In this document: positions 1 to 64,000 of the stretch, one piece after another
How positions within the stretch are numbered: position 1 is the stretch's first letter
Layout of the letters: each line of letters starts with the position of its first letter
NCBI GenBank assembly: GCA_014238225.1
Contig: JABABL010000003.1
Location: 1,692-65,691 of the forward strand
Direction of reading: 5' to 3'
From: Mycoplasmatales bacterium
GTDB taxonomy: Bacteria > Bacillota_I > Bacilli_A > Mycoplasmatales > JABAAY01
Length of the DNA stretch: 64,000 bases
Made by a program: the position numbers and the translations under genes
Notes under the pieces: model-generated
What the model saw: only the letters and a program-made list of their open reading frames with translations
Told to the model about the DNA's origin: nothing
Database searches by the model: none

Positions 1-1
1 A

Positions 2-853
2 TTAAACATTTTTTAACTCCTCTTTAAACAGTTCAGCTAGGGTTCTACCTACACCATCTTCATAGTTGTTATATGTCGTTGTGTACTTTGAAATTGCTTG
101 AATTTCATTTGGAGCATTTTTCATTGCAAAACTTTGGCCAGCATAAATTAACATTTCCTCGTCATTAAAAGAGTCACCAAAGGCAATAATATTATTCACA
201 GAAATATTCTTTTCTTTTGCTAAACGTTTAAGAGGTACCGACTTATCAACACCCATTGGTCCAAGCGATAAGCAAGTTACAGTTCTGTCTTTGTAAGGCA
301 AATCAGTTTGTCAGAAAAACTTAATCTTGTCTTTATATTTATTAATTAAATAATTATATTCATTGGAGCTAAATTCTCCATCGCTACGAAGTTTCACTGC
401 TACAATTTGAGCGATTTCAGAAGGGTTTTTTTGTGTAATGGCAACTTCATTTCCCCACATTTTTCAAACATCAACCATTCAACTTTTTCTATTAGAAAAA
501 TACTCTTTTCCACAATTTACAATATAGAAAAAATCCTTTTCTTTGAAAAAATCAATAACTTCGACAGCACACTTATCAAGTTTAACATCGTAAATTAAGT
601 CCATATTATTTCATAATTGAGCACCATTTGTTACGGCATAGTATACGTTTTTTTTCTCTATACCCAAACCATGTTTCTTTATCAATTCGTGTACTTCATA
701 CGATCCACGTCCGGTGTTTATAACCACATAGTGTCCTAATTTGACTAACTTTTTCAATATTGCAATTGACTCCTTTGTTATAACGTTATAAGAGGCAAAA
801 AGCGTCCCGTCTAAATCAATACTTACTATTTTTTTGTCTTTTGTTTTATTCAT
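2..853 (-). CDS. Cof-type HAD-IIB family sugar phosphatase (283 aa)
   Basis: Track ORFs 611..853 and 2..301 are in one frame. I read the 302-610 gap codon by codon and found only TGA (e.g. 311-313, 611-613), no TAA/TAG. HAD motif I DLDGTL is near the N-terminus and GDSFNDEEM near the C-terminus. TAA stop at 2-4. Confidence 0.8.
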
Positions 854-870
854 AATAGTTTTATTCTATT

Positions 871-2739
871 TTAAATTTTGGATTTTCTAAACAATTTTTT
901 AATTTCGTACATAAGTGTGAATACATCTGAAGGATTAATTCCCTGTATTCGCGACGCCTGGCCAATTGTTAAAGGTTGCACTTCGCAAAAACGTTTTTTT
1001 GTTTCACTTGAAAAGTTCAAAACAGATTGATAATTAAAGCCTTTAGGTATAGCCATGTTTTCTTTTTTTAGAAATTCCTTTATGTGTTTGTCTTGTTTAG
1101 CAAGATACCCTGCGTATTTTATTTCAGTGCTTACAATGAACGCCTCAGTAAAAGTCATTTTTATTTGTGTATGTTTCAAAACATCTTCTATGGTTATATC
1201 GTTTTTCTTCAACAATTGGTATGCTGACTCTTTGTTTTTTATTTTTATCGAAGGATGGGTTTTATTTCACTCAGAGGGGGAGATAAAAATATCCTTCAGT
1301 ATTTCTAAAGTTTGAGTTACTTTGTTGTATTTTTGAGCAACTTTTTGATACTGTTTCTCATTAATTGTCCCAACCTCAAAAGCATGTTTAAACAATCTTT
1401 TGTCTGCGTTGTCGTTTCTTAAAAGCAAACGATACTCCGCTGTAGATGTTAAAAGCCTGTACGGCTCGTTGGTGCCCTTAGTAGTCAAGTCGTCTATTAA
1501 AACCCCAATGTATGCTTCATTTCGTTTGAGAACCAACGGACTCTTTCCTTTTAGTTTTTGAGATGCGTTAATCCCTGCTATTAATCCCTGGGCTGCCGCT
1601 TCCTCATATCCACTAGTTCCGTTTACCTGTCCGGCACAAAAAAGATTAGAAATGATCTTAGTTTCTAACGACGAATTAAGTTGAGTAGGATAAATAGCAT
1701 CATACTCAATTGCGTACCCTCATTTAAGTGCTTTGGCTTTTTCTAATCCGGGAATTGTTTTCAGAATTTTTGCTTGAACATCATTCGGTAAAGATGTTGA
1801 CAATCCCTGTAAGTAAATAGAGTCCGTTTCCATAGATTCTCTTTCCAAGAATAATTGGTGAGTATCTCTTTCTGTAAACCTAACAATTTTATCTTCAATA
1901 CTAGGACAGTATCGCGGGCCTGTTGCAACAGTTGTTCCGTTATACATAGAACTTTTTGATAAGTTATCCAAGATAATTTGTTTTGTTTCTGGTGTGGTTC
2001 TTGTTATAAAACAATCAATATAGTCATTGCTTTCAATTGGTGAATCTTTTCAAAAACTGAATGATAATTTTTGCTTGCTTCCAGGAGCAACTTCCAAATT
2101 ACTGTACGATATTGTGCTATCTTCAATTCTTGGTGGAGTTCCAGTTTTTAAACGAATCAATTTAAAACCCAAAGCCTTTAATTGATTAGAAAGTCCCTTA
2201 AATGTTTTTTGGTTATCAGGTCCCTCAGAATTACGATCATCTCCCTTCATTGTTACTGATGCCATGTAAGTGCCTGTGGTAAGAATAACTATTGAACAAT
2301 TGTAGGTTTTTTTGGAAGTGGTAACTCCACATATTTTATTATTTTCGATAATTAGATTCATAATTGGTTTTTCAATTATCGTTAGTTGTTCTAGCTTACC
2401 TAGTATTTTTTGTGCTGTTTTGGGGTAAGAGATTTTATCTACTTGAGCACGTAAGCATTGGACACTGGCACCTTTGCTGGTATTCAACATTTTCATCTGT
2501 AAAACATTCTTATCAGCCATCGAACCCATTATTCCACCTAATGCATCAATTTCACGAACAACTATTCCCTTAGCTGTCCCACCGATAGCGGTGTTACAAG
2601 GCATGTGTCCGATTTTGTCTTTTGAGAGTGTGAAGAGAGCAGTTTCTAATGAAAGCTTAGCACAAATATTTGCAGCTTCAATTCCTGCATGCCCTCCACC
2701 TATCACAATGACATCAAAAAAACTTGTCGAGGCATTCAT
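871..2739 (-). CDS. mnmG: tRNA uridine 5-carboxymethylaminomethyl modification enzyme MnmG/GidA (622 aa)
   Basis: Four track ORFs (2050..2739, 1720..1971, 1267..1536, 871..1215) share one frame. The gaps were checked and contain only TGA. N-terminal FAD fold [14 protein letters not shown]; length typical of MnmG. Confidence 0.95.
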
Positions 2740-2877
2740 AGAGTAGAATTATTATATACTCACTAGTTCAAATATCTAAAAATTTATCAAAAACCTAACA
2801 ATAATCTTCACAACGATAGGAACCATATTTATTTTTATGTATCAAAACAGGAGTATAATATAAGCAGAGAAGATACT

Positions 2878-4854
2878 ATGCGAAAAAATACAAGGAAAAA
2901 AGTAAGGAACATAGCCATTATAGGTGCCGCGTTAGGATTAACGGCAGGGGGATCTGCTGGAATAGGTGTGGCTGTAGGACAACATGCTATTGGAGCACCC
3001 CAATCTGTACAAAATAATGTTGCACCACCTCCTATTGATTTACCACCAACACCAACACCAACAGCGCCAGATGCTGGGGAAACAGCTACTGTTCAAGCTA
3101 TTTATAATGAAGTTGTAGCAACTTACTTTAATACTATTCCTTTAGTTCTTGATGGTGGAGACATCGGAACAAGTTCTTTTACTAATCTAGATTTATCTAA
3201 CCCAATAAGAGCAAGTGAAGAAATCCCACTGCAAATTGATGCTCTACCTTTAGAACTCGAAAGTCAAGAAAATTTTTTATTACTATTATTTGAATCACTA
3301 GATGATCCTGTTTATAATGCTTTTTTCAATACTGGAACCGTTAGCGACGTATCCTTTAATGGCGTTCGACTAAGAATTTCAAATAGCGATATAGATGATC
3401 AATTACTTGGGACATACGACACAGAAATCACAATAGACGGCTTATCTTTGAATTTTAATCCATTTGGAAATCCTAATGACCCTGCTGTGGCAGCATTCAC
3501 ACAAAGACTGGAATACGGAAGACAATTAGGCGGAAGTACAGATGTTCCAATACTTGGTTCTATTTTAATTGACGACATATTGGTTGATGATGATGAAGGT
3601 GTTAATCTTGAAGATGTTGAGTTAATAGGTGATGAATTGTTACGTAGTTCAATACCACCCGGAACAGAAGCCTTATTAGAAATATTTAGAGTTCAATATT
3701 TTAATGTATCTCTTATTCCCCCATATGAAGAGGGTGACTTTAGAAATGAGTTAATAGATTCTTTCATTTTCCCTAATTTTTTGTCACTATTAGATCAATT
3801 AGGACTCTTTGTTCAAAACTTAGAAGATTTTGATGTTGCTAAAATAACAGGGGCTCAATTGACATACTATAATTCAGATAACATTGTGTACATTGATCCA
3901 AATAATTCCAACTCCCTACAAATCACTTTGCAAGTAGAAAGAATAGTTTTTGAATATGATGGAACATATCACCAATTTAGTTTTATTGAAAATGATTACA
4001 GATCGTTTGTAATTTTTAATTTAATAACTTCTGAAGGCGGCGGAGGATACGATGTTGATGCATACGGTAGTCTGTCACTTGATTTTAATGATTCAGTTAT
4101 TCTTGATGTTCCTGGTGATGGCGAGGAACCAGGCGATGGAAATGGCGAAGAACCAGGAGATGGGAACGGTGAAGAACCAGGCGATGGAAATGGCGAAGAA
4201 CCAGGAGATGGGAATGGTGAAGAACCAGGCGATGGAAATGGTGAAGAACCAGGCGATGGAAATGGTGAAGAACCGGGCGATGGAAATGGTGAGGAACCAG
4301 GTGATGGGAATGGTGAAGAACCAGGCGATGGAACTACTCCCGGATGACAAGGAGATACACCTCAGGCCGTTGTTGATAGAGAAGAGACACATGAATTGTT
4401 TGAAGAATTTTATGCATCTTTGAATAACTCGATTTATTCGCTTAATAGAATTACAAACAGCTCATATTCTCCAACCACACGAACTGAACAAACTTACTGA
4501 CAATTATTAAAAACAGCTTTTGAAGATGAAGTAGGCCCTATTGATGATATTCCGGCTTGAGAATTTATTTACAATATATACGAAATAAAAATTTCTAGTC
4601 ATGATGGGGAAACGGTTTATAAAAATGGTGCTGGCAAAAATGAAGGGGATGTTGAACATATTGCTTCAGGAGTATTAACTTTTAAAATCGACCTAAAAAT
4701 AACAATGGACAATACTGAAATCAAATATTTTACATGGGACATTCACGACATACTATTTACTTCTGGGGGAACAGGCTTAGGAAATCTAGACTATAACATT
4801 GCGCATAACACCAAAACACACTTTAAAAAACTAAAAAACGGCCCTAAAATTTAA
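2878..4854 (+). CDS. Membrane-anchored surface protein, paralog of the lipoprotein family but without a lipobox Cys; carries a (GEEPGDGN)9 repeat (658 aa)
   Basis: ORF 2878..4347 continues in frame through TGA (4345, 4498, 4558) to TAA at 4852-4854. N-terminus is MRKNTRKKVRNIAIIGAALGLTAGGSAGIGVAVGQHAIGAP: positive n-region plus hydrophobic core, with no Cys. The C-terminal part has family-type motifs (FYASLNNSIYSLNRITNSSY). Confidence 0.75.
4120..4335 (+). repeat. Nine head-to-tail 24-bp units (consensus ggYgaRgaaccRggNgatggRaaY) encoding GEEPGDGN x9
   Basis: Read directly: units begin at 4120, 4144, 4168, 4192, 4216, 4240, 4264, 4288 and 4312. They differ only at synonymous or near-synonymous positions and are in frame with the 2878..4854 CDS. 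Confidence 0.95.
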
Positions 4855-4930
4855 AATTACAAAAAGTAAATATTGATTAAAACATAATAATTTGTTTTTT
4901 TAAATATAATTAAATATAAAGGGACAAAAT

Positions 4931-7325
4931 ATGAGTAAAAACAAAAAAGCAATTTTTAACACTATTACAGCATCAACTTTGATCGCAGGAGCGGGGATAG
5001 CAGCTATTGCACAGGCTTGTGCACCCGATAGTCCTGTCACGCCTAATTTACAAAATTCAATTCGTGTTTTTGAAGAACTCAATGGTTATACACAAGGAAC
5101 ATCGCTATCTACGGAAGCTACTCATTTTTTTACAACCTTGCAAGCGGGAATTAGAACTGCGGATACACCTAGTCAACCCAGCAATGCAAATATCGTGAAC
5201 ATTCAAATCAATACATCTATTAGTAATGCGATATCGGCGGACAGTACAGGAGAATTTTTGTCAATTGCGGCAAATGTTTTAACAATTGGTGTTGCAGGTC
5301 AACAAAACCCAGGGGGAGATTCTAGATTTACCAATAACAGAGCAGTACAAATTTCTGGAATTAGATATCGTGATTCTGAAATTATTGATGGTGGTTCTAT
5401 ATTGTCTCCATCAACCTCGTTCCAATCAGTTTCTAACACCACACTTATTAATAATGCTGTTGCTTTGTTAGCTTCTTCAACCTCTAGTCCCTGATGAACC
5501 AAATGCAGCGGCACTCTGAAATGCTCTTCAGGCTTCAGTCATCCAAATTGGGAGCACTAACTCTTCTGTCATAATAAACGATGTAACAATCAACATGGGA
5601 ACAGGAAGTTCAAATGTAATTGTAACAAGCAACTCTTTAACGATTACTCGCGGAGATATTTCCATTGCAGCTAGTGGGGATGCTGGAGTAAATTTCAATT
5701 CGTTATTTAATAATGATTTGGACATGAATGGTTTGGTAATCAGTAATATTCAAGTAATCGCCGGAGAGATTCAGTCCTTGGGGGCCGGTAATGTGACCGG
5801 GTTAAATGGTGTTAGTAATCGCACAATCATTGATAATAACATTCAAAACCTTTACAATGCAAACACTGCGCCACAAGGAGGGCTTGTTCTTTACAATTTA
5901 TTTCAATCAGCAATACAAACCATTCAAGGAAACGAAACAGCTTCGATTACAAGATTTACTATTGCTGATTTAAATTGAATACAAAGTGATGCAGTTTTAA
6001 ATGGAGATAGCACTTCGAATATTTCAATTGCTGCAACAACTTTTACTGGTGAACCAGTCATCAGAATAGAGGCTAGCGGCGGAACTCAAACAATGTTTGA
6101 AAGCAGAAGAAGCATTCTTATACAAAACGTCATTGTCAATAACGGTACTATTGTAAGTGCTGATCCAATTGCCACTGATTCTTTTTATGCAACCACTTCT
6201 TTTGTAGGTGCAATTACGCGAGAGATTCAGGAGATGACGAACACAGACATACCTTTAAACAACACACTTTCTAATGCAATTGTTACAGCTATACAAGCTG
6301 TTCCAAGGCTTGCACCTTCGTCGGCAATTGAATTAACTTTTGTATCAATTAGGGATTTTACCGATGATGTGACCATTACTGAAACAATTACAGAAGACGT
6401 TTATGATATTTCTTTTGCTCAAGATTCTATTACATTTAATTTTCTATCTACAGATAACACTGCTTCTAATTCAACAATTACTAATAGCTTAGGTGTATTC
6501 ACCATTGGAAATATAAGTGTGGATTCTACAGATCCTTCAAATCTTATTGTGCAAGTTCCTTCCATTGAGCTAAATGACTTACTTCCCTTAGATCCTTCAT
6601 CACTAGACGGAGAAGCATTACTACTGAATACAGCTATTGACTTATTAACCAATGGAGGAATATCCTCTAGCACTAATCAAAGTGTTTTACTGAATGCAAT
6701 AACTACAGAGATACAAACCCAAGCAGGAGATAACTCGGTTATTAACAGTATAGAATACCTTGGTACGAATTCAAGTTCTAGTGTCGCTGCAAATCCATCA
6801 GGAGGTAATTTTAATCTTATCTTTGGTGCAGGTAGTTTGCTAATTGATGTTACTACAGAAGCTGGTGATAGCGTTTTTTGATCGAATACGGGAAACTTCA
6901 CTTTATCTCAAATCACAGTAGTAGATCAAGTGTTTAGTGGAACGATAACAACATCATCAAATTTAGAACCATACAACAATGTTGTTTCAGCCACTTATAG
7001 AGCATTTTCAGAAATAACTTCATATACTGCAAGTCAGCCGCCAGTGGGAATATCAGACTTAGCCACTGCTCTTTTAGCACGAATAGAGGCTGCTTTAGAT
7101 AATGGAGTTACTTTGAATAATTTTTCGCTTACAACACCTTTGCTAGCAACACTTGACAACAGTGCTGGAACAAGTGTACAAATTTCACAAGAAAGTGCTG
7201 TGCGCATAGCTATTGTTACTTCTACCCCAGCAGGAACAATTTATGGGCAAATTTATGGAGAAATAGTAAATCCAGTAGATGGAACCATCCCAGACTTAAG
7301 CGGATTAGTGCTGGACTTTTCATAA
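4931..7325 (+). pseudogene. Modular surface lipoprotein (family member) whose reading frame is broken by a +1 shift near 5489-5494. Could be a pseudogene, an off-phase variant or a sequencing error.
   Basis: N-terminus MSKNKKAIFNTITASTLIAGAGIAAIAQAC-APDS has a lipobox. This frame runs 4931..5560 and ends WWTKCSG...EH*. The next frame is open from 5472 to TAA 7323-7325 through TGA codons at 5517, 5976 and 6879. That frame encodes a family mid-module motif (AALWNALQASVIQIGSTNSS) upstream of its first ATG (5595), with no start codon or signal peptide of its own. Confidence 0.55.
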
Positions 7326-8143
7326 AGTCAGCATCGCTTTGTCTTTACAGTCACTAAATTAAATCTGACAAAAAAAACAATTGAATAAATTCTAATAAGC
7401 AAAACATATACAATAAAAGTGCCCGTGGGTATGTTATATTCATTTATGACATTGAGCCGCCACGGGCATTACACTATTCCAGTTAAGTGCACCCACTAGA
7501 TATTTAAGATAACCAATTAAAAATAGAAAAACAAATACTTAAATAAAACATATGAAAATTTTTGTAAGCGCAAAAAGGACTTGGAAAGTAAGACTAGTTT
7601 TATGATCTAGGTGGTCACATGTAGCTGGGATAGTATAACAGTTGCTGGGTAGTTCAATAGTGGTTGTTGTAAGGTTAGCGAACACACAAACAATTCCCTT
7701 CTTGGTGAGGCCTTTCTTTGTTCTCTTAACATTTTTCTCTGAGTAAATAAGTTTTGCAACGTAGATAACGATGTAATGACAGTACGATGAAAAGTGAACA
7801 AATAAAAAAGTATCGATTTCTCTATCGGGTGTCGCGATAAGGAAAACAGCAATAACGAGCGCAGTACAAACTTCAATTGTTGTTGGTTCAGAAATTAACA
7901 AACACGACATAAGAAACACCGGAATGAACGAAGAAGAACAAAAAAATCCAAATGTCCTTGATTAATTTACTAAGATATATTTTTTAGTTTATAAAAGTCA
8001 TTTTAACTTTTGCTACAACTAGAAACACATACTTCAATTCATTTTCCGTGGTTTCGTAATTCACTTTTTAAACAACTTCATTTTAGAATTTAAAAAAGGC
8101 AATAAATCTTTCGCTGTCACAAAAAGAAAGCCTTTTTTAAACT

Positions 8144-8152
8144 TGATATAAT
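8144..8152 (+). promoter_or_regulatory. Putative extended -10 element (TGaTATAAT) for the PTS EIIC gene
   Basis: tgatataat lies 20 nt upstream of the ATG at 8172. No experimental support; sigma-70-like consensus only. Confidence 0.35.
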
Positions 8153-8171
8153 TAAGAAGCCAGTACTTATT

Positions 8172-10715
8172 ATGAACAATACCGTAACCAAAACATCTTC
8201 ACCTAAAAAGAAACAAAATAAAAAAGCACTTTTTACCAGTTCCATTAGTGAAGAAAAACAATCCTTAAAAATTTTTCTTAAATCAGGCCACGTTAGACTT
8301 TACTTCAAAACATTGATTTCTCTAATTAAGGCTAAAGAGATTAAGAATAATAAGACAGAAAAAGAGCAAAAACACAGTTTAATGAATAGTTTTTTGGATT
8401 ATTTTAATAACGACTATAAACAACAAGCGACAACAATAAAAGACAATAATCAACAAGTTAAATTTAACGAACAAAAATTTAACAACTGAATCTCCAATCA
8501 CCGTAATAAAATCCAAACAGAAAAGGCTAAATACAAAAAAACACTTATCGAAAACCACGAGAAAGTCAGTCTTCTTAGCTCATCTCTTCCATTGGGACTT
8601 CCTAAGGTTTCACATTTAAATCACGAGAAAAATAAAGAACTATCAAAAAAAATACACTCCACTTTTGCAAAAAAACATGCATTAGAACTTAAAAAACTAA
8701 GCAAAGGGATTACAGCAGATAAACCTAAAAAGCGAAAATTAGAATTTAAAAAGTTAAAGCAGGAGCAAAAATCAGAAATAAACAAGTTTACTTCTGATTT
8801 TTACATCAAATGCAACGTACTGAAACCGGTATATCTGAAGTTTGCAAAAACAAGAGAATTACTAAAAACAAAAATTTCGAAAATTAACTTTCAAATTATT
8901 CGTTGGGAAAACCTTGAAACCATTAAAAGTGAAAGAAAATCTTACCTAGTTAAAAGTAAAAAACTTTTTAAAACTGTAAAAGAAGACAATCATAAAATTG
9001 AAAATAAGATAAATTCAAAGCTTAAGGAAGTAAAATCTCAACAGGTTAAGTTTAAAGGCAGTTTATCAAAAGTTGCAAAATTAGAAATCAAAAAATTCAA
9101 GTATTTAAGTTCTAGTCTTGTCAGACAAACTTCAAAGTCAAATTTCCAACAAAAATCTGATCCTTTCATTAAGTTTATTACGAAAGCAACTGGAGTATTT
9201 GAACGCAATAGGTATCTTGATACTCTTAAAAATGCATTTGGTAGCCTTATTCCAATAATTATAATTGGTGCTTTGGGAGTTCTTTTTTCAGCGGCAATTT
9301 TTGGTGCTTCAGGAAATGCACAGGCCTCTTTAATGGGAGTAATCTTGCCGAACCAGGTTGATTTTTCTGGCCTGAATCCTGGAAGCACTTACATAGTGGG
9401 AAGCACTGCAGCTACCATTGCAGCATATGCACAAATAATTCTTGTTCCTCTAAACTTTGTCACCCTTGGTTCATTGTCGCTTTACACAGCGTTTCTTTTT
9501 GGATTTTTTCTTGCTAAAAAATCTAACTACAGAACACCATTCTTTGCTGGGCTCTTTTCAATGATGGCCTTTTTGATATCTACAATATCTTTTGCACCAT
9601 TTACTACTCTAATTTTTAACGGAGTTTCTACTAGCGGAACCTCCATTGATTTTCAAGTTGTTTATTTTGGGGCACAAGGACTATTGTCTGCAATAATTGT
9701 TGCTTTAGTTACAACAGAACTATTTTTAATTTTCGATAAAAGCAAAACTCTAAAAATCAAAATGCCTAAAAGTGTTCCACAAGGAATATCAGATAGTTTT
9801 AATTCGCTGATACCTGGAGTTCTTTCTATAGTTTGCTTATCTGCTTTAAATTCAGGGTTTGTTTTATGGGCCACATTTGGGAACGTTAACACTCTTAGAT
9901 TTGAAACAGGTGACCCCAATCCAATAGTTACCATTGATAGATTTTCTCAAGGTTTTGCAACAATGGTTGCCACATTTGTAAATGACCCTTTAATTGCCTT
10001 TGCATCATCGGAAGCCGGTAATATACCTATTGCCTACTTTTATATTTTCACACTATCTCTAATATGATTTTTAGGCCTGCACGGAGCAGCCATTACCCAA
10101 GGAGCATTTTTACCCATTCTTCTGCAAATCCAACAGAACAACTTAACTATTTTCAATGAACGAGGGGCTGTCGGACTGGCAGCAGATGGTGCCATTTTTA
10201 GTTTGCCAACATTCGATGCATACTTATTTTTTGGAGGATGAGGAACGGGGCTCGCTTTCGGAGTGATTACCCTGCTTTTTGGAAAAAACAAAATCCATCG
10301 GAAGATAACCAGCATTGCAGCTCCTGGATTAATATTCAATATTAATGAACCTATTTTGTATGGAATACCTTTTGTTCTAAATTTTCCTATTTTTATTTCC
10401 ATATTAATTTTGCATGCCACACAAATGGGAATGGTAATACTATTTACCGAAGGACTTGGACTTGTTTTACCTTCTTTTAATTTTATTCCCTGGACTAGTC
10501 CAATAATATTTGGTTCCCTCCTCTCAGTGGCCTTTCAACCCGCTACTGTGGCCGCGGGACTAGGACCATTATTCGTTGTGATTCTCCCTTTAATAAACCT
10601 AGCACTAGCGGTAGTTGTATATATTCCGATTACAGTTGTATACAATAAGAGATATATTAAACAAGAAAAACTTAAAATCAGTGCAGGAACAAGACTGCAA
10701 GAAAGCACAGCATAA
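8172..10715 (+). CDS. PTS EIIC component, lactose/cellobiose/chitobiose family, with ~330-aa Lys-rich N-terminal extension (847 aa)
   Basis: ORFs 8172..8489, 8592..10067 and 10263..10715 are in one frame, and the gaps I read have only TGA. The EIIC core starts near 9165 (FIKFITKATGVFERNRYLDTLKNAFGSLIPIIIIGALG). Family signature IFNINEPILYGIPFVLNFP is present. Confidence 0.85.
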
Positions 10716-11833
10716 TGAGAAAAGGCATATCACTATACCCCAATAAAAACAATCAAAAAAAAATACTAGAATATTTGGAGACAGTGAAAAAACATGGTGT
10801 TGATATTGTCTTTACTAGTATGTTGGAATCTGTTAGTAATAGAAAAGAAGCAGAGGAACTGTTTTTGCCTATTTTTAAAAAATGTGACGACCTTAACATA
10901 GAGGTCATGATTGATATGGCTCCTGATGTTTATGAAAAATTGAAAATTAAACCAACCGATAGTGTGTTCTGAAAAGAAATGTTTGTTTCCATGTTGAGAA
11001 TGGACTCAAACAATGATCCACATAGTCTCTACACCTTTCTTCTACAAAATAAAGACATGAAAATCGTTTTGAACGCATCTAACCCGAGCAACGAATTAAA
11101 GGGTTTAGACGACTTTAACACGAGCACTGATCAATTAATAGGATGCCATAACTTTTATCCTCTACTACATACAGCGCTAGGAGAAGACTTTTTTCTAAAA
11201 CAGTCAATTTTCTTCAACAAACATCGTGTGCCACTTTATGCGTTCTTGTCATCACAAGATAAAAGTCAAGAGGGAGTTTTCCCGGAAAACGATAAATTAC
11301 CGACATTAGAGATACTAAGAAACAAAAGTGTTGGGTTTCAGTACAGATACTTTATGGCTACAAATGTAGTGGATGGTTTATTATTTTCCACACAGTTTGT
11401 TCCTGAATCAGAGTTTGCAGAAGTTAATTCCTTTGATTTTCATGCCTGCAGAAACTGATTACAGATAGAATTAGACAAGGAAATTACAAGAGAAGAGAAG
11501 AAAATTGTTCTTGCAATAAATCACACGGTCAGGTGCGATTTATCTGAAAATATTTTGCGCATTTCCGAGAGAAGAATTTCTGCCTCATTAGATAAAGACA
11601 CAGTCATTAAGCCTAGACAATACAAAAAAAACTCTTTTTTACCCGCTGGTTCCATACTTATAATGAACTCTAACTGTGGAAGATACATGGGAGAAATACA
11701 AATAGTGCTTCAGGATGGGGAAATAAAATGAAATAGCACAATGAATTACTGTGGATCTATTTTAGATGATGACTTTCAATACATATTCAAATACATTTAT
11801 ATGCCTTGAAAGTTATTTACCTTTTTTGTTTAA
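10715..11833 (+). CDS. DUF871 / MupG-family 6-phospho-glycosidase-like protein (372 aa)
   Basis: ATG overlaps the EIIC stop (TAATG). N-terminus MRKGISLYPNKNNQKKILEYLETVKKHGVDIVFTSML matches the recalled DUF871 start pattern (lGiSvYp...fTsl). In frame through TGA at 10970, 11456, 11729 and 11807. Length typical (~360 aa). Confidence 0.7.
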
Positions 11834-12157
11834 TTTTTTATCAATCAAAGCAATCATCTCTTGGGATATATCTAATCAATTCATTGCATTCATAAATTGA
11901 TCTTCGGCGTGTATGGAAATAAGTTCCATGCGAGTTACTTCTCCCCGTGCTTCTTTTTTTTGTAGATCTAAATGATGAGTACTAGCTTCTTGCAAGTAAA
12001 ACCTTGCTTTTTCTAGTGATTTATTAACGGACTCTTCATCCTCATCTTTAGCAAATTTTCTCAAGGCAATTACAGAATAGGACTTTGATTGACCGCTGCT
12101 TGCGATGATTTGCATTGCTATTTTGTACTGATCTTCTTTACTAATTTTTGTCATCAA
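11813..12157 (-). CDS. PTS EIIA component, lactose/cellobiose family (114 aa)
   Basis: ORF 11876..12157 extends through TGA 11876-11878 to TAA at 11813-11815. It has the helical EIIA-3 pattern with conserved His in ISIHAEDQFMNA. The 3' end overlaps the convergent DUF871 gene by 21 nt. Confidence 0.85.
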
Positions 12158-12452
12158 AACAAGCCATTATTTTCTGTATAACAGAAGAACCATCCATTAG
12201 TCCATAGTCGGCATGTTCTATGACCAATAAAGGTTTACCGCCCACTTCTTTGGATATTCTTTCTTCCTCATATCTCATTTGTGGACTTAATAAAAAAGCA
12301 TCATATTCATCATAGTATTGAGGAGCGTTGATTAAGGGCATAAAGTTAACTTCAATATCCAAATTGTTGGTTTGACAATGTTCTTTCATATTTTTCACGA
12401 GCATTGAGCTGCTCATTCCTGCATTGCAGATTACTAGTATTTTCTTTTTCAT
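12141..12452 (-). CDS. PTS EIIB component, cellobiose type (103 aa)
   Basis: MKKKILVICNAGMSSSMLVKNM contains the phospho-Cys loop (C-x-AGMSSS) typical of EIIB-3. It overlaps the EIIA start by 17 nt. Confidence 0.85.
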   Translation of the reverse strand: MKKKILVICNAGMSSSMLVKNMKEHCQTNNLDIEVNFMPLINAPQYYDEYDAFLLSPQMRYEEERISKEVGGKPLLVIEHADYGLMDGSSVIQKIMACFDDKN

Positions 12453-12479
12453 GTTTATATAATATATTATACTTATTAA

Positions 12480-12944
12480 ATGAAACCAAATTTTTTTAAA
12501 AGTTTGTTATTTTACGAAGACTATGAAGTTTGCTATTCCCAACGGTCTATTTTTGGCACAACAAAAGAAAAAATTTATTTACCTATTGAAAAAATCTGAG
12601 ACAACTTTCTAACACAAAATGAATTAAATTTTAAGAACTTTGATAGATTACAGTTGAAAACAGGAATCAGAATTAGAGATGCTAAAAATGGACGAATGTT
12701 CACAGTCACAGATTATACGAAATACGAGTGATTCGCCATTAGAACCACGATCCAAAACAAAGTTTATCGAATAAAGTATTATTTTCAAATGAAAAAAAGA
12801 TTTGTAATTGCTCACTTCCATGAATGAGTTTTATATGATACAGATGTTGAAAGCAAGAATATTATCTCCGATAGATTTAATTGACATTTATCTTTTGAAA
12901 GAGATGCAAAAACATACTTTTCCACCATCAACAAACAGTTTTAG
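12480..12944 (+). CDS. Hypothetical protein visible only with code 4 (154 aa)
   Basis: ATG 12480; 465 nt with four in-frame TGA (12597, 12729, 12825, 12882) and no TAA/TAG until TAG 12942-12944. It is absent from the supplied track because every fragment is under 60 aa. Confidence 0.5.
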
Positions 12945-13691
12945 TTACTTATTATAAAAAATATTTTGATCGTGTTTTCTTTTAACAGCATCGTTATGAT
13001 TATCCCCACCATCAACGTTTGAACTATAGTAAATAGGAACATCATAATCAAGATTAGATAATGTTTTTGTAACACCAATCACAATCATGTTCATTATCGA
13101 AGCACCAGTAACCGTTGATGTTGCCCCAACTTTTTCTTTTATATTTTTTATCTCTACTACGGCATCACCTTTTAGTCCACCATCATCAATAACAACATCT
13201 GCAAAATCCTTTAATTTTTTGCCCGAAGAGTGTCTGGACTTTGTTTGTTCCGAATGATTCATATTGGTTATGGCAACAACACTCATTCCTTTTTCTCTTC
13301 CTAATCGCGCCATTTCAACGGGAAGTCCATTAATTCCAGATACCGAATGTATTATTAGCACGTCCCCCTCTTTGTAATTTGAGCTTTTTAATATTTCAGT
13401 TGCTAGAGGTTCAAACCTTTCAAGAACAGTGCTTATAGTAACAGGAGTAGCACTTAATGAAACACCCTCACAAAAAATACAATTTATCAATGCTAAACCA
13501 CCAGCTCTATACATTGCTTCCTGGGCAATTAAATGAGAGTGACCAGTGCCAAACGTTCATATGTTTCTTTCATTCATTATTGCTTTCGCTATTAAAGCAA
13601 CGGCTTCTTCTATACTTTTCATACTTTTGTTTTCAATTGTTTCAAGAGATTTTCTTATTTCTTCTAAGTAGGTTTTATACACATTTTTCAT
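12945..13691 (-). CDS. SIS-domain phosphosugar-binding protein, UPF0309 type (248 aa)
   Basis: ORF 12945..13514 extends upstream through one TGA to ATG 13691. Sequence reads MKNVYKTYLEEIRK...NIWTFGTGHSHLIAQEAMYRAGGL...IIHSVSGINGLPVEMA...SRHSSGKKL...VIDDGG...VGATSTVTG, matching the recalled UPF0309 pattern. Confidence 0.8.
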
Positions 13692-13827
13692 CACGATATT
13701 ATTGTAATAAATATTATTGTCCATATAACTTTATTCACTTGAAATGTTCTTTTACGATTAGTAAGGGCTGTATTTATGCTGTAAATACAAGGTCCGTCAT
13801 GCAAAGTTTGATATTATATAGTTATCT

Positions 13828-16818
13828 ATGATAAGTGAAAAGCGAATTTTTTTGGATGTTGATGTTGAAAGACAGTACGACGCGTTTGTTTTTGCTGCGG
13901 ATCAAGCCAAAACACTCGGCATTGCTAACAATACTCAAGCTGTTTTTAAGGCATTAAAGGCACGAGAAGAGGAAGGTTCCACTGGATTGGAAAATGGTTT
14001 TGCCATACCTCACGCGAAAAGTAAAGCGATAAAAGAGGCCGCAATACTTATACTTAGATTCAAAAAACCTGTGGTTGACAAGCATTGAAAAACCCTAGAC
14101 GACTTACCTATTCAGGTGGGTGTGTTTCTGTTAGTTCCGGAAGAAAAGGTTTCAAAAACACATATTAATTTGTTAAGCAAAGTTTCACAACTTCTTTTAG
14201 AAGACGAAGTCTGTACTATTTTGAAAAATGGGAATAAAAAGGAGATCATTAAAGCCTTAACGGTAGAAAAAAAGACTTATGTTCCCTCCTCAAAACCTTC
14301 TAAAGAAACCCAACAGAATGGCACAAAATTGAAAAACAAAACCATTGTTGGTGTTTCTTCCTGTCCAGCAGGATTAGCACACACATATTTAGCAGCCAAA
14401 GCTTTAGTTAAAGCAGGTGAAAAAATAGGTGCCAAGGTAAAAATAGAAACCCGAGGAACAACAGGAATTGATGATGAAATTTCCATCAGCGATTTAGAGG
14501 GAGCAGATGCTGTTATATTCGCTAGCGATGTAAGGGTTGATCAAAATAAATTTGTTGGTAAAAGATTTTATTCCTGCTCTACAAAAGATGCTATTAAAGA
14601 CCCGCTTGGCTCTTTAGCCTTAGCACTGAAATCAAAGTCATTTGTTGTAGGAGAAGGTAGAAAATTTAACGGCAACCGTCCATTAGATAAAGTAATGCGT
14701 TGATCGCACGATACATTTTCTGAGCCTTTTTGACTTGCACTTTTGTTAATTGCCTTTACTGGAATTGCATACGGCATATTATATGCATTTCAAACATATC
14801 AAGGAACGTCGAACGATTTTTTGCGCGTTTTATTGGGTGGAGAGTTTTCTATAGGTGACAGAACTGTTTCTGGCAGTAATATATCGGGCTTTTTTGCAGC
14901 GAGCGGAGGATTTGGAATAATACAAATAGCAACAGCTATTTTTGCTGGGTTCATCGGTTATCGAATAGGTGGTAGACCAGGGTTTGGTGTTGCACTTGTT
15001 GCTGGGTTTTTTACTTCTGCCGGAGGTGCTGCAGCAGCAAACGGGGAAGCAGTTATTAATTTTTACAACCCTTATGCAGCAGTTTTTGGCAATGGCATAC
15101 AACTAGTACTTATTTGACCACTTTATGGAGCACTAATAGGTGTACTTGGTGGATTATTTGCAAAGTACATATACCTAGGAATTAAGAAAACTAAATTAAA
15201 CGGGTTTTTAAAAACACTAGTATTGTTTTTAGCATTGCCTTTTGTAACAGCACTTAATATTTTTATTTCCAACTACATGATTGTTTACCCCTTATTTATA
15301 ATTATTAATCCTATTTTGCAAGGCGTTATTATCAGCGGTACTACGCTCGCACAGTGATTTACTATGGAATTATGGTGATTGGTTTTAAGTTTAGGCATAA
15401 TCGCGGCAATTCCTTGTGTTTACTTTGCATTTAAAAATCCTGTTGTCGAAAGTTTTATAAAAGAAACATCGGAAAAAATAAAAAATAAACGTGAAAAAAA
15501 AGGAGCTAAACACTACTTAAATGCTACATATAAATACTTCATGTCCGGAATATCTTTTTTCCTAGTTGTTTTAACTGCTACATCTCTTCTCTGGGGAGCT
15601 GTAGGTTTGCTCGCAATCCCAACAATAAGAGGGGCCTTTCCGCCGTTTCTTACAGAGCTCCTGGAAACATTATTTTCTAGAGCTGGTGGTTTTACAACTG
15701 ACGGCACATGAACAAGTTATACAACCGCAGGACTAATAACACAGTTAATAAATAATGTTGGATTTTCAACGTTTACTCTTGTCACCATTATATTGGGCTC
15801 TTTTATTGCATACTCAATAGGAGGAATTGTTGCATTTATGCCTGCATTAATAATGGCAACACTTGGTAATGACACTTCTGGATTTTTGGGAGCCGTTGTA
15901 TCGGGATTTTTAATTGGCTTTTTAATCAGATATTTGTACATAGTTGTTTTGAAAATAAGAAACAGAATTAGAAAGAACCCTAAGTGATGGAAATGAAGTG
16001 TTTTTGTTTTTGCATCCTACTGAATAATTCCTGTAATTGGTTTTCTTTCCCTTTTGGTCGGTACATTTCTTATAAACGGAATCATCGGAATCGTAAATGA
16101 AATAGTTGTTGGGGGCATTCAAAATTTTCAAGGCCTCTCTATTGGTGGAACAGAGGGCATCTTTAATATAAACGGTAACTTTATTGTTGGGTTGATTATT
16201 GGAGCAATGATTTGTTTTGACTTAGGCGGACCAATTAATAAAATTGCTGTTGCCGCTGCACTAGCAATAAGAGGCAATAATATTTATACACCAGGAACAG
16301 AAGAACTATTCGTGCCTTTGGCAGCACAAGCCGCTGCTATCTCAGTTGTTCCATTGGGATTATGATTTTCTACATTGATTTTTAGAAAAAAATATTCTAA
16401 GCAAGAGCACTTAATAGTTGAGAGCGGAGCAACTCTAGGATGAGTTGGTATATCAGAGGGAGCTATTCCCATGTTAGCGAAGGACCCTTTTCGCATGATA
16501 CCTGTTAATGTTATAGGTGGTGCAATTGCTGGTGGTTTAGCCGGAGGATTTGGATTAGGAGCAGTAGCAACTATTAATTCACCAATCGGTATTTTTGTTG
16601 GTGTAATACAACCACTCGAGTTCCCTGTTTATCCATTTGCATGACTATTAACAACATTTGCTGGAATTTTCTGGGTCGCAATTGTTTATGCTCTCGTAAA
16701 GAAAAGAGTTCCTAAAGAAGAAAAGGACGTTGTCATAAAGGAATTTAGAGAACGAAAAATGGAGCGAAAAGAAAAATGAGATAAGGTTTTTAAAAAGAAA
16801 AAACCCGCTCTTGTTTAG
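13828..16818 (+). CDS. PTS fructose/mannitol-family EIIA-EIIB-EIIC fusion, MngA/FruA-like (996 aa)
   Basis: Seven track ORFs (13828, 14116, 14743, 15379, 15793, 16054 ...) are all in one frame. The gaps I read have only TGA. EIIA-2 His loop GFAIPHAKS; EIIB loop VGVSSCPAGLAHTYLAAKAL; then a multi-TM EIIC. TAG stop at 16816-16818. Confidence 0.85.
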
Positions 16819-16841
16819 TTCCAAAAACATCCGAACATCAA

Positions 16842-19541
16842 TTAGTAAACATGCTTTAGTTTAATGATCAAAGTTATAAAAGACTTTGCAGGAACAACAT
16901 TATCAAATATTTCATCTTTTTCAAGTTTAGCATCACTTAATCTAACACTCAACAACGATTTTCCACTTAAAGTCACTTCTTCATCTTTCTCAGAAGGATT
17001 GTACAACCTAAGAAGAACACCATCTTCATTCATGTGCCTAAGGGTACTCATGCCAATATGTCTATTTGAAATTTTTAAATCAATAGTTTTATTGATTTTT
17101 TTCTCCAAAAAAGTATCAACCTTTTGGTTTTCAGGTCTTAAAATTTTAAAGTTAGCGATACTGTTTTCAAAAAAGTACTTTTTTTGACGTTGGTAATAGA
17201 CGTATTGACTATTAAAAATTTGATATCTAGAAACAATGTGTTTTTTGTCTTTTACAATTGATATTCCAAATTCAAATTTCATTTCTTTTTGCAACGTTCC
17301 ATCAGGAGTTTCATGTTTGAATGTTGATGTTCCAGATGGTCTTCCAGGCCTTCATAACAATTCGGTTTTGCCTAAAAATGATGGTGTTCTAAATAAAACA
17401 TAACTAATTTTGTCTTTTGTCGGAGTAAATTCACCTATACCTTTATTAAGGGTGACAAAATTACTTTTGCTATTTTCAAAAAACACAACACCGTTATTTT
17501 GGTACACAGGCGCAGGATATTCTTGGTATTTTAGATCTTTTCATTTCTGTTCATCAACAGTTGGACTACAATCATTGTAGATTCAGTGTAGCAAGGATTT
17601 TGCACATTTAGAATCCTTGTTATTTTTGAAGCCTAGTTTTCATCGTGTTTCTGTAGATTTATTTTTAGTTTTTAGTTTGATATTAAGAATTTTACTGTGT
17701 TTGGCGAGAGATACACTTCATTTAAAAATTTGAACACTTGTTTCTGTCAAGGCTTCATTCATGAAGTATGTTATTTCTGTTTCATATTTTAATGTTTTTA
17801 AATAGTTAGAATCATGGACAACAATATTTCTGTTTTTTTGAGAAACAATTATAGAACCACTGAATACTTTTGAAGGAGAATAATCATAACTATCGCCTTT
17901 ATCAAAATCTGCATCAATCATCATGACATTTTTGTATGTTTTATCGGTTCTTTTGTCCACATACTCGGCTCCGTTTTCAGTTACACGAAAGGATATGGAT
18001 TTATTTTGTATGAAACCTGTTTCCTTTTTTGAGCTAATTTGAGAAAAACAAGGCAAAACTTTATTTTGATATTCAAAAGAGATTTTTCTTCAAGACATTC
18101 ACTCCATCTCGGTTTCCAATGCTATTGTTACATAGTAAAATTCATAGTCCAGATCTGGGTGATTGTCAACATTGTGAAATTTAAAATCGTGGTAACCGAG
18201 TTTTTTTGTGATGGAAAAATTTGTCACAATTAAGTCGTCAACTTTTAATGCAAAGTTTAAGTGATCAACCACTAATTTAAAAACATATGTTTGTACTCTT
18301 TCTGTTGGATAAAGGTTAATTAAAAATCCCGAGTCATCTTCCGGCGCCAAAAAATAACTTAAATCCCGCATCAGTATATTTAGTTCAGTTTGAAATATTG
18401 ACTTCGCTCTTTCAAGTCTTCCAACAATTCCTCTATTAGTTCTGTCAGAATTACATCCACCTAGACTATCATGAGCAGAGCACTTTATCATTTCTCCAAT
18501 TGCGTGGTGAACTGTGCCATTCTTTTGAACATTATCGAGAATTGTTTTACAAACAGTATAAAAAGGGAAAAGCACATTATATAAAAGTCGTTCAGTTTCT
18601 CTAAACAGTAGTTTTATATCCATCCGGTTGGAGGAAATAGTTCTATGTGTTCTTGCTTTAAAAGGTTCTCTAATGTTTCCACTGATAGTGGGAATTGACT
18701 TGCTAGTTTCAAGGGACTGAAAAAAATCCTCAATAGAACTAATTTTTCAAGTATTTTCTGTATCAAGTTCATCAGCTTTTTTTATAAAAAACGGTAGGGA
18801 GGGTATTATGGGAAATTGATCCGCGCCAAAAGGAGCTAAAATATGCTTAATGCTTCCATCAGAGGATTCAGATATTTTATTTACTTTTTCAACAATGTCT
18901 TTTCCTACTTTTTCAAAACGGAACTGTTCGCTTTTTTTTCAAGCCCCAACGGTTAGGTTTTCCACTTCATCAAAAAACGAAGAAACAAAACCTGTATATC
19001 CAAAATAAAAATTATAGGATAAAACACTGTCTTTGTTTGGAGAAACAAAGTAATTTATTACGCTTTTTGCAATTTGTTCTGGAGATATTCCTCTTCAAAA
19101 CACTCAATTTTTAAAGCCAAAAGTTTTTAAGAAGGACGGTAAATTTGAGGGAAATCCAAAGGAATCGGGTGTATACATTGTTACGGGAATAGGTAGATTA
19201 TGTTTTTTACTGAAATTACGAGCCAGCTCCATGTTCATCAGTATCGACTCAGGAGAGGAATTAAAATAATCTTGTTGTACAAAGGAAGGGGGAACAGCCA
19301 GTTTTTTTGTTGACATTAGTTTAATAATCAAATCTTCGTAATCTGGATTATTTGTAATAAAATCTGTTAACAAAGAAAGCTGACCATCCAAATTAAAATG
19401 AGGGAAATGACGATCATTATTTAAAACGTAGAGAACTTGTTTTAGATCCCTTTCCAACAACACATCAGACTCTTCTTGTGTAAAATACCATTCTCTATCC
19501 CAATGAGTATGGGGTAGGAAATGTATGGTTCAATTTTTCAC
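16842..19541 (-). CDS. Glycoside hydrolase family 38 alpha-mannosidase, MngB-like (899 aa)
   Basis: ORFs 19104..19463, 18099..18623, 17718..18056 and 16842..17294 are in one frame. All three gaps were read codon by codon and hold TGA only. The N-terminal metal-site motif HFLPHTHWDREWYF lies at ~19488-19520. Probable GTG start at 19541, preceded by an in-frame TAG. Confidence 0.85.
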
Positions 19542-19652
19542 TAAGGTATTATACTATCGTTGCTCTAATTCAGAATAAAGAAATAACACTAAGTTAAGAA
19601 AACAAGGAGCAACAAATCAGTTTCAAAAATTACAAATAGTATAATCAAAGTA

Positions 19653-20711
19653 GTGATTCAAAAATATATTCAGAACGAAAAACATGTCGATGCATGATGA
19701 AAATATGTATTTAGATACTCTAAGTATATATTTTTTGCATTCTTAATTGCTATGGCTGCATATGGTTGTTTTGAGCAATTTGTAAATACAAATGTCGCGA
19801 CAGGTGGAATCGGTGCTGGCTTAGAAATTATTGGCGGAGGGCAACAATTTCTTTTCTACCACGTTGTTAACGGTTTACAACAAGTAAGTTATAATCCACT
19901 TCAAACCTTTATGCAAGCTTTAAGTCAAGGTAGTTTCTTCTACGCTTTGTTTGTTTGACCGTTGGGACAATTGGCTTATTCAATTTATGTTGGGTTCGGT
20001 GCGTCGGAAGTCGGTGCTTTTTTTACAATATTTTTTATCGTTATAATAATCAGAAGTTTTACTTTGATATTTACATTTAAAAATTACACACAACAAATTA
20101 AAATGCAAGCTGTACAAGTTAAGGCCGCGCAAATAAAAAGTCAGTACGATCAAAACGATAAGGAAGAAAAACGAAAAGGACAAATGGAAACCATGGCCCT
20201 TTATAAGAAGTATGGGGTAAAACCTCTTTCTTTAATAGGTTCTTCTTTTGTGACATTACCCTTCTTTTATGCGATGTATCGAGTATTTTCCTCTCTAAAT
20301 GTTTTGAAAACAGAGAACCTTGGACTTGTTCAATTAATTACTTCTCCAATATCTGGTTTATTATCCGGGCAGTTCCAATATTTGGCAATTATCTTAGTTG
20401 TTATTCCCATCCAGTTCGTTTCTTTTAAATTACCCACATGACTAGCAGCCTCTAGGAGGACAAAAGCACTAGATGCAAAGGCAAAAAAACAATATAAAAG
20501 TACACAACTTGTTAGCAACGTTATTGTTGTTGTTTTTGCTATTATTGCTATAACTGTACCCACATCACTGGCTTTATACTGAATGTTGTCTGGAGTTTAT
20601 ACAATTGTACAAAGCTTCGCAATCAATGCGTTTCTTAAAGGAAAATCCGGAAAACTCGCCCCTGGTAAAAAATCTAGGCGAAAAAATTATACCTATAATT
20701 TAGTATCTTAA
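19653..20711 (+). CDS. yidC: Membrane protein insertase YidC/OxaA (about 352 aa; start uncertain)
   Basis: Core sequence MQAVQVKAAQIKSQYDQNDKEEKRKGQMETMALYKKYGVKPLSLIGSSFVTLPFFYAMYRVF. ORFs 19752.. and 19962.. are in one frame through TGA. A lipobox-like IAMAAYGC at 19743-19766 implies a start upstream of ATG 19752. The only in-frame candidate is GTG 19653. Confidence 0.75.
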
Positions 20712-20712
20712 A

Positions 20713-22020
20713 ATGGAAAACACTTTCATCGCTTTAAGCAGTCCTTTTAATAAATCAGCAATTGCAATTATTAGAATTAACGGGGATAAAAGTTTAGAAA
20801 TAACTAATTCCTTTTTAATCAAAAAAGTAGAAAACTCTCGAGGCAAAAGATTTTTGCGTAAGTTTTATAACAATGGTCAATTTATAGATGAAGTAGTACT
20901 TAACTTTTATCCTGCACCTCATTCCTACACAGGAGATGATCTTATCGAGATTATGTGTCATGGGTCGGTATACATTATTGAACAAATAATTGCTTCTTAT
21001 AACTCTAAAGGAGTTAGATATGCGGGGCCAGGAGAGTTCACAAGAAGGGCCTTAATAAATTCAAAGTTAGACTTTGTGAAGGCAGAGTCAATAAATGAAC
21101 TAGTAAACTCTGAAAATAAACTTAGTCATGATTCAGCAATAAATTCATACGACGGAACCGTGAATAAGTTGTTTCGTGAGATAAGAAAGGAACTTAACTT
21201 TTTGTGAGCAAATTTAGAAGTTGATCTTGATTACCCTGAATTTGATAATCAGAATCTTGATAAGTCCATAATCAAATGCAGAATAGAGAAAATGCTAAAG
21301 TCATTAAAAGAAATAAACAATAATTCTGAAAGTGTCCTCCCCTTTTTAAAGAACATCACCATTTCCATTATTGGAAAACCGAATGTTGGCAAGTCTACTC
21401 TTCTAAATGCCTTGTTAAAAAACAACAAAGCCATTGTATCTGATATTCCTGGAACAACAAGAGATGTAGTAGAGGGTGAAATAAATATTCATAATCAAAA
21501 AATGAAAATATCGGACACTGCAGGAGTACATTCAACTGAAAAAATAGTTGAAAAAGAAGGGATTAAAAAGACTTTCGAAACAATCAAAAAAAGCAACCTG
21601 ATTATACATGTTTCAGATGATGGAGAATGAGAAGACATGGACATTCCAAAATCAAAAAAAATCATCTATGTTTATAACAAAATCGATTTAATTAAGAACC
21701 CATTAAAATCAGATGAATATGTGTGTATATCTGCAAAAAACAACAAAATAGACACTTTAAGTGGCGAATTGTTTGCATGGGTTAATGAAATGAGCGAAAT
21801 AATTGCAGACAATTGTCTAATTAATTATCGGCAGTGAAATATTTGTCAATTGATTCAAAAGAAAATGGAAGAATGACTTGAAAAATTCAATGCGATTCAA
21901 GAAGATCTACATGCATTCTTCTTAAATGAAATTAAACATTTATTCGATGAATTATTAGGAAAAAAAATAGAAGATAACCTAGAAAATACATTATTTAATC
22001 ATTTTTGTGTAGGTAAATAA
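20713..22020 (+). CDS. mnmE: tRNA modification GTPase MnmE/TrmE (435 aa)
   Basis: Three track ORFs are in one frame. G1 motif GKPNVGKSTLLNAL, G3 DTAG, and the C-terminal FCVGK tail typical of MnmE. Adjacent to yidC, as in many bacteria. Confidence 0.95.
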
Positions 22021-22056
22021 AAAAAATAGAAAAGAGTATTTATAATAAACACATAC

Positions 22057-23010
22057 ATGAACGAACAATATAAAATAGTTGCACTATCAAATTGTCATGA
22101 CTACGCCAAAAAAGTAAGTGCTTTAACATCTATCCCTATTGTCGATACGGTACAAAAAACTTTCTCTGATGGAGAGTTTTGAATTAGATTTGAAGAAACA
22201 ATTAGAAACAGTATCGTTATTTTATTTCAAACTATGTATCCAAACCCTTCCCAATCGGTATTGGAATTATTAATTACAATGGACGCATTAAGAAGAGCTA
22301 GCGCGAAAGAAGTTATTGTCATTGCACCATATCTGGCATATTCAAGGCAAGATAGAAAAATAAAAGGAAGAGATCCAATTACTGCTAAAGTAGTGGCAAA
22401 TATTTTGGAAAAAGTTGGACTAGATAGATTAGTCACATTTGACTTGCATTCCGGACAAATACAAGGGTTTTACGACATTCCTTTCGATGATTTATTGTGT
22501 TGACCGGTTTTGTTAATGAATTTTGAAAAATATAATGTTGATAATTTAGTTATCGTTGCTCCCGATTATGGAAGTGTAGTAAGAACTAAAGCTGTAGCTA
22601 AAAAGGCTAATTGCCATTTTGCCATTGTCTTAAAAGAACGACAAAAACATAATTCTGCAAGCGCCATTAGTGTAATTGGTGATGTTAGGGACAAAAATTG
22701 TCTTATTGTTGACGATATGATCGATACTGGCGGAACATTGAAAGCATCGGTCGACATGCTTAGAAAAAAAGGAGCGCGAGATATTTATGTCATGGCAACG
22801 CATGGAATTTTTAGTGGGAGCGCTTACGAAAACATAAAAAAAATGGATGTTAAAAAAATATTTGTTACTGATTCAATTGATCAAGGTAAAACCATTCAAG
22901 ACTCGAAAATTGAAGTTGTCGACACTTCACAGTACATAACACGTGTAATCGACTGCATTATAAGCAATCATTCCATCTCGGATGTTTTAGCTTATTTAGA
23001 AGGTAAATAA
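22057..23010 (+). CDS. prs: Ribose-phosphate pyrophosphokinase (317 aa)
   Basis: MNEQYKIVALSN...FSDGEFWIRFEETIRN...DLHSGQIQGFYDIPFDDL...IVDDMIDTGGTL. In frame through TGA codons. Confidence 0.95.
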
Positions 23011-23011
23011 A

Positions 23012-23581
23012 GTGTTTTTAATTGTGGGACTAGGAAATCCAGAAGAAGGTTATGATTTCACACGTCATAACGCAGGATTTCGAGCAATAAATTCGCTCTG
23101 TCGAAATTTAGACATAACACTAGATAAAACAAAGGACAATATTGAATTCAAGGTGTTACAAAATGAGAAAACTATAATTGCCAAACCTAAAACTTATATG
23201 AACTTATCGGGTACTCCAATTCGTGCACTAGTCAATTTTTATAAAATTTCCCTAGATAAAATAATCTTGGTACACGATGATTTGGATATTTCTCTAGGTA
23301 CTTACAAATATAAAGAAGGCGGGGCTTCCGCGGGACATAACGGTGTCAACGATGTACAAGATAAACTACAGACTATTGCCATGAAACGAATTAAAATTGG
23401 AATTGGCAAATCCACACTGGAAAATGTTCCTTCAAGAGAATGAGTCTTAATGCCTTTTTTGCCAAATGAGTTGCCTTTTTTAGGCAAGTGCATAGGAGAT
23501 TTGACTAGAAAAATGACCTTTTTTATAAAAAGTTCTTCCAAAAAAACTGATGTCTTGTCTGCATCGTATTTTCTTCCATAA
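23012..23581 (+). CDS. pth: Peptidyl-tRNA hydrolase (189 aa), GTG start
   Basis: FLIVGLGNPEEGYDFTRHNAGF and GGASAGHNGV motifs. Extends through TGA 23441-23443 to TAA 23579-23581, overlapping the tilS ATG (TAATG). Confidence 0.9.
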
Positions 23582-24822
23582 TGATTAAGAATATTTTTAG
23601 TTTGGATAGTAAAGAAAAATACTTACTAGCGTGTAGTAACGGAGTTGATAGTACAGTTGCTTTGCATATTTTCTTGAATTTAGATTTCAAAATAATTGTG
23701 TGCCATGTGGATTACCAACAACGAAAAGAGTCATCACTAGAAATTAAAAACATTAGAAAAATTTGTAAGAGCAAGGATGTTCCAGTCGAGAACCTAGTTG
23801 TTTCTGAAAAACATTCAGGTAATTTTCAAACATGAGCAAGAAAGATCAGATTTCTTTTTTTTGAAGAAATGGCAAAAAAACACAATACTCAAAACATTAT
23901 CATTGCTCATCACGAAAATGATTATTTTGAAAGTTATTTAATAAAAAAGGAAAGGAACGTTGTGAATAAAAGCATTGCTTTGCCAATAAAATCGAAATAC
24001 AATAATTTAATAGTTTACAGACCTTTTTTAAAAGTTCCTAAAAATGAAATATTACAGTATGCAATTAAAAACAAACTTCCCTGAGTTGAAGATGAATCCA
24101 ATGCCTCCATTAAATATTTGCGAAACGACATTAGGAGAAAAATTTCAAAAAAAAATAAGAAGGAAATAGAAACCCTAAGGAGTCAAATAAAGCTGGAAAA
24201 CTCAAAAAGAGAGAGTACAAATATTAAAGAAAAAAAAATGCTAAACGAGTGTAGCGATAAAAATAACATGAATTACAAAACTTTTTCTCAGTATAACTTG
24301 TCCGATAAAGTCTCAATACTAAAATTGTTTTTGATAGGAAATGAATTAAGATTTTCAAATAAATTTATTTACAGTGCAATAAATCAATTTGAGGGTAGAA
24401 AATCAAATGTTTCGCTTCCTATTTGTAATAAATTTCTTGTGAAACAATATAACACAATCATGGTTAAGGGTTCCCAGTACATGAATTTTAGAAAAGTTAA
24501 ATTCGTTGTCTCTGCCATAGAAGACAATAAAAACATAATTTTTTCATCCAAACCCTTTAATGGTTCTTCATGATTTTATATGAATACAGAGGACTTTCCG
24601 CTAACCATAACTAATGAATATCAAGGTTTAAAAATTAGTTTGGAAAACAATCGTCATAAAAAAATAAGTAGGTTTTATATTGATAAAAAGATCTCCATAG
24701 AGGAAAGACATAAAAAATTCATAATTATTAGTAAAAATAATAAGATCATAGCGATAGACAAAATATACCACGAAAATAAAAATAAAAAAAATGAGAAAAT
24801 CTTTTATAAAATCGTATTATAA
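23581..24822 (+). CDS. tilS: tRNA(Ile)-lysidine synthetase (413 aa)
   Basis: PP-loop LLACSNGVDSTVALH. Four track ORFs are in one frame joined by TGA. The prs-pth-tilS order matches Firmicutes synteny. Confidence 0.85.
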
Positions 24823-24846
24823 TATTCGTAGAATGGAAGGTGGAAC

Positions 24847-25056
24847 ATGAGTTTCATAAAAGTAATAGACAGAAATAGAGAACGAGAAAGTATAAAGTAC
24901 ATAAGTGCTACACGCATTATCGATATTTCAGAACACAAAGGTAGTTGAAAAATAACTTATTTAGCTACAAATGATTTACGTTTGACAGGGTATCTTGGAG
25001 ATAACTGAGAAGACGAATTAAATACTGCTGGTAAAGTTTTAGACTTATCTAAATAA
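24847..25056 (+). CDS. Small hypothetical protein (69 aa)
   Basis: ATG 24847, two in-frame TGA, TAA 25054-25056. Sequence MSFIKVIDRNRERESIKYISATRIIDISEHKGSWKITYLATNDLRLTGYLGDNWEDELNTAGKVLDLSK. No recognisable family. Confidence 0.4.
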
Positions 25057-25063
25057 ATATCAT

Positions 25064-25495
25064 ATGCTTCGTTTTCCAGTATCTGTTTCATACAAGAGAA
25101 ACAATAACTGCCTTAATGAACATACAGTTTTAAAGTCAATAGTAGGAAACTCCGCTAGAATTCACAATCAAAAAATGGCTTTTTTGATTGATGAAAGTGA
25201 AAAAAACCTACAAAAATTTTGGATTGAGAAAAATAAACAATGTTCTTTAGTACACCCCAAGGGATTTAAAATTATTACCTGCGTAAAAAGGAAAAAATTT
25301 AAGTTCAAGGTGTTCAAGGGTTATCCTTCAAAATTAATTTTTAAGCGAGAAACTATATGTAAAAAATACATGTTTCTTGACAGCGAATGCAAATGCAGTT
25401 TTGCGGTTAATTTTATTGTTGCAAAACTAGAAGCAAATAGATATCTTAGAGATTATAAAATTTGAGAAAACATCTTACCAGCGCTTGTAAAGTAA
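25064..25495 (+). CDS. Hypothetical basic, Cys-containing protein (143 aa)
   Basis: Track ORF 25064..25465 extends through TGA to TAA 25493-25495. It has 6 Cys and many Lys (…KGFKIITCVKRKKFKFKVFKGYPSKLIFKRETICKKYMFLDSECKCSF…). No family recognised. Confidence 0.45.
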
Positions 25496-25545
25496 TTTGT
25501 GATTTTTTGGTTTAACTTTTTAATATAATAACAACAAGGAGAAAT

Positions 25546-26028
25546 ATGAATTTTGAATGTAAAGATAAAACACTAATTGGAAAGCCAATTGGCGTAGGAG
25601 AACAATTAGTTTTTAAAGCCGTTGACAAACACATGGAGGAATACCATTCTTCTGATATAAAAGAAGGATGAAAAATTATTTCAGTAGTTCCCAGCTTAGA
25701 TACAGGAGTTTGTTCAAAACAAACAAGAACTTTTAATAAGTTAGTTTCGCAAATTGAAAACACCAGAATTATTACAATTTCTTGTGATTTACCTTTTGCA
25801 CAAAGTAGATACTGTGGAGCCGAAGGAATAGACAAGATAGACATTGTTTCTGACTACAAGTATCATGAATTTGGTCATAAAACAAACCTACTTATTAAAT
25901 CTGCAATGCTTCTTACAAGAGCAGTATTGGTTTTAGATAAAAATAACATTGTTAAGTATATTGAAGTCTGTGAAGTCTTAGACAACGAGCCGGTTTACGA
26001 TGCAGTTTTAAAAGCTATCGAAAACTAA
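25546..26028 (+). CDS. tpx: Thiol peroxidase Tpx (160 aa)
   Basis: Not in the track as one ORF because of a TGA at 25669. AAGGAG RBS 8 nt upstream of ATG 25546. Active-site motif ISVVPSLDTGVCSKQTR. Track ORF 25512..25844(-) is its antisense shadow. Confidence 0.9.
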
Positions 26029-26076
26029 ACTTTATTTTTAATTACTAAATGTTGTAATTTGTTTTTAAGCGACAAA

Positions 26077-26880
26077 TTATTTGGATATTGTAATACCCAC
26101 AAAAGAAGAACCGCTGCCAGTTATAAAGAAAAGGTCATATTTTTTATTTTTATGAAGATGAAAGTATCGTTTTTGTAATTCGGGAAACAAAATGAACAAA
26201 ACTGTTTCTAGGGAATTGAACATTGAAGACAGCAATTCCGTGTAATTATTTGCTAACAAGGCTTTCTCGACATCATCAATTTTTGGATGTATGGTTTTTG
26301 ATAGGTCTAAGTGATTAAATATTTTTTTTGTTGATGATTGGTAATCAGGATTTAAGAAGACATCAATATTGAAGAAATTTTCAAATGAAAGAGGTGTAAC
26401 TTTTTCTCCCTGACCAGTTACTCTAGCAGCCCCCCTACACAGAAAATAGGGAACATCCGATCCAAGTTTTAACCCCAAGTCACTCAACGTCTCAATAGAA
26501 AGGTTGAGGTTTAATTGTTCATTAAGAAACAATAACGTTTCACCTGCATTGCTACTACCCCCACCCATTCCAGAACCGAGAGGAATTTCCTTTGTGATGT
26601 GGACGGTGATACCTTCTTTAAAATTAGTTTTTTTTCTTAACAATTCAATAGCCTTGTACACTAGGTTATCTTCTTGTTCAATTGATATATGTTGATTTTT
26701 GATTTTGTTTTCTAGATTTATTTTTGTGTTTCCAGATTTATGAATCTCAAATGAAAGAGTATCTCAGATTTTTTTGTAAGGCACCATTATTGTGTCTATT
26801 TCGTGATAATTATTAGTTTTTTTGCGGATAACGTTTAATGCTAGATTAACTTTTCCATAACTTTTTACTTCTTGTTTCAT
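26077..26880 (-). CDS. GHMP-family kinase, IspE (4-diphosphocytidyl-2-C-methylerythritol kinase)-like (267 aa)
   Basis: N-terminus MKQEVKSYGKVNLALNVIRKKTNNYHEIDTIMVP (IspE-type KINLxL..R.DGYH) plus GHMP ATP loop PLGSGMGGGSSNAG. ORF 26077..26661 extends upstream through one TGA to ATG 26880. Confidence 0.75.
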
Positions 26881-27107
26881 TTTTTTACTATACCATTATT
26901 CTCAATTCTGTTCTTCTAAATAAAATGAATTTTTAAACAAAAAGAAATATGTTCCTCAAAAGATTTATTTCATCACTGTGTAGTGATTCTGAACTAAACT
27001 GTTTGAATAGACAGGAGTTTTTAAATGTTTTGGTTTCGCAGCACTATAGTTACCGGTGAAAAGTGTAAGACCACATTAATAAGAACGGAAATAATAGTGA
27101 CTATAAT

Positions 27108-27483
27108 TTAATCAATCAAACTGTGTGTTAGTAATTGAGAGATAATGCTAGATCCTTCATCACAATAAATATTTTGAAAAGAACGCTCTTTGAGTTTGGC
27201 AACTAATTGTCTTAATGGACCAGAACACAGTTTAGAATTCCCAATACTACTGATTTCAGATTCCGAAGCAATATAAACTTTTTCATTCTTATGGGGCATT
27301 CGTACCCCATTTCTATAACTTTGTTGTAAATATTTTTCCTAACTATCACGGTATCAAGGAAGGAATCACAATCTTCAGAATTGTATTCCGAAAGATAACC
27401 GATTCCTTCCTCTTTATCCGTTATATAACCATCTAGTGTCATCGATATATATAAGCAACTAATTTACATTCTTTGTTTTTCAT
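27108..27483 (-). pseudogene. RibD_C / dihydrofolate-reductase-like domain protein disrupted by two frameshifts
   Basis: There are three frame segments. ATG 27483 gives MKNKECKLVAYIY, then a shift at the (TA)4 tract 27445-27453. Next comes ISMTLDGYITDKEE...IEMGYE, then a shift at the C4/G4 run 27293-27296. Last comes PHKNEKVYIASE...LLTHSLID*. Removing one TA and adding 1 nt would restore a protein of roughly 124 aa with the family pattern (..YI.MSLDGyI... WP..k..V.S). Confidence 0.6.
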
Positions 27484-27629
27484 AAATATGATTTTCCCGT
27501 CATAAATTTTTATTCTTCTCTATTTTTCCATTAGAGAGGAGAAGGGACATTGAAAAATAAAAATTTGTCTCTTTCCGGTTTGAATTATAATAGTAACAGT
27601 TACTAAAATAATAGTGAAAAGGAGTATTT

Positions 27630-29744
27630 ATGAAAAGAAGGACAAAAAGACTTACACAAGCAATCTTAGGAATTGGAGCATTAAGCACCGGTGCTGCAGT
27701 TACAACAGTTGCACAAGCTTGTAATTTAGATGATCTTATCGGAACAGTCGATAACGAAACTTTAGAATCAGCATTCGCAAACGTCTTAAACACAATGCAC
27801 AGTTACAACGGTTCCTTTTCTAACAATGATATATCGTGAAATGACCCAGTCAGTAAAATAATTCTTAATACAACAATGCAATCACTAACTTCATTCTTAT
27901 CCGATACCGTTGCGCAAAGAGATGTACACGTTGTAGACATTAAAGCATTTAGTTTCGACTATAGTATTGATACAGAAAACGAATTCACTGCGGAAATATC
28001 TAACATAAACGGTTCTGCACTATTAAGTGATGACAGAGTTGTATCAATTGTACCGGACGGTAATGCAAGCGTTTCAATACTTAACTTATCGCCAGAAAAT
28101 TATAGAAATGCTTCTATTCAATGGTCGGGAATAAAATTTGACATTGAAAACCCTCGTGATCCAAGTAACGGAGGAGACACTCCAATAAACCCAGTGGATC
28201 CCACGGATCCAGGAGAATTCGATAGTGCTAAAGATGTATTTTTTAATGCTGTTAGCGAATTAACAAATTATACTTCTGGAAAACAAATCAGCGATAATTC
28301 CAGAGCAATACTGAACTCCTTCGGGAATTACAGTTATAAATCGATAACTGAACTTAATTTTTCTTTTGTTATCAGAGAAGAAGTAAACGCCAAGGAAGCA
28401 GACACTTTTTATGCTGAAATTCTTGACTTTTCAGGAGTGGTTGTAACTTACAATAATCAATCTGTTAATGTGGTGTCCACTTCCACTGCTGGTATTGGTA
28501 TAGCTGGGTACAGTTCTAGTAATTTCTGAGGAGCTGGGTGATATGGAATTATTGAGGGTGGAGAAGCGCCAAACGATACTGCTCCACTACCTGAAAACCC
28601 CGCATTAGTCAACAACCCTTACAATCCTGCTAACGGCCAAATGCCAATCAGTGCAACAAAATGAGGCACTGGCTTTGCTCCATTTTACGATACCGCAGCT
28701 TGACAAAGTGAATGGGGATATAAGGACGCTTGAATGGGTCAAGGAATTACCAATCCACTAGCTTTTACTCAAGCGACAGGTTTGAAAAGTTTTACTACTG
28801 CCTTTATACAACAAGATGGACAAGTTAGTGACCGTATACACGGCTCATTGGCTGGTTTAGATAATGATCAAACTGAAGCAGGAATGGACTTTTTCGAAAA
28901 CGCAAAAGGATATATGGATTATATAAAAGAGAATGACGGACATATAACGCTATCGTTTGGTGGCGCTGGAGGAAGCCCTATTTGAACATTCGCTGCAGAA
29001 CACGGCTTTAGTCAAGCTGATTTAAACGCAGAAATGAATAGAATTATTGATTTATATGATGTGGATGCTTTAGATTTTGACATAGAAGGCGCACATGCTA
29101 ATCCAGAATTTCCAGGAGTTGAAGAAGGAATTAAAATGCTAGCAAATTCTCTTGTTGAAATAAGAAACAAAAAGCCAAACATGAAAATAAGTATGACGTT
29201 ACCTGTCCTTGGTCGTGGACCAAATGGAAACGACAAAGAAACATTATGAGTTACTGGACTACAAGCAGCTAACGGGTTAGGGTGAGTTGATGTATTTATG
29301 GATAAACTTGGGCCAACCTTTATCACTAATGCCATGAGCATGGATGGTGGAGACCTAGGTTTTGCTTACTATTCAAATATGGAAGATGGCGGTGCACAAT
29401 TTGTTATTGACAGTATTGCTGGAGATGGCAACGGAGATAATGGTGTTAAAAACCAAGTTAAAGCTTCCGCTGCAAAATATGGTTACACTCTTACTGAAGC
29501 TCAAGCTTGAGCATTAACAGGCGTAACACCTATGATTGGACAAAACGACACCTTACCTCAAAGACTTTATCCTGATGGATGAAGAAAAGTTGTTCAATTT
29601 GCTAAAGATAAAAATATGGGAATGCTTTCTTATTGAGCAGGGGAAAGGGACCACTACACTGGCAGCACCGGTCCATATAATAACATCGGTATTGAAGGAA
29701 CAAAGCCTTTCGAATACATGGCAATTGCTATGGGCATAGCATAG
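27630..29744 (+). CDS. Surface lipoprotein: two family-type N-terminal modules fused to a GH18 chitinase / endo-beta-N-acetylglucosaminidase-like catalytic domain (704 aa)
   Basis: AAAGGAG RBS; MKRRTKRLTQAILGIGALSTGAAVTTVAQAC-NLDD lipobox. Five track ORFs are in one frame joined by TGA. GH18 catalytic motif D-A-L-D-F-D-I-E at 29064-29087; also ITLSFGGAGG, GVTPMIGQND and LSYWAGERD. TAG stop at 29742-29744. Confidence 0.85.
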
Positions 29745-29793
29745 TATTTTAATTATTTAAACAACGTTTAAAAGAATTCCAATGAATTAATAT

Positions 29794-29822
29794 AAAAATA
29801 AACCTTTAAGAGGTTTATTTTT
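29794..29822. terminator. Bidirectional intrinsic-terminator-like hairpin between convergent lipoprotein genes
   Basis: aaaaataaacct-ttaag-aggtttattttt: a perfect 12-bp stem (AT-rich, 3 GC pairs) with a 5-nt loop. It is flanked by T-rich sequence on the + strand and A-rich sequence on the other side. It sits 50 nt after TAG 29744 and 5 nt from the stop of the 29827 gene. Confidence 0.55.
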
Positions 29823-29826
29823 ATAT

Positions 29827-31758
29827 TTAAGTGGTTATTACAGCTTGGCAACCCTGAACATCTCCAGGAGAAGAGGCATTACTACCACTAAATACAACTG
29901 TAATGCCGTTCATGGATGGACCTCGATCACCACTAAGGGTGTACGGATTAGATTGTCCACCATTTTCGGTAGCGTCACCCATGATATTAGGGAAAAGAAC
30001 TGTGTAGGACCCATTAGTTCGAGTGACATCAAAAATTGTAAGAGCATTATAGGATCAATCCAAAACAGTAATATTAACTCCGCCTGCAGGAGCCGCAACA
30101 AATCCCGCAGCAATTGCATTAGCAGCGGCCAGTATTCTTGGATTATCTAATATTGAACCAATATTAAACTCTCTTATACCACGATTATTCATGTCATCTA
30201 TAAGTCCCGAGAGAACAGTTGATTCTGGCATAAGCCTACCTAAGTTTGAAGACGCCAGTTCTACTTGAAAAATACCGCCGTTTTCAGTAATTCGTAATAT
30301 TATTTCTGCATTAATAACTCTAATGTCTCTACCATTTAAGGCTTGTCCAATGACCACAGAAGGGCCTCTTGCAGTTATAGCAACATTTCAGGTTGTTGCA
30401 TTCAGTTCTGTAATATCTGAAACAGAAGCAACATTAAATGCATTGTTTTCAATTCTACCAAAGGTGAAATTTTCTGAACCATTGTTTGTTGCAGTCCCTA
30501 ATCTTTCTATTATTAAAGTACTTAAGGGAGATGGACTACTGGTATTTGAAGTATAACCATTAAGACTGTTAACAGCGATAACTATCACACCTATTTCTGC
30601 TGATGTTTGATTTAGTCCAGTAACACCGTTGGGGGCAATTATCAGCATGCCAGTGCTACTATCAATTGTGATTGCAATATTAGCCATCCCACTAACATTA
30701 ACAAGATCTCCTGTTGCGGTTCCTGTTGCGTTCGTTCTAACAACAATTCCGGCTTGAGGATCGATGGAAATGTTTGACGATGTAATCATCGTAAAAGTTA
30801 ACGATTCCAGTGTTCCGTTTAGAACACTATTTATGGAAGCTAAAAAATCCATTCCCAGTTCTGTAGTAGGGTTTGAACCAGCCGCATAATTACTTAACTC
30901 ATTTATCCCATTAATGATGGTTTGCTCCACCGACACAGGTGAAGTTAAAGTAGTCGTTCCAACAGTGAATTGTCTGTTTGTTTCTGTAAGAGTAAACGAC
31001 ACATTATCAAAAGAAGTTGATATATCACCATTGGATGATGTTCCTAATATTCCCACATTTGAAATAGCAACAACATATCTGTTGTCGCCGGGTGTAATTG
31101 AACTAGTTGTAATGTTTGAAAAAACAAGGGAGTTTAATGTAAAACCAGTTGGTAAAGCAATCTCAATAGACGATAGAACGGCTTGAGCAATTATATTTGA
31201 AATTATTGTTTCACCTGTGTAAGTTGAAAGAACATTCACACCATTAACAATTGTTTCCTCGACATTATTAGCGGTTATCTGAGTAGCTGTTCCCGCCGAC
31301 AATGATCCATTGACAACATTAATCACAAGAGTCAAGGAACCAGTTATTGTATAAAAGTCATCCTGATTATCACTAAGAACCCCTGTTCCCATCAGAGGTA
31401 GATTAGACAATGTATAAGAAGCTCCACCAGTGTCTTGAGAAACGAGAGTAGATGTAGCCGCAATTGAACCAAGGGTTTCGACTGTAAATGTTGTACCAGA
31501 TGGGGAATTTAAAGGAAGTAAAGAAGTATTTAATGAACTCAACATTTCATTTGCTAGGGAATCAAGAACAGGAGATTGACCCATAGTAACATCATAATTA
31601 CTTAGTTGGTTAATGCTGTTTACAATACTTGTGATATCTTGCTGCACATTTCTTTGATCGGTTCCACCACATGTTTGAGCAATAGCTGCTATAGCTATGC
31701 CTCCAGCAACTGCCGAAGAGCCCAAAAGCGTGGTTATTTTTGTTTTATTCTTTTTCAT
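29827..31758 (-). CDS. Modular surface lipoprotein, family member (643 aa)
   Basis: MKKNKTKITTLLGSSAVAGGIAIAAIAQTC-GGTD. ORFs 30388..31758 and 30055..30357 plus the tail to TAA (29827-29829) are in one frame through TGA. Four modules open with IVNSINQLSNY, IVNGVNVLSTYTG, IINGINELSNYAAG and VIAVNSLNGYTSN. Confidence 0.8.
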
Positions 31759-31912
31759 TTTTTACCTAATTTCAAGACTATTCTATCAAATTACTTATGC
31801 GGATAATATTATATTGTGCTTCGGGAGGGGCAGAAACAATTCACTAAGGTAAGTTCCCAAATATTTGAAAGATAAAACACCATTTAGTTTTTTCTGTTGT
31901 TATAATTGGTTT

Positions 31913-32944
31913 ATGAATATAAAAACACTGTATGTTGTAGATACAAAAGACACAAATCCCTATACAAACTTAGCAATAGAGGAATATTTGGAGAAAACTT
32001 GCGTTAGCAAAACAAGCGTAATTCTAATGATTTGACAATCCAAAAAATCAGTTATTGTTGGGCATAGTCAGAATGTTATTACAGAAGTTGATGTTGTCAA
32101 GTGTCACAGGGACAATGTCAATATTGTACGCAGAAAAAGCGGAGGGGGAGCCGTTTACCAAGACGAAGGAAACTTAAATTTTTCCTTTATTTGATTTTGC
32201 GATAAATGCTCCATCGACAACACATATAACGTAGTTTTTGAAGCATTAAAAAACCTAGGATTGAGTACAGAAAAAATAAGTAAAAACGACATTTTGATCC
32301 ATCAAGGCGAAAGTGTTTTCAAAGTTTCTGGTAGTGCTTTCATTAGTAATTCTAAATTTTCATTGCATCACGGAACACTGCTTGTAGATTTGAACATTAA
32401 GGATGCTGAAAAGTACTTAACTCCTTCAGCTGAGAAATTAAGTTCAAAAGGGATAGACTCTATAAAACAAAGAATTACAAACATCAAAAATTTAATTCCT
32501 GACATTACAATAAAGAAAGTAAAAAAAGCTTTAATTAGTGCTGCAGAGACAGAATTTAAAGCGAAGGCAGAAGTTATTGAATCGCTAACGGAGACTAAAT
32601 TGCAGAAGATGCCTGAAGTCATGGAGTTAGAGAAACTTTACGAAAGCAAGGAATGGATTTATAGCAATCAAACATTGTTCCCGTTTAAAGAAACACACGT
32701 TTTTCCATGAGGAGAAGTAGAGATGAAGGTAATTATCGACAATAATTTTTTATCCAATGTTGGAATCACGGCAAATGTTAAAGATAAAGAATGAATTAGT
32801 AGAATATGTGCATTTATTCACAACAAAAAAACAAGACCTTCCGAATGACAAAAAATCATGTCTGAACTAGCCCAGGAACACCCCAAATATAAGAGAGAAT
32901 TTCTTGACGTAGGTAAGGTTTTCTTAAAGCCCTTTATTTTTTAA
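31913..32944 (+). CDS. lplA: Lipoate-protein ligase A (343 aa)
   Basis: MNIKTLYVVDTKDTNPYTNLAIEEYL... and RRKSGGGAVYQDEGNLNFSFI (compare E. coli RRSSGGGAVFHDLGN). In frame through several TGA. The 3' end overlaps lpd by 11 nt. Confidence 0.9.
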
Positions 32945-34370
32945 GTATTTTTGGAACATAATAGTCAGTAACAGTGCCCTCAGCAATTTCTGCCGATAAA
33001 GCAATTGTTTCGCTTAATGTAGGATGAGGATGCACAGTCATGGTTATGTCTTTGATGTGTGCTTTCATTTCGATTGCCAAAAGAATTTCAGAGATTAGAT
33101 CATCAGCGTGCTTGCCAACAATACCCCCACCAATTATATAGCCCTTTTCATCGAAAATTAGTTTAGTTTTCCCAAGAGCAGCCTCCGCAGTTAATGCCTT
33201 TCCAGATGCCATTCACGGAAGTTCGCCTTTTTGAAATTTAATTTTTTGCTCAACGCACTCCTGTTCAGTTAACCCTGCTCAAGCTATTTCAGGGGATGTG
33301 TATACAACTGATGGTATTATTCGCTCCTTATCACGAAAGACATTTTCGCCAGCAATTATTTCTGCAACAATTCTTCCTTCGTATGTTGATTTATGAGCCA
33401 GCATTGGATTTCCAATTATGTCGCCTATTGCGTAAATTTTTTCACAAGATGTTTGAAGTAATTCATTGGTGATAATGAACCCTCTCTCATCTACCCTGAC
33501 ACATGTTTTCTCTAAACTCAGGCGATCAGAGTTAGGAATTCTTCCTATTGAAACCACAATATTATCGAATTGTTCCTTAAATGTTTCTTTATTTTTAAGA
33601 TTTTCAAACTCCACAGTAAACTTCTTGTCTTTGCCCTTCATCGTTATTTCTTTAGTACCGTGTTCATAATAGATTTTCTTAAATCTGTCAGAATTAGCTT
33701 TCAAGAAAATATTCATTAAATCCTTGTCTACCATTGGTAGTAACCGGCTTGTTCTTTGCAAGATAGTAACTTCACTGCCTAGTGAACTATAAAATGTACC
33801 CATTTCTAAACCAATGACTCCACCCCCAATAATAAGCAACTTGCTGGGAATTCTTTCAACCTCTAAAGCCTCCGTAGAGTATCAAAATTTTAATGGAAGG
33901 TTTTCATCATCTGGCAGTTTTCTATTTCTTGAACCACAAGCTATGATACACTTGTCGTACTCAATTTTCATAACCCCTGTTTTAGTTTTTACCGTTACAG
34001 CAGCATCATTTAAAAATTCAGCTTCACCAATTATGTATTCTACTTTCCTTAAAGCCGCCATTTGTTTTAAACCTCCGGTCAACTTTTTTAGAATTTCTTG
34101 CTTTCATGCCACTAATTTCTTGGTATTTACTTTGAAAGTATCCTTTGTTTCTAACCCAAAAAGAGAAGCATGCTTAATTGTCTCTGCAGCTTCGGCTACA
34201 TGTAACAGAGCTTTTGAAGGTATACATCCCACATTTAAACAAACACCTCCAAGGGTTTCGTGTTTTTCCACAAGTGTTACATTTACACCCAAGTCGGCTG
34301 CTCTAAATGCCGCTGCATATCCCCCAGGTCCTCCACCGATGATTAATAACTGAACTTTTTTAGTTTCCAT
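32934..34370 (-). CDS. lpdA: Dihydrolipoyl dehydrogenase, E3 (478 aa)
   Basis: [24 protein letters not shown] fold and redox-active [10 protein letters not shown]. Four track ORFs are in one frame; the gaps were read and hold TGA only. Confidence 0.95.
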
Positions 34371-35809
34371 TATATTTTAATTATGTCTCCTGGTTTTTCC
34401 AGCATTGTTTTGACTTCTTCTAAAAACAATGACCCCTCTTTACCATCTATTAATCTGTGATCAAATGAAAGACTCAAAGGCATGGTTAACTTTATAGCTG
34501 GTTCCTTGTTTTTATCAACGATATAAGTATATTGTGCTTTACATAAACCCAATATACCAACATTCGGTCTATTCACTATCGGCGAAAAGTACTTTGTGGA
34601 TGTTCCACTAATGCTTGAAATTGTAAATGTTGAACCGCCCATTTCATCAGCGGAAAGTTTTCCCGCTTTTGCTTTTTCAGCTAAGTCAAAAATCTTTTCA
34701 CTTATTTCGTAGATTGTTAGTGATTTCGGTTCTACTATTGTTCCAACAACTAAACCATTAGGAGTGTCGATAGCTATTCCGATATTTGAAAAATTCTTAT
34801 AAATAACCTCGTTGCTTGCCATATCAATACTTGCGTTCATAGTTGGAAATTTTTGCAACGCAGCTGCAACAATTTTCACTGAAAAAGCTAAAAATGAAAT
34901 CTTTATATCTGGTTTAGATTTTTTTGCTTTCTTATACATACCAAAAATATCATCAATGTAAGAATCTTGATACATTGCTACATGAGGCACTTCTGCTGAC
35001 GCTTTTGCTAAAAATTTTGCAGAAAATTGCTTTATTTTGGAAAGTTTTTTTCGTTCTATTGTTCCGTATTTAGTAAATAGAGAATCAGGCAAAGGTTTTT
35101 CAGTTGGTTCAGCTACTGCATTGCCAGATTTAGACAGATGTTTTTCGATGTAATTTTTTGCAATCATTGTGTCAATTCTTCCAGTAGATGTTCGTTCTTT
35201 AATGTCAGCAGGATCAATATCGAAAGTCGTTATTAAGAATTTAGCGGCAGCTGTTGCGTATATTTTTAATTCTTTTAATTTTTTAATTTTGATAGCATGA
35301 CGAACCACTAATGCGGCTTGAGATTTTTTTAGAAGTTTATTTATTTCAGGTTTAAAATAATTTCGTTGTAGTGTTTTCTCTTCAGAAAGCGAAGACATTT
35401 CATCTTCTACTTCCTTTACCATTTCTTGAAAAGAAGAAGTTCCGCCCACTCCTTTTACAGTGGACATTACCTGTTCATTCTCATCTGGTTCATCATCTTT
35501 TACTTGTTCATCTGTAGCTTCTTTTTCTTTTGCAATTTTCACTTGCATGGAGGAGACATCTGTTTTTTCACTTTTTTCTGCTGCAGCTTCGTACTCTAAT
35601 AGATCCTCGCCCTCGACTATTTCATCGCCTGCTTCTTTTAGTATTTTGGTCACTTTTCCATCAAAATCAGCAGGTATATCCATGGTAGATTTCGCACTTT
35701 CCAATACAGTTAAAGCTTGACCATTAGTGACTAAGTCGCCTTCTTTTACTAACAACTCAGATATTTTTATTTCAACATCGGCACCGATTACTGGTATTTT
35801 AAATTTCAT
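34370..35809 (-). CDS. aceF: Dihydrolipoamide acetyltransferase E2, single lipoyl domain, AceF-like (479 aa)
   Basis: Lipoyl domain [25 protein letters not shown]...[11 protein letters not shown]; subunit-binding segment ([28 protein letters not shown]); catalytic [12 protein letters not shown]. The start overlaps the E1 stop region. Confidence 0.9.
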
Positions 35810-38548
35810 TTAACACTCCATAGGATTTTTTTTGTCATGCAATTTTAATCCGTTTTTCTTTATAAATTCTTCTAGTTTATCTTTATATTGCGAGTCTTTT
35901 TTTGACATTGCGTATAAAGCTACATAAGCGATAGTGTATCTATCCACTTCAAAAAATGTCCTCAAGTCAGCTCTAGAGCCACTACGACCAAGACCATCTG
36001 TTCCCAACACATAGTAATCATTAGAAATGTGCTGACGTATTTGTTCAGCATTTGACTTTATATAGTCAGAAGCTGCAACAATGGGGTTGTCGTTATCAAG
36101 CATGATTTCTACATGACTTTTCATCTTAGTATCATTGTTATAAATTCTCTGACGTGTTACCTCTTCACAATTTTTTCTTAACTCACCATATGATGTTGCA
36201 ATGTATATTTTTGAATCAATATTATATTGTGATCTCAAAATTTGTCCTGCAGCAATAACCTCAAGAGTAATGGTTCCAGAACCCACCAAATTAACAGAGC
36301 CGGTTGAATGGTTTGCAAACATGGACCTATACACGTATAAACCTTTTAAGATATTCTCCTCTGACCCAGATAGTAGAGGAGGATGTAAATGATTTTCATT
36401 CATAACAGTCATATAATAAAAATTACAGTTATTGTTTTCGTACATGTCTTTTAATCCTTGATACATTATAATTGCGACTTCGTAACCAAAAGTTGGATCA
36501 TATGTTTTGCAACCAGGAACGTAACTTCACATAACTAGATTGTGACCATCTTCGTGTTGTAAACCCTCACCATTCAAAGTAGTTCGACCAGCAGTTCCTC
36601 CAATTACAAAGCCCTTTGCTTTTGAATCCGCAGATGCTCAAACTAAATCACCAAATCTTTGAAACCCAAAAATCGAATAATAAATAAAAAAAGGTATAGC
36701 TGTAAACTCATGGTGAACGTAAGATGTAGCAGCAGTTAGCCACATTGCCATAGCGCCTGTCTCATTAATTCCCATTTGAAAAAATTGCCCTTGTTTTGAT
36801 ACACGATACTGTAACAGGGAACCAGCATCGTTAGGTGTATAGTTTTGTCCGCCAGGATCAAAAATCCCTATTTTATTAAACAAAGGCTCAATACCAAAAG
36901 TTCTGGCTTCATCCGTTGTTACAACAATTAACCGATCCTTTAAAATTGGATCATTAAAAAGAGTTGTTAGACACATCCCAAAAATCATGGTGGTTGATAA
37001 CTCACGGTTTTCAGAACCATGTACTATTACTGATAATTTTTCATAAAACTTGTTTATGTGCAATGTTTCAGGTTTGTATCTTCTGTTAGGAATAGGGCCA
37101 TTCAGTTTTTCTCTTTGGCTCATCATAAATTTATATTCATCAGACTTCTTTTCAAATTTTACATAAGGCAGTCTGTCGCCAGCAAGGTCTTTTTCAACCA
37201 ACCCGATATCCAACTTATTAGCGAAGTTTACCAACTGTTGTTTAGAAAGTTTTTTTTGACTGTGAGAAGAGTAAGATGCCCTTATTTTTGAATCAAAACC
37301 AGAGCCCTTTATTGTTCTTGCTAATATTGCAGTCGGACGATCTTTAATTCTAGAAGGGTTTAGGGCTCTATGATAAGATGCATAGACCACTTCTACAGAG
37401 TTACCTCCATAATATAGTTTTTCGCCATAATTAACATCTTCTGCTCAATCATTGATACCAAGAGTTTCTTTTAGGTGAGGAAGATATTCATCAAACAGTG
37501 CTCTTACAAATCCACATGGTTGTGACTCCAACCTAATCAAATCCCCATCCGTTAAATTTTCCAATACTTCTGCCACCGCACGATTATTACGCATATCCAG
37601 AAGAATTTCTAAAGGAAAATCTCAGGCAGCTTTAATAACTCTTCAACCATATCCAGAAAATATTCTTTCTAACTCGAAAACGATATTTCCGTTTCCATAT
37701 ACTGGTCCGTCTAGACCCAAAAGATTACAATTTACAATAAAAATTAAATTGTTCAAATTATACCTATATGCTAACCTCGCTAATCCAAACGACTCAGGCT
37801 CTTCCATTTCAGCATCCCCCAAAAACACTCAAACATGGCGATCAGGATTTTTTTCCACAAACCCCTTACATTCCAAGTATCTGATTCATAATGCTTGGGC
37901 AACGCCTTGCATTGCACCAAGACCAAGGGAAACCGTTGGAAATTGTCAGTATTCAGGCATTAAATGAGGATGAGGATAAGAAGATAGACCTTTGACAAAA
38001 ACTTCATTTCTAAAATTATTCAAGTCATCTTCAGTTAATATACCTTCCAAAAACGACCTTGCATAAATTCCAGGAGAACTGTGTCCCTGAAAATATATAA
38101 AATCAGATTTTGTCTTATCGTTATTCCCTTTTCAAAAATAATCAAAACCTACCTCGTATAAACTAGAAATTGACTCGAAAGTAGATAAGTGTCCTCCAAT
38201 ACCAGGAATGGATTTACCCGCATTTAAAACCATCGCTACAGCATTTCATCTAGTGTAATTTCTTATTCTTCTTACCAACCACGACTCTGTGAAATCCATT
38301 TTAGCGGCAGTTTGATAACTAAAGTTATTAAAAATTGGAAAACGAGCACTCAACATAAGTATATTGGGGAATATCGCTTTTTGAGGTAAAAGTATCGTTA
38401 TTAAATAATCAATGAATTTTTCTGAGTCTTCGTCTCCGTGAATACCAAAAAAATCCATTAAGTAATCAGTAATTTCTTGAAGTTCAGGGAAAGTTTTTTC
38501 TATATTGCCTTTATAAAACCACTCGTTTGTTAAATCTGTATATAGCAT
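35810..38548 (-). CDS. aceE: Pyruvate dehydrogenase E1, single-polypeptide (homodimeric AceE) type (912 aa)
   Basis: ORFs 35810..36466, 36638..37390, 37643..37828 and 38246..38602 are in one frame. All gaps were read codon by codon and hold TGA only. Motifs [33 protein letters not shown] and [12 protein letters not shown] parallel E. coli AceE. ATG 38548 is preferred over the track's TTG 38602. Confidence 0.9.
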
Positions 38549-38668
38549 CTCTACTCTACTGTAATAATACAGTAAAATGCAACAATGGAATTGAGAAAGC
38601 AAAAGAAAAAATTTAGGTATTAAATTATTTTTTTTTCTTGTATAGTAGAAATAATAAAAAGGAGCAAA

Positions 38669-38929
38669 ATGAAACTAACACCTTTAAACAATAATGTTTT
38701 GATGAAAGAAGAAGAACGTCAAACAAAGACATCAAGCGGGATAATCGTTTCTGCGCAATCAGAGGTAGAAAAAAACCAAGGTCGTGTGATAGAAATAGGG
38801 AAAGACGTTAAGGATGTCGTAATTGGAGATGTCGTGGTATTTGAAAGCTACAAAGCAACTGACTTTGAATTTAGTAGTGAAAGATACATGATTGTTGAAG
38901 AAAAAGACATTTTAGCAAAATTTAAATAA
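38669..38929 (+). CDS. groES: Co-chaperonin GroES (86 aa)
   Basis: AAAGGAG RBS; MKLTPLNNNVLMKEEERQTKTSSGIIV...GDVVVFESY. Located 10 nt upstream of groEL. Confidence 0.95.
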   Translation: MKLTPLNNNVLMKEEERQTKTSSGIIVSAQSEVEKNQGRVIEIGKDVKDVVIGDVVVFESYKATDFEFSSERYMIVEEKDILAKFK

Positions 38930-38938
38930 GGAGAAAAA

Positions 38939-40567
38939 ATGGGAGCAAAACAATTATTGTTTAACACAGAAGCAAGAAAAAAACTAAAAGCAGGCATTGA
39001 CAAATTAAGCGACGCAGTTAAGAAAACCCTAGGGCCAAATGGAAAGTATGTGGTAATTCAGAGAGAATACGGCTCTCCACTAATCACAAACGACGGAGTT
39101 GCGGTAGCAAAAGAAATAACACTAGAAGACCCAACAGAAAACATAGGAGCAAGCTTAATTCAGCAAGTTTCTAATAAAACGGATGATGATGTAGGAGATG
39201 GCACTACAACTGCAACGGTTATTGCACAAGCTATCGTTGAAGAAGGATTAAAACTTGCAGAAGCAGGAAGAAACTCCATCTTAATCAAAAGTGGCTTATT
39301 AAAAGCCAAAGACGAAGTAATAAAAAACTTGGAAAAATTATCTACACCTGTAAACAACGATCAGGCTATTAAATCAATAGCGTCCATTTCAGCAAAAGAC
39401 CCTGAGATTGGTGATTTAATTCAAAAAGCAATTAAAAAAGTCGGCGAAGCAGGAATGATAACAATAGAGGAAGGCAATTCCTACAACACAACTGTAGATA
39501 TTGTGGAAGGTATGCATTTTGAAGAGGGATTTTCTTCACCATACATGATGACCAACAAATCTAGCATGATGGCTGTTCATAACTCCCCTAAAATACTAGT
39601 TACTGATAAAAAAATCAATAACCTACAAGAAATACTACCTATTTTAGAGCAAGTAGTAAAGGAAGGAAATCCGTTACTAATTATTGCTTCTGAATTTAGT
39701 GAGGAAGTCTTGACCACCCTTATTTTAAATAAAATGCAGGGCACTTTTCAAATTACAACGGTGAAAGCACCGAGCTTTGGAGACGATAAAATAGGACAAC
39801 TTGAAGATATTGCTATTTTCACATCCGCTAAATTCTTTAGTGAAAAAGTTAATCACTCGTTAAAGGATGCAAAAATAGAAGACCTTGGTAGCGCAGAAAA
39901 AGTGGAAGTTTCTAAAAACAGAACAATAATTATTGGTGGTAAAGAAACTCAAAAAAATATCAAAGCTAGAGTAGAAGAACTTAAACATCTGATTGATAAA
40001 TCTGATTCAACCTATTCAAAGGATCAATACAGGAGTCGCATTGCTAAGATGGCTGGGGGAATTGGAGTTATTCGTGTTGGCGCTAATACAGAAGTTGAAT
40101 TAAAAGAAAAGAAAATGCGCATCGAAGACGCTTTAAAATCAACATACGCAGCCATCGAAGAGGGAATAGTTGTTGGTGGAGGAATTGCGCTTATGAAAGC
40201 TAGTATGAATATTCAACCTAAAGCAGAATCACATGAGGACATCAAAATAGGATATACCATTTTAAAGGAAGCACTGAAACAACCTCTAAAACTAATCGCA
40301 GATAATTCTGGCGTTAGTGGAGAAGTCGTTCTTAGTAAAATCCTAGAAATGAAATGCACCAAAGGTTTCAACGCTGTTTCCGGTGAATATAGTGATTTAG
40401 AAAAAGACGGAGTTATTGACCCGTTGAAAGTATCAAAAAATGCTTTAGCTAATGCAGTAAGCGTCGCATCATTAATCTTAACTACAGAAGTATCAGTTAC
40501 TGAAATTCCTAAAGCAAATGATGAACCAACAATGCCACCGATGGGTGGCATGCCTGGAATGATGTAA
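38939..40567 (+). CDS. groEL: Chaperonin GroEL (542 aa)
   Basis: Uninterrupted ORF with LGPNGKYVVI, DGTTTATVIAQAIV, a GGG/VVGGG segment and the C-terminal PPMGGMPGMM tail. Confidence 0.98.
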   Translation: MGAKQLLFNTEARKKLKAGIDKLSDAVKKTLGPNGKYVVIQREYGSPLITNDGVAVAKEITLEDPTENIGASLIQQVSNKTDDDVGDGTTTATVIAQAIVEEGLKLAEAGRNSILIKSGLLKAKDEVIKNLEKLSTPVNNDQAIKSIASISAKDPEIGDLIQKAIKKVGEAGMITIEEGNSYNTTVDIVEGMHFEEGFSSPYMMTNKSSMMAVHNSPKILVTDKKINNLQEILPILEQVVKEGNPLLIIASEFSEEVLTTLILNKMQGTFQITTVKAPSFGDDKIGQLEDIAIFTSAKFFSEKVNHSLKDAKIEDLGSAEKVEVSKNRTIIIGGKETQKNIKARVEELKHLIDKSDSTYSKDQYRSRIAKMAGGIGVIRVGANTEVELKEKKMRIEDALKSTYAAIEEGIVVGGGIALMKASMNIQPKAESHEDIKIGYTILKEALKQPLKLIADNSGVSGEVVLSKILEMKCTKGFNAVSGEYSDLEKDGVIDPLKVSKNALANAVSVASLILTTEVSVTEIPKANDEPTMPPMGGMPGMM

Positions 40568-40667
40568 TCGTATAAGATTATTTATAACATTCTTGCAAAA
40601 AGCACGATTAAAAATATTTTAAGTTCGAATACTCCACGATGTTTTTATAATGTAATAAAATAAACTT

Positions 40668-43412
40668 ATGAGAAAAAACAGTAAGAAAAAAGTCATAAGT
40701 ATTTTTGCCACTACAGCAGTAGGAGGAGCAGGAATTGTTGCCGCAGTTGCACAAAGTTGCGGACCTAGTTTTAACAATAGAAACAACACTCAAGAAGTTC
40801 TTTCTCGATTAAATAATACAGGATCAATGGCAGGTAATAATGGAACGACCAATATACCTGCTACAGGGACTCAAGAAAGATTATTCTATGATTTAATAGA
40901 AACAACACTCCAGGGACTCAATAATAACGAAAACCCTAACCTTGCGATAACTAGAATAGTTACACAAGTCCCAAATGTTAATATTGATGCGACTGCTGAT
41001 GGCACAAGCGTTACTTTTAGTCCTGAATCATTAATTATCAACGTGAGCAATACAACTAACAATTCTTTTCAATTTTTGAATACAGGGATTCTTACAATTT
41101 CTGGAATTGTTTATTCAGGGAGGGTCATCACATCAGCTGGGACGATTAACGATAATGGGTTAGTACTATCCAATACAACTGAAGCTATAAAAGTAGTTAG
41201 AAATTTAAACTCCATTACTAACATTAATCTTCCAGCCGAAGGAACAAGCGAGTTTTTTGTATACCAATTTTTACAAACCACAATTCGCACAATTGTTGGG
41301 AACGAAAACTCCTTAATAACCAACATTTCTGTAGTTCCATCAAGTGTTTCTAGTACAACGCAGGAAGATGCCACAACAGCCGTTCACATTGATAACGGTG
41401 GCATAACAATTTCCACATCCGGAGGGGCAGACTCAAGGTTTTCTCCTATTGGAAGCGGAACAAATATTTTTGGTATAGTTTTTTCTCCCACCGACAACAA
41501 TAATTCAATCGCAATCACTACGATTAGTTCTTTAACTAATTTAATTGCTGTGTCCGATAATGAAATTATTGTTGATGCTGCTTCTGGGTTGTCAACAATA
41601 AACAACGGAATATTTCCAGACCCAGGTACGAACACAAGAGTTTTATTTGATTCGATTTCTACTCTATTTGATTTAGAGATTGGAACTGGCATATCAGCAA
41701 TATCAGTTGCTCCGCTCCCTACAAATGTTTTTTACAGTGAAAATTCTTCTTCACTAAGAATTTCGCCTACAGCACTATTAATTGAGGCAGAAGATAACGG
41801 AAGGCAATACAACAGCATTAATGAAATAATTATCTCTAATATTGTTGTTAGAGAAGGACAACTGGTCAGTGCAGGCACGGCTACCATTGCTAACGGAGGA
41901 ACATTTTCATTTGCTCAGAATTCCTTTATTCCCTTTTTAGAACTTGGTAAGATAGCATTTCTAAGCCCAGGGGAGGCTCCCCCTCAAAATTCTGGGGAGT
42001 CGGCAATCTATAACGCTATTCTTTCTCACATTCAAACAATAGACTCCAACGCAGATATAGTTTCTATAGGAATTAACGGGATACCTTCTAGCCTCTCAGC
42101 AACAGAAATTACTCTTGATTCTAACCAAATAACCGTTAGAACAACAGGCGGGAGCACTAACTTTTTTAGAAATGTTGGGATTTTTTCTATAAGCAACATT
42201 GTTATTACGGACGGAGTTATAACCGATGGAGGTACCGCGACAGGATTGTCGGCCGATGCAAATAGTTCTCTAGTAATGGAGTCCTTTTTAGATTTAAATT
42301 CAAGAACGCAGTTCAACGCGCCAGATGAGTCATCCAACACATATAGAATGTGACAAGCGATTGAAGATGTAATAGGTAATGAATACAGAATTCTTACAGT
42401 TCAAATATTCGCAACAAATCAATCGTTGTTTTTGATTGACCCGGAAACCAACGCATTAACTATATTGCAGTCCAACATCTTTTTAGTTGTGGCAGAAGAA
42501 ATAGAAGGAAGTGAAACTAAACAATTCTTTAATTTTAATTCTCCCATGAACACAGGAAACAATCGTTCATTAACTTCTTTTGAAAACATTAATATACAAA
42601 ACAACAACATACAAGAAGGGGTAACCGTTTCTAATTTAACCGAAACACCTAATAATATAGAACAAATACAAATATATGAAGCATTACAAACCTTGAACAA
42701 TTACAACGCTTCCACTTCAAATGTTTTTGGAATAGCAAGCATTATTTTGAATGAGTTAAATAGTACATTAATTTCAAACACAACATTTCAAAGCTTTTCA
42801 TTTGACAGCGTTAATTTGGAAAATGTTGTTTCTTCTATGACTACACCAGAATCTTATACAATCAGCGGAATTAATTTAAACTCTGGAGTCGACTCACTAG
42901 GCGGAAGTGTAACAGGGGCTTTTGACTTAAATATTACATTTAATTCCACGCCAGATGTTGTCGCCACGTCTACTTTTGTTCAAAGCAGTTCTGCTGATGT
43001 GGAGGCTTTAATCGGAGGAGATGGGAATAATGACAATGTAAATAGTTTTCTTAATTATAACGTTGGATCACCGTTTACTGCGGATTCGGTTGCTGGCGAA
43101 TTGGTAACATCAATAAATCAATTTGTAAGCACAGATGCTAGAGTAAATAACTCTAATGCAGTAGTCAGAGTTATAAACGTGCAGAATTCTTTTGCAATTT
43201 CTACTTCCAACATCACAACAGAGTCAAACGAATATACAATTACAATTGGAGCGTCCTCAGGACTTATGATTCTTGTTGAAGACAGTACTACATCTACGGA
43301 CATCGGCACTTTTTCTCTTGATTTTGAGCTGATTATTACAATAACTAATCCAAGCACCACTCCTTTAATTTCTGCTAGCAACTTTAATGTACTAACTTAT
43401 ACTAGTGTATAA
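40668..43412 (+). CDS. Large modular surface lipoprotein, family member (914 aa)
   Basis: MRKNSKKKVISIFATTAVGGAGIVAAVAQSC-GPSF. ORFs 40668..42353 and 42426..43412 are in one frame; the gap I read has a single TGA. Repeated modules end in ISGIVYSGRVITSAGT, ISNIVVREGQLVSAGTA and ISNIVITDGVITDGGTA. Confidence 0.8.
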
Positions 43413-43435
43413 GTTTTAAATTTCCTAATAAAGGT

Positions 43436-43921
43436 GTGAACACTGACATATCTTCTGAGACTGAACTTTCTAAAAACATCATAAAATCAATAAACTTTAT
43501 AATTAAATATCATTATTCCTCTCCCCTTGAGAATCAAAACACCAATAAACTTACACAACTAAGAATGCAAAAGCTTTTATTTTTTGCCTATATTTTATAT
43601 TTCAAGAATAATAAAAGTTTTCTTTTCCAAGAAAATTTTAGTGCCTGAAACTATGGCCCTGTCGTTGAACAACTCTTTTTCGTATCGAAGGGAAAAACCG
43701 AGATTATTTTTGAAAACAACACATTTATTATTCCAATAAAGGAAAAGGATTTTTTCATATTGAGAAAAAAAATTGGAAAATACTTTGTGTTTTATAATGA
43801 AAAATCCACCTTTGAACTAGTAAAAATGTCTCACGACTCTTTGCTATGAAAAGAAAGTAAAAGAAAAAAAACAGGTGTAATTTTAAAAAAAGATATACGA
43901 AATATGTTTTCTAAAAAATAA
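43436..43921 (+). CDS. Panacea / DUF4065 (SocA/GepA-like, antitoxin-type) domain protein (161 aa), GTG start
   Basis: KLTQLRMQKLLFFAYILYFKNNKSFLFQENFSAWNYGPVVEQLF matches the recalled DUF4065 core (T.lKLqKLLYfa....g.pLf.e.f.AW..GPV....y). The W is a TGA codon (43646-43648). Extends to TAA 43919-43921. Confidence 0.7.
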
Positions 43922-44007
43922 TTTTGAAATCTCATCTGTAAGTAAAATAAAACTTGTTATTTTTCCTTGCTTATTTAGGAAGTGCTTTGTCCAGCAATAT
44001 ATAATTA

Positions 44008-45681
44008 ATGTATATGAAAACAGCCACAAGTAAACACAACGCAAACACTGAAGCTGCATATACAAGGTCTTCTAATTTGGAAATTTTTAAATATGTTTAT
44101 AAAAGGTCGACCTTCTCTTTATCTACCTATATCCTCTCTTTTCTTGTTATACTTTTTTTAACGTTGCCTAGTGTTGTTGCCATTGCTACTCAAAACCTTG
44201 ATGTGAGCGCATATAATAACGCTTTTGTTCCGGGATTTAACCAAGGTATAACGTTTTTCTACACCTTTACCATTGCATTTGTTTTTGTCGCGATAAAAAC
44301 GGTTCAAAATTTTACTCAAGAAGGAGAAAGAGGAATTATGCTTATTTTGTTAAGTAAACCGCTTTCTAGGGCTAAAATCTACTTTCATAAGTTTATTGGT
44401 GTAATTCTTTCTGGTATTACTTTCTCTCTTTTCTCTATCTTCACAGCTGGTATCATAACAGTCATCCTTGTAGGAGCGGTAAGTTCATCAGCACCAGACG
44501 GTAATTTCCTTTCTTCTTCCGCCTTTTGAAATCAATGAGTTAACTTTTTTGTTCTAGGTGCTGTTTGAAGTATTTTTCTGACAATAGGAATTACAGTTTT
44601 TTCGTTTGCAGTAGGATTGTTTTTTAACAGCGTTTTTACTTTAATAGTTGTTATTTTAAGTGGTATTATCACTTACTTTTTAGGGGCAATCTTACCTATA
44701 TTAGTTTCTATCAACACAATTATTGATTTTGCAACTGTGGCAGCTGATATTCAAACACAGAGTTTTAATGGGGTTGACAGAGTTGACAACATGGCAGTTA
44801 ATGGATTGCCAATACAAACAGCACTCCGCAATAGAGCAGAACAATTATCTTCTATTGATGGAATTACTGACTTACAGGTTCCTGAATTCGGATACGCTTT
44901 TAAAACTGGCAACTCAGGTAGTGGAAGCACTCAAACAGCCTTTGATGTAGCAAATGATGTCCTAATTGATGCAGAGTACACCACCAACAATTTCTCTCCA
45001 CTTTCCTTGGCTCCCCCCATACCATCTGCTTCTGATTTTGCGAACGGCAATGTACCGGTTTTTGTAAGTTTAGGAGGATTAAATGTTCAAAATAGCGCTA
45101 TAGATGCTTCAAACAGACCTTTTTCGGAATTTAATACAAGCAGGGAGTCAGAATTTGACCCTAACAATCCGTTTATTAATTACAGGGTTTACCCAATAAA
45201 TTTTGCCGATAGTTACCGAAGTGCTCAGCGAATTGGAAGCGCAGTCTACATTTTGAATCTAGGATATCAAATTAACTGAATGTTTGCAAATTTAACTCTG
45301 CAAGTGGGCTTTCCAAACTCCAATAACCCGGACTTTAGTAATGCCAATGTTCCTCCTTTGACAGTTATAAGGGGGAATCTTCCTGAAAGCAACACAGTAA
45401 AAGCGTATCCTTACGCAAATGTCATTTATAGACAAAACGGAGGTCCTGAGCAGACAAGAAGAATTGTCTTATACGATGAAAATTTACAAGTACCCATTCC
45501 TACTAGTGCCGTTAATGCAACTGTCAATCTATCAGATGCGACTGAATCATTTATTGTCACAGGGGAAAATCCAAATGTCGAGTTTTACAGTTCCACAGGT
45601 TTATACGTTGGATACTCGGTTGCTGGAGTTCTTTTAATAACAGCTAGCTACTTAAAATTCCGTAAAAAAGAATATAGCTAA
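44008..45681 (+). CDS. ABC-2-type permease-like polytopic membrane protein with ~270-aa extracytoplasmic domain (557 aa)
   Basis: Three track ORFs are in one frame through TGA. The ABC-2-like signature is QEGERGIMLILLSKPLSRAKIYF, set among 5-6 N-terminal TM segments. A long N/S/P-rich hydrophilic region follows, then a final TM segment (GLYVGYSVAGVLLITASYL). No ATPase gene is adjacent. Confidence 0.55.
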
Positions 45682-45685
45682 TGCT

Positions 45686-46813
45686 TTATTCTTTTAAGAT
45701 TGCTTCTAGTTTTTGTAAATTATCACTAAACTTTAATGGGTCAAAGTGACTTTTAGCGTATTCGAAACATTTTGTTCTCTTGGTCATATAAAGTTCCTGG
45801 TTCTCAACAAGCAATAGTTTTATATTTTTGACTAGTTCATTAACTAGATTATCTTTATTTTCCAGAAGAATACCTCTCTCATTATTCGTCCCTATATATT
45901 TTGTAGAAAGTTCAAAATTGTTTATAGATATTATAGGAATTCCCAACATTAGCGATTGTTTAGCAATAAAGGAATCAGGAGTGATTTTTCTTTCAGTATT
46001 TACAACAACAGTCAATTTGTTTTTTGCTATCTCAGTCATTAGATTTTTTAATTTAGGTAGTGGTTTGAAAATAACATTTGGATATTTTGCTGAATAACTC
46101 ATTATTTCCTTTTGCAATTTTCCAGTCCCCATAAATGTAAATTTTATGTCGGGAAGTTGCGTTGCGGTTTGCAATACAGACAGTATTGATTTTGCATCAT
46201 TTAATACACCTGAATACAAAACCCCATCGTTACCAATTTTTTTGTAATTATAATTTGCAGGAAGGGATTCAGCAACCTCTTCAGATACAAAAACCTTTTC
46301 CGGGGTAATGTTTAAAAGCGAAGAGAATATCTTTTTTTCCTGAACTGTATTTACTAAAATATAATCAATGTACTTATCGTGTTTCTTTTTAATATAAGGA
46401 TCCAAATTGTTATTGCTTTTCAGGTACAAATCTGAACAAGCATGTTTTATTAGGACGAATTTATTTTTCATTAATGTTTTTTTTGGAAGAACATCGAGTA
46501 TAAGAGGTGACGTTATGAAAAATATCTCATTAGAGACCGCCAGATTAATTTTTTCGCTAATTTTTTCGCGAAATATTTTTAAGTGTTTCTGTCGTCCTCT
46601 TTTAGTGATTATGTCTTCGATTTTGTATTGAAAACAAGAAGTGTTGTCTACAAAGTTTTTAATGGAAAAAAAATTCTTGCTGGACTCAGAAACAGTGAAG
46701 GGATCGTCAAATAATTCTATTAGAGTATCAAATTTCAAGTTTTGAATTATTTTATAATTTTTATATCCGCTTGAACTATAAGTGCTAACGCGGTGTAAGG
46801 CTATGTATTTCAT
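45686..46813 (-). CDS. GT-B fold glycosyltransferase (GT4-like) (375 aa)
   Basis: Uninterrupted ORF. The C-terminal half has the typical pattern (FTFMGTGKLQKEI....YPNVIFKPLP.....LTVVVNTER....DSFIAKQSLMLGIPIISIN....TKYIGTNNERGILLEN). Confidence 0.6.
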   Translation of the reverse strand: MKYIALHRVSTYSSSGYKNYKIIQNLKFDTLIELFDDPFTVSESSKNFFSIKNFVDNTSCFQYKIEDIITKRGRQKHLKIFREKISEKINLAVSNEIFFITSPLILDVLPKKTLMKNKFVLIKHACSDLYLKSNNNLDPYIKKKHDKYIDYILVNTVQEKKIFSSLLNITPEKVFVSEEVAESLPANYNYKKIGNDGVLYSGVLNDAKSILSVLQTATQLPDIKFTFMGTGKLQKEIMSYSAKYPNVIFKPLPKLKNLMTEIAKNKLTVVVNTERKITPDSFIAKQSLMLGIPIISINNFELSTKYIGTNNERGILLENKDNLVNELVKNIKLLLVENQELYMTKRTKCFEYAKSHFDPLKFSDNLQKLEAILKE

Positions 46814-46842
46814 ATAAGCATTATAAAACTAAAAATAGTATT

Positions 46843-48021
46843 TTACACATTTTTTACAAAACACAGAGATCCACGACAAATTGTTTTTTCCAAATCATGA
46901 TGCTTATTCATTAAAATAATATCTGCAATCATGCCTTCTCGAATAGAGCCTGTTACATCATTTATTTTCAATAACTTTGCTTGATTGAAGGAAGACATTG
47001 CAACCGCATCGTTTATTGTTACATAGTTAAAACTCAAAATATTTTTATAAGATTGACTCATTTTTCCACCCGAGCCAGCAAGAGTTTCAGGGTGGCCAAG
47101 AAGATGAATTCTGCTATCTTCTTTTTGTATTCGAATGGGCCCCATATTATAAACACCATTTTTTAGTCCCTTTGGACTTACTGAGTCGGTAACCAACATT
47201 ATCTGACTAGTGGATTTTGTTTTTAAGACTAATTCCAAAGTAGATTTAGTCAAGTGAATAAAATCAGCAATGAGCATAACGCTGGTTTTTGGATTTATTA
47301 AAAACTCATGTGCAACAAAAACCTCGTGATGATCTATCCCGGTCATTCCGTTAAACAAATGAGTACAATAAATTGCACCAGCATCAATGTTACTTTTTAC
47401 TTCTGAATTATTGGCTGCGCTGTGACCAATGGATGGAGCAATATTTCGTTTGATAACTTCTTTTGTAAAGGATATTGTTTCATCTGTCGGGGAAAAAGTT
47501 ACCACTCTTATTGAACGATTAGACGCATCTCAAAATGTTTCAAAAACATCCTTGTTATAAGGAATAATATATTTTTCATTGTGAGTTCCCTTTTTATTCT
47601 TATCAATAAAAGGTCCTTCTAGATGAAACCCTTCTAAAAAAGCACCACGTACTTGTTTTTGAATTTTATCAAACAATATCGCGTTTTTTTTCATTGTGGA
47701 TAGTGTAATTTTTACATCAGCAGTTATATAGGTGTATAAAAATCTTGTTGTCCCTTCAGAAGGCAGCATTTTTATTAGGTTTCTCACAGACGCTTCACTA
47801 GCATCCCATATGTCACTTCCATATGCACCGTTTACTTGTAAGTCAATAAAACCTGGAATAGAGTACAACCCAGTACCATCGATTACCTCAATGTCTTTTT
47901 TTGTTGAGATATTATTCCCTATTTTTTCTATCAGGCCACCATTTATAAGGATATCCTTGGTTTTTAATGTTTCATCATGGTTATATATATCAATGTTTTT
48001 AATTAGTATTTTATTTTTCAA
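46843..48021 (-). CDS. nagA: N-acetylglucosamine-6-phosphate deacetylase (392 aa), TTG start
   Basis: IPGFIDLQVNGAYG, FLEGFHLEGPFI, IGHSAAN and THLFNGM motifs. ORFs 47530..48021 and 46843..47505 are joined by one TGA. AAAGGA RBS upstream of TTG 48021. Confidence 0.9.
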
Positions 48022-48721
48022 GCATTATCCTTTTGATTTTCTTATTATAGTTTTGAATTAGGAAAATATCTTGTTTTTTAAAATAAACCTTAATGACATA
48101 ATAAATATAGATTTGAAACAAGTCTACCTGGGGTATTCTTCAAAATATCGAGTTATCTTCTTTCACCAATTTTAATTTTACTCCAAAGCTTTCAACTATC
48201 ATTATTTCTATCTCATCATAATATACTTTTTCTTCAGAGTCATTGTGGAAGAAAGACATATAAACATTCGTAAAAAAGAGTTCACCTCTTTTCATATTGG
48301 TTAGTATATCGCCCTCGCCAATCATAAATCTTGTTATAGATGGCATTCTCGCAAAACAAGTGATACCAGTAGAAAGAGAAACTGGGACACTCAACTCTTT
48401 AAAATTTCTAATCAAAGCAAATCCAATGGCTTCTTGTTCAAAAATATAACTTTGCTCTTCGCCTGTTAATTTTATTTCAAAGTTTTGAGCAATTGCAAAG
48501 CATGTTTTTATAAACTTGGGTGAGTAATTATTTTTGGTTTCAATGTACTTTCTTAAAAGCGACATTCCAAAGACGGTTGCTCAATTTTCATGTGTATCTT
48601 TGAAAAATTCATGAATTGTTTTTTTACTGACTTTTACAGCATTATCAACAGTAATTACTTTGGCTCACTTTTCCTTAAACAATAAATATCCTGGACTATT
48701 AGTTAATCGACGAAATATCAT
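48011..48721 (-). CDS. Hypothetical protein (236 aa if TGA 48140-48142 is read as Trp)
   Basis: ATG 48721 gives MIFRRLTNSPGYLLFKEKWAKVITVDNAVKVSKKTIHEFF..., and track ORF 48140..48565 is its core. Under code 4 it reads on for 42 I/Y/K-rich codons to TAA 48011-48013, overlapping the nagA start by 11 nt. Confidence 0.45.
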
Positions 48722-48743
48722 AATAAAATTATATTATCTTATT

Positions 48744-50276
48744 ATGAAGAATATATACATAAGTACACCGGTCTACTATGTTAACGGAAACCCCCACATT
48801 GGACATGCGTATACAACAGTTGTTGCTGACTTTTTAAAGCGATATTTTGAACAAAGGGGACACCGATGTTTTTTATTAACTGGAACAGATGAACATGGTA
48901 AGAAAATTCTAAGGAGCAGTCAGCAAAAAAATCAAGATGTAGTTAACTTTGTAGAAAATAACGTTACAAATTTCAAAAAATTATGAAGCATGTTGAACAT
49001 TAATTATTCTGTTTTTACTCGAACAACGAACAAAAAACATGAAGAGATGGTTAAAGAGGTTTTTTCTTTTTTATATAAAGCTGAAGAAATTTACCAAGGC
49101 AATTATGAGGGATTCTACTGTGTCAAGTGTGAGGACTTTTTCACAAAAAACTTTTCTACTGATAATCAAAATTGTATGAACTGTAGTGGATCGCTACAGT
49201 TTCTAAATGAAGAAGTTTTTTTCCTCAAGATTACAAACAAAAGAAAATGAATAGTGAATTTATATAGAAACAATCCTGCATTGTTAATCCCTGAGAAAAT
49301 AAAGAACGAATTATTCAATAATTTTATAGATAATGACTTGTCTGATTTATGTGTATCCAGAAAAAAGAATGGATGGGGAATTAAAACCCCTGTTTCCCCA
49401 GAACAAGAAATATACGTTTGATTTGATGCGCTTTTAAGTTACTTAAGTGGATTTAAACAGTTAGAGTTAAAGTCACAAGAAAAAGATTTTTGAAATAGTG
49501 AAAGTATTAAAATCCAAATTATAGGTAAGGAAATATCCAGATTTCATGGACTTTACTGACCCATACTTCTTAATTTACTGAACAAGCCTCTACCAAACGT
49601 GATTTTAGCACATGACTGAATTTTATTTCAGGGAGAAAAAATGTCAAAGTCAAAAGGGAATATAGTTGATCCCGTTCTTTTAATAAGTAAGTATGGAGCA
49701 GATGCATTAAGATTTTTTCTTCTAAAAGAAATTACGATATCCAAGGGTGGTAAATACTCCGAAGAACTGTTAGTGGACTGCATTAATAACAATCTTGTTA
49801 ATGAATTTGGCAATTTGTTTTCAAGAACAATTCAAATGATAATTAAATATAATGATGGAATAATTCCGGAAAGCGATTCGGAATCAGAGGACACCGCACA
49901 TATGAAAAAAATAACTCTTAATAATAGAAAAAAAGTGGAAACACTCTGGGAAAATTATTTCTTTTCAAAGGGAATAAACGAACTTCTCGCTTTTATTAGG
50001 GATATCAATAAAATTATCGAAGATCAGAAACCATGAACACTATTCAAAACAAACAATAAGGCAAAGTTAAATAACTTGCTGAACTTATTATCCAATTGTT
50101 TACTCTATGTAGGGTGAATGTTCCGTCCTGTACTTGTCAACAGTTGAAAAAAAGTGTGTGAAAAGCTTGGAATACAAGATGAAAATCTTGACAACATGAA
50201 TGTTGAGAATTTTGATTTTCTATCTAACAAAAAAGTGAAGAGAACCAATCATTTATTTGAAAGAATAAATGATTAG
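48744..50276 (+). CDS. metG: Methionyl-tRNA synthetase (510 aa)
   Basis: [24 protein letters not shown] (HIGH motif) and KMSKSKGN at 49638-49661. The 390-nt gap 49251-49640 was read codon by codon and holds TGA only. The Zn-knuckle CVKCEDF...CMNCSG is present. Confidence 0.95.
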
Positions 50277-51784
50277 AGTACTTGAAAGCTGACTCTTTCA
50301 TACTTCCATTCTTTTGTATTCTTGGAATTGAAGTAATGGGCGACACCAAATGAAATTAAAATAAGAAGACTTATTACAGGCATTGCATAGACTGGAGCCA
50401 CTAAAATACTATGACCAACCTCTCCGCCTTCCAATATGGCAAAATGTGCAGTTAATGAAAAGACTGCTGCTGTTAGAAATGCCGCAGAATTATATAAAGC
50501 AATTGTTACGGAAGAGACAATATTCGAGTATTTTTGAGCCATTTTTAGTACATAGCCTACAAAAACCCCATACAACACTCCAGAGACAGATCCTTGAATG
50601 AAAAATAGTACGTAATTTACGTATACGCTTAACGTCTCGCTAGGATTGCCAACTGAAACGAGAGATATGCCAACAAAGGTTAGAATGTATACTAGAAATA
50701 AGTAGTATATTGTCCCCTTGCTTTTCTTTTTTTCACCTACAAAATAGTAAACAAATCTCGCAATTGTTAATCCGATATTATAGGTGCTTAAAATCAGTCC
50801 AGCATTCAATTGTGTAAAACCACGCCCTCTTATGATATCGCCGTTGCTAGAATGCGCACCAACTAGAAAAGTGATTCCATAATTGGTTCAAAAATATTCC
50901 GTAGAAGAATAAAATGCAGCCGCAAATAAGAGAAAAACCAGAGATAAAATTCAATATTTATTGTTGCTTCAAAAGCTTTTACCGTTTTTGTTTCTAATTT
51001 CCTGTTCCTTAAAACGGGAAACCGCGGAGTATTTTTTTATGCTAGTTTTTGCTCAATTTGGAATAGTTTTTATTTTCGCAATACCTGATGCCATCTTCTC
51101 TAAATCCCGGGCAGATATTTCAGAAATTTTACTAAACAAAACGTAAATTACAACAACGAGATAGAAAAATGCATTGATTGCAAATGCTGAGTGTCAGAAT
51201 ATACTGCTTCCAGCTCCATTCGTTATTACCTGCTCAATTGTATGTGATAACAGAGTATTTAATAAATAGAAAACAACAAAACCCAAGCCATAAAAAGCCA
51301 AAACCAAATTCAATGACGTCTTTTCTTTTCCTTTTTGAGAAGTGTAACCATAAACTAAAGTATAAACAGAGGGGTGAATTCACCCATTTGCTATTCCTTG
51401 CAATCCTAAAAAGACACCATATAAAACAAGAGTAGCTGTACTTGAAGTTATTAAGGCAGCAGTGCCAGCAGCAGAAAGAAAAAATAGAATAGAACTGAAG
51501 AGAATATTTTTTTTGGCGCCAAACTTATGGACCAAAGGTCCGGAAATTAGATTTCCAAAAACCGAAAATAATATTACTAGTAGGGAAAATGCAAGTATTA
51601 ATGCTTGAGATTCTCCAAAAAACTGACTAACATTAATTATCACCAAGCCTGTTACAGATGTCAGCGAACTGCTCAAAATAATTGTTATGAAAGCAAATAG
51701 CAAGCCTTTTTTTCTTTGTGACTGATCAAAGACTCCGTTTTTATATTTTAAAACGTTGTCTTGCTCTAACTGTTTCTTATCCAT
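50273..51784 (-). CDS. Major facilitator superfamily transporter (503 aa)
   Basis: ORFs 51380..51784 and 50273..50809 are in one frame. The 570-nt gap was read codon by codon and holds TGA only. There are about 12 hydrophobic segments and an MFS-like loop GPLVHKFGAKK. The gene overlaps the metG stop by 4 nt. Confidence 0.7.
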
Positions 51785-51845
51785 TACTTACTAAAATCAT
51801 GACTTGATTGTTTAGTATTATAACAAATAAGAGAGGGAAGCATAC

Positions 51846-52835
51846 TTAAAATAGAAATGTTGCTAGTTCAATGCTCGTTTGGACAATCGTAAAAGATAGA
51901 TGCAAAGGAGAGTGAAAATTCGAAAATATTTCTGTATTATTTTCCAATCAAGAACCGTTCACAATAGATCCGTTACTTTCCACCCTAGAAAAAACAGAAG
52001 AGTCACTAAAAGTTAAAACCCCTGTTTGACTCGCATTGTCTCAGGTTGAAGAAGTTCCATATGTTCCTCCTTCAAGTGATGTAAAAATTCCACCTGTAAA
52101 TACTGAATCAGTGGAAAGAAAAAGAGAATTTAGTTTGTTAATAAAACCACGAACACTCAAGAAATTATAATTACCATTAATCTCTGTTCCCAGCAAATTA
52201 AAGTCTGCATTAACATTTGTAGAGTTTCTCAATAAAGAACCCTTTGTAGCAGAAGTTGCGTTGATAGTTTCTAAAACAACTCTATTAAATAAAGTGTTTA
52301 TTTCAGAAGCAGTGTAATCCCTACTAAATGCATATTCAAAATCGTTATTAGGGATTGAAACAGTTGAGAAGTTTATTTCTGAATTGTTGGATGTCCTAAC
52401 AACGAGAAAAAAATTAATTGTAGTGTTTTTAAGCTTTATCGTTGTTTGTGAAGCAGAAATTTCGGAATTTCTAACCTCCATTGTAATTGTTGAAGGAAAT
52501 GATATTCGAAAGGCACCACCACCGAGATCCGTTATACTTTGCACAAAAAGATTACTTATTGCTGAAATTTCATCAAAATCTTCTTCAATACTTTGCAAAG
52601 AAGGAGAGGCGTTAATCACTGCTAAAAAGCTATTAAGTATAATCTTTGTTTCAGGTGATTCGTTAACATTTAAATTATTTTGATTTAAACTAGCAAAAAT
52701 AATGCTCAAATCATTGAGAATTTCCGGAGGAGCAGGAGGAACATTAGAACATGACTGAGCAAGAAGGAAAACCGGAGCGGCGCTTATCGCGGATAGCGAA
52801 AGCATTTTCGATATGTTTTTGTTCTTTTTACTCAT
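51846..52835 (-). CDS. Surface lipoprotein, short family member (329 aa)
   Basis: MSKKNKNISKMLSLSAISAAPVFLLAQSC-SNVP. ORF 52041..52835 continues through TGA to TAA 51846-51848. Confidence 0.75.
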
Positions 52836-52907
52836 TTCATAATTATAAAACTTTTATTACTTAATTTTATTTTTGTTTAAAATCTATTTTTGAGTAGAAT
52901 AGTTATA

Positions 52908-55745
52908 ATGAACACCAAAGACTTCATCATTGTAAAGAAAGCCAAGCAACACAATTTAAAGTCTGTTAGTCTTAATATTCCAAAAAACAAACTAGTTGTT
53001 TTCAGTGGGGTGAGCGGCAGCGGCAAAACCTCTTTGGCATTCAATACTATTTATGCAGAGGGGCAAAGAAGATATGTTGAATCCATGAGTTCCTATGCAA
53101 GGCAATTTCTTCACTCAGTCAGTAAAGCAGATGTAGAGTCCATAGAAGGATTGTCTCCTTCCATCTCTATTGATCAAAAATCAACTAGTCACAACCCAAG
53201 AAGCACAGTTGGAACCGTTACCGAAATATATGACTATCTCAGATTATTGTTTTCAAGAATCGGCAATCCATACTGTCCTAGAAATCATGGAATTATTCAA
53301 GCACAAACTGTACAAGAAATTGTTAGTCAAATAAATACACACGACAAGGGTCAAAAAATAGAAATTTTATCACCAGTAGTGAGATCACAGAAGGGCACAC
53401 AGCATTTGCTAGTTGAACAGTTAAGAAAAGAGAGTTTTTTAAGAATTCGAATTGATGGTGTTGTTGTTTCACTAGATGACGAAATAAATATTAATAAAAA
53501 TCAAAAACACAATGTGGAAATTGTCATTGATCGACTAATTTTAAATAGAGAAACAGAGACTAATTCTAGACTTTATGAGGCGGTGGAAGTTGCCGCAAAT
53601 TACGGAAGAGGACTGGTTTTAGTTAATTTTTTGGGAAAAGAGGAGGTTTTGTATTCTCAAAGGCACTCTTGCAAAAAGTGTGGATTTTCAATTTCTGATT
53701 TAGAACCAAGATTATTTAGTTTCAATTCACCTGTGGGTGCATGTTCCTCGTGTAAAGGACTTGGTGTAAGACTTGAAGTCGATACGGATATTCTTGTTCC
53801 CGACAAAAACAAAACATTAAATTCAGGCGCAATAGAATATATAAAAAACATAATTGGAACAATGAACATCGAATGGCAAAATTTCAAGACACTTTGTGAT
53901 CACTACAATATAGATTTAAACACCCCTTATAACAATCTAACACCAAGTGAAGTAAAAATTTTAATGAGAGGGAGTGATGAAGAAATCCACTACGTTATAG
54001 TAACTAAAAGTGGCAATAGATACGAAAAATATGACTATATAGAAGGCGTTGCAAGGTTGATCGAAAGAAGATATATGGAAACTAGTAGCGAAGGTGCGCG
54101 AAAATTTTACAAAAAATTTATGAGCGACAAAAAATGTTTACAATGTTTGGGGAAAAGACTTAATGAAGAAGCGTTAAGTATTAAGTTGAATGGTATTAAC
54201 ATAGATGATTTTGTCAAGAAAGATATTAATGATGCTATATCATTTATGAAGAAATTAAAATTAACCGATAAGGAACTTCAAATTGCAAAGCTAGTTTTAA
54301 ATGAAATTTTGCACAGATTAGAATTTCTACAAAACGTAGGCTTAAGCTATTTAAGTTTATCTAGAAGTTCACAAACTCTAAGTGGAGGAGAAGCACAGAG
54401 AATTAGACTTGCTACTCAAATTGGCTCACACTTAACGGGAGTTTTGTACGTTCTTGATGAACCTTCCATAGGGTTGCATCAAAAAGACAACAAAAAATTA
54501 ATTGAAACTCTTAAAAAAATGCGTGATTTAGGAAACACTTTAATTGTTGTAGAACACGATGAAGAGACTTTAGAATCAGCAGATTGAATTGTAGACTTGG
54601 GGATTGGTGCAGGAATCCACGGAGGAGATATAGTAGCAGAAGGAACTCCCGAAGAATTAATGGAAAACGAAAATTCGCTAACTGGGCAGTATATGGCTCA
54701 GAAAAAATATATTTCCATTCCTCGTAAACGAAGAGGCGGCAATTCAAAAAAAATAGAAATAAAAGGAGCAAAGGGAAATAATCTCGCAAACATCGATGTT
54801 ACTTTTCCGTTAGGCAAATTTATCTGTGTTACAGGTGTTAGCGGTAGCGGCAAGTCTACTTTGATAAACGAGACATTATACAAAGGTTTACTACACGAAA
54901 AACAGTACTTGAACATTAAACCTGCTGCCTACAAGGAGATAAAGGGAAGTCAGTATGTCGATAAAATTATAAATATTTCACAGGATCCAATTGGAAGAAC
55001 CCCCCGTAGCAATCCAGCCACTTATACAAGCGTGTTTAATGAAATAAGGGATGTCTTTGCTGATACCCCAGAGTCCAAAATTAGAGGTTATTTAAAGGGA
55101 AGGTTTTCATTTAATGTTAGAGGCGGGCGATGTGAAAAATGCGAGGGAGACGGAGTCTTAAGAATATCCATGAACTTTTTACCTGACGTTTTTGTAGAAT
55201 GTGAAGAATGCAGAGGGAAGAGATACAACAAGGAAACTCTGCAAATTAGATATAAAGGAAAAAATATTTTTGACATATTAAATATGACAATTGAAAATGC
55301 CTTGATTTTTTGAGAAAATCATCCAAAAATCATGAGTAAGTTGAACATTATATTTGATGTAGGCTTAGGATATATAAAATTGGGGCAACCAGCTACACAA
55401 TTGTCTGGCGGGGAAGCTCAGCGAGTTAAACTTGCAACCTTTTTGCAAAAGAGACCAACTGGTAAAAGCATATACATAATGGATGAACCCACGACAGGTT
55501 TACATACAGATGATGTAAAAAAACTAATAGAAGTTTTAAATTGAATAGTTAATAATGGGGATACAGTTGTTGTTATTGAACACAATTTGGAAGTTATAAA
55601 AGTTGCTGATTACATTATTGATCTAGGACCTGATGGAGGGCAGTTTGGTGGAGAAATAGTTGCGAAGGGTACTCCTGAACAAATTGTCGAAAAACAAGTA
55701 GGTTATACCGCTGTATATTTACAAAAAATTTTGAAAAAGTACTAA
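52908..55745 (+). CDS. uvrA: Excinuclease ABC subunit A (945 aa)
   Basis: [18 protein letters not shown]... with two Walker A loops ([24 protein letters not shown]), Zn-finger Cys pairs and ABC signatures LSGGEAQR twice. Track ORFs are in one frame joined by TGA. Confidence 0.97.
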
Positions 55746-55771
55746 AATAATAACTAGAAGGTTATATTTAT

Positions 55772-56362
55772 ATGAAGAACAAAAACAAAAACATCATTTC
55801 CGCAGCACTAGGTATTACTGCTCTTGCTAGCGCAACGACAATAGGAGCAGTTGCCCAAATGTGTTCTACTGGAACAACAAGAACTGACAATATAGAAGAA
55901 ATAGTAAACGACCTTAATGATTTTGATTCTGGAATATTTAATATTGAAAACCCACAAACCCAAATTCAAAGAGACTTTGCAAGAGGGACCAGAGTATTAA
56001 TTTATAATAATATGATGGGTGGAACCCCTACAGCCAATCCAACCGATGACAACCTTGAACCGATCACACTAGATAACATTTATGTTGGTGCTTTAGATAA
56101 TTCAAGTGTTAGTTTTGACGAGGACAGCAACATGTTTACCATTACAATTACTGAATTGCTTGTTACTGCATCACTTTCCTCTGGAAATGTGACCAATAGA
56201 GGAATATGAGGAGGCGCTGCGAACAATACTCCTGACTTTGCAATAGTTATAACTGCATCACTTAATTCAAACCAACGACCTCAAATAAATGCTGATTCGT
56301 TTGGTGTACAAGCGAATGCAACAAACTTTGTCGAAATATTTCCAAATCCTCCCTCTTTGTAA
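55772..56362 (+). CDS. Small surface lipoprotein, single-module family member (196 aa)
   Basis: MKNKNKNIISAALGITALASATTIGAVAQMC-STGT, with module opener EIVNDLNDFDSG. Extends through TGA 56207-56209 to TAA 56360-56362. Located 26 nt after uvrA. Confidence 0.7.
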
Positions 56363-56390
56363 GATAAAAATTTAGAAACGACAATTTAAT

Positions 56391-56822
56391 ATGACAGAAA
56401 CCAATACAATGCACAAAATTTTAAGCAGAAAAGAAAGACGCCTTAAAAATTTTAAAAAGGCACTTAAAATTCCCTGATACTATGTTTGATTTATCTTCGC
56501 TATTGTTTTGATAGTTGCATCTATTTTATTAACATGTGGTTTTTTAATAAACTTTAACACTCCCATAGTGTTTGGGGATCTAAGTTCTGTTAATTTGAAT
56601 CTATTGACTGGAGAAACAAGTGATTCACTTTTTGAAGTAAGAAATATTATTGTTGCACAACAAGCCGCCAACCCAACCGCTAACTACTTGATGATTTGAA
56701 ACCTAGCAGTTTCTGGCTTTGCATTCTTCATGGCTAGTGTTGTTTTTCTTTTCATTTATCAAATTTCATTTTTTATTTATTCCAACACCAAAGGAGTTAA
56801 TCCACTAGATATATTTGAGTAA
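56391..56822 (+). CDS. Hypothetical membrane protein (143 aa, two TM segments)
   Basis: ATG 56391; in frame with track ORF 56508..56699 through TGA codons. Sequence reads ...PWYYVWFIFAIVLIVASILLTCGFLI... and ...WNLAVSGFAFFMASVVFLFIY.... Confidence 0.5.
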
Positions 56823-56880
56823 AATATAAATGGTAAATAAACACATAATTTTGTAAAATACTAATTATGGAAATAGATAG

Positions 56881-57978
56881 ATGGTAGATTTTTCAGGGTT
56901 TAATTGATATGGTGTTTTCTTTGCATCTGGAATACTTATTGCTCTTGCTATAAGTTTAGTTAGGTCAAAACGAAGAGGAATAGACTTACTTCATGTTGAA
57001 ATAGGATTTTTTGTCTTTGCCATTTTTGCCTTATTCGGAGCGAGACTTGCCTCTTTAATATTTAGTGGGCAACTAGTTGATGTAGGAGGATTTATAGCCT
57101 TTTGACAACTCTTTTTTGGTATTAATACAGGCGGAATTGAAGGATTTTCCATATTAGGGGCTGTTATCGTCGGTGTACCAATTATTATTGGTGGAATATG
57201 ATGATCTTCTTGAAAGACCGGAGTATCGGTTTTTACTTACTTTGAGGCTATTATTCCAGCGTTAGTTGTTGGGCAGGCAGTTGGGAGGCTTGGTAATTAT
57301 TTCAATCAGGAAATATTTTTGAATATACCATTCGACATTGCAAGCGTCTCCAATTTCTTCAGGGTAATTGCACAATTTTTCCATTTACCAGGAACCAGAA
57401 ATACCGGCTTTCTGCAACCGCTATTTTTATTTGAAGCTTTATCTAATTTATCCTTATTTTTCTTTGTTGTTTTCGTATTTCCGAAAATAAAGGGATACAG
57501 AATAGGAATGGGGGCAGCAATAACAGGAATTTGATGAGGGGCCTTTCGAGCCATTACTGAGAATTTTCGGAATTCTTCAGATATCTTAGGTGGTAGTTTT
57601 TCCTTCGTATCAGCAATAGTAATTGTTGTGCTGTCTTTGATAGCTTTTATTTGAATTACTGTTTGACATTATGCAATTCTTCCGAAGAGAGATAAACCGC
57701 AAGTAGCACACGTAGGTCACATTTCATCAAAGGCCACAGGTTTGATTGATGCCGATGTCAATGCCACTATTATTGGCATTGATCCTCAAAAACTTCCAGT
57801 GGATAAAAATGAACCCATTCCTGAAGAAAGTCTCTTAAAAGCAGAGTCTCTTAATAACCCTGAAACTGTTGTTGACGAACACTATGATTCAAAAAAAGAA
57901 AATAAAAAATTGGCTGATGAGATATTGGGCGAAATTGATTATTTCATTAAAGACGATCACAGCAAGAAAAAAAAGTAA
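56881..57978 (+). CDS. lgt: Prolipoprotein diacylglyceryl transferase with ~100-aa acidic C-terminal extension (365 aa)
   Basis: MVDFSGFNWYGVFFASGILIAL... plus the signature GQAVGRLGNYFNQE. ORFs 57319.. and 57742.. share its frame. An in-frame TAG lies just upstream of ATG 56881. Confidence 0.85.
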
Positions 57979-58611
57979 ATGGCACTACAATTAATTGTTG
58001 CTGGCAATGACAAGATATCACAAGGATATGCTTTTTATTACCTGAAAAAATCTGCCTATAAACTGTACAAGAAAAGATATTTTTCAGGAAACATCTTTTT
58101 ATATTTAAATGAAAATAAACAATGAGAAGATAAGACTTTAGAATTTAATAAAATCTTTAGAAGACCAGAGGCAATTTACTTCTACAATCGGCATATGAAA
58201 AAAAGACACTCTTTGGACTTTTTTGATAACTACAAAATAAGAAGCCGCGTAATAGATGTAACTGGTTATCATCAAAATCAAGTGGAGCAAACTTTAAGTT
58301 TATACATCGATGTTTTTGCAGACAATAAAAAGGTCGTTATTCTGAAAACCTTTTCGTTTGAAAACGGAATACCTTCAGACATTAATTTTATGATTGACCT
58401 CAGAGCATGAGGTGTTTCTGGCGAGAACAAAAAAAGACACAACAATCCATTGATGGCAGCAGGCAACTTTTTAAAACAACAGAATTTTGGCTTTCCTTTG
58501 ATAATAGGGATTGGCTCACAAGGAAATGAGGAAGTTGCTGAATCATTTTCTGAGTGATTAGCAGAGAAAATCCACAAAACATATGAGGTCAGGATCATAG
58601 ACATCAAGTAA
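57979..58611 (+). CDS. Degenerate RapZ/YvcJ-like protein lacking the Walker A loop (210 aa)
   Basis: Position (immediately upstream of whiA) and collinear similarity to E. coli RapZ. LIVAGNDKISQ aligns with MIVSGRSGSGKS, FSFENGIPSDINFMIDLRAW with [20 protein letters not shown], and PLIIGIGSQGNEEVA with LTVAIGCTGGKHRSV. Confidence 0.5.
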
Positions 58612-58612
58612 A

Positions 58613-59362
58613 ATGAGCTTTTCGAAGGACATAAAAGAAGAGATTTTAAAAAATTTAAATGAAGGGCAGGAATTAAAATATTTTTTGCTTGGAATAAAGT
58701 TGTTTTCCAAAAATTCATTAATTACCCATGATTATTTTAAAAGGCAATCACACTTAGTAGAAGACGATTTTTTTTTAATCAGTAACTTTACTAAAAAAAA
58801 ATTCCCTTCATTTCTCCAAGGAGCGTTTTATGGCAAAGGAAGCATCAGTAACTTTCAAAAAGGAAATCTTCATTTTGAAATAAGAAATTACAATGACAGT
58901 AGCGAAAAAATAATTTCCAGTCTGTTTGCTTCGCACACGCCTCAGTTTAAAAAATATAAAAGAAATGGACTAACCACTTTTTATTTGAAAAAAACAGAAG
59001 AAATTCGTAGTATTTTAGCGACACTTGGAGCCTCGAAATCTTTTTTAAAATTTGAAAAAAACATTGTTGAATCGGGGTTTATAAATTCCATTGTGAAAGC
59101 CAATAACATCGAAATTTTAAATCAATTTAAAACAGACAAGGCCGCAATAAAACAAATAAATGCGATAAATCTTATTATGTCTCGCTATCACCCAGCATTA
59201 GAGGGACTGTTTTTGGAGGTTTGCAAACTGAGAAAAAATAATTCTTCAGCTAGTTTGAAAGAATTAAGTCAAATATTTAATTCAACACACCAGAAATTCA
59301 TTTCGATATCAGGAATAAATAACATACTAAGGAGAGCTGTTCAGTATGCAAAAGAGGGATAG
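58613..59362 (+). CDS. whiA: WhiA-family DNA-binding protein (249 aa)
   Basis: MSFSKDIKEEILKNL start typical of WhiA, with a C-terminal HTH segment (SLKELSQIFNSTHQKFISISGINNILRRA). Gene order matches Firmicutes yvcJ-(yvcK)-whiA. Confidence 0.8.
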   Translation: MSFSKDIKEEILKNLNEGQELKYFLLGIKLFSKNSLITHDYFKRQSHLVEDDFFLISNFTKKKFPSFLQGAFYGKGSISNFQKGNLHFEIRNYNDSSEKIISSLFASHTPQFKKYKRNGLTTFYLKKTEEIRSILATLGASKSFLKFEKNIVESGFINSIVKANNIEILNQFKTDKAAIKQINAINLIMSRYHPALEGLFLEVCKLRKNNSSASLKELSQIFNSTHQKFISISGINNILRRAVQYAKEG

Positions 59363-59576
59363 TGGTGTAGTAATTGCAAAATTTGGAGCAAACTTGAGAC
59401 TATTAAGAATACAACGTAATATGACTCAAAAAAAACTTGCAGAGAAAGCTCATTTACACTTTAATTACATTAATGATGTAGAACTGGGAAAAAGAAATCT
59501 TTCGCTGAAGGCAATTTGAAAAATAGCGAAAGCTCTTGAAGTAACTATAAGTGAATTGCTTTCTTTCAACTGTTAA
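59346..59576 (+). CDS. Small XRE-family helix-turn-helix protein (76 aa)
   Basis: FGANLRLLRIQRNMTQKKLAEKAHLHFNYINDVELGKRNLSLKAIWKIAKALEVTISELL is a canonical Cro/C1-type HTH. ATG 59346 overlaps the whiA 3' end by 17 nt. One in-frame TGA. Confidence 0.7.
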
Positions 59577-59914
59577 TAAATATTTTTATTTTCAATATAA
59601 GGTTCATTTTTGTTTAAAGATTCATACCCATTTTTTAATACAAAGACGTTAACGAAACCGTTCATATTTAATGTCTGTACTAAACGCATGTAGTTTCTAC
59701 CATTTCGTGTTATGACAAGAATTTTCTTTTCTTCAGGTATTTTTTTAAAAACACCTAGAATTTTAGGCATAAAAAACATCTCTATATAAATATTAAGACT
59801 ACCAACAATGTGAGATTCAAAATTGTCATCAGGGGCCCTAATATCAAGAACAAATCACTTTTCATTTTGAAGTATCTTTTTTAATCGTCTAGAAGGAATA
59901 AATTTTATTGCCAT
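59573..59914 (-). CDS. Rhodanese-like domain protein without catalytic Cys (113 aa)
   Basis: ORF 59573..59779 extends upstream through TGA to ATG 59914. Sequence WFVLDIRAPDDNFESHIVGSLNI...KKILVITRNGRNYMRLVQTL: the loop has T-R-N-G-R-N where active rhodaneses have C-x-x-G-x-R. Confidence 0.6.
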
Positions 59915-59938
59915 TGTTTATTATTATATAATTTTTAG

Positions 59939-61174
59939 GTGCAACCACCAACCATTTTCGGAATACCTAGTAACCTATTTTTCTTCCAACCAGCAATTTT
60001 ATGATTTTCTTTTCTTTTCTTTTCCGCTGGAGTGGTCCTCGCAGCCAAGCTTCTTATAGACCAGGTAGAACATTTTTATAAAAAGGATTCAAATCTGGGA
60101 ATTATTTTCACTTTTATTTTACTACCCATCATAACAACCATTCCAGAAATTATTGGAATGGTGACACAATCGGCATTTGGCGATTCAACAATTGGAATCA
60201 CGGGTGCTATTGGAAGTAATGTTTTTCTTGTCATAATTGCTAGTACAAATATTTTAATTTTATTTGCTTTTCAAAGAATAAAAAACAAAATGAAGAAAAA
60301 GCCAATTAAAAAAAACAACGAGGTAAATCTTGTTGGAAAACATATTTTTAGAGATAACTTATTGTCATACATTGCCATTATGCTTGTTGTTGTGTTTCTA
60401 ATTATTGGAATAACCGTTAATTCAACAACCATAGTCATTGGTGATGCTCATTTTTCCATTTTTTCAGCACTAACGCTCTTTATGTACATAGGCACTTTAT
60501 CAGCTTTTGTGATTATAGGAGTAAAAGCAAACAAGAGAAAAAAACTAGCAGCATTGAAAAAAACCCATAGCTCATTTATTCTACAAGATGTAACTAGGGA
60601 AATTAAAAGTGAGCAAAATGACGAAAATCTGAACATTGACAGTATTAACAAAACTAAAACAACTGGTAAGACACAACACCAGATTTTAACGTGAGTTCTA
60701 ATATTTGTTTCATCATCTCTTTTAGCAGGATTTGGTTTTCTGCAGTCTGCTACTGTTAATGCCATGTCCTTGCCGGCTTCTAGCGGCGGGTACGGAATAA
60801 GCGATGTGTCGGCAGGAGGTTTGTTTTTAGGCATAAGCGCTGCATTGCCAGAAATAAGCAGCACTTTTTTTCTTTTTAAGAACAATAGACAAAAGGAAGG
60901 GCTGCAAGCTTTATTTTTGGACAATTTATTCACTTTTTCTCTAATTTTTATTGGTGATATTATTTCTGGAAGTCAAAATTCTCTGGAAGCCATTAGATTA
61001 GACCCTAGTTCATTCATACCCACAATTTTACTTCTCTCTCTTGTAGCGGTGAACCTGTCCTTTTTTTATTCCCAATTTTTATTTAAATTGCGGCTAAGGA
61101 ATAGCATTATATTTACTGTTATAAACTATATTGTCTTTCTTTCATTCTGAATCCCCAGCGCTAGCTTGTCTTAA
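59939..61174 (+). CDS. CaCA-family (Na+/Ca2+ exchanger-like, YrbG-type) cation antiporter (411 aa), GTG start
   Basis: Two alpha-repeat-like motifs (LLPIITTIPEIIGMV and GISAALPEISSTF) sit in two hydrophobic halves separated by a Lys-rich loop. ORFs 60032.. and 60764.. are in one frame. GTG 59939 follows an in-frame TAG. Confidence 0.65.
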
Positions 61175-61567
61175 TTATTCAGCGCAAATATGATTAATTT
61201 TTCTATATGAAAGAATCATAATTATCGCAAAAATTCAATTCAAAAGAACAAACATAAGTATTGCGTTTACTAGAAAATGATGATAATTTGCTCAGCTTTT
61301 GCTTAGTCTTCATACGCGTATCAAATTATTAGCGAAAATCATTGCGTTAAGAAAAAAAGTAAATCCAACAATAATAATGACAATACCAATTATTATTGAT
61401 TGACTTGTGTTGTTTTGAGTATCTTGAGCATTAGGAACAGCAACACTGACACCGATAACTAAAAAAACAATAAACAAAAACATAAATATCGAGAGACCAA
61501 CAACGCTTGTTGTGTGTATTCTATTGAGCACCTGTTTCATTTTGGGGTCAGTAGAATAATTCTTCAC
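61175..61567 (-). CDS. Hypothetical membrane protein (130 aa)
   Basis: ORF 61310..61567 continues through three TGA to TAA 61175-61177. Three hydrophobic segments. Confidence 0.45.
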
Positions 61568-61648
61568 ACATCTATTTTATTATTATTTATAAGTTATTTG
61601 ATATCATTTTTATTTGAATTATTTTAATTTAAAGTTATAATAACAATT

Positions 61649-61960
61649 ATGATAGATGCTAATTCTCTTGAAGCGATACAAATCATAGTTTTTATTTTGT
61701 CTATAGTTGTTATTTTCTTAGTATTATTGCAAGGGGGAAAAGTTCAAGGGTTAGGCCAAGCGTTAACCGGTGCTAGTGATGCTAATCTTTTTCAACAATC
61801 CAAAGAGAGAACATCAGAAATTGTTTTTAAATATGTTATTTTTGGAATTGTAGCCATTATTTTTGTAATTGCCATAGTCTCTGCTCGTTTATTCAGAGCT
61901 GAAGCCCCAATAACAACTCAAATGTTTATTAACAGTGGAATTACTCTGATTTTAAATTAG
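61649..61960 (+). CDS. secG: Preprotein translocase subunit SecG (103 aa)
   Basis: Two TM segments flank the LLQGGKVQGLGQALTGAS motif typical of SecG. Located upstream of smpB. Confidence 0.8.
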   Translation: MIDANSLEAIQIIVFILSIVVIFLVLLQGGKVQGLGQALTGASDANLFQQSKERTSEIVFKYVIFGIVAIIFVIAIVSARLFRAEAPITTQMFINSGITLILN

Positions 61961-61969
61961 AATAAAAAA

Positions 61970-62419
61970 GTGGCACTTAAGATAATTTCAAAAAACAAAA
62001 ACGCGAACTACAAATATACGTTTATTGACAATTACGAAGCTGGAATAGTACTAAGCGGTAGCGAAGTGAAGTCTCTTAGAAAAAATGAAATTGACTTAAG
62101 GGACTCTTATGTAGTTTTTCGTAATGATGAAGCTTTCTTAATCAATGCAAAAATAAACAAGTACAAATTCAATACAGATCCTAATTATAATGATGTTGCT
62201 ACAAGAAAATTACTTTTAAATAAAAAAGAGATTTTTCGGATAATTCGAAAAAAAAATGAAAAAAAATTACAAGTCATTCCGGTCAAAATCTATTGAAAAA
62301 ATAATAAAGTGAAAGTTGACGTTGGTTTGGGGAGACCTAAAACTTTATACGATAGGAAAAGAGAGATTCAAAAACGGGACTTAGATAGAGAAATGAACAG
62401 AAATTTAAAATTTAAATAA
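61970..62419 (+). CDS. smpB: SsrA-binding protein SmpB (149 aa), GTG start
   Basis: KNKNANYKYTFIDNYEAGIVLSGSEVKSLR...ATRKLLLNKKEI. Extends through TGA 62294-62296 to TAA 62417-62419. Confidence 0.92.
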
Positions 62420-62423
62420 GAAT

Positions 62424-62867
62424 TTATTTTTTTTCGGATGGGAGTTTCTTACTGTGGTTTTGTTTTTTCAAGGAGACACTTTTTCTTGAAGCAACTACCT
62501 TTTTGTTACGTGGTGTTTCTGAATTATCCAATGAAACCCCAACTGCTAAACTTTTTTTCAGTTTGCTTTTTTTAACAATGAGAGTTATGGTCTCCAAAAT
62601 AAAAAAATAAAACTCAAACAAGGAGAAAAAGATAAAAATCAGAAAAAATGCTATTCCTAGTTGAAATATGAAACTATCAGCTATTCTCGAAGGAGTCCCA
62701 AGGAATTGGGTAGCTACTGCCACAATTATTGTTCCTGGAACACCAAAAAACAAAACACCCACCAATGTTAATGTGGTTTTAAAGTAAGGGTTATTTTTTC
62801 ACTTACTTCAAAAATTACTAAACTTTACGCTTTTTGAATTTTCGTTAGCTTTTTTGGGTTTTTCCAC
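62424..62867 (-). CDS. Hypothetical membrane protein with basic C-terminal tail (about 147 aa; start uncertain)
   Basis: ORF 62424..62765 is open upstream through two TGA to GTG 62867, which follows an in-frame TAG. Two TM segments, then a K/S-rich tail. Confidence 0.4.
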
Positions 62868-62883
62868 TTCCTAATTATAGAGA

Positions 62884-63588
62884 TTATTTTGTAATATATT
62901 GAATTTCTTTTGTGTCGTAAATAGTAATTGTCTCATTGTTATTAGCGATTAAAAGAAATCCAGAATCATCTATACCAATTGATCTGTATTTTTTGTTCTT
63001 ATGAACTAAAACCTTGTCTCCAAAGTAGTCTATATCAATAAATTCTTTTTGAATCTTTTTTATATACAGTGATGGCTCTTCTTCTAACAGTTTAATTGCT
63101 CCAATAATTTTTTCAAAAAACAATAACTTTGAATCGATTTTAACTTTTGACAAGTTATTTCTATTTTCAGAAGTGTTTACTCCAACACCAATGTAAATTG
63201 TGTTTTCTCCAGTATTTTTTACAGGAGAAACATTCATTAGTATGCCAGCAATTTTTTCTTCATGTAAATAAACATCGTTGGGTCACTTTATTTTTAGACT
63301 TGTTTTGTAAGAGGAAGAAGTTGCCTCAATAATTTGTTGCGCGACTAAAAAATTTAAAAACATTATTTGAACATTTAATAATTTTGATCTAAAACAAAAA
63401 GAAAAAAGAAGGTCTCCTCTTTTTGAAAGCCAAAGAGTGTTTTTTTTCCGAGTTAACCCTCTGGTTTGTTGCTCGGTTTCTACAAATAGAAAATCTGCAT
63501 TAACATTTCATTTTTTATCCATTATTTCTCTTTGAGTGCTCTCAAGACACTTAAAACTTTTGACAATGTAGGTGTGCTTCTTATACAT
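62884..63588 (-). CDS. birA: Biotin-protein ligase, catalytic domain only (BirA group I-like, 234 aa)
   Basis: ETEQQTRGLTRKKNTLWLSKRGDLLFS (compare the GRGR..R.W.S motif region) and KIKWPNDVYLHEEKIAGILMN...IGVGVN. In frame through TGA codons from ATG 63588. Confidence 0.7.
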
Positions 63589-64000
63589 AGAAACTTATCA
63601 AATCGTTACCATCTACACCAGAACCTAAAAATAATTCAAACGATAAAATAACATTTTCTTCAAATATATGAACTGATTGTTCACCAGATAGTTGTCATTG
63701 ATTTGTAAATTCGCCACCAGCAATTCGTAACCCAAATTCACTAACGTTTATAAAAACCTTCCCTATTAATGTTTGCTCATCATACTCAACAATATTTTCG
63801 AGAGTGAAGTTTTCAAGAAGTAAAACCCCTTGACCACCAAAAAAATCTACGCCCTGCTGAATTCCCAGTGCATTAATAAATGAAATTAAAGAGTAGAAAG
63901 AAGGAGATTCTTGGTAATTAAATATTTCGTTTTGAACAGGGTTAAACAGCTTATTTAAGAGAATTTCAATATTCAAACGACTTAGAAAGGTTGGTAAAGT
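63581..64000 (-). CDS. Hypothetical protein, 3' part only (gene continues beyond the window end)
   Basis: The frame is open from 64000 down through TGA 63695-63697 to TAA 63581-63583, overlapping the birA-like ATG by 8 nt. No family recognised. Confidence 0.35.

Follow-up and report, generated by a model that had tools for sequence, protein, structure and literature searches.

Three Mycoplasmatales genes for predicted lipid-anchored surface proteins share tandem modules of two types

The window, that is, the whole 64,000-nt stretch of DNA analyzed here, comes from the genome of an uncultured member of Mycoplasmatales, in which TGA encodes Trp (table 4). A preliminary description had listed seven related genes for modular surface proteins in it. 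With table 4 the seven ORFs are present at the coordinates below, while they are fragmented with table 11, and together they occupy 12,745 nt, or 19.9% of the window. They are designated as g1 to g7.

2878..4854, + strand: g1, a 658-aa acidic protein with a signal- or anchor-like N-terminus (…VAVGQHAIG), without a lipobox Cys
4089..4355, + strand: tandem 24-nt repeat of g1, EEPGDGNG nine times (12 times in another assembly)
4931..7325, + strand: g2, a module lipoprotein, frameshifted in the window (two open frames); the intact allele has 797 aa
5486, + strand: extra A (CCTCTAGTCCC vs CCTCTGTCCC) frameshifting g2, from the alignment of the window to L008
27630..29744, + strand: g3, a lipoprotein (TVAQAC) with a GH18 catalytic domain
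29827..31758, − strand: g4, a module lipoprotein of 643 aa with five type A modules
40668..43412, + strand: g5, a module lipoprotein of 914 aa
51846..52835, − strand: g6, a 329-aa lipoprotein (LLAQSC), with the signal peptide and lipobox alone in common
55772..56362, + strand: g7, a 196-aa lysine-free lipoprotein (AVAQMC), compared with enriched type A by HHalign
56881..57978, + strand: lgt, prolipoprotein diacylglyceryl transferase (Pfam PF01790, E 7.8e-27)

The 2,395 nt of 4931..7325 are not one reading frame, as had been assumed; a 1-nt insertion at 5486 splits g2 into the frames 4931..5560 and 5595..7325. Intact g2 (797 aa) is present in an independent assembly (L008 12126..14519), one indel and two SNPs apart.

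In profile searches controlled with decoys, a module family was supported for g2, g4, and g5 only. Two types of modules were recognized. Type A (~115 aa) occurs five times in g4, twice in g5, and once in g2, and type B (~128 aa) occurs four to five times in g2 and four times in g5. Each of the three proteins contains 5–7 tandem modules, which are strongly diverged (~16–30% identity). In g2 the signal peptide is followed by three type B modules, a divergent B, another type B, and a type A-like C-terminus.

4931..5020, + strand: g2 lipoprotein signal peptide, ending in AIAQAC
5048..5452, + strand: g2 type B module 1 (aa 40-174; iterative HMM with decoys, iE 1e-25)
5429..5834, + strand: g2 type B module 2 (aa 167-301), across the frameshift (iterative HMM)
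5811..6209, + strand: g2 type B module 3 (aa 294-426; iterative HMM)
6210..6605, + strand: g2 divergent type B-like module (aa 427-558; HHalign against type B)
6606..7013, + strand: g2 type B module (aa 559-694; iterative HMM)
6972..7322, + strand: g2 C-terminal type A-like module (aa 681-797; HHalign against type A, 29-40% probability, E 3e-4 to 6e-4)
31669..31758, − strand: g4 signal peptide, AIAQTC
31264..31644, 30931..31269, 30601..30936, 30241..30603, 29860..30222, − strand: g4 type A modules 1-5
40668..40760, + strand: g5 signal peptide, AVAQSC
40788..41192, 41175..41573, 41565..41933, 41940..42278, + strand: four g5 type B modules
42279..42650, + strand: g5 B-like segment, outside the module assignments
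42651..42992, 42993..43382, + strand: two g5 type A modules

From a single seed, the iterative HMM of type B collected 16, later 18, modules with no shuffled decoy and no other ORF, and the type A set was stable at 29 modules. Modules 1 and 2 of g4 were recovered in leave-one-out searches with E ~1e-6, and the type A modules of g4 matched the enriched HMM with iE 1e-19 to 1e-27. Residues 660-775 and 775-914 of g5 were aligned to type A by HHalign over ~100 columns (E 1.7e-4 and 3e-4; scores 27–28 against 10 ± 1.7 for column-shuffled controls), and HMMER later found them at 1e-18 to 1e-21. For the divergent module of g2, HHalign against type B gave 23% probability and E 9e-4 over 93 columns (score 24.7; control maximum 14.8). 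In a neighboring genome, the protein P0022 has the same module order as g5, four B and then two A, and an untrained 1046-aa protein adjoining it contains a tandem array of nine type A modules (iE 1e-5 to 1e-15). When signal peptides were removed, only g2 and g5 exceeded shuffles in pairwise alignment (z=6.9), and g4 is linked by profile methods via the type A modules in g5 and g2. The enriched A and B profiles are in register over 88 columns with a score of 17.1 against a control maximum of 10.5, at a low HHalign probability (2%); the two types are probably distant relatives.

Every motif string quoted in the preliminary description was found in the proteins, and the motifs recur more often than in composition-matched shuffles, in a test biased by regular expressions written after the data were seen. 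The claim that the proteins are built from reiterated units stands for a subset, with units of ~115-130 aa, but not the claim of a single module type, as two exist. Internal repeats were confirmed in g3, g4, and g5 (z ~8–11 against shuffles) and are weaker in g2. Neither Pfam nor NCBIfam includes a match to the modules, in agreement with their description as no named domain; they are two ~115-130-residue domains, probably related, that were not described previously.

The real lineage-restricted family consists of three of the seven flagged genes, g2, g4, and g5, which encode predicted lipid-anchored surface proteins. In an exhaustive database search with a shallow two-sequence profile, it was confined to a few genome bins of related uncultured Mycoplasmatales; this profile missed even g2, and the actual family may thus be larger. 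A further paralog of 423 aa is encoded ~3 kb upstream of the window start.

The structures of both modules were predicted with AlphaFold2 from shallow alignments of 10-13 paralogous modules. The models of g4 module 2 (type A; pLDDT 90, pTM 0.81) and g5 aa 418-537 (type B; pLDDT 88, pTM 0.83) are both alpha+beta, in the order helix, loop, helix, and antiparallel sheet, and their secondary-structure maps are co-linear. Foldseek revealed no significant match for either module in PDB or BFVD, and the sole weak match that recurred for both types, and in both databases, was the NTF2-like/cystatin-like fold. As in such 'cone' folds (PDB 2r4i, the LDB1/2 self-association domain, and the PBP2a/PBP5 N-terminal domain), N-terminal helices lie on a curved antiparallel sheet in the models. 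None of these matches reached E <= 0.001, the TM-scores were 0.3-0.5 for type A and <=0.33 for type B, and the RMSD often exceeded 8 Å. NTF2-like domains are not known to occur as tandem arrays in lipoproteins. The modelled likeness is a resemblance of topology, not membership.

An n-region, a hydrophobic region, and a terminal A-Q-x-C are present in six proteins, g2 to g7, as had been noted. AQ.C occurs exactly six times in 22,854 aa (ORFs >=150 aa), always at residues 26-31 of these signal peptides. The peptides are not near-identical, as had been stated; their protein identity is ~35-46%, and the 5′ DNA column identity is 52%. Nor does A-[IV]-A-Q-x-C mark the family, since it is also carried by the GH18 enzyme g3 and the unrelated g6. 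In three related genome bins, A-Q-x-C was seen on 13 of 13 lipoproteins including one enzyme, and it therefore looks most simply like an atypical lipobox of the whole lineage rather than a family marker. As in canonical Lgt/Lsp lipoproteins, the n-region is positively charged, the h-region is hydrophobic, the Cys (residue 29-31) is invariant, and Lgt is encoded in the window. The canonical lipobox is [LV]-3 [ASTVI]-2 [GAS]-1 C+1 (PMC8048626), from which A-3 Q-2 x-1 C+1 departs at all three positions in 13/13 cases: the Leu/Val and small/aliphatic positions are invariant Ala and Gln, and position -1 is free, with Thr, Met, Gln, and Glu included. The lgt gene in the window fits the prediction of g2-g7 as lipoproteins, and its product would be expected to attach the lipid to the A-Q-x-C cysteine. 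As the lipobox is off canon at all three positions and no Lsp was seen within the window, processing is a step that we infer.

The other four genes bear on the view that all seven constitute one paralogous family with a single ~130-aa module (opener, middle, and closer) and form an adhesin or antigenic-variation repertoire. This view is unlikely, and relatedness is demonstrable for g2, g4, and g5 only. An opener-like helix (hydrophobic-x-x-hydrophobic-N-x-L-x-x-Y) does follow the lipobox in g2-g7 and stands at the start of most modules, types A and B are in register above controls, and g7 has the lysine-free trait in common with the family. The middle and closer motifs, taken for family-wide landmarks, are nevertheless confined to g2 and g5 (type B), the g4 module being of a different type (~115 aa, type A); g1, g3, g6, and g7 were never recruited by the HMMs at E<1e-3, and the common signal peptide is better explained by an organism-wide export signal. 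The parts of g3 are as follows.

27723..28229, 28212..28634, + strand: two N-terminal repeats, marginally type A-like (repeat z=8.2)
28758..29681, + strand: GH18 catalytic domain with the DALDFDIE motif (Pfam PF00704, 26.7 bits; PDB 9buf, E 6e-19)

The Asp/Glu-rich g1, which had been counted among the seven members, lacks the lipobox Cys and differs in composition; its similarity is N-terminal and signal-like only, its C-terminus is borderline against type B (HHalign, E ~0.01, 34 columns), and it is unrelated to the module family. For g6, no A or B module was detected by Smith-Waterman, HMM, or HHalign, also when it was used as a profile with its ortholog (77% identical), and no internal repeat was found; by its sequence g6 is unrelated. 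The g3 repeats (E 0.004-0.007, ~85 columns in register) and g7 (E 0.005, 41 columns, score 20.5 against a control maximum of 11.0) beat all column-shuffled controls against type A in HHalign, with low probabilities of 6-9%; the type A HMM gave E 0.015 for g7. By its sequence, g3 is a GH18 glycosidase lipoprotein whose marginally A-like N-terminus may be a remote relative, and g7 is possibly a single remote type A-like module, a candidate rather than a confirmed member. What g3, g6, and g7 have in common with the family is only the lipoprotein export signal of the organism.

The mature parts of the family proteins are acidic, Cys-free, and essentially Lys-free, with three Lys in 2,263 residues against a gene median of 10%; the mature part of g7 has none in 165 aa. 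Substitutions involving Lys account for 1/217 in the family and 72/419 in neighboring genes (P = 4e-13). Arg remains at ~2.4%, and thus the proteins are not trypsin-proof. Lysine deserts were described from Actinobacteria with pupylation, their phages, and proteins of the eukaryotic ubiquitin system (PMC10665810, PMC10169902), and in Rickettsia the lysines of outer-membrane proteins are shielded by methylation against host ubiquitin tagging (PMC8232902). As in those cases, the stretches without usable lysine are long here and have been maintained in evolution. In Rickettsia the lysines are masked, whereas here they are nearly absent, and unlike the described deserts, those here are putatively exposed lipoprotein regions of 165-1,046 aa in a low-GC organism with 10% Lys on average in its other genes.

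It is reasonably likely that the family forms a stable, acidic, lysine-free, lipid-anchored surface coat or adhesin rather than a repertoire of switchable antigens. Export through Sec would depend on the K/R-rich n-region and the hydrophobic h-region, Lgt would attach diacylglycerol to the Cys of the atypical lineage-wide lipobox, and Lsp would cleave off the signal peptide. The lipid anchor would then hold a beads-on-a-string array of modules projecting from the wall-less cell as a stable, negatively charged coat, possibly an adhesin; an adhesin or ligand-binding role is a putative one. The absence of lysine may shield the coat against some form of attack or chemistry that is directed at lysine in the host.

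By analogy with surface glycan-binding lipoproteins and with the CBM or stalk domains that glycosidases carry in other bacteria, the modules might bind carbohydrate or serve as spacers in the foraging of host glycans, which we regard as improbable, although it is compatible with the surface coat and would specify its ligand. In g3 the two marginally A-like repeats lie between the lipid anchor and the GH18 domain, but they resemble type A only weakly (E 0.004-0.007). Other products encoded in the window include a GH38 alpha-mannosidase, a MupG-like 6-phospho-N-acetylmuramidase, and PTS EIIC components; the family genes are not beside glycosidase genes, except g4, which adjoins g3. Neither Pfam nor fold comparison indicated a CBM or lectin, and the aromatics typical of sugar-binding platforms are few (Trp 0.3%, Tyr 1.6%).

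It is very unlikely that these lipoproteins constitute a system of phase or antigenic variation, in which members are turned on and off or change in size and so escape host immunity. In the Vsp, Vlp, Vsa, Vpma, VlhA, and P35/Mpl families of Mycoplasma, the 5′ DNA is conserved, the loci are clustered, recombinases take part, switching depends on simple repeats or invertible promoters, and the short tandem repeats are nearly identical. The genes here resemble them as several paralogous surface lipoprotein genes of a Mollicute with similar signal peptides, repetitive mature regions, and evolution faster than that of housekeeping genes; the members are the least conserved genes of their neighborhoods (77-82% against 85-96%). 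The antigenic variation proposed in the preliminary description nevertheless finds no counterpart in the DNA: neither the 5′ regions nor the DNA upstream is conserved from one member to another, no homopolymer >=8 or SSR is present in any member 5′ region, and there are no promoter-flanking inverted repeats, no DNA repeats common to members, no near-identical repeats, and no recombinase among the annotated subset of neighboring genes. One member, g2, is frameshifted in the window assembly, but outside a slippery tract; an SSR and homopolymer scan found no homopolymer or simple repeat at 5486. The repeat number of g1 differs between assemblies (9 and 12). Within one protein, the modules are ancient folded domains of ~115-130 aa only 16-30% identical, and thus too dissimilar for repeat expansion to act on. 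The genes are not clustered but scattered among housekeeping genes, and their positions are kept in a sister genome: the g4 ortholog is syntenic and 80% identical, as is the g5 ortholog P0019 (82%), which follows groES-groEL. The dN/dS of the family is 0.15-0.19, against 0.02-0.10 in neighboring genes, which indicates purifying selection.

That an extreme composition, rich in N/S/T/I/G, produced the apparent modules and motifs is scarcely credible, being effectively refuted for g2, g4, and g5 and still the default for g6 and g1: shuffled proteins already score high in Smith-Waterman (mean ~137 for g2 against g5), composition-corrected BLAST of g2 against g5 is weak (E 0.009), and most pairwise comparisons are at chance, yet the iterative HMMs, as long as they were stable, took in none of several hundred shuffled decoys, leave-one-out tests recovered held-out modules, an independent protein supplied nine untrained modules, HHalign scores were 2-3 times those of column-shuffled controls, and AlphaFold2 reached pLDDT 88-90 for both modules from 10-13 aligned modules.

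The window has a G+C content of about 33%. The standard bacterial code (table 11) breaks up all seven genes analyzed here (g1 to g7), while table 4, in which TGA encodes Trp, gives clean long ORFs, which places the genome among the Mollicutes. The seven ORFs, which the preliminary description regarded as one family of modular lipoproteins with a fixed lipobox, are all present under table 4:

2878..4854, forward strand: g1, no lipobox Cys
4931..7325, forward strand: g2, A-Q-x-C signal peptide 4931..5020
27630..29744, forward strand: g3, GH18 chitinase/endoglycosidase-like enzyme, A-Q-x-C signal peptide 27630..27722
29827..31758, reverse strand: g4, A-Q-x-C signal peptide 31669..31758
40668..43412, forward strand: g5, A-Q-x-C signal peptide 40668..40760
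51846..52835, reverse strand: g6, A-Q-x-C signal peptide 52749..52835
55772..56362, forward strand: g7, A-Q-x-C signal peptide 55772..55864

g2 does not form a single reading frame in the window; one frame covers 4931..5560, and a second stays open from 5472 until its stop at 7325. An independent assembly of this region (ENA ERZ26869290 ctg341107, designated L008) has g2 intact as one 797-aa gene, from which the window differs by an extra A at 5486 and two SNPs. The site of the insertion is outside any homopolymer or simple repeat and is not slippery. The insertion is either an assembly error or an ordinary frameshift representing a real inactivating polymorphism. The window shares synteny with contigs of "MAG: Mycoplasmatales bacterium isolate bin29s" (GCA_014238525.1), and the window proteins are present in public collections within tiny clusters. 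A promoter/terminator scan around g1 and g2 found 27 signals compared with 20 ± 4 expected, which is at the level of chance.

All-against-all BLASTP and composition-corrected BLAST detected only the similarity of signal peptides and were too insensitive. When the signal peptides were cut off and the mature parts were compared with composition-matched shuffles, only the pair of g2 and g5 stood out (z = 6.9); the pair of g1 and g2 was marginal and the remaining pairs were at chance. The bias to Asn, Ser, Thr, Ile, and Gly gives high scores even to shuffled sequences. Internal repeats were detected against shuffles in g4 (z = 10.6), g3 (8.2), and g5 (8.0), and weakly in g2 (3.4). They were absent in g6, and the signal from g1 came only from a 24-nt tandem repeat encoding EEPGDGNG. 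This tandem repeat, at 4089..4355, has nine copies in the window and 12 in L008.

g4 consists of five modules of ~115 aa, each starting at a "...IVNxINxLSNY" helix. These are designated as type A modules. An HMM built from the g4 modules alone finds only g4, which is circular, and thus leave-one-out HMMs were used instead and later validated on untrained proteins. The held-out modules 1 and 2 of g4 were recovered at E about 1e-6, whereas the next ORF reached no better than E 0.07; module 5 was marginal. The iterated type A profile took a shuffled decoy at round 4, and only the stable set of 29 modules was used. The untrained modules near two relatives, P0022 and P0020, validate type A independently. 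On L009, a contig from the sample of the sister MAG, an ORF of 1046 aa at 9103..12243, whose true start may be upstream, contains nine tandem type A modules (iE 1e-5 to 1e-15). A truncated gene adjoining P0020 has a type A module at its end (iE 5e-13).

The iterative search seeded by one g5 module, with shuffled decoys included, converged on modules of ~128 aa, designated as type B, and recruited neither decoys nor other ORFs. Four type B modules each were found at the N-terminus of g5, its syntenic ortholog P0019, and P0022, and four were found in g2. Two more were recovered later in a 423-aa lipoprotein at 3923..5194 on the reverse strand of L008, about 3 kb upstream of the window start. This paralog carries the lipobox AAVAQAC and aligns with type B (HHalign 95%, E 4e-8), and thus this genome has more members of the family than those in the window. 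Three recurring landmarks had been proposed for the modules. Every quoted motif string is present, but two of the landmarks, the "middle" one (…IQTI.GN…) and the "closer" (…ISNI.V..G.I.S.G…), are restricted to g2 and g5 and are features of type B.

The proteins are mosaics, and this links the sets of type A and type B. For residues 660-775 and 775-914 of g5, HHalign gives alignments of about 100 columns with type A at E 1.7e-4 and 3e-4; they score 27-28, whereas column-shuffled controls score 10 ± 1.7. The enriched type A HMM recognizes both segments at 1e-18 to 1e-21. The C-terminus of g2 is type A-like (E 3e-4 to 6e-4), and its residues 427-558 are a divergent type B module (E 9e-4). P0022 has four type B modules followed by two type A modules, in the same order as g5. 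It was the sole distant relative, beyond g5 and its ortholog, among 1.84 billion representative proteins in an exhaustive HMMER search with a two-sequence full-length profile. As this profile missed g2, the spread of the family is a lower bound. Type A and type B align directly in register over 88 columns with a score of 17.1, compared with the control maximum of 10.5 (E 0.02), which is consistent with a distant common ancestry. The identity between modules is 13-47% overall and 16-30% between different module positions.

Proteins were assigned to the family by a decoy-controlled module-HMM domain iE < 1e-3, or by a full-length in-register HHalign alignment well above column-shuffled controls. 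This assigned g2, g4, g5, the 423-aa protein of L008, P0019, P0020, P0022, and two further proteins from related genomes, the nine-module protein (L009_1046) and L011_141. The real family in the window consists of g2, g4, and g5, instead of the seven members originally counted; g1 and g6 are outside it, and g7 and the N-terminus of g3 are borderline. Near P0022 on L009, family members form a small cluster, unlike those in the window. Next to P0022 is also a lipoprotein of 758 aa (6175..8451; AAIAQAC), designated L009_758, which neither module HMM matches and which starts with a helix like that of g3 ("AVTELVNY").

The type A and type B HMMs recruited none of g1, g3, g6, and g7. With enriched profiles, the two N-terminal repeats of g3 align with type A in register over about 85 columns (E 0.004-0.007), and g7 does so over 41 columns (E 0.005). 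These alignments are above all column-shuffled controls, yet non-significant, and the g3 N-terminus and g7 are possible remote relatives. The alignment of the g1 C-terminus with type B covers 34 columns and is borderline (E about 0.01). g6 shows nothing against either type, even as a profile with its ortholog. Residues ~377-684 of g3 correspond to a GH18 catalytic domain. The PF00704 score of 26.7 bits is just below the cut-off of 29.6; phmmer matches the exochitinase structure PDB 9buf with E 6e-19, and the D-x-x-D-x-D-x-E motif is intact as DALDFDIE. g3 differs in kind from the module proteins and is assigned to the GH18 family. Likeness in the signal peptide does not define a gene family.

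Pfam-A includes no family matching g4, g5, g6, or g7 at E ≤ 0.1. NCBIfam gave nothing meaningful for g2, g4, g5, g6, or g7; the sole match of g2 scored 18 bits, below the cut-off of 100, and counts as noise. Structures were predicted by AlphaFold2 with alignments of paralogous modules. The type A model (module 2 of g4; pLDDT 90, pTM 0.81) consists of helices at 2-15 and 25-37 and strands at 43-48, 57-59, 63-77, 80-96, and 99-107. The type B model (g5 418-537; pLDDT 88, pTM 0.83) consists of helices at 4-13 and 26-41 and strands at 46-52 and 58-60, followed by shorter strands from residue 63. The secondary-structure maps of the two models are co-linear. Foldseek searches against PDB and BFVD gave only matches with E ≥ 0.016, none of which is significant at E ≤ 1e-3. 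For both modules, the weak top matches are alpha+beta cones of the NTF2-like or cystatin-like kind. Against the NTF2-like fold, for which E ≤ 1e-3 or TM > 0.5 was taken as significant, type A reaches a best E of 0.018 and TM 0.49-0.51, and type B a best E of 0.058 and TM at most 0.33. These results agree with the preliminary description in that the module is not a named domain. Within the reach of the searches made, it is taken to be an undescribed, lineage-restricted domain. Invariant or nearly invariant positions are only one Asn in helix 1 and one turn Gly in type A, and one Ile in type B. This scarcity argues for a structural or binding domain and against an enzyme.

The pattern AQ.C appears six times in 22,854 residues of the window ORFs of at least 150 aa, every time at residues 26-31 of a signal peptide, and the six proteins are g2 to g7. 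They have a start rich in Lys and Arg and an uncharged hydrophobic core, and no other window ORF of at least 90 aa has an A-Q-x-C signal peptide. Bacterial lipoprotein signal peptides usually have a basic n-region followed by an h-region that is hydrophobic and uncharged, with an invariant Cys around residue 15-35. By this architecture, g2 to g7 are borne out as the six predicted lipoproteins described at first, and g1 is excluded by its lack of Cys. Their signal peptides had been called near-identical; they are alike in pattern, yet their identity is about 35-46%. At the N-terminus of g1, ...VAVGQHAIG stands in place of ...AVAQSCG of g5, with Ala at the position of Cys (…VGQHA… compared with …VAQSC…). 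It looks like a lipoprotein signal minus its lipidation site.

The textbook lipobox is [LV] at -3, [ASTVI] at -2, [GAS] at -1, and C at +1 (PMC8048626). In contrast, all 13 lipoproteins compared from three related genome bins carry Ala at -3 together with Gln at -2; at -1, nine have Ala, Ser, or Gly, and four have Thr, Met, Gln, or Glu. These 13 comprise the six window lipoproteins, a further one just beyond the window, three orthologs from the sister genome, P0020, P0022, and L009_758. The canonical set of residues is not present here, and the assignment as lipoproteins is based on the Cys and the architecture of the signal peptide. An lgt gene is at 56881..57978 (PF01790, E 8e-27), and no Lsp gene was seen in the 64-kb window. 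Because A-Q-x-C is found also on the GH18 enzyme g3 and on the unrelated g6, it is most simply read as a lineage-wide signal for export and lipidation and not as a family marker. It implies an altered specificity of Lgt and Lsp in this lineage. If A-Q-x-C is processed as predicted, Lgt and Lsp would accept a wider range of substrates than is known. Such a lipobox would be missed or down-scored by standard lipoprotein predictors.

The mature parts of the module proteins, of g7, and of L009_758 contain almost no Lys, as follows:

g2, mature region 5021..7322: 0 Lys in 767 aa
g4, mature region 29830..31668: 0 Lys in 613 aa
g5, mature region 40761..43409: 3 Lys in 883 aa
g7, mature region 55865..56359: 0 Lys in 165 aa
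423-aa paralog of L008: 0 Lys in 392 aa
P0020: 0 Lys in 612 aa
P0022: 3 Lys in 750 aa
Nine-module protein of L009: 2 Lys in 1,046 aa
L009_758: 1 Lys in 728 aa

g2, g4, and g5 together have three Lys in 2,263 aa, and the Lys-free stretches of g5 are 143-296 aa long. In the 32 other genes of the window, the median of Lys is 10% and the minimum is 2.3%; even at 2.3%, the depletion in the core family has a binomial P of 4e-19. The signal peptides of the same proteins contain 3-4 Lys per 30 residues. The Lys-free mature parts have about 2.4% Arg, about 0.1% His, and a net charge of -14 to -75, and Cys is absent from them except for one residue near the C-terminus of g4. Lys-poor, but not Lys-free, are g6 (1.7%), the N-terminus of g3 (2.3%), its GH18 domain (4.9%), and g1 (2.1%). 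Between the two MAGs, only one of 217 substitutions in the mature parts of g4 and g5 involves Lys, compared with 72 of 419 in the neighboring genes (P = 4e-13), which indicates that the exclusion of Lys is actively maintained. It persists even though the genome is AT-rich and Asn, one mutation from Lys, accounts for 11% of the Lys-free proteins. The PTS EIIC protein at 8172..10715 is a contrast to the Lys-free lipoproteins; it has an extremely Lys-rich N-terminal extension of ~400 aa with no domain match.

A lysine desert has been defined as a region without Lys that spans 150 aa or more, or 50% or more of the sequence (PMC10665810), and the mature parts of g2, g4, and g7 fit this definition. 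Lysine deserts were described for pupylating Actinobacteria, their phages, and proteins of the eukaryotic ubiquitin system (PMC10665810, PMC10169902). A literature search found no description of comparable Lys-free surface proteins for Mollicutes.

Surface lipoproteins are the main host interface of wall-less bacteria and are usually treated as variable antigens. The reading of the present genes as an antigenic-variation repertoire is unlikely. Phase-variable mycoplasma systems have conserved 5' UTR and signal-peptide DNA among paralogs, whereas the 5' DNA of the seven genes here (150 nt upstream and 120 nt coding) shows a mean column identity of 52% and no conserved block. Those systems are switched by homopolymers, simple sequence repeats (SSRs), or invertible promoters with a recombinase. 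Here, the 40 homopolymers and two SSRs all lie outside the 5' regions of g1 to g7, which contain no homopolymer of 8 or more. No inverted repeats flank their promoters, and no recombinase was seen among those neighbors that were annotated. Near-identical tandem repeats, the basis of size variation in those systems, are not seen in the modules; no DNA repeats were found in g2 to g7 or in common between members, and the 24-nt tandem repeat is only in the non-member g1. Those systems are also hypervariable between strains or species. Here, g2 differs at three positions between two assemblies. The lipoprotein genes lie scattered among groEL, pdh, uvrA, and lgt, in positions that are kept in the sister genome. 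The identity of orthologs between the two MAGs is 82% for g5, 80% for g4 (over 364 aa), and 77% for g6, with 85-96% for neighbors, and dN/dS is 0.15-0.19 for the lipoproteins and 0.02-0.10 for the neighbors. Selection on the lipoproteins is relaxed yet clearly purifying. Thus, the hallmarks of antigen switching are absent from the window. The first reading holds in part, both as an observation and in its interpretation; the family stands for g2, g4, and g5, and the antigenic-variation repertoire is unlikely. P0020, which is 47% identical to g4, could have been taken as its ortholog under very fast evolution. The syntenic sister gene with 80% identity rules this out, and P0020 is placed as a more distant relative or a paralog of g4.

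The family is filed as a kind of Mollicute surface lipoprotein family, in which the atypical lipobox and the Lys-free regions stand out. The evidence points to a different design from variable antigens: stable, syntenic proteins built from a domain without a described family or solved structure, a lipobox that departs from the textbook one everywhere except Cys, and the exclusion of Lys over hundreds to a thousand residues in an organism with otherwise 10% Lys. The proteins would be exported by Sec and lipidated at the Cys of A-Q-x-C, and the signal peptide would be removed. The mature protein, a string of 5-7 domains, would then extend outward from the membrane of the wall-less cell, and the arrays may form a stable, negatively charged coat, possibly functioning as an adhesin. 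Lys may be excluded because a process of the host or the environment targets exposed Lys.

A tentative explanation, which is possible but rather doubtful, is that the absence of Lys evolved as a shield of the wall-less cell, together with a rewired lipobox with a free -1 position and altered Lgt/Lsp specificity. The coat would then be made of a private alpha+beta domain in lipid-anchored arrays, purged of exposed Lys, and tagging, cross-linking, or cleavage of the surface by the host via Lys would be blocked. If the organism is intracellular, ubiquitylation and xenophagy would be evaded. If it is extracellular, transglutaminase clotting, quinone tanning, and Lys-specific proteases would be. 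Rickettsia methylates its surface lysines and masks them from host ubiquitylation (PMC8232902), whereas Lys is missing here from the sequence itself, which would be a genetic equivalent if the shield explanation is true. If the avoidance of Lys is a defense against a lysine-directed host mechanism, it would offer a new signature, easy to search for, of proteins that uncultured symbionts expose to their hosts.

Host glycans are one candidate for a ligand of the modules, if they have one, based on the type A-like repeats of the GH18 enzyme g3 (27630..29744) and on the following nearby genes:

8172..10715: PTS EIIC
10715..11833: MupG-like 6-phospho-N-acetylmuramidase
16842..19541: GH38 alpha-mannosidase

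Neither a carbohydrate-binding family nor an aromatic platform was found. The ORF at 13828..16818 looks like another PTS component. The gene set of the window suggests a theme of glycan scavenging, in which a MupG homolog is notable for a wall-less organism.

Two other loci were recognized in the window. Pyruvate dehydrogenase E1, encoded on the reverse strand at 35810..38602, is one AceE-type chain of ~912-930 aa with the Pfam labels Transketolase_N, PDH_E1_M, and Transketolase_C_1. Mollicutes usually carry a two-subunit E1 alpha/beta pyruvate dehydrogenase. Directly after g5, a gene at 43436..43921 encodes a small protein with the SocA_Panacea domain, which is associated with antitoxins of toxin-antitoxin systems. 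Downstream from this gene, three assemblies of the same organism (L004, L005, and L006) differ from one another, and L005 shows a second, inverted copy; these differences suggest a variable or mobile spot.

Follow-up and report, generated by a model that had tools for sequence, protein, structure and literature searches.

Here, we describe a GH18 protein encoded at positions 27630-29744 (forward strand) of the window, by which we mean the whole 64,000-nucleotide stretch of DNA that was analysed. As judged from its sequence, the protein is probably a surface lipoprotein of an uncultured Mycoplasmatales bacterium, tethered by a lipid to the one membrane of the cell, and the evidence as a whole is probably best explained by a surface chitinase that feeds the catabolism of N-acetylglucosamine (GlcNAc). 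Because the genomes of Mollicutes are very small and encode few carbohydrate-active enzymes, any extracellular glycosidase among these is informative about the nutrients that the bacterium draws on in its host.

Under genetic code 4, the region is read as a single open reading frame (ORF) of 704 aa, with 12 in-frame TGA codons translated as Trp; under table 11 it falls into about eight short ORFs. The coding sequence is complete, and an identical 704-aa protein (P0125) is recorded in NCBI, ENA and Logan, where it sits on a 196-kb scaffold; the samples are BioSamples SAMN14422896-98. A Shine-Dalgarno sequence, AAGGAG (27619..27624, +), can be read directly from the DNA 5 nt before the ATG. A consensus scan also gave a weak sigma-70-like promoter, TTGAAT-18-TAAAAT (27580..27609, +; 9/12 matches), which we treat only as a candidate because promoter-like sites in the region are no commoner than the shuffled expectation. 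Downstream, between the GH18 gene and the convergent paralog at 29827-31758(-), lies a perfect 18-bp AT-rich hairpin (29789..29827, no strand assigned) with a folding energy of -16.5 kcal/mol (z -5.5), which none of 200 shuffled sequences equalled. It is probably a bidirectional terminator for both genes, and was not picked up by a simple terminator scan because it contains too few G-C pairs.

The N-terminus has the features expected of a lipoprotein, as had been claimed in the original prediction. Its signal peptide (aa 1-30, MKRRTKR plus a hydrophobic core) and lipobox V-A-Q-A-C31 (together 27630..27722, +), read from the sequence as MKRRTKR-LTQAILGIGALSTGAAVTTVAQA-C31, provide a basic n-region, a hydrophobic h-region and the lipobox Cys. 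The AQxC lipobox is common to five other lipoproteins of the window and to P0136, a protein of a second, divergent, co-occurring code-4 mollicute that consists of a signal peptide with lipobox, one module, a Pro-rich linker and a GH18 domain. The gene lgt is within the window at 56881-57978 (PF01790, E 8e-27), and no Lsp was seen there.

The catalytic domain occupies aa 346-704 (28665..29741, +) and is identified by sequence and fold matches as a (beta/alpha)8 barrel of the PF-ChiA/E. coli ChiA-like type. Its start had been placed at about 28530, which is too early, as residues 300-345 form an aromatic and Pro-rich linker. Pfam entry PF00704 scores 26.7 bits, below its gathering cut-off of 29.6, and matches only aa 362-526, while P0136 has no Pfam match at all. 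The clade has diverged from the Pfam model; GH18 membership rests on sequence and fold matches in the PDB. Using phmmer, we obtained E-values of 6.1e-19 to 9buf (Streptomyces venezuelae chitinase 1) and 2e-9 to 2dsk. An AF2 model, built from P0004 (100% identity over 98% of the domain query) with a 120-sequence MSA, has a pLDDT of 81.9 and a pTM of 0.87, with several low-pLDDT loop insertions near the barrel. Foldseek matched this model with a probability of 1.00 and an E-value of 1.7e-18, and the target-normalised TM was 0.89 for 9buf and 0.80 for P. furiosus chitinase AD2.

All of the motifs quoted earlier are found in the translation: FAPFYD (aa 349-354), ITLSFGGAGG (aa 439-448), GVTPMIGQND (aa 631-640), LSYWAGERD (aa 666-674) and the catalytic motif D479-A-L-D482-F-D484-I-E486, which lies exactly at 29064..29087 (+). 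In a 40-sequence family alignment, no member deviates at D484 or E486, and 39 of the 40 have D482. In the SxGG motif (S442-F443-G444-G445), F, G and G occur in every member and S in 34. The protein keeps 18 of 18 invariant columns, including F443-G444-G445, D484, E486, N567, M571-D572, T633-P634-M635-G637-N639 and W669...R673-D674, and this bears out the description of the GH18 domain as complete. The subgroup motifs N-x-M-x-M-D, T-P-M-I-G-x-N-D and W-x-x-x-R-D are also present (N567, M569, M571, D572, T633-D640, W669, R673 and D674). By sequence and predicted fold, the domain belongs to the Pyrococcus PF-ChiA/Streptomyces chitinase 1/E. coli ChiA subgroup, and the chitin-cutting enzyme is apparently intact. 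We infer its specificity for chitin by analogy with the closest relatives that have been characterised, every one a chitinase.

Two positions differ from the family majority. The aromatic residue after M-x-M-D (Y in 33/40 and F in 5/40 of the relatives) is replaced by Gly573 here and by Ala in P0005, a near-identical cluster representative of P0136. This loss is clade-specific and could mean a change in activity or specificity; a literature search on the PF-ChiA active site gave nothing usable for reading Y573G. After SxGG, the E found in most family members is replaced by P, a residue that the P. furiosus enzyme has at this position as well. Most relatives carry CBM2, CBM5/12 or CBM4_9 (PF00553, PF02839 and PF02018), with or without FN3 (PF00041). 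Degraders of crystalline chitin usually need a chitin-binding module, and Pfam and PDB searches recognised none in this protein.

The remainder of the protein consists of two N-terminal modules and two linkers. Their secondary structure comes from an AF2 model of aa 71-299 (the TGA-free stretch), built on a 5-row MSA of paralog modules, whose low confidence (pLDDT 42.5) meant that only secondary structure was used. Module A (aa 32-178; 27723..28163, +) has an opener helix, FANVLNTMHSY (aa 49-59), assigned from sequence and lying outside the model, followed by a second helix and about five beta strands. Pro-rich linker 1 (aa 179-196, NPRDPSNGGDTPINPVDPTDPG; 28164..28217, +), recognised from sequence, is unstructured in the model. 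Module B (aa 197-309; 28218..28556, +) is built similarly, with the opener FFNAVSELTNY, a second helix, about five beta strands and the aromatic end motif NFWGAGWYG, and 15% of its residues are aromatic. Linker 2 (aa 310-345, Pro/Asn-rich, APNDTAPLPENPALVNNPYNPANGQMPI; 28557..28664, +), again a sequence reading, is conserved in bin29s. Module A aligns colinearly with the only module of P0136 (27% identity, E 4e-11); P0136 lacks module B but carries a linker similar to linker 1 and a similar Pro-rich stretch before its GH18 domain.

Modules A and B gave no CBM or other family match in Pfam, NCBIfam or the PDB (phmmer), the N-terminal region matched nothing meaningful in PHROGs, and a word-indexed homologue search with it returned none. 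Foldseek with the aa 71-299 model found no match below E 0.001. Its top match, the lipoprotein adhesin JlpA, was rejected as a fold relative (E 0.015, TM 0.29, from an unreliable model), and a repeat protein found at E 5.5e-4 by exhaustive HMMER search of 1.84 billion representative proteins is of low complexity and was judged spurious. By sequence, both modules are lineage-specific, with no detectable relative in Pfam, the PDB or those 1.84 billion proteins. Against bin29s, dN/dS is 0.085 for module A and 0.17 for module B (70% aa identity). The whole N-terminal region, at 0.127, is comparable to tilS (0.106), and this purifying selection argues that it encodes functional protein. We also considered whether the modules undergo diversifying selection or antigenic variation, and rejected this, as the values of 0.085-0.17 are within the range of housekeeping neighbours.

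The original prediction described two modules of a family spread among the lipoproteins of the window, with openers quoted as FANVLNTMHSYNG (aa 49-61) and FFNAVSELTNYTSG (aa 203-216). The opener motif is real, but similarity to the paralog modules at the profile level is marginal. The motif h-x-x-h-[NS]-x-[LI]-[ST]-x-Y occurs twice in the GH18 protein (aa 49-59 and 204-214), and we judged about nine of 13 regular-expression hits to be clear instances, in five lipoproteins of the window; hits number 3.1 per 1000 aa in lipoproteins versus 0.9 in other proteins. BLASTP matches to the paralogs are limited to aa 1-31..52, i.e. the signal peptide and the common lipobox type, and phmmer between the window paralogs found nothing. 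In a leave-one-protein-out HMM test against a 297-ORF database, which is partly circular since the seeds were picked by opener motif, the GH18 protein ranked top among non-training ORFs, through module B only (whole-sequence E 0.15, domain E 0.0066). Reverse tests with motif-picked seeds recovered p29827 (E 0.006) and p5595 (E 3e-5) at the correct positions; the paralog-family HMM did not find P0136 (E 0.41). What ties modules A and B to the other lipoproteins is, in sequence terms, a common signal peptide and a short opener motif.

Two further claims, that the fusion marks the family module as carbohydrate-binding and that it supplies a function for all seven paralogs, find no footing here: the modules match no CBM or other family, their model has a pLDDT of 42.5 and gave an empty fold search, and their homology to those of the paralogs is marginal to begin with. 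The GH18 gene alone gives no function to the other lipoprotein paralogs. A broader version of the idea is that modules A and B, with the opener-motif modules of the neighbouring proteins, form a new chitin- or glycan-binding family that replaces canonical CBMs and is confined to one clade of uncultured, host-associated Mycoplasmatales, the GH18 cassette being mobile between co-resident lineages. It stays under consideration because the modules are orphan, constrained (dN/dS ~0.1) and found beside GH18 in two lineages, and module B is rich in aromatic residues; we nevertheless regard it as rather improbable.

Scaffold L002 carries, on its second contig, a copy of the GH18 domain in which 0.3% of residues are different (dN/dS 0.015), and the GH18 cassette is 99.7% identical at the protein level between genomes that otherwise differ by a dS of ~0.8. 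The GH18 domain of P0136 is 43-44% identical, as measured on P0005. A metagenome scan with a profile of the two mollicute GH18 sequences found only relatives of at most 33% identity and no more mollicute copies. The Metamycoplasmataceae MAGs from octocorals (22% GC) are a separate lineage.

The window also contains the components of a putative uptake and breakdown route, as had been proposed: the chitobiose-type phosphotransferase system (PTS), its MupG-like hydrolase and nagA are all present by Pfam and NCBIfam, and the parts match those of the diacetylchitobiose pathway that has been characterised genetically in Lacticaseibacillus paracasei (PMC12791066). The PTS unit (8172-12452) comprises a lac/cel-family EIIC (8172-10715, +; PF02378, TIGR00410-type, with 188 bits falling below the subfamily cut-off of 236), a GH170 MupG-like hydrolase (10715-11833, +; PF19200 and PF05913), an EIIA (11816-12166, -; PF02255) and an EIIB (12144-12452, -; PF02302). 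The EIIC has a Lys-rich N-terminal extension of ~400 aa, and the ORF at 12480-12944 in the cluster has no Pfam match. The nagA gene (N-acetylglucosamine-6-phosphate deacetylase; 46843..48021, -) scores 260.7 bits against the TIGR00221 cut-off of 225.65. The PTS/GH170 unit lies about 15 kb from the GH18 gene and outside its operon, and the catabolic genes overall are 15-20 kb away and not co-transcribed with it; no nagB or GlcNAc kinase was seen in the window. Growth of L. paracasei BL23 on diacetylchitobiose depends on each of chbC, chbE (the GH170 gene) and nagA (PMC12791066), and by analogy, chitobiose uptake via PTS, GH170 and NagA is plausible here. A second PTS, with a GH38 enzyme, had been read as a route for N-glycan mannose; its best matches are instead the mannosylglycerate proteins MngA/MngB, below the equivalog cut-offs.

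The mechanism that we propose runs as follows. Sec export and addition of diacylglycerol at Cys31 would anchor the protein on the outside of the membrane, where the two alpha+beta modules and two Pro-rich linkers would act as a ~310-residue stalk that keeps the catalytic domain off the membrane. The GH18 barrel would cut beta-1,4-GlcNAc polymers by substrate-assisted retaining catalysis, with E486 as acid/base and D484 orienting the N-acetyl group. Likely substrates would be chitin or chito-oligosaccharides of the host's diet or of its own chitinous structures, chitin being assumed to be available. Diacetylchitobiose or short oligomers may then be imported and phosphorylated by the cellobiose-type PTS, and the neighbouring GH170 phospho-hydrolase, which is MupG/ChbE-like, may split the phospho-sugar. 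GlcNAc-6-P would be deacetylated by NagA and enter glycolysis via a NagB encoded outside the window. We infer the ecological role by analogy with a Mollicutes MAG from the oyster (PMC8125052).

An alternative target for a surface GH18 enzyme would be host GlcNAc glycoconjugates (LacNAc/LacdiNAc termini, mucin-type glycans or the chitobiose core of N-glycans), cleaved for adhesion, colonisation or nutrition by an enzyme that its N-terminal modules attach to the host. The organism, a Mycoplasmatales relative, is of a host-associated type, the enzyme has no chitin-binding module, and E. coli ChiA belongs to its subgroup. Activity on host glycans has been reported for chitinases of enteric pathogens, and there is a paper on Salmonella ChiA and virulence (PMC9049553). 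The Y573G/A change and the low-pLDDT loop insertions near the barrel could likewise reflect altered specificity. Yet the closest solved structures are all chitinases, and neither the 50 best PDB fold matches nor the PDB sequence matches include an ENGase of the EndoS, EndoH or EndoF type, which also leaves the EndoS-style cleavage of N-glycans or IgG first suggested for this protein unsupported. Nothing ties the modules to adhesion beyond the JlpA hint dismissed above. The downstream genes fit diacetylchitobiose, although this discriminates weakly, since the same disaccharide is also the N-glycan core. On balance, we consider a host-glycan target unlikely. Scavenging of peptidoglycan, in which GH18 would cleave the walls of neighbours and MurNAc-GlcNAc imported by the PTS would be split by the MupG-like protein acting as a 6-phospho-N-acetylmuramidase, would draw on the description of E. 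coli ChiA as an endochitinase/lysozyme and on the presence of SleL (4s3k), a GH18 cortex-lytic glucosaminidase, at rank 16 among the weaker fold matches. SleL is distant, with a TM of ~0.45 against 0.8-0.9 for chitinases. A passage in PMC12791066 cites S. aureus MupG, acting on MurNAc-6P-GlcNAc, as the sole biochemically characterised GH170, which favours the idea; the same paper genetically ties a GH170 in a cellobiose-type PTS cluster to diacetylchitobiose, which does not. Furthermore, the PTS here is of the lactose/cellobiose rather than the glucose-family MurP type, no MurQ etherase was detected (a nearby SIS protein matches a generic sugar-isomerase family) and no amidase was seen, making this reading highly improbable.

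The barrel might instead be a catalytically impaired, chi-lectin-like adhesin, and the protein mainly a variable surface antigen. The lost aromatic (G573; A in P0136/P0005), the E-to-P change, tempered by the Pro of the P. furiosus enzyme, the sub-threshold Pfam score and the setting among surface lipoprotein paralogs would all fit. Chi-lectins typically lose the catalytic Glu, whereas here it is kept, as are the two Asp residues and all invariant columns. The catalytic motif is also conserved in the 43-44% identical homologue, the GH18 domain is under very strong purifying selection (dN/dS 0.015) and the N-terminal modules, at ~0.1, are not hypervariable. Loss of catalysis is therefore very unlikely, and a surface chitinase is the reading that we retain.

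So read, the GH18 protein, PTS, GH170 and NagA would connect an insoluble GlcNAc polymer with glycolysis in an uncultured Mycoplasmatales lineage, by a route that is concrete and open to testing. As a nutritional adaptation, a surface chitinase makes good sense, has published precedents and is no new type of system. The route had been called unusual for a minimal genome, which overstates the case, given that a 2DSK-like chitinase and a chitin-use pathway have been described for the oyster Mollicutes MAG (PMC8125052); beside that chitinase, the present protein would offer a second mollicute architecture, with a lipid anchor and orphan modules but no CBM. It also provides a natural test system for two questions: whether a non-MupG GH170 acts on phospho-chitobiose, and whether orphan mycoplasma lipoprotein modules can serve as substrate-binding or spacer domains.

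Among characterised enzymes, 9buf and P. furiosus AD2 (2dsk, 3a4w and 3a4x) share with the present domain a compact (beta/alpha)8 barrel and the SxGG, DxDxE, M-x-M-D, TPMIGxND and W...RD motifs, although identity in the structural alignment is only 21-23%. The present protein has about 60 additional surface-loop residues and Gly in place of Tyr/Phe after M-x-M-D. Its accessory domains are two orphan modules with a lipid anchor at the N-terminus, as opposed to CBM2, CBM5/12 or FN3. The resemblance to E. coli K-12 ChiA (YheB, b3338) noticed at the outset is upheld by BLASTP (E 6e-13, 26% identity over 302 residues) and takes in all of the catalytic motifs. RefSeq names that protein only 'endochitinase'. 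It has 897 aa, with GH18 following ~600 N-terminal residues, and differs in this from a 704-aa membrane lipoprotein without a known CBM. The N-terminal region of E. coli ChiA comprises repeated chitin-binding domains, and the enzyme leaves the cell through a type II secretion system. With EndoS, EndoH and EndoF-type GH18 enzymes, the likeness is one of CAZy family and catalytic chemistry only, the fold and sequence neighbours here being chitinases.

For the pathway, the closest parallel is the chb/nag cluster of L. paracasei BL23 (PMC12791066), which likewise has cellobiose-type EIIA/B/C, an adjacent GH170 (ChbE) and NagA, but lacks an extracellular chitinase and additionally includes ChbR and ChbD, a DUF3284 protein. 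For the enzyme within a mollicute, it is the MAG from the eastern oyster, which encodes a putative GH18 chitinase, described as having a catalytic domain homologous to P. furiosus 2DSK and a C-terminal chitin-binding domain (Pimentel et al. 2021, PMC8125052). The present protein, compared with it by description only, has N-terminal orphan modules and a lipobox in place of that domain; what the two have in common is a Mollicutes GH18 enzyme, in a reduced genome, that is proposed to feed the catabolism of chitin and GlcNAc (PMC8125052).

Read in the standard bacterial code, the interval 27630-29744 (+) yields a series of short ORFs. In code 4 (TGA = Trp), the only code in which the whole window (G+C ~33%) reads well, it is a single 704-codon ORF with 12 in-frame TGA codons and a Shine-Dalgarno sequence (AAGGAG) 5 nt upstream of its ATG. 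All of the peptide motifs quoted in the original prediction are found in this translation, with DALDFDIE at exactly 29064-29087. The identical 704-aa protein is recorded in NCBI, ENA and Logan (196-kb scaffold, BioSample SAMN14422898), and the related MAG ‘Mycoplasmatales bacterium bin29s’ (JABAAY010000006.1) matches window positions 17646-28534 with 84% DNA identity and full synteny.

Between the GH18 gene and the convergent paralog lies a perfect, AT-rich 18-bp hairpin (29789-29827; -16.5 kcal/mol, z -5.5), which overlaps the stop codon of this minus-strand paralog and contains so few G-C pairs that a simple terminator scan missed it. The ~750 bp ahead of the GH18 gene contain no intact ORF. 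The upstream gene at 27108-27442 (-), which by eye we take to be a RibD_C/DHFR-like reductase, has a truncated N-terminus and, at a CCCC run, a frameshift when compared with an intact orthologue on the ENA scaffold L002, so that either pseudogenisation or an error of sequencing is probable.

The catalytic domain (aa 346-704) scores slightly under the Pfam GH18 threshold (26.7 versus 29.6 bits). Using phmmer against PDB sequences, we recovered Streptomyces venezuelae chitinase 1 (9buf, E 6e-19) and Pyrococcus furiosus chitinase AD2 (2dsk, 3a4w and 3a4x, E 2e-9). An alignment with E. coli K-12 ChiA spans 302 residues (26% identity, E 6e-13) and confirms the likeness to ChiA proposed in the original prediction. 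As sole query, the domain has 131 relatives, including P0004, which is identical to the window's domain across the region compared, and P0005, from a different code-4 contig, at 43-44% identity. The remainder, 22-32% identical, consist largely of chitinases with several domains (CBM2, CBM5/12 or CBM4_9, and FN3), often named chitinase or chitodextrinase at source. An AlphaFold model built with 120 sequences is confident (pLDDT 81.9, pTM 0.87); its best superpositions are with 9buf (target-normalised TM 0.89, rmsd 2.8 Å) and with P. furiosus AD2 (TM 0.80), classical chitinases such as SmChiA being far behind.

In a 40-sequence alignment, the window protein has the expected residue in 18 of the 18 invariant columns (F443-G444-G445-G448, D484, E486, G543, N567, M571-D572, T633-P634-M635-G637-N639 and W669-R673-D674), and D482 is conserved in 39 of the 40 sequences. 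The enzyme belongs to the PF-ChiA/E. coli ChiA-like subgroup of GH18, with two clade-specific departures. Where 38 of 40 relatives have Tyr or Phe after M-x-M-D, the window protein has Gly573 and P0005 has Ala; the Glu after SxGGxxG is Pro, as it is in the P. furiosus enzyme.

Residues 1-31 form a lipoprotein signal peptide with the lipobox VAQA-C; an AQxC lipobox is common to five further lipoproteins in the window, where lgt is also found. Residues 32-345 match no Pfam or NCBIfam family and no PDB sequence, and gave zero matches in a word-indexed search of 5.8 billion proteins, while aa 71-299, searched exhaustively with HMMER against 1.84 billion representatives, recovered only one low-complexity repeat protein (E 5.5e-4). 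This lack of relatives is weaker evidence than usual, since gene calling in metagenomes often goes wrong for code 4. None of the seven lipoprotein paralogs contains a Pfam domain. By BLASTP, their similarity to each other is mostly limited to the signal peptide, the exception being p4931 and p40668, which align over ~160 residues with 29% identity; the only match of the GH18 protein to them is aa 1-31.

The opener, the short motif that starts each module, is real. From a list of 13 regex hits we read ~9 clear instances in five lipoproteins, spaced 111-155 residues apart, and the regex density per 1000 aa is 3.1 in lipoproteins versus 0.9 in other proteins. Leave-one-protein-out profiles found each omitted protein at the correct positions, weakly (for the GH18 protein, E 0.15 over the whole sequence and 0.0066 for the domain; E 0.006 for p29827 and 3e-5 for p5595), in a test that is partly circular because the motif chose the seeds. 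The AF2 model of aa 71-299 is poor (pLDDT 42.5) and a fold search with it came back empty; its secondary structure suggests that in each module a pair of helices, which includes the opener, precedes ~5 beta strands and that the Pro-rich linkers separating the modules are disordered, although just one helix of module A falls within the modelled stretch. ‘Two family-type modules’ (A, aa 32-178; B, aa 197-309) is thus acceptable as a description, but profile similarity to the paralog modules is weak. The proposal that the module is a carbohydrate-binding unit finds no support in any family, PDB or fold match.

Among the paralogs, two plus-strand ORFs in different frames overlap: 4931-5560, which encodes a signal peptide, a lipobox and the first module, and 5595-7325 (5472-7322 from stop to stop); judging from the sequence, the region 4931-7325 (+) looks like one ~800-aa lipoprotein gene split by a frameshift.

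Relative to the bin29s orthologue, the N-terminal region overall is under purifying selection (dN/dS 0.127, 83% aa identity), with values of 0.085 and 89% for module A and 0.17 and 70% for module B; nine flanking genes range over 0.03-0.11 and 80-96%. These dN/dS values show the modules to be functional rather than hypervariable antigens. The samples also contain a second organism with code 4, whose protein P0136 (565 aa; L031, 770-2467) consists of a signal peptide with a VAQQC lipobox, one module, a linker rich in Pro and a GH18 domain; P0005, on L003, is its near-identical cluster representative. The P0136 module aligns colinearly with module A at 27% identity (E 4e-11), and module B is absent. 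This shared layout indicates that the module-linker-GH18 fusion is conserved in two divergent lineages and that module B is a later addition. On L030 (6492-8192), a P0136-type gene lies in three pieces of 104, 293 and 74 aa, reflecting assembly errors or a pseudogene, and on L003 a Fic-domain gene follows the GH18 lipoprotein gene.

Sequence of the bin29s type is 73-87% identical to the window as far as the linker between module B and GH18 (aa 310-345). Contigs break at this linker in two separate deposits, the GenBank MAG (bin29s contig, end of L001) and the ENA metagenome assembly (first contig of L002). On the second L002 contig, identity to window 28596-30576 rises to 95-100%; its GH18 region is 99.7% identical in protein, with a dS of 0.07 where the genome background lies at 0.6-1.0 (about 0.8). 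The mosaic segment covers window 28534-30576 and L002 1-1565 and 1666-3646. Either L002 is a chimeric scaffold of two strains that occur together, or lineages have recently exchanged the GH18 segment. It is quite unlikely that the modules constitute a new family of glycan-binding domains and, at the same time, that a mobile GH18 cassette passes between co-resident lineages.

The window encodes a lactose/cellobiose-family PTS, with EIIC at 8172-10715 (+) and the oppositely oriented genes for EIIA and EIIB at 11816-12452, flanking a MupG-family GH170 gene (10715-11833); nagA (46843-48021) passes its equivalog cut-off. EIIC has an unusual Lys-rich N-terminal extension of ~400 residues without a Pfam match, its EIIC match beginning at ~aa 440. 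Growth of L. paracasei BL23 on N,N'-diacetylchitobiose requires every one of three genes: chbC (a cellobiose-type PTS), chbE (GH170) and nagA (PMC12791066). Since the same parts occur in the window, the predicted route of cleavage, uptake, hydrolysis and deacetylation is plausible by analogy, but its genes lie 15-20 kb from the GH18 gene. We propose that the lipoprotein would be exported and lipidated at Cys31, and that two constrained modules and two Pro-rich linkers would form a ~310-residue stalk. The PF-ChiA/ChiA-type barrel, presumably exposed at the cell surface, would perform substrate-assisted hydrolysis of GlcNAc polymers, in endo or exo mode, and the PTS/GH170/NagA route would capture the products.

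Remodelling of host glycans is an unlikely role: no EndoS-, EndoH- or EndoF-type enzyme is among the top 50 fold matches of the GH18 model. The link drawn between the PTS/GH38 pair (13828-19541) and N-glycans is likewise unsupported, its best match being MngA/MngB of the E. coli mannosylglycerate system, below equivalog cut-offs. This region (12945-19541), with an adjoining SIS-domain protein (NF002805; 12945-13724, -), a fructose-type PTS EIIABC (13828-16818) and a cytoplasmic GH38 (16842-19541, -), suggests by its gene content the use of an alpha-mannoside such as mannosylglycerate. An inactive, lectin-like protein, a reading that Gly573 would favour and that the complete set of invariant residues speaks against, is very improbable. 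Peptidoglycan scavenging is a shade less probable still.

Elsewhere in the window, a 24-nt tandem repeat (4118-4333, +; 9 copies, 88% matches) encodes (GEEPGDGN)n within a 658-aa protein (2878-4854) that has a hydrophobic N-terminal segment and no lipobox Cys. The ORF sequences at 32934-38602 (-) suggest a pyruvate dehydrogenase-like operon, which adjoins a lipoate-protein ligase (31865-32944) confirmed by Pfam. From its sequence, the 542-aa ORF at 38939-40567 (+) is presumably a full-length GroEL, a protein that many mycoplasmas lack.

Chitinase genes are known in some Spiroplasma genomes. A Mollicutes MAG from oyster encodes a chitin-use pathway together with a putative chitinase that shows homology to 2DSK and carries a chitin-binding domain at its C-terminus (PMC8125052). 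A putative Mollicutes chitinase with such a pathway has thus been reported before, and what differs here is the architecture: in place of a CBM, the window protein carries a lipid anchor and orphan modules.

Follow-up and report, generated by a model that had tools for sequence, protein, structure and literature searches.

Pyruvate dehydrogenase (PDH) is among the few energy-yielding modules of Mollicutes, a group that serves as a model of minimal metabolism, and its subunits moonlight as surface adhesins in several mycoplasmas. The closest described systems are of two kinds. In Escherichia coli and Legionella, the aceE-aceF-lpd operon encodes a single-chain, homodimeric E1, a dihydrolipoyl acetyltransferase (E2), and a dihydrolipoyl dehydrogenase (E3), and the AceF-type E2 of E. 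coli forms a 24-mer core. In Mollicutes and Bacilli, by contrast, the complex is encoded by pdhABCD and has a heterotetrameric E1 of alpha and beta chains. A further point of comparison is the chaperonin GroEL, which has been lost and gained within Mollicutes; Clark and Tillier reportedly proposed in 2010 a lateral acquisition of GroEL for the Mycoplasma penetrans group.

Here, we analyze a locus at positions 31913-40567 of a 64,000-nucleotide stretch of DNA from a Mycoplasmatales bacterium (GCA_014238225.1 JABABL010000003.1:1692-65691), referred to below as the window. A preliminary description of this DNA had proposed that an AceE/AceF/Lpd-type PDH, set back to back with groES-groEL, represents a possible ancient acquisition. 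Our comparisons support the view that this lineage obtained its PDH from elsewhere, probably long ago, whereas groES-groEL appears to be the lineage's own chaperonin operon, a neighbor of the acquisition rather than part of it. Specifically, we consider it likely (probability of about 0.85) that lpd-E2-aceE encodes a complete, apparently functional PDH that was acquired as a unit long ago from outside Bacilli, with Pseudomonadota as the likeliest source.

Results

Organization of the locus

Read under genetic code 4, the region contains the following features:

31913-32944, plus strand: lplA, predicted lipoate-protein ligase, 343 aa from ATG (Pfam LplA-B_cat)
32934-34370, minus strand: lpd, dihydrolipoyl dehydrogenase (E3), 478 aa, operon gene 3 (TIGR01350)
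34370-35809, minus strand: AceF-type dihydrolipoyl acetyltransferase (E2), 479 aa (Pfam and AceF-type NCBIfam models)
35810-38548, minus strand: aceE, homodimeric-type pyruvate dehydrogenase E1, 912 aa from ATG, operon gene 1 (TIGR00759)
38549-38668, no strand: aceE/groES divergent intergenic spacer, 120 bp
38669-38929, plus strand: groES, 86 aa (Pfam Cpn10)
38939-40567, plus strand: groEL, apparently native mollicute chaperonin, 542 aa (TIGR02348)

The aceE/E2 and E2/lpd junctions read TAAATG and TAATG, respectively, and therefore aceE, the E2 gene, and lpd form one tightly coupled operon. The convergent genes lplA and lpd overlap by 11 nt at their 3' ends, and groES ends 9 nt upstream of groEL. 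These coordinates agree with the gene order described earlier (aceE-aceF-lpd with lplA convergent), as does the 120-bp spacer read from the sequence with the divergent placement of groES-groEL; the motifs that had been quoted for E1 and E2 are all found in the translated proteins. A start at the TTG at 31865 would lengthen LplA to 359 aa; independent assemblies call it as 343 aa.

Identity and phylogeny of the PDH subunits and LplA

The E1 gene encodes a single 912-aa chain that scores 920 bits on the AceE equivalog model TIGR00759 (NCBIfam, cut-off 860) and 712 bits against the E. coli AceE in the PDB, bearing out its earlier assignment to the AceE type. Its Pfam domains are PF00456, PF17831 (267 bits), and PF22613. 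In alignment with the E. coli and Legionella enzymes, QHEDGH with the active-site His is kept, and the thiamine diphosphate (ThDP) motif ends in ...VNCNL, the third residue of GDG being Ala (GDA). In a search of 5.8 billion proteins, the closest non-self AceE matches are 41-46% identical, and all taxon-named ones are proteobacterial. In the AceE tree, the protein falls among the proteobacterial PDH-E1s (97/88), a group that leaves out Streptomyces AceE and MdeB; the AU test rejects a tree uniting it with the Streptomyces-type clade (p = 0.017).

In the E2 protein, a single lipoyl domain is combined with a long acidic/charged linker, a putative subunit-binding domain that has diverged, and a catalytic domain. 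As had been stated, it begins with an AceF-like lipoyl domain (PF00364, Biotin_lipoyl, 57 bits, residues 2-70), whose lipoyl lysine aligns with that of the E. coli DKA motif and lies here in AKS. The catalytic domain (PF00198, 2-oxoacid_dh) scores 216 bits and carries the motif SFDHRLIDG. The subunit-binding domain PF02817 gives no Pfam match at E <= 0.001; a 30-residue, much diverged segment aligns with the subunit-binding domain of E. coli and Legionella. The best NCBIfam models for E2 are of the AceF type, and its scores on them are below the equivalog cut-offs (280 vs 552 bits for TIGR01348 and 265 vs 722 bits for PRK11854), which is expected because the protein is diverged and has one lipoyl domain. 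The best 120 database matches are all proteobacterial AceF; E2 scores 251-275 bits against proteobacterial AceF and at most 135 bits against mollicute PdhC.

Lpd scores 464 bits on TIGR01350 (cut-off 409), with its redox disulfide CLNVGC and C-terminal HPHPTLSE intact. It is 44-49% identical to proteobacterial Lpd proteins encoded directly after aceE-aceF, compared with 35-37% for mollicute PdhD. The E2 tree, computed on the catalytic part, joins the protein to 23 proteobacterial AceF (100/99), apart from 32 mollicute PdhC, and the Lpd tree joins Lpd to its proteobacterial counterparts (100/100); since both trees hold proteobacterial and mollicute sequences only, they establish that the proteins are not of the mollicute type and not, by themselves, that they are proteobacterial and nothing else. 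Mollicute E2 and E3 proteins other than those of this genus form their own clades. All three subunits thus group with proteobacterial homologs, and of the proteobacterial/actinobacterial design named in the preliminary description, the proteobacterial half stands, while the actinobacterial half is disfavored by the rejected Streptomyces-type grouping.

LplA has Pfam matches to LplA-B_cat (167 bits) and Lip_prot_lig_C (24 bits) and scores 272 bits on TIGR00545, whose cut-off is 280. The E. coli LplA of the PDB matches it with 150 bits, mollicute LplA with no more than 139 bits (30-41% identity), and it would thus appear to resemble the two about equally.

Distribution of AceE and PdhA

The host lineage is a code-4 mollicute of a deep Mycoplasmatales family, uncultured and known only from metagenome bins; its UvrA is at most 61% identical to that of every other family. 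The genome itself is a metagenome-assembled genome (MAG) of 60 contigs that is 88% complete, and that of the sister species is 77% complete.

Within the order Mycoplasmatales, AceE exceeds the cut-off in 2 of 399 genomes, both from this genus, and in 0 of the 297 high-quality genomes; among 399 genomes sampled from the class Bacilli, the single positive is the window's own. PdhA is present in 121/199 genomes of the order and missing from 78/199 (about 40%); neither genome of this genus has it (0/2). In the 88% complete genome of the window, neither PF00676 (no match over the cut-off) nor tblastn with mollicute PdhA and PdhB revealed pdhA or pdhB, and the Transket_pyr (PF02779) matches are two DXS-like genes and tkt. 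AceE is therefore not the rule in this clade, and pdhAB was not found beside it, although the absence of pdhAB, like that of ldh below, is not strictly proven at 88% and 77% completeness. In the literature, searched for aceE in Mycoplasma and Mollicutes as well as by MAG and sample accession, no description of AceE from a mollicute turned up; a paper on oyster Mollicutes concerns a different MAG, which has Mycoplasma-like PDH subunits (PMC8125052).

Residence in the host genome

In G+C content and GC3, the operon deviates by no more than 1.2 sd from the other genes of the host, and its codon usage is unremarkable, with a distance to the genome that falls in the 35th-78th percentile for long genes. 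In-frame TGA codons read as Trp, which had been noted in aceE, lpd, and lplA, number 10, 4, and 5, respectively; TGA encodes 10/13 Trp residues in aceE and 4/4 in lpd, compared with 87% genome-wide. Six of the 10 aceE TGA codons stand where at least 32 of 35 homologs share a Trp, and therefore the genes are readable in code 4 only. The gene order is identical in the second species of the genus, two independent assemblies carry the locus, and in one of them, an independent 196-kb scaffold, it lies mid-contig. The proposal that any transfer would be old and fully ameliorated is thus upheld by G+C content, codon use, and TGA=Trp, all of which match the host. The operon would have entered before the genus's two known species diverged.

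The groES-groEL operon and the divergent spacer

GroEL scores 659 bits on TIGR02348 (cut-off 582); GroES matches Pfam Cpn10 (PF00166) with 70.9 bits and the NCBIfam GroES models below their cut-offs. The tree unites this GroEL with that of another Mycoplasmatales family (G006; 100/99) and with the majority of mollicute GroELs (97/94). It is 43-45% identical to aceE-linked gammaproteobacterial GroELs, compared with 46-51% to the nearest mollicute GroELs (families f6 and f15), and its best database matches come from Firmicutes and Bacteroidota rather than from Proteobacteria. The patchy distribution of groESL in Mollicutes that had been pointed out is borne out, with GroEL in 25/200 genomes of the order, and in one mollicute genus (g21), GroEL branches away from other mollicutes.

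In the spacer, groES is preceded by an AAGGAG ribosome-binding site, and the aceE start is adjoined by an inverted repeat of 6 bp, ACTGTA-N4-TACAGT; a promoter and terminator scan was at chance level (30 sites vs 33.7 expected). The reported lack of CIRCE upstream of groES holds: neither canonical CIRCE (TTAGCACTC-N9-GAGTGCTAA) nor the local variant occurs in the 120-bp spacer, and a genome-wide scan that tolerated as many as 2 mismatches in each arm did not find the canonical element. The variant, TTAGCAATA-N8-TATTGCTAA, occurs only at C59:23249-23319, upstream of clpB-hrcA-dnaK, where the genome's hrcA is located. Since hrcA and the variant CIRCE are found there and no such element is found at groESL, groESL lies outside the HrcA/CIRCE regulon.

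Predicted metabolic role

The genome contains pta and ackA as well as glycolysis genes, and no LDH domain was found in it (88% complete); therefore, PDH would be central to the metabolism of this cell. In the proposed pathway, an E1 homodimer would decarboxylate pyruvate, the single-lipoyl E2, lipoylated from scavenged lipoate by the adjacent LplA, would make acetyl-CoA, and E3 would reoxidize the lipoamide, yielding NADH. The acetyl-CoA would then pass via Pta-AckA to acetate and ATP.

Discussion

Origin of the operon

We propose that the operon was acquired by horizontal transfer as a unit, with Pseudomonadota as the likeliest source. Because an AceE-type E1 and an AceF-type E2 are a co-adapted pair, all three subunits would have had to arrive together. 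The imported genes would afterwards have taken on the host's base composition and codon use in full, with the TGG codons for Trp turned into TGA. The operon is the sole PDH found in the genome and takes the place of the PdhABCD of other PDH-bearing Mycoplasmatales.

We infer the direction of transfer and the donor phylum; the AceE branch is very long, with a stem of 2.3-3.6 substitutions per site, which keeps the exact donor from being named. The AU test accepts a tree in which this AceE is sister to the whole sample of proteobacterial AceE (p = 0.119). When 50%-cluster representatives are included (a taxon name, "Pseudomonadota bacterium," is available for 1 of 10 that were looked up), the clade joins Coxiellaceae, and once the long-branch representatives are dropped, the placement becomes a polytomy; the apparent link may reflect long-branch or compositional attraction. 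Coxiellaceae as donor was given up in view of the unrejected outside position and this polytomy.

Given that the genome is a 60-contig MAG in which the tiny contigs C27, C31, and C43 carry HSP70 fragments without TGA codons that could be foreign, one might ask whether the genes are proteobacterial contamination or the product of a chimeric join within the bin. This reading is already refuted by the code-4 reading, TGA lying in frame in each of aceE, lpd, and lplA, and by the independent assemblies; the host-like G+C content and codon use, the TGA codons at conserved Trp positions, the second species, and the mid-contig location likewise leave contamination out of consideration. Vertical inheritance of an AceE-type PDH ancestral to this deep lineage, later lost or replaced elsewhere in Mycoplasmatales and Bacilli, would fit the low UvrA identity to other families and the very long AceE branch, yet it is very hard to credit when none of the other 397 order or 398 class genomes has AceE, when E1, E2, and E3 each group with proteobacterial sequences apart from the separate clades of other mollicute E2 and E3, and when many independent losses would be needed. 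More deserving of consideration is that pdhABCD was lost first and the foreign operon imported later, so that the two complexes never coexisted. Loss of PdhA is common in the order, as its absence from 78/199 genomes indicates, and a pdh remnant is not detectable in this genome. We nevertheless regard such a regain as possible rather than probable, on grounds that are not decisive: lplA, useful only with a lipoylated complex, was kept beside the operon, PdhA-bearing families are spread through the order, including the closest by UvrA identity, and the PDH-lplA-groESL neighborhood of another family with native pdhABCD hints at replacement at an old locus.

Whether groES-groEL arrived with the operon as one foreign island is a related question. 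The back-to-back arrangement across 120 bp would suit such an arrival, and so would the patchiness of GroEL in the order, the deviating GroEL of genus g21, and the location of groEL about 5 kb from aceEF in some marine Gammaproteobacteria. The position of GroEL among mollicutes in the tree, its lower identity to the aceE-linked gammaproteobacterial proteins, and its Firmicutes and Bacteroidota database matches speak against co-transfer, which we reject as highly improbable; on this point, the preliminary description, insofar as it includes groES-groEL in the possible acquisition, is not sustained. It is also improbable that the complex acts on a 2-oxo acid other than pyruvate, in the manner of the MdeB/"AKGDH_not_PDH" paralogs. 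AceE is highly diverged and matches the corresponding model, TIGR03186, strongly as well, but the 798 bits fall well short of the required 1408, whereas the score on the AceE equivalog model exceeds its threshold; in the AceE tree, MdeB and its representative are set apart in a clade of their own (99/97), and with pta-ackA and glycolysis genes present, no other route from pyruvate was found.

Implications

Returning to the acquired operon, we lean, with modest confidence, toward a whole-complex swap, in which a three-gene proteobacterial operon would have displaced pdhABCD at the long-standing lplA/PDH/groESL site of a host-associated mycoplasma of marine type, been recoded to TGA=Trp, and become the sole route from pyruvate to ATP-yielding acetyl-CoA, the first such PDH in Mollicutes and the sampled Bacilli. 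If true, this would be a clean natural case of a central multi-enzyme complex whose co-adapted subunits were all replaced jointly, over both a phylum boundary and a genetic-code boundary. It would imply that a core multi-subunit complex is exchangeable wholesale for a foreign, architecturally different version and that standard-code donor genes can enter a TGA=Trp genome, with recoding later. For annotation, such lineages would be mistaken for ones without pyruvate oxidation by pipelines and metabolic models that rely on finding pdhABCD.

Comparison with known systems

What is unexpected about the locus is its host; the enzyme itself is an ordinary one, and the system is not of a new type. Like the aceE-aceF-lpd operons of E. 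coli and Legionella, it has an E1 made of one chain of about 900 aa, with a score over the AceE equivalog cut-off, the order E1-E2-E3 with coupled junctions, E2 and E3 that group with proteobacterial AceF and Lpd, and conserved catalytic motifs. The resemblance extends, in Legionella adelaidensis, to a short, single-lipoyl E2 with lpd directly next to it, whereas E. coli AceF has three lipoyl domains in place of one. The operon differs from the E. coli/Legionella type in residing in a code-4 mollicute and in an AceE with no more than 41-46% identity to those known. Its ThDP motif reads GDA instead of GDG, and AKS takes the place of DKA around the lipoyl lysine; the E2 linker is long and acidic, and the putative subunit-binding domain is too diverged for Pfam. 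It is also without a PdhR-type regulator gene and has lplA convergent at its 3' end.

[quoted passage not shown] Finally, the patchy occurrence of GroEL in the order and the divergent g21 GroEL are in keeping with the loss and gain of GroEL in Mollicutes, whereas the GroEL of this locus groups with those of mollicutes and looks native.

An AceE-type pyruvate dehydrogenase operon is resident in the host genome

The window sits in an 89.6-kb contig of a 680-kb genome (60 contigs, 88% complete). The sister species, the sole other species of the genus, has identical gene order at the pyruvate dehydrogenase (PDH) locus, and its AceE is 92% identical to that of the window (tblastn match). The two species constitute a separate family within the order; since UvrA of the genus is at most 61% identical to UvrA of every other family, the lineage is deep. 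Window ORFs were translated with TGA read as Trp (code 4).

Genes at window positions 31913-40567
31913-32944, + strand: lplA (code-4 reading)
32934-34370, - strand: lpd (code-4 reading; passes the NCBI equivalog model)
34370-35809, - strand: E2, 479 aa (code-4 reading; best models AceF-type)
35810-38548, - strand: aceE, 912 aa (code-4 reading; passes the homodimeric-E1 equivalog model)
Between aceE and groES: spacer, 120 bp
38669-38929, + strand: groES (profile search)
38939-40567, + strand: groEL (profile search; passes the NCBI equivalog model)

AceE scores 920 bits on the NCBI homodimeric-E1 equivalog model (cut-off 860), and its PDB match is E. coli AceE (712 bits, residues 91-909). The aceE/E2 and E2/lpd junctions read TAAATG and TAATG, respectively; therefore, aceE, E2, and lpd form one tightly coupled operon. 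The AceE and E2 peptide motifs quoted in the preliminary description were all found in the translated genes, and the in-frame TGA codons it reported in aceE, lpd, and lplA number 10, 4, and 5; the codon count gives none in E2, groES, or groEL. Either side of the PDH/groESL block lie large ORFs of 643 aa (29827-31758, - strand) and 914 aa (40668-43412, + strand), both with lipoprotein-like N-termini, both kept in the sister species, and neither with a match in Pfam or NCBIfam. A GH18-like ORF of 704 aa is located at 27630-29744.

We rejected contamination as the origin of the operon, given its host-like composition and codon use, its TGA codons at conserved tryptophans, and its recovery in independent assemblies. 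Specifically, its G+C and GC3 deviate from those of the genome's genes by no more than 1.2 standard deviations, and its codon usage is at an unremarkable distance from that of the genome (35th-78th percentile among long genes). Trp is encoded as TGA at 10/13 positions in aceE and 4/4 in lpd (87% genome-wide), and six of the ten aceE TGA codons fall at alignment columns where 32 or more of 35 homologues have Trp, so that aceE is readable only in the host's code. Two independent assemblies carry the identical locus, one of them at 124.7-145.4 kb of a 196-kb scaffold. The PDH operon is thus resident and old. Elsewhere in the bin, fragments of a second HSP70 without TGA occur on tiny contigs (C27:5-700, C43:6-530, and C31:6-287) and may be foreign DNA, from a host or a contaminant.

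The operon groups with proteobacterial sequences

In a search of 5.8 billion proteins, no match outside the genus exceeds 46% identity to the window AceE, and the named matches are all proteobacterial (Neisseria, Marinimicrobium, Legionella, Coxiellaceae, Halomonas, SAR86, Pelagibacteraceae, and Rhodobacterales). For E2, the best 120 matches are proteobacterial AceF at 251-275 bits, compared with at most 135 bits for mollicute PdhC. Lpd shares 44-49% identity with proteobacterial Lpd encoded immediately downstream of aceE-aceF and 35-37% with mollicute PdhD.

Maximum-likelihood trees of the proteins named for this purpose in the preliminary description (LG+C20 PMSF; branch supports as x/y) group the genus with proteobacterial sequences for AceE, AceF, and Lpd, with Lpd and E2 apart from mollicute PdhD and PdhC. 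In the E2 and Lpd trees, whose rows come from Proteobacteria and mollicutes only, the genus joins proteobacterial Lpd (100/100) against all other Mycoplasmatales (100/100), and, for the E2 catalytic part, 23 AceF (100/99) against 32 mollicute PdhC. In the AceE tree, the genus falls within a 29-row group (97/88) whose other members are named proteobacterial PDH-E1 and unnamed cluster representatives; this group excludes the Streptomyces AceE clade and the paralogue MdeB, and a topology constraining the genus to the Streptomyces-type clade was rejected (AU p = 0.017).

Within this group, the genus is apparently linked (98/98) to a sequence from Coxiellaceae and to four of the unnamed representatives, which are long-branched. 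Judging from these sequences, the source of the operon would be placed only as “Pseudomonadota-type”, with no narrower donor named, because the genus sits on a long stem branch (2.3-3.6 substitutions per site), the AU test leaves room for a branching outside all sampled proteobacterial AceE, as their sister (p = 0.119), and the Coxiellaceae link collapses to a polytomy when the long-branch representatives are taken out. The transfer came before the two species diverged and after their family had separated from the sampled others.

A probably foreign complex stands in for PdhABCD

Across the order, 2 of 399 sampled genomes pass the AceE model, both of this genus; none of 297 high-quality genomes of the order does, and, in a sample of class Bacilli, the window's own genome is the only one (1/399). 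AceE-type E1 is therefore unusual in the order and class. PdhA (PF00676) occurs in 121/199 genomes of the order (28/46 genera) and is absent by profile search from both genomes of this genus. Neither pdhA nor pdhB was found in the 88%-complete window genome by profile search or tblastn; mollicute PdhA, PdhB, PdhC, and PdhD queries returned the window E2 and Lpd only. Transket_pyr matches there are confined to two DXS-like (1-deoxy-D-xylulose-5-phosphate synthase) paralogues (C33:3-1703, - strand, just left of the window; C44:26385-28283, + strand) and transketolase (tkt, C33:82961-84946).

The operon may have displaced pdhABCD directly, or pdh may have been lost first and pyruvate oxidation then regained through the foreign operon, pdh loss being common in the order. 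Against such a sequence of events, lplA has been kept at the locus, and the window's neighbourhood may itself be old: in a genome of another Mycoplasmatales family (G005:C1:585500-600500, locus L188), native PDH, lplA, and groESL lie in one co-directional cluster, nox-pdhA-pdhB-pdhC-pdhD-lplA-pfk-pyk-groES-groEL. A PDH/lplA/groESL neighbourhood thus occurs beyond the window as well. As a lead rather than a result, comparison of the two loci suggests that it may be an old neighbourhood into which the foreign operon was dropped.

The complex looks functional

Aligned with E. coli and Legionella, E1 keeps the ThDP motif to NCNL, with Ala for the third Gly, plus GGHLSTFES and QHEDGH; E2 keeps the lipoyl lysine (AKS vs DKA), the TISS segment, and DHRLIDG; and E3 keeps CLNVGC and HPHPTLSE. 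The E2 subunit-binding domain is recognisable in the alignment, if too diverged for Pfam. As an AceF-type protein, the E2 would be predicted to assemble into a 24-mer core, the Gram-positive type having a 60-mer. By these motifs, the complex looks functional. The genome also encodes pta, ackA, pfk, pyk, and a NOX-like flavoprotein. With pta and ackA present and a search of the 88%-complete genome negative for a lactate dehydrogenase domain (PF02866), most pyruvate would seem to leave through PDH, with ATP made via acetate, and pyruvate may have no other fermentative exit.

groES-groEL looks native

The preliminary description had raised ancient acquisition for the PDH operon and the adjoining groES-groEL alike; this stands for the operon, which is proteobacterial-type and ameliorated, and is not supported for groES-groEL, whose GroEL falls with mollicutes. 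GroEL is patchy as described, occurring in 25/200 genomes of the order. The best database matches of the window GroEL are only 46-52% identical, Firmicutes mixed with Bacteroidota. In the tree, the window GroEL joins that of another Mycoplasmatales family (G006) and one further protein, from a 541-kb contig (100/99), together with most other mollicute GroELs (97/94), so that groESL appears native, although the customary caveat for fast-evolving AT-rich sequences applies. In four loci of marine Gammaproteobacteria MAGs (L070, L074, L082, and L092), groEL follows aceE-aceF at a distance of ~5 kb; in the tree, the aceE-linked gammaproteobacterial GroELs are placed elsewhere, and because they are not relatives of the window's, the shared adjacency looks coincidental.

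The spacer upstream of groES indeed lacks a CIRCE, and the canonical element (TTAGCACTC-N9-GAGTGCTAA) is absent from a scan of the whole genome. A search for hrcA showed the gene to be present. A pair of CIRCE-like inverted repeats in tandem, TTAGCAATA-N8-TATTGCTAA and TTAACAATC-N8-GATTGCTAA, is found outside the window at C59:23249-23319, upstream of clpB-hrcA-(grpE)-dnaK; with their 8-nt spacer, they look like an HrcA operator variant particular to this lineage. With such variants there and no CIRCE before groES, groESL lies outside that regulon.

Comparison with known systems

In the mollicute genus g21 (family f5; loci L159-L161), GroEL is placed among non-mollicute GroELs, apart from all other mollicute GroELs. 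This placement fits the lateral GroEL acquisition reportedly proposed for the M. penetrans group. Our literature search found no report of an AceE-type PDH in mollicutes. What is new here is the host, together with the replacement of the complex as a whole and the recoding; the enzyme itself is of a standard kind, and Legionella likewise has a short one-lipoyl E2 with lpd directly after it.

Follow-up and report, generated by a model that had tools for sequence, protein, structure and literature searches.

Why does a Mycoplasmatales bacterium with a genome of about 0.68 Mb, which leaves little space for spare genes, yet keep one solo copy of a Panacea (DUF4065) gene among its core genes? The gene lies within a stretch of 64,000 nucleotides of contig JABABL010000003.1 (hereafter, the window). 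An initial annotation had described it as an antitoxin-type gene without recognizable toxin partner and had offered three readings of that condition: the toxin was lost, a neighboring membrane protein is a novel partner under Panacea control, or the domain has a role outside of toxin-antitoxin systems. We examined these readings by comparing the protein, its neighborhood, and its selective regime with those of relatives in other Mollicutes. The assembly that contains the window comprises 680 kb in 60 contigs, is 88% complete, and encodes a proteome of about 600 proteins.

Identity and extent of the Panacea gene

The gene starts with GTG, encodes 161 amino acids, and is open only with genetic code 4, its two TGA codons specifying W71 and W138. 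The protein scores 38.8 bits (E 2e-9) with the SocA_Panacea profile PF13274, above the gathering score of 25.7, residues 45-139 being aligned with positions 2-113 of the 113 positions of the profile. The DUF4065/Panacea identity proposed in the initial annotation is therefore borne out, and both motifs quoted in its support (LRMQKLLFFAYILYF and FSAWNYGPVVEQLF) are present. The phage family phrog_1281 is matched over residues 13-160 (79.8 bits, 4.1e-22), and there is a weak match to the NCBIfam SocA equivalog NF047745, which at 50.5 bits falls below the cut-off of 190.

A search of 1.84 billion representative proteins recovered 870 relatives (E<=0.001), and of those aligned over the full length the best is only 41% identical; among named relatives, Spiroplasma DUF4065 and prophage proteins come closest. 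The only match in an index of 5.8 billion proteins was the gene itself, called there as a product of 118 aa, and a scan of the genome collection with the single Panacea protein returned only the metagenome-assembled genome (MAG) of a sister species. No relatives of the Panacea protein or of the downstream permease turned up in metagenome scans, a PDB sequence search with the Panacea protein gave chance matches to TRPV3 only, and no PADLOC model matched the gene or its neighbors. The reading frame 43436..43921 is therefore confirmed to encode a real, very divergent protein of the Panacea family.

The public gene call at the locus begins at M44 and yields the 118-aa product. The 161-aa form is better supported and the public call is probably too short, since the sister species shares both the GTG and the length of 161 codons, the first 43 codons (those ahead of M44) show a dN/dS of 0.12, the alignments with homologs and with phrog_1281 begin near residue 13, and the AF2 model contains a confident helix at residues 5-27. 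The coordinates of the gene and its surroundings, together with the selection measured between the two species, are collected in Table 1.

Table 1. The Panacea gene, its flanking features in the window, and dN/dS between the two species of the genus.
Feature	Coordinates	Strand	dN/dS	Description and evidence
Lipoprotein	40668..43412	+	0.147	Predicted lipoprotein, 914 aa; signal peptide, lipobox AVAQSC
Lipoprotein-Panacea junction	43413..43435	+		23 nt, from lipoprotein stop codon to Panacea GTG
Panacea gene	43436..43921	+	0.055 (dS 0.93)	Stand-alone Panacea (DUF4065, PanA-like) gene; PF13274, phrog_1281, AF2 model, dN/dS
Panacea-permease spacer	43922..44007	+		86 nt; no Rfam match
Permease	44008..45681	+	0.039	ABC-2-type permease-like membrane protein, 557 aa, large hydrophilic domain
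PDH E1 (aceE)			0.043	
GroEL			0.02	

Predicted fold and conserved residues

The AF2 model of the protein (pLDDT 76.9, pTM 0.76) shows helices arranged in a bundle, together with a hairpin at residues 68-76, and no extra HTH, PAD1, or ZBD domain. In addition to the N-terminal helix mentioned above, helices span residues 41-59, 103-121, 125-134, 136-143, and 151-159. The Panacea domain has been described as a compact fold of helices alpha1 to alpha7 and strands beta1 and beta2 (Ernits et al. 2023, PMC10440598). The segment that follows the GPV hairpin lacks about 9 residues relative to the family and has low model confidence; this concerns in particular residues 83-96, a shortened region in which one more helix would be expected. 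Fold searches matched phage proteins at a TM of about 0.6 (E 7.6e-5), and the only match in the PDB, chain 7yk3_B of the DarG antitoxin, was non-significant (E 0.8, TM 0.43).

The key Panacea residues of the protein are K46, Y73-G74-P75-V76, H133, and W138. All of the residues that are invariant in the family (K46, W71, G74-P75-V76, H133, and W138) are present, as established from alignments of 22 and 44 homologs, and the invariant GPV signature is also found in the sister species. This motif has been called critical for neutralization (Kurata et al. 2022, PMC8832971). A Tyr located beside beta2 and a His that ends alpha5 were shown to be required in a stand-alone PanA (Ernits et al. 2023, PMC10440598). 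Y73 and H133 are kept in both species and align with the family, and by position they correspond to the Tyr and His needed for direct neutralization in stand-alone PanA.

Selection and genomic setting

The sister species is represented by the MAG 'Mycoplasmatales bacterium bin29s', a member of the same genus, in which the genes are arranged in the order PDH E1, GroES, GroEL, lipoprotein, and Panacea. The Panacea ortholog is intact in this genome, with 161 aa, the same GTG start, and the same position. As two species are available, the shared position is weak evidence. In the window, the genes of PDH E1, GroES, and GroEL lie to one side of Panacea, and those of an amidohydrolase, MetRS, and an MFS transporter lie to the other side. 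Its GC3 of 0.265 is the same as that of its neighbors and matches the genome, and no tRNAs, bounding repeats, or Rfam families mark an insertion at the locus. The gene is present as a single copy in the 88%-complete assembly; an apparent second, inverted copy in an ENA contig was rejected as a fold-back chimera, all pieces of which map to the window.

Given an intact ortholog, a dN/dS like that of neighboring core genes (Table 1), and the retention of invariant residues, comparison of the two genomes indicates that the Panacea gene is functional and not a remnant. We infer in addition that it has resided in the core genome for a long time and that it is expressed.

Search for a partner

The neighbors of the gene are those given in the initial annotation: a 914-aa ORF ends at 43412 and a 557-aa ORF starts at 44008, so that the spacers beside the gene measure 23 nt upstream and 86 nt downstream and offer no room for another gene. 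An antisense ORF at 43883..44065 (-), already considered unsupported in that annotation, does not persist in the sister species, where stops interrupt all three frames. Two ORFs in alternative frames, 43584..43739 (+) and 43397..43558 (-), stay open but are not conserved, with omega values of about 1 or above (2.45 and 0.98, the corresponding stretches of the Panacea frame giving 0.03 and 0.13).

Elsewhere in the order, the typical arrangement is different. An order-wide search located Panacea in 33 of 400 genomes and in 17 of 61 genera. Of the 22 Panacea genes at the Mycoplasmatales loci that were fetched, 13 are followed on the same strand by a gene that either shares 11-92 nt with them or begins no more than 7 nt away, and an abutting or overlapping downstream gene was found for each of the nine closest copies from the order-wide search (9/9). 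Overall, 22 of 31 Panacea genes in other Mycoplasmatales are followed by a small gene that overlaps or abuts them. Similarly, all three Panacea genes in the loci of two outside relatives have an unannotated gene of 129-142 aa located 22-94 nt downstream. By this comparison, orphan status is unusual among the Mollicute relatives of the window gene.

The partners encoded in other Mollicutes belong to several families. One of these (263-312 aa) carries an R-N-x-x-[ST]-H motif, and it may be described as HEPN-like by this motif only, there being no Pfam match. Another (138-175 aa) combines a coiled coil with two membrane helices, and yet another ends in a D-L-[NH]-H motif. Pfam searches with the partner proteins gave no significant family and one borderline TIR-like match. 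When 27 of these Mollicute partner proteins were searched against the genome under study, no homolog was recovered, the best match having an E of 0.026 over 43 aa. No Fic or ParE/RelE toxin was found in the assembly. A small alarmone-synthetase toxin was rejected as a candidate, the sole RelA_SpoT match being a long housekeeping Rel of 732 aa that adjoins tRNA-synthetase-like genes.

The spacers, the 27 partner proteins, and the toxin families examined all support the earlier observation that a recognizable toxin partner is lacking. The window gene is, to the extent that these searches define it, a true orphan with neither an adjacent nor a recognizable partner. An adjacent partner gene is the defining feature of a PanAT system and none is found here; consequently, classification as a toxin-antitoxin locus would be inappropriate.

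The flanking genes

The upstream lipoprotein matched no family in Pfam, NCBIfam, PADLOC, or PHROG. As a protein that would be exported, it is an unlikely target of a cytoplasmic antitoxin, and we regard it as context and not as a probable partner. The junction that separates its stop codon from the Panacea start is identical between the two species at 22 of 23 positions, compared with 76 of 100 positions between groEL and the lipoprotein gene and 74 of 131 alignment columns between Panacea and the permease gene. Since this junction is near-invariant and the other spacers are much less conserved, the lipoprotein and Panacea genes probably form one transcription unit or are translationally coupled. 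A scan for promoters and terminators gave no signal above chance.

The spacer downstream of Panacea has diverged between the species with the exception of TATATAATTAAT, located directly before the permease start and including a TATAAT at 44000-44005. This box is a probable promoter that would serve the permease separately. The ATG common to both species is at 44014, which is probably the true start of the permease, and the mRNA may possibly be leaderless from that codon.

The permease scores 26.1 bits against PF12679 (ABC2_membrane_2), slightly under the cut-off of 27.2. A paralog of 582 aa, 30% identical, is encoded on a different contig (C44). Its gene comes immediately after that of an ABC ATPase (PF00005, 89.8 bits), the stop codon of the one abutting the start codon of the other, and no Panacea gene is present. 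On the contig that carries the window copy, no ABC ATPase occurs near the permease, and the Panacea gene occupies the slot that is held by the ATPase in the paralogous operon. The presence of the in-genome paralog directly behind an ABC ATPase suggests that the permease family is an ordinary component of ABC-2-type transporters. The order of Panacea and permease is probably shared with the sister species, in which both contigs end at this point.

Explanations for a solo Panacea gene

The explanation that we favor, with moderate confidence, is that the protein is a solo neutralizer of the PanA type that acts by direct binding, resides in the core chromosome, descends from a PanA-PanT module the toxin of which was lost, and has a ligand that is not encoded next door. 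Its ancestry would lie in the two-gene PanA-PanT modules that circulate on Mollicute mobile elements, and the adjacent toxin gene would have been lost before the split of the two known species of the genus. Since the Panacea genes of other Mycoplasmatales are as a rule paired, toxin loss is the most economical history; the corresponding reading of the initial annotation is thus compatible with the data, although no toxin remnant is left as proof of it. Binding would occur directly between proteins through the core, at the Tyr-Gly-Pro-Val hairpin and the His that ends helix 5, and the gene would be retained because the protein still binds something by means of this Tyr-GPV/His core. The ligand could be an unrecognized protein, toxic or regulated in some other sense, whose gene lies elsewhere in the genome. 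Alternatively, the protein could act on PanT-type toxins of phages or other mobile elements, which would give it an anti-addiction or immunity role. Several considerations weigh against this explanation. The binding mechanism is drawn from the behavior of the family, and the former toxin gene has left no trace. A partner may sit in unassembled sequence (the genome being 88% complete and in 60 contigs), and the diversity of PanT proteins is too great for homology searches to exclude an unrecognized toxin elsewhere. Furthermore, selection of core-gene strength exceeds the naive expectation for occasional immunity, and a resident partner or a co-opted role in the cell would account for it better. 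The core-gene-like purifying selection also indirectly favors the third reading of the initial annotation, a role outside toxin-antitoxin systems.

A different possibility is that the cognate toxin is encoded in trans, either rearranged away from the locus or located in the unassembled 12% of the genome, and that Panacea remains a classical addictive type II antitoxin. An omega of 0.055 would be the expected outcome of addiction to a resident toxin, the residues needed for neutralization are intact, the genome is incomplete (88%, 60 contigs), and PanT proteins often belong to no recognizable family, Pfam being blank for most Mollicute partners. We nevertheless consider this unlikely. Split toxin-antitoxin pairs are rare, and no homolog of the 27 partners and no Fic, ParE/RelE, or toxSAS toxin was found in the assembly. 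In addition, partner-less Panacea genes are common in the Kurata survey (PMC8832971), and the trans-encoded toxin overlaps with the explanation that we favor, which allows such a ligand. The pairing of Panacea with the ATPase-less permease, in which Panacea would bind the cytoplasmic N-terminal segment that precedes the first membrane helix and so restrain a permease that is harmful or leaky when left unregulated, appears more doubtful still. The two genes lie on the same strand 86 nt apart and are under equally strong selection, their order is probably kept in the sister species (up to the ends of the contigs), and Panacea stands in the exact place of the ABC ATPase of the paralogous operon, with no ATPase nearby on the contig. 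Moreover, validated stand-alone PanA proteins neutralize membrane toxins by touching the segment before the membrane helix (PMC10440598, PMC8832971). Against these points, the paralog operates with an ATPase and without Panacea, as expected of an ordinary transporter component, and the spacer is poorly conserved save for the TATAAT box that suggests an independent promoter. Outside the genus, Panacea was never within about 20 kb of a permease homolog in the 41 genomes searched for both. Conservation between the two species does not extend to the first 24 or so residues of the permease, its 557 aa are far above the size of any validated PanT, and typical pairs overlap or abut. The idea of the membrane protein as a novel Panacea-controlled partner is consequently disfavored. 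If the pairing were true, Panacea would have been recruited as cytoplasmic partner of the permease into the place of a lost ATPase gene, and it would either control a membrane 'PanT' of a new and very large type or serve in a regulatory capacity new to this family. It would be the first Panacea domain to control a large polytopic membrane protein of housekeeping type instead of a dedicated toxin and, more broadly, would mean that a minimal genome has domesticated an antitoxin domain for a function of the cell.

We assign even less weight to a SocA-like type VI adaptor role, in which Panacea would deliver a target to a protease without blocking it directly. The weak similarity to NF047745 (50.5 bits) and the presence of a Lon protease in the genome are in line with such a role, and adaptor function and direct neutralization are not necessarily exclusive (Kurata et al., PMC8832971). 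However, the score is far under the equivalog cut-off of 190 bits, and no ClpP (PF00574) was detected in the 88%-complete genome by a search that, as a control, found ClpP in 12 of 14 reference genomes. These two observations make a ClpXP adaptor of the SocA kind unlikely. Note also that neutralization by PanA was independent of ClpXP and Lon in the systems tested (PMC8832971) and that the window gene has no SocB-like neighbor. Least credible of all is that the gene is a decaying remnant or an annotation artifact devoid of function. It is true that the ORF is small and AT-rich in a genome where TGA is no stop, that it has no partner, and that it has no close database relatives besides itself. 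However, the ortholog is intact, with equal length and the same start codon, at a dS of 0.93 and an omega of 0.055; in addition, the family-invariant residues are all kept, the profile matches are significant, and the predicted fold is confident. The selection analysis, which compares the two species, in practice refutes this last reading.

Relation to known Panacea systems

The window protein resembles the PanA component of PanAT type II systems in its PF13274 match, its size, its stand-alone architecture, its GPV and Tyr/His residues, and its predicted helical bundle and beta-hairpin. Its nearest relatives are also Mollicute, prophage-associated copies found in typical two-gene modules. In contrast to PanA of PanAT, it has no adjacent partner, is present in single copy in a housekeeping neighborhood without a mobile element, is conserved across species under core-gene-like selection, and shares no more than 41% identity with full-length relatives. 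A parallel is also offered by DUF4065 proteins without partners (PMC8832971), with which it shares the lack of a conserved two-gene locus and occurrence in a Mollicute. In the survey of Kurata et al. (2022, PMC8832971), conserved two-gene loci hold only about half of 2,281 DUF4065 homologs, and one phytoplasma has 25 DUF4065 copies with TA-like loci for 3 only. The novelty implied in the initial annotation was therefore overstated, since about half of DUF4065 proteins were already known to lack a partner. However, the partner-less cases of that survey were only counted, whereas in the window gene orphan status goes together with a measured purifying selection and a core-genome position.

The Panacea domain is common to the window protein and to Caulobacter SocA, a type VI antitoxin that acts as a ClpXP adaptor for SocB; however, the window protein scores 50.5 as opposed to 190 bits, ClpP was not detected in its genome, and no neighbor is SocB-like. 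In Mycoplasma mycoides, the DUF4065 gene MMSYN1_0417 adjoins the RelE-like MMSYN1_0416 and is non-essential (mSphere 2026, PMC13621843). Both this gene and that of the window encode Panacea-family proteins in minimal Mollicute genomes and depart from the textbook antitoxin, but MMSYN1_0417 keeps an adjacent toxin-like partner and the window gene does not. Finally, the C-terminal helical domain of DarG is a remote relative of DUF4065 (PMC13621843). Unlike DarG (PDB 7YK3), the window protein has no macrodomain and is not accompanied by DarT, and the fold match between the two is not significant.

Implications

The window gene is a clean example of the known partner-less Panacea genes and not a new kind of system. 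What is added here is the measurement of core-gene-like purifying selection on a solo Panacea copy in a minimal genome. The single copy among core genes, the intact residues, and the core-strength selection argue together that selection can maintain a function of solo Panacea proteins even where no toxin is encoded beside them. The Panacea domain has been considered a possible sensor and not only a neutralizer (Ernits et al. 2023, PMC10440598). The role of partner-less Panacea proteins matters, given that about half of the family has no conserved neighbor (PMC8832971), and the proteome of about 600 proteins of this organism offers a good substrate for finding the ligand of solo Panacea proteins.

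Extent of the Panacea gene

The public gene call at the Panacea locus starts at the methionine that is residue 44 of our reading and yields a shorter protein (see table). The call omits an N-terminal helix that is conserved and is supported by homologs, by the phage protein family phrog_1281 and by the sister species. Elsewhere in the protein, a library search recorded a separate match: 11 separate stretches of P0004, a 2457-aa protein of the representative library, match residues 66-93 of the query (44% identity, E 5e-21), a segment that forms a hairpin with a GPV motif. P0004 may consist of repeats of this GPV-hairpin motif, or the match may be an artefact of composition.

An apparent second, inverted copy of the gene was found in L027 (ENA ERZ26869290 ctg183239). 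This public contig consists of the window's Panacea locus folded back on itself several times, a chimera whose inverted arms (1135, 552, 319 and 264 nt) are 99-100% complementary, and the second copy is false, a product of the chimera.

Coordinates of features in the window and in fetched loci
Feature	Location	Strand	Length (aa)	Remark
Panacea gene	window 43436-43921	+	161	
Panacea gene, public call	window 43565-43921	+	118	start M44
ABC-2-type permease gene	window 44008-45681	+	557	
Convergent gene	window 45686-46813	-	375	Pfam: no significant match
Gene upstream of amidohydrolase gene	window 48011-48721	-	236	Pfam: no significant match
Paralogous permease gene	L025 (G000 contig C44), within 7422-10159			
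PD-(D/E)XK / Cas4-like nuclease gene	L025 (G000 contig C44) 10161-10865		234	PF12705, 50.1 bits
Solo Panacea gene	L046 (G034), within 2090-3820			
Solo Panacea gene	L043 (G013), within 5067-6026			
Fold-back chimera	L027 1-8016			

The permease gene and its paralog

A TATAAT box in the 44000-44016 region lies 2 nt upstream of the ATG at 44008 and 8 nt upstream of the ATG at 44014; the sister species shares only the latter ATG. Hence the permease may be translated from 44014, with an mRNA that is leaderless or nearly so. Permease residues 1 to ~24 are not conserved between the two species. The sister MAG (G001) has an assembly break, between the end of C11 and the start of C102, that coincides exactly with the permease gene's 5' end, and short direct repeats (GGAATTYAGACTT) are found at this break.

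The genome of the window encodes two ABC-2-type permease paralogs, both with a large hydrophilic domain. An ABC ATPase abuts the copy on C44; the window copy has none within its contig neighbourhood and might make use of the ATPase from the C44 operon. The nuclease gene on C44 begins 2 nt past the paralogous permease gene. The convergent gene, labelled a glycosyltransferase in the initial annotation, and the gene upstream of the amidohydrolase gene both gave no significant hit when searched against Pfam.

Partners and solo copies at other Panacea loci

Partners of other Panacea genes include three families. In other Mycoplasmatales genomes, proteins of 263-312 aa encoded downstream of Panacea (L029, L035, L036 and L037) share a conserved R-N-[IL]-[IL]-[ST]-H motif, which by motif is HEPN-like (Rx4H); Pfam returned no match for this family, and it is a candidate RNase toxin family. 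A second family, of 138-175 aa (L029, L031, L035, L040 and L034), combines a coiled coil at the N terminus with two membrane helices at the C terminus; it resembles the membrane-disrupting type of PanT toxin that Kurata et al. (PMC8832971) validated. A third family, of 135-194 aa (L047, L059, L061 and L066), has a C-terminal motif in common, P-[ILV]-I-[IFL]-D-[LM]-[NH]-H, and two Panacea-partner pairs of this kind stand side by side in tandem in L047.

Some other Mollicute Panacea genes likewise stand alone among housekeeping genes. In L046 the Panacea gene precedes a 398-aa gene by 21 nt, and in L043 it lies just downstream of a 127-aa gene; homologs of these neighbours, 59% and 44% identical, respectively, occur in the genome of the window. 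From their sequences, we read the two neighbours as putative pgk and rplQ. Solo Panacea copies in core contexts recur within the order.
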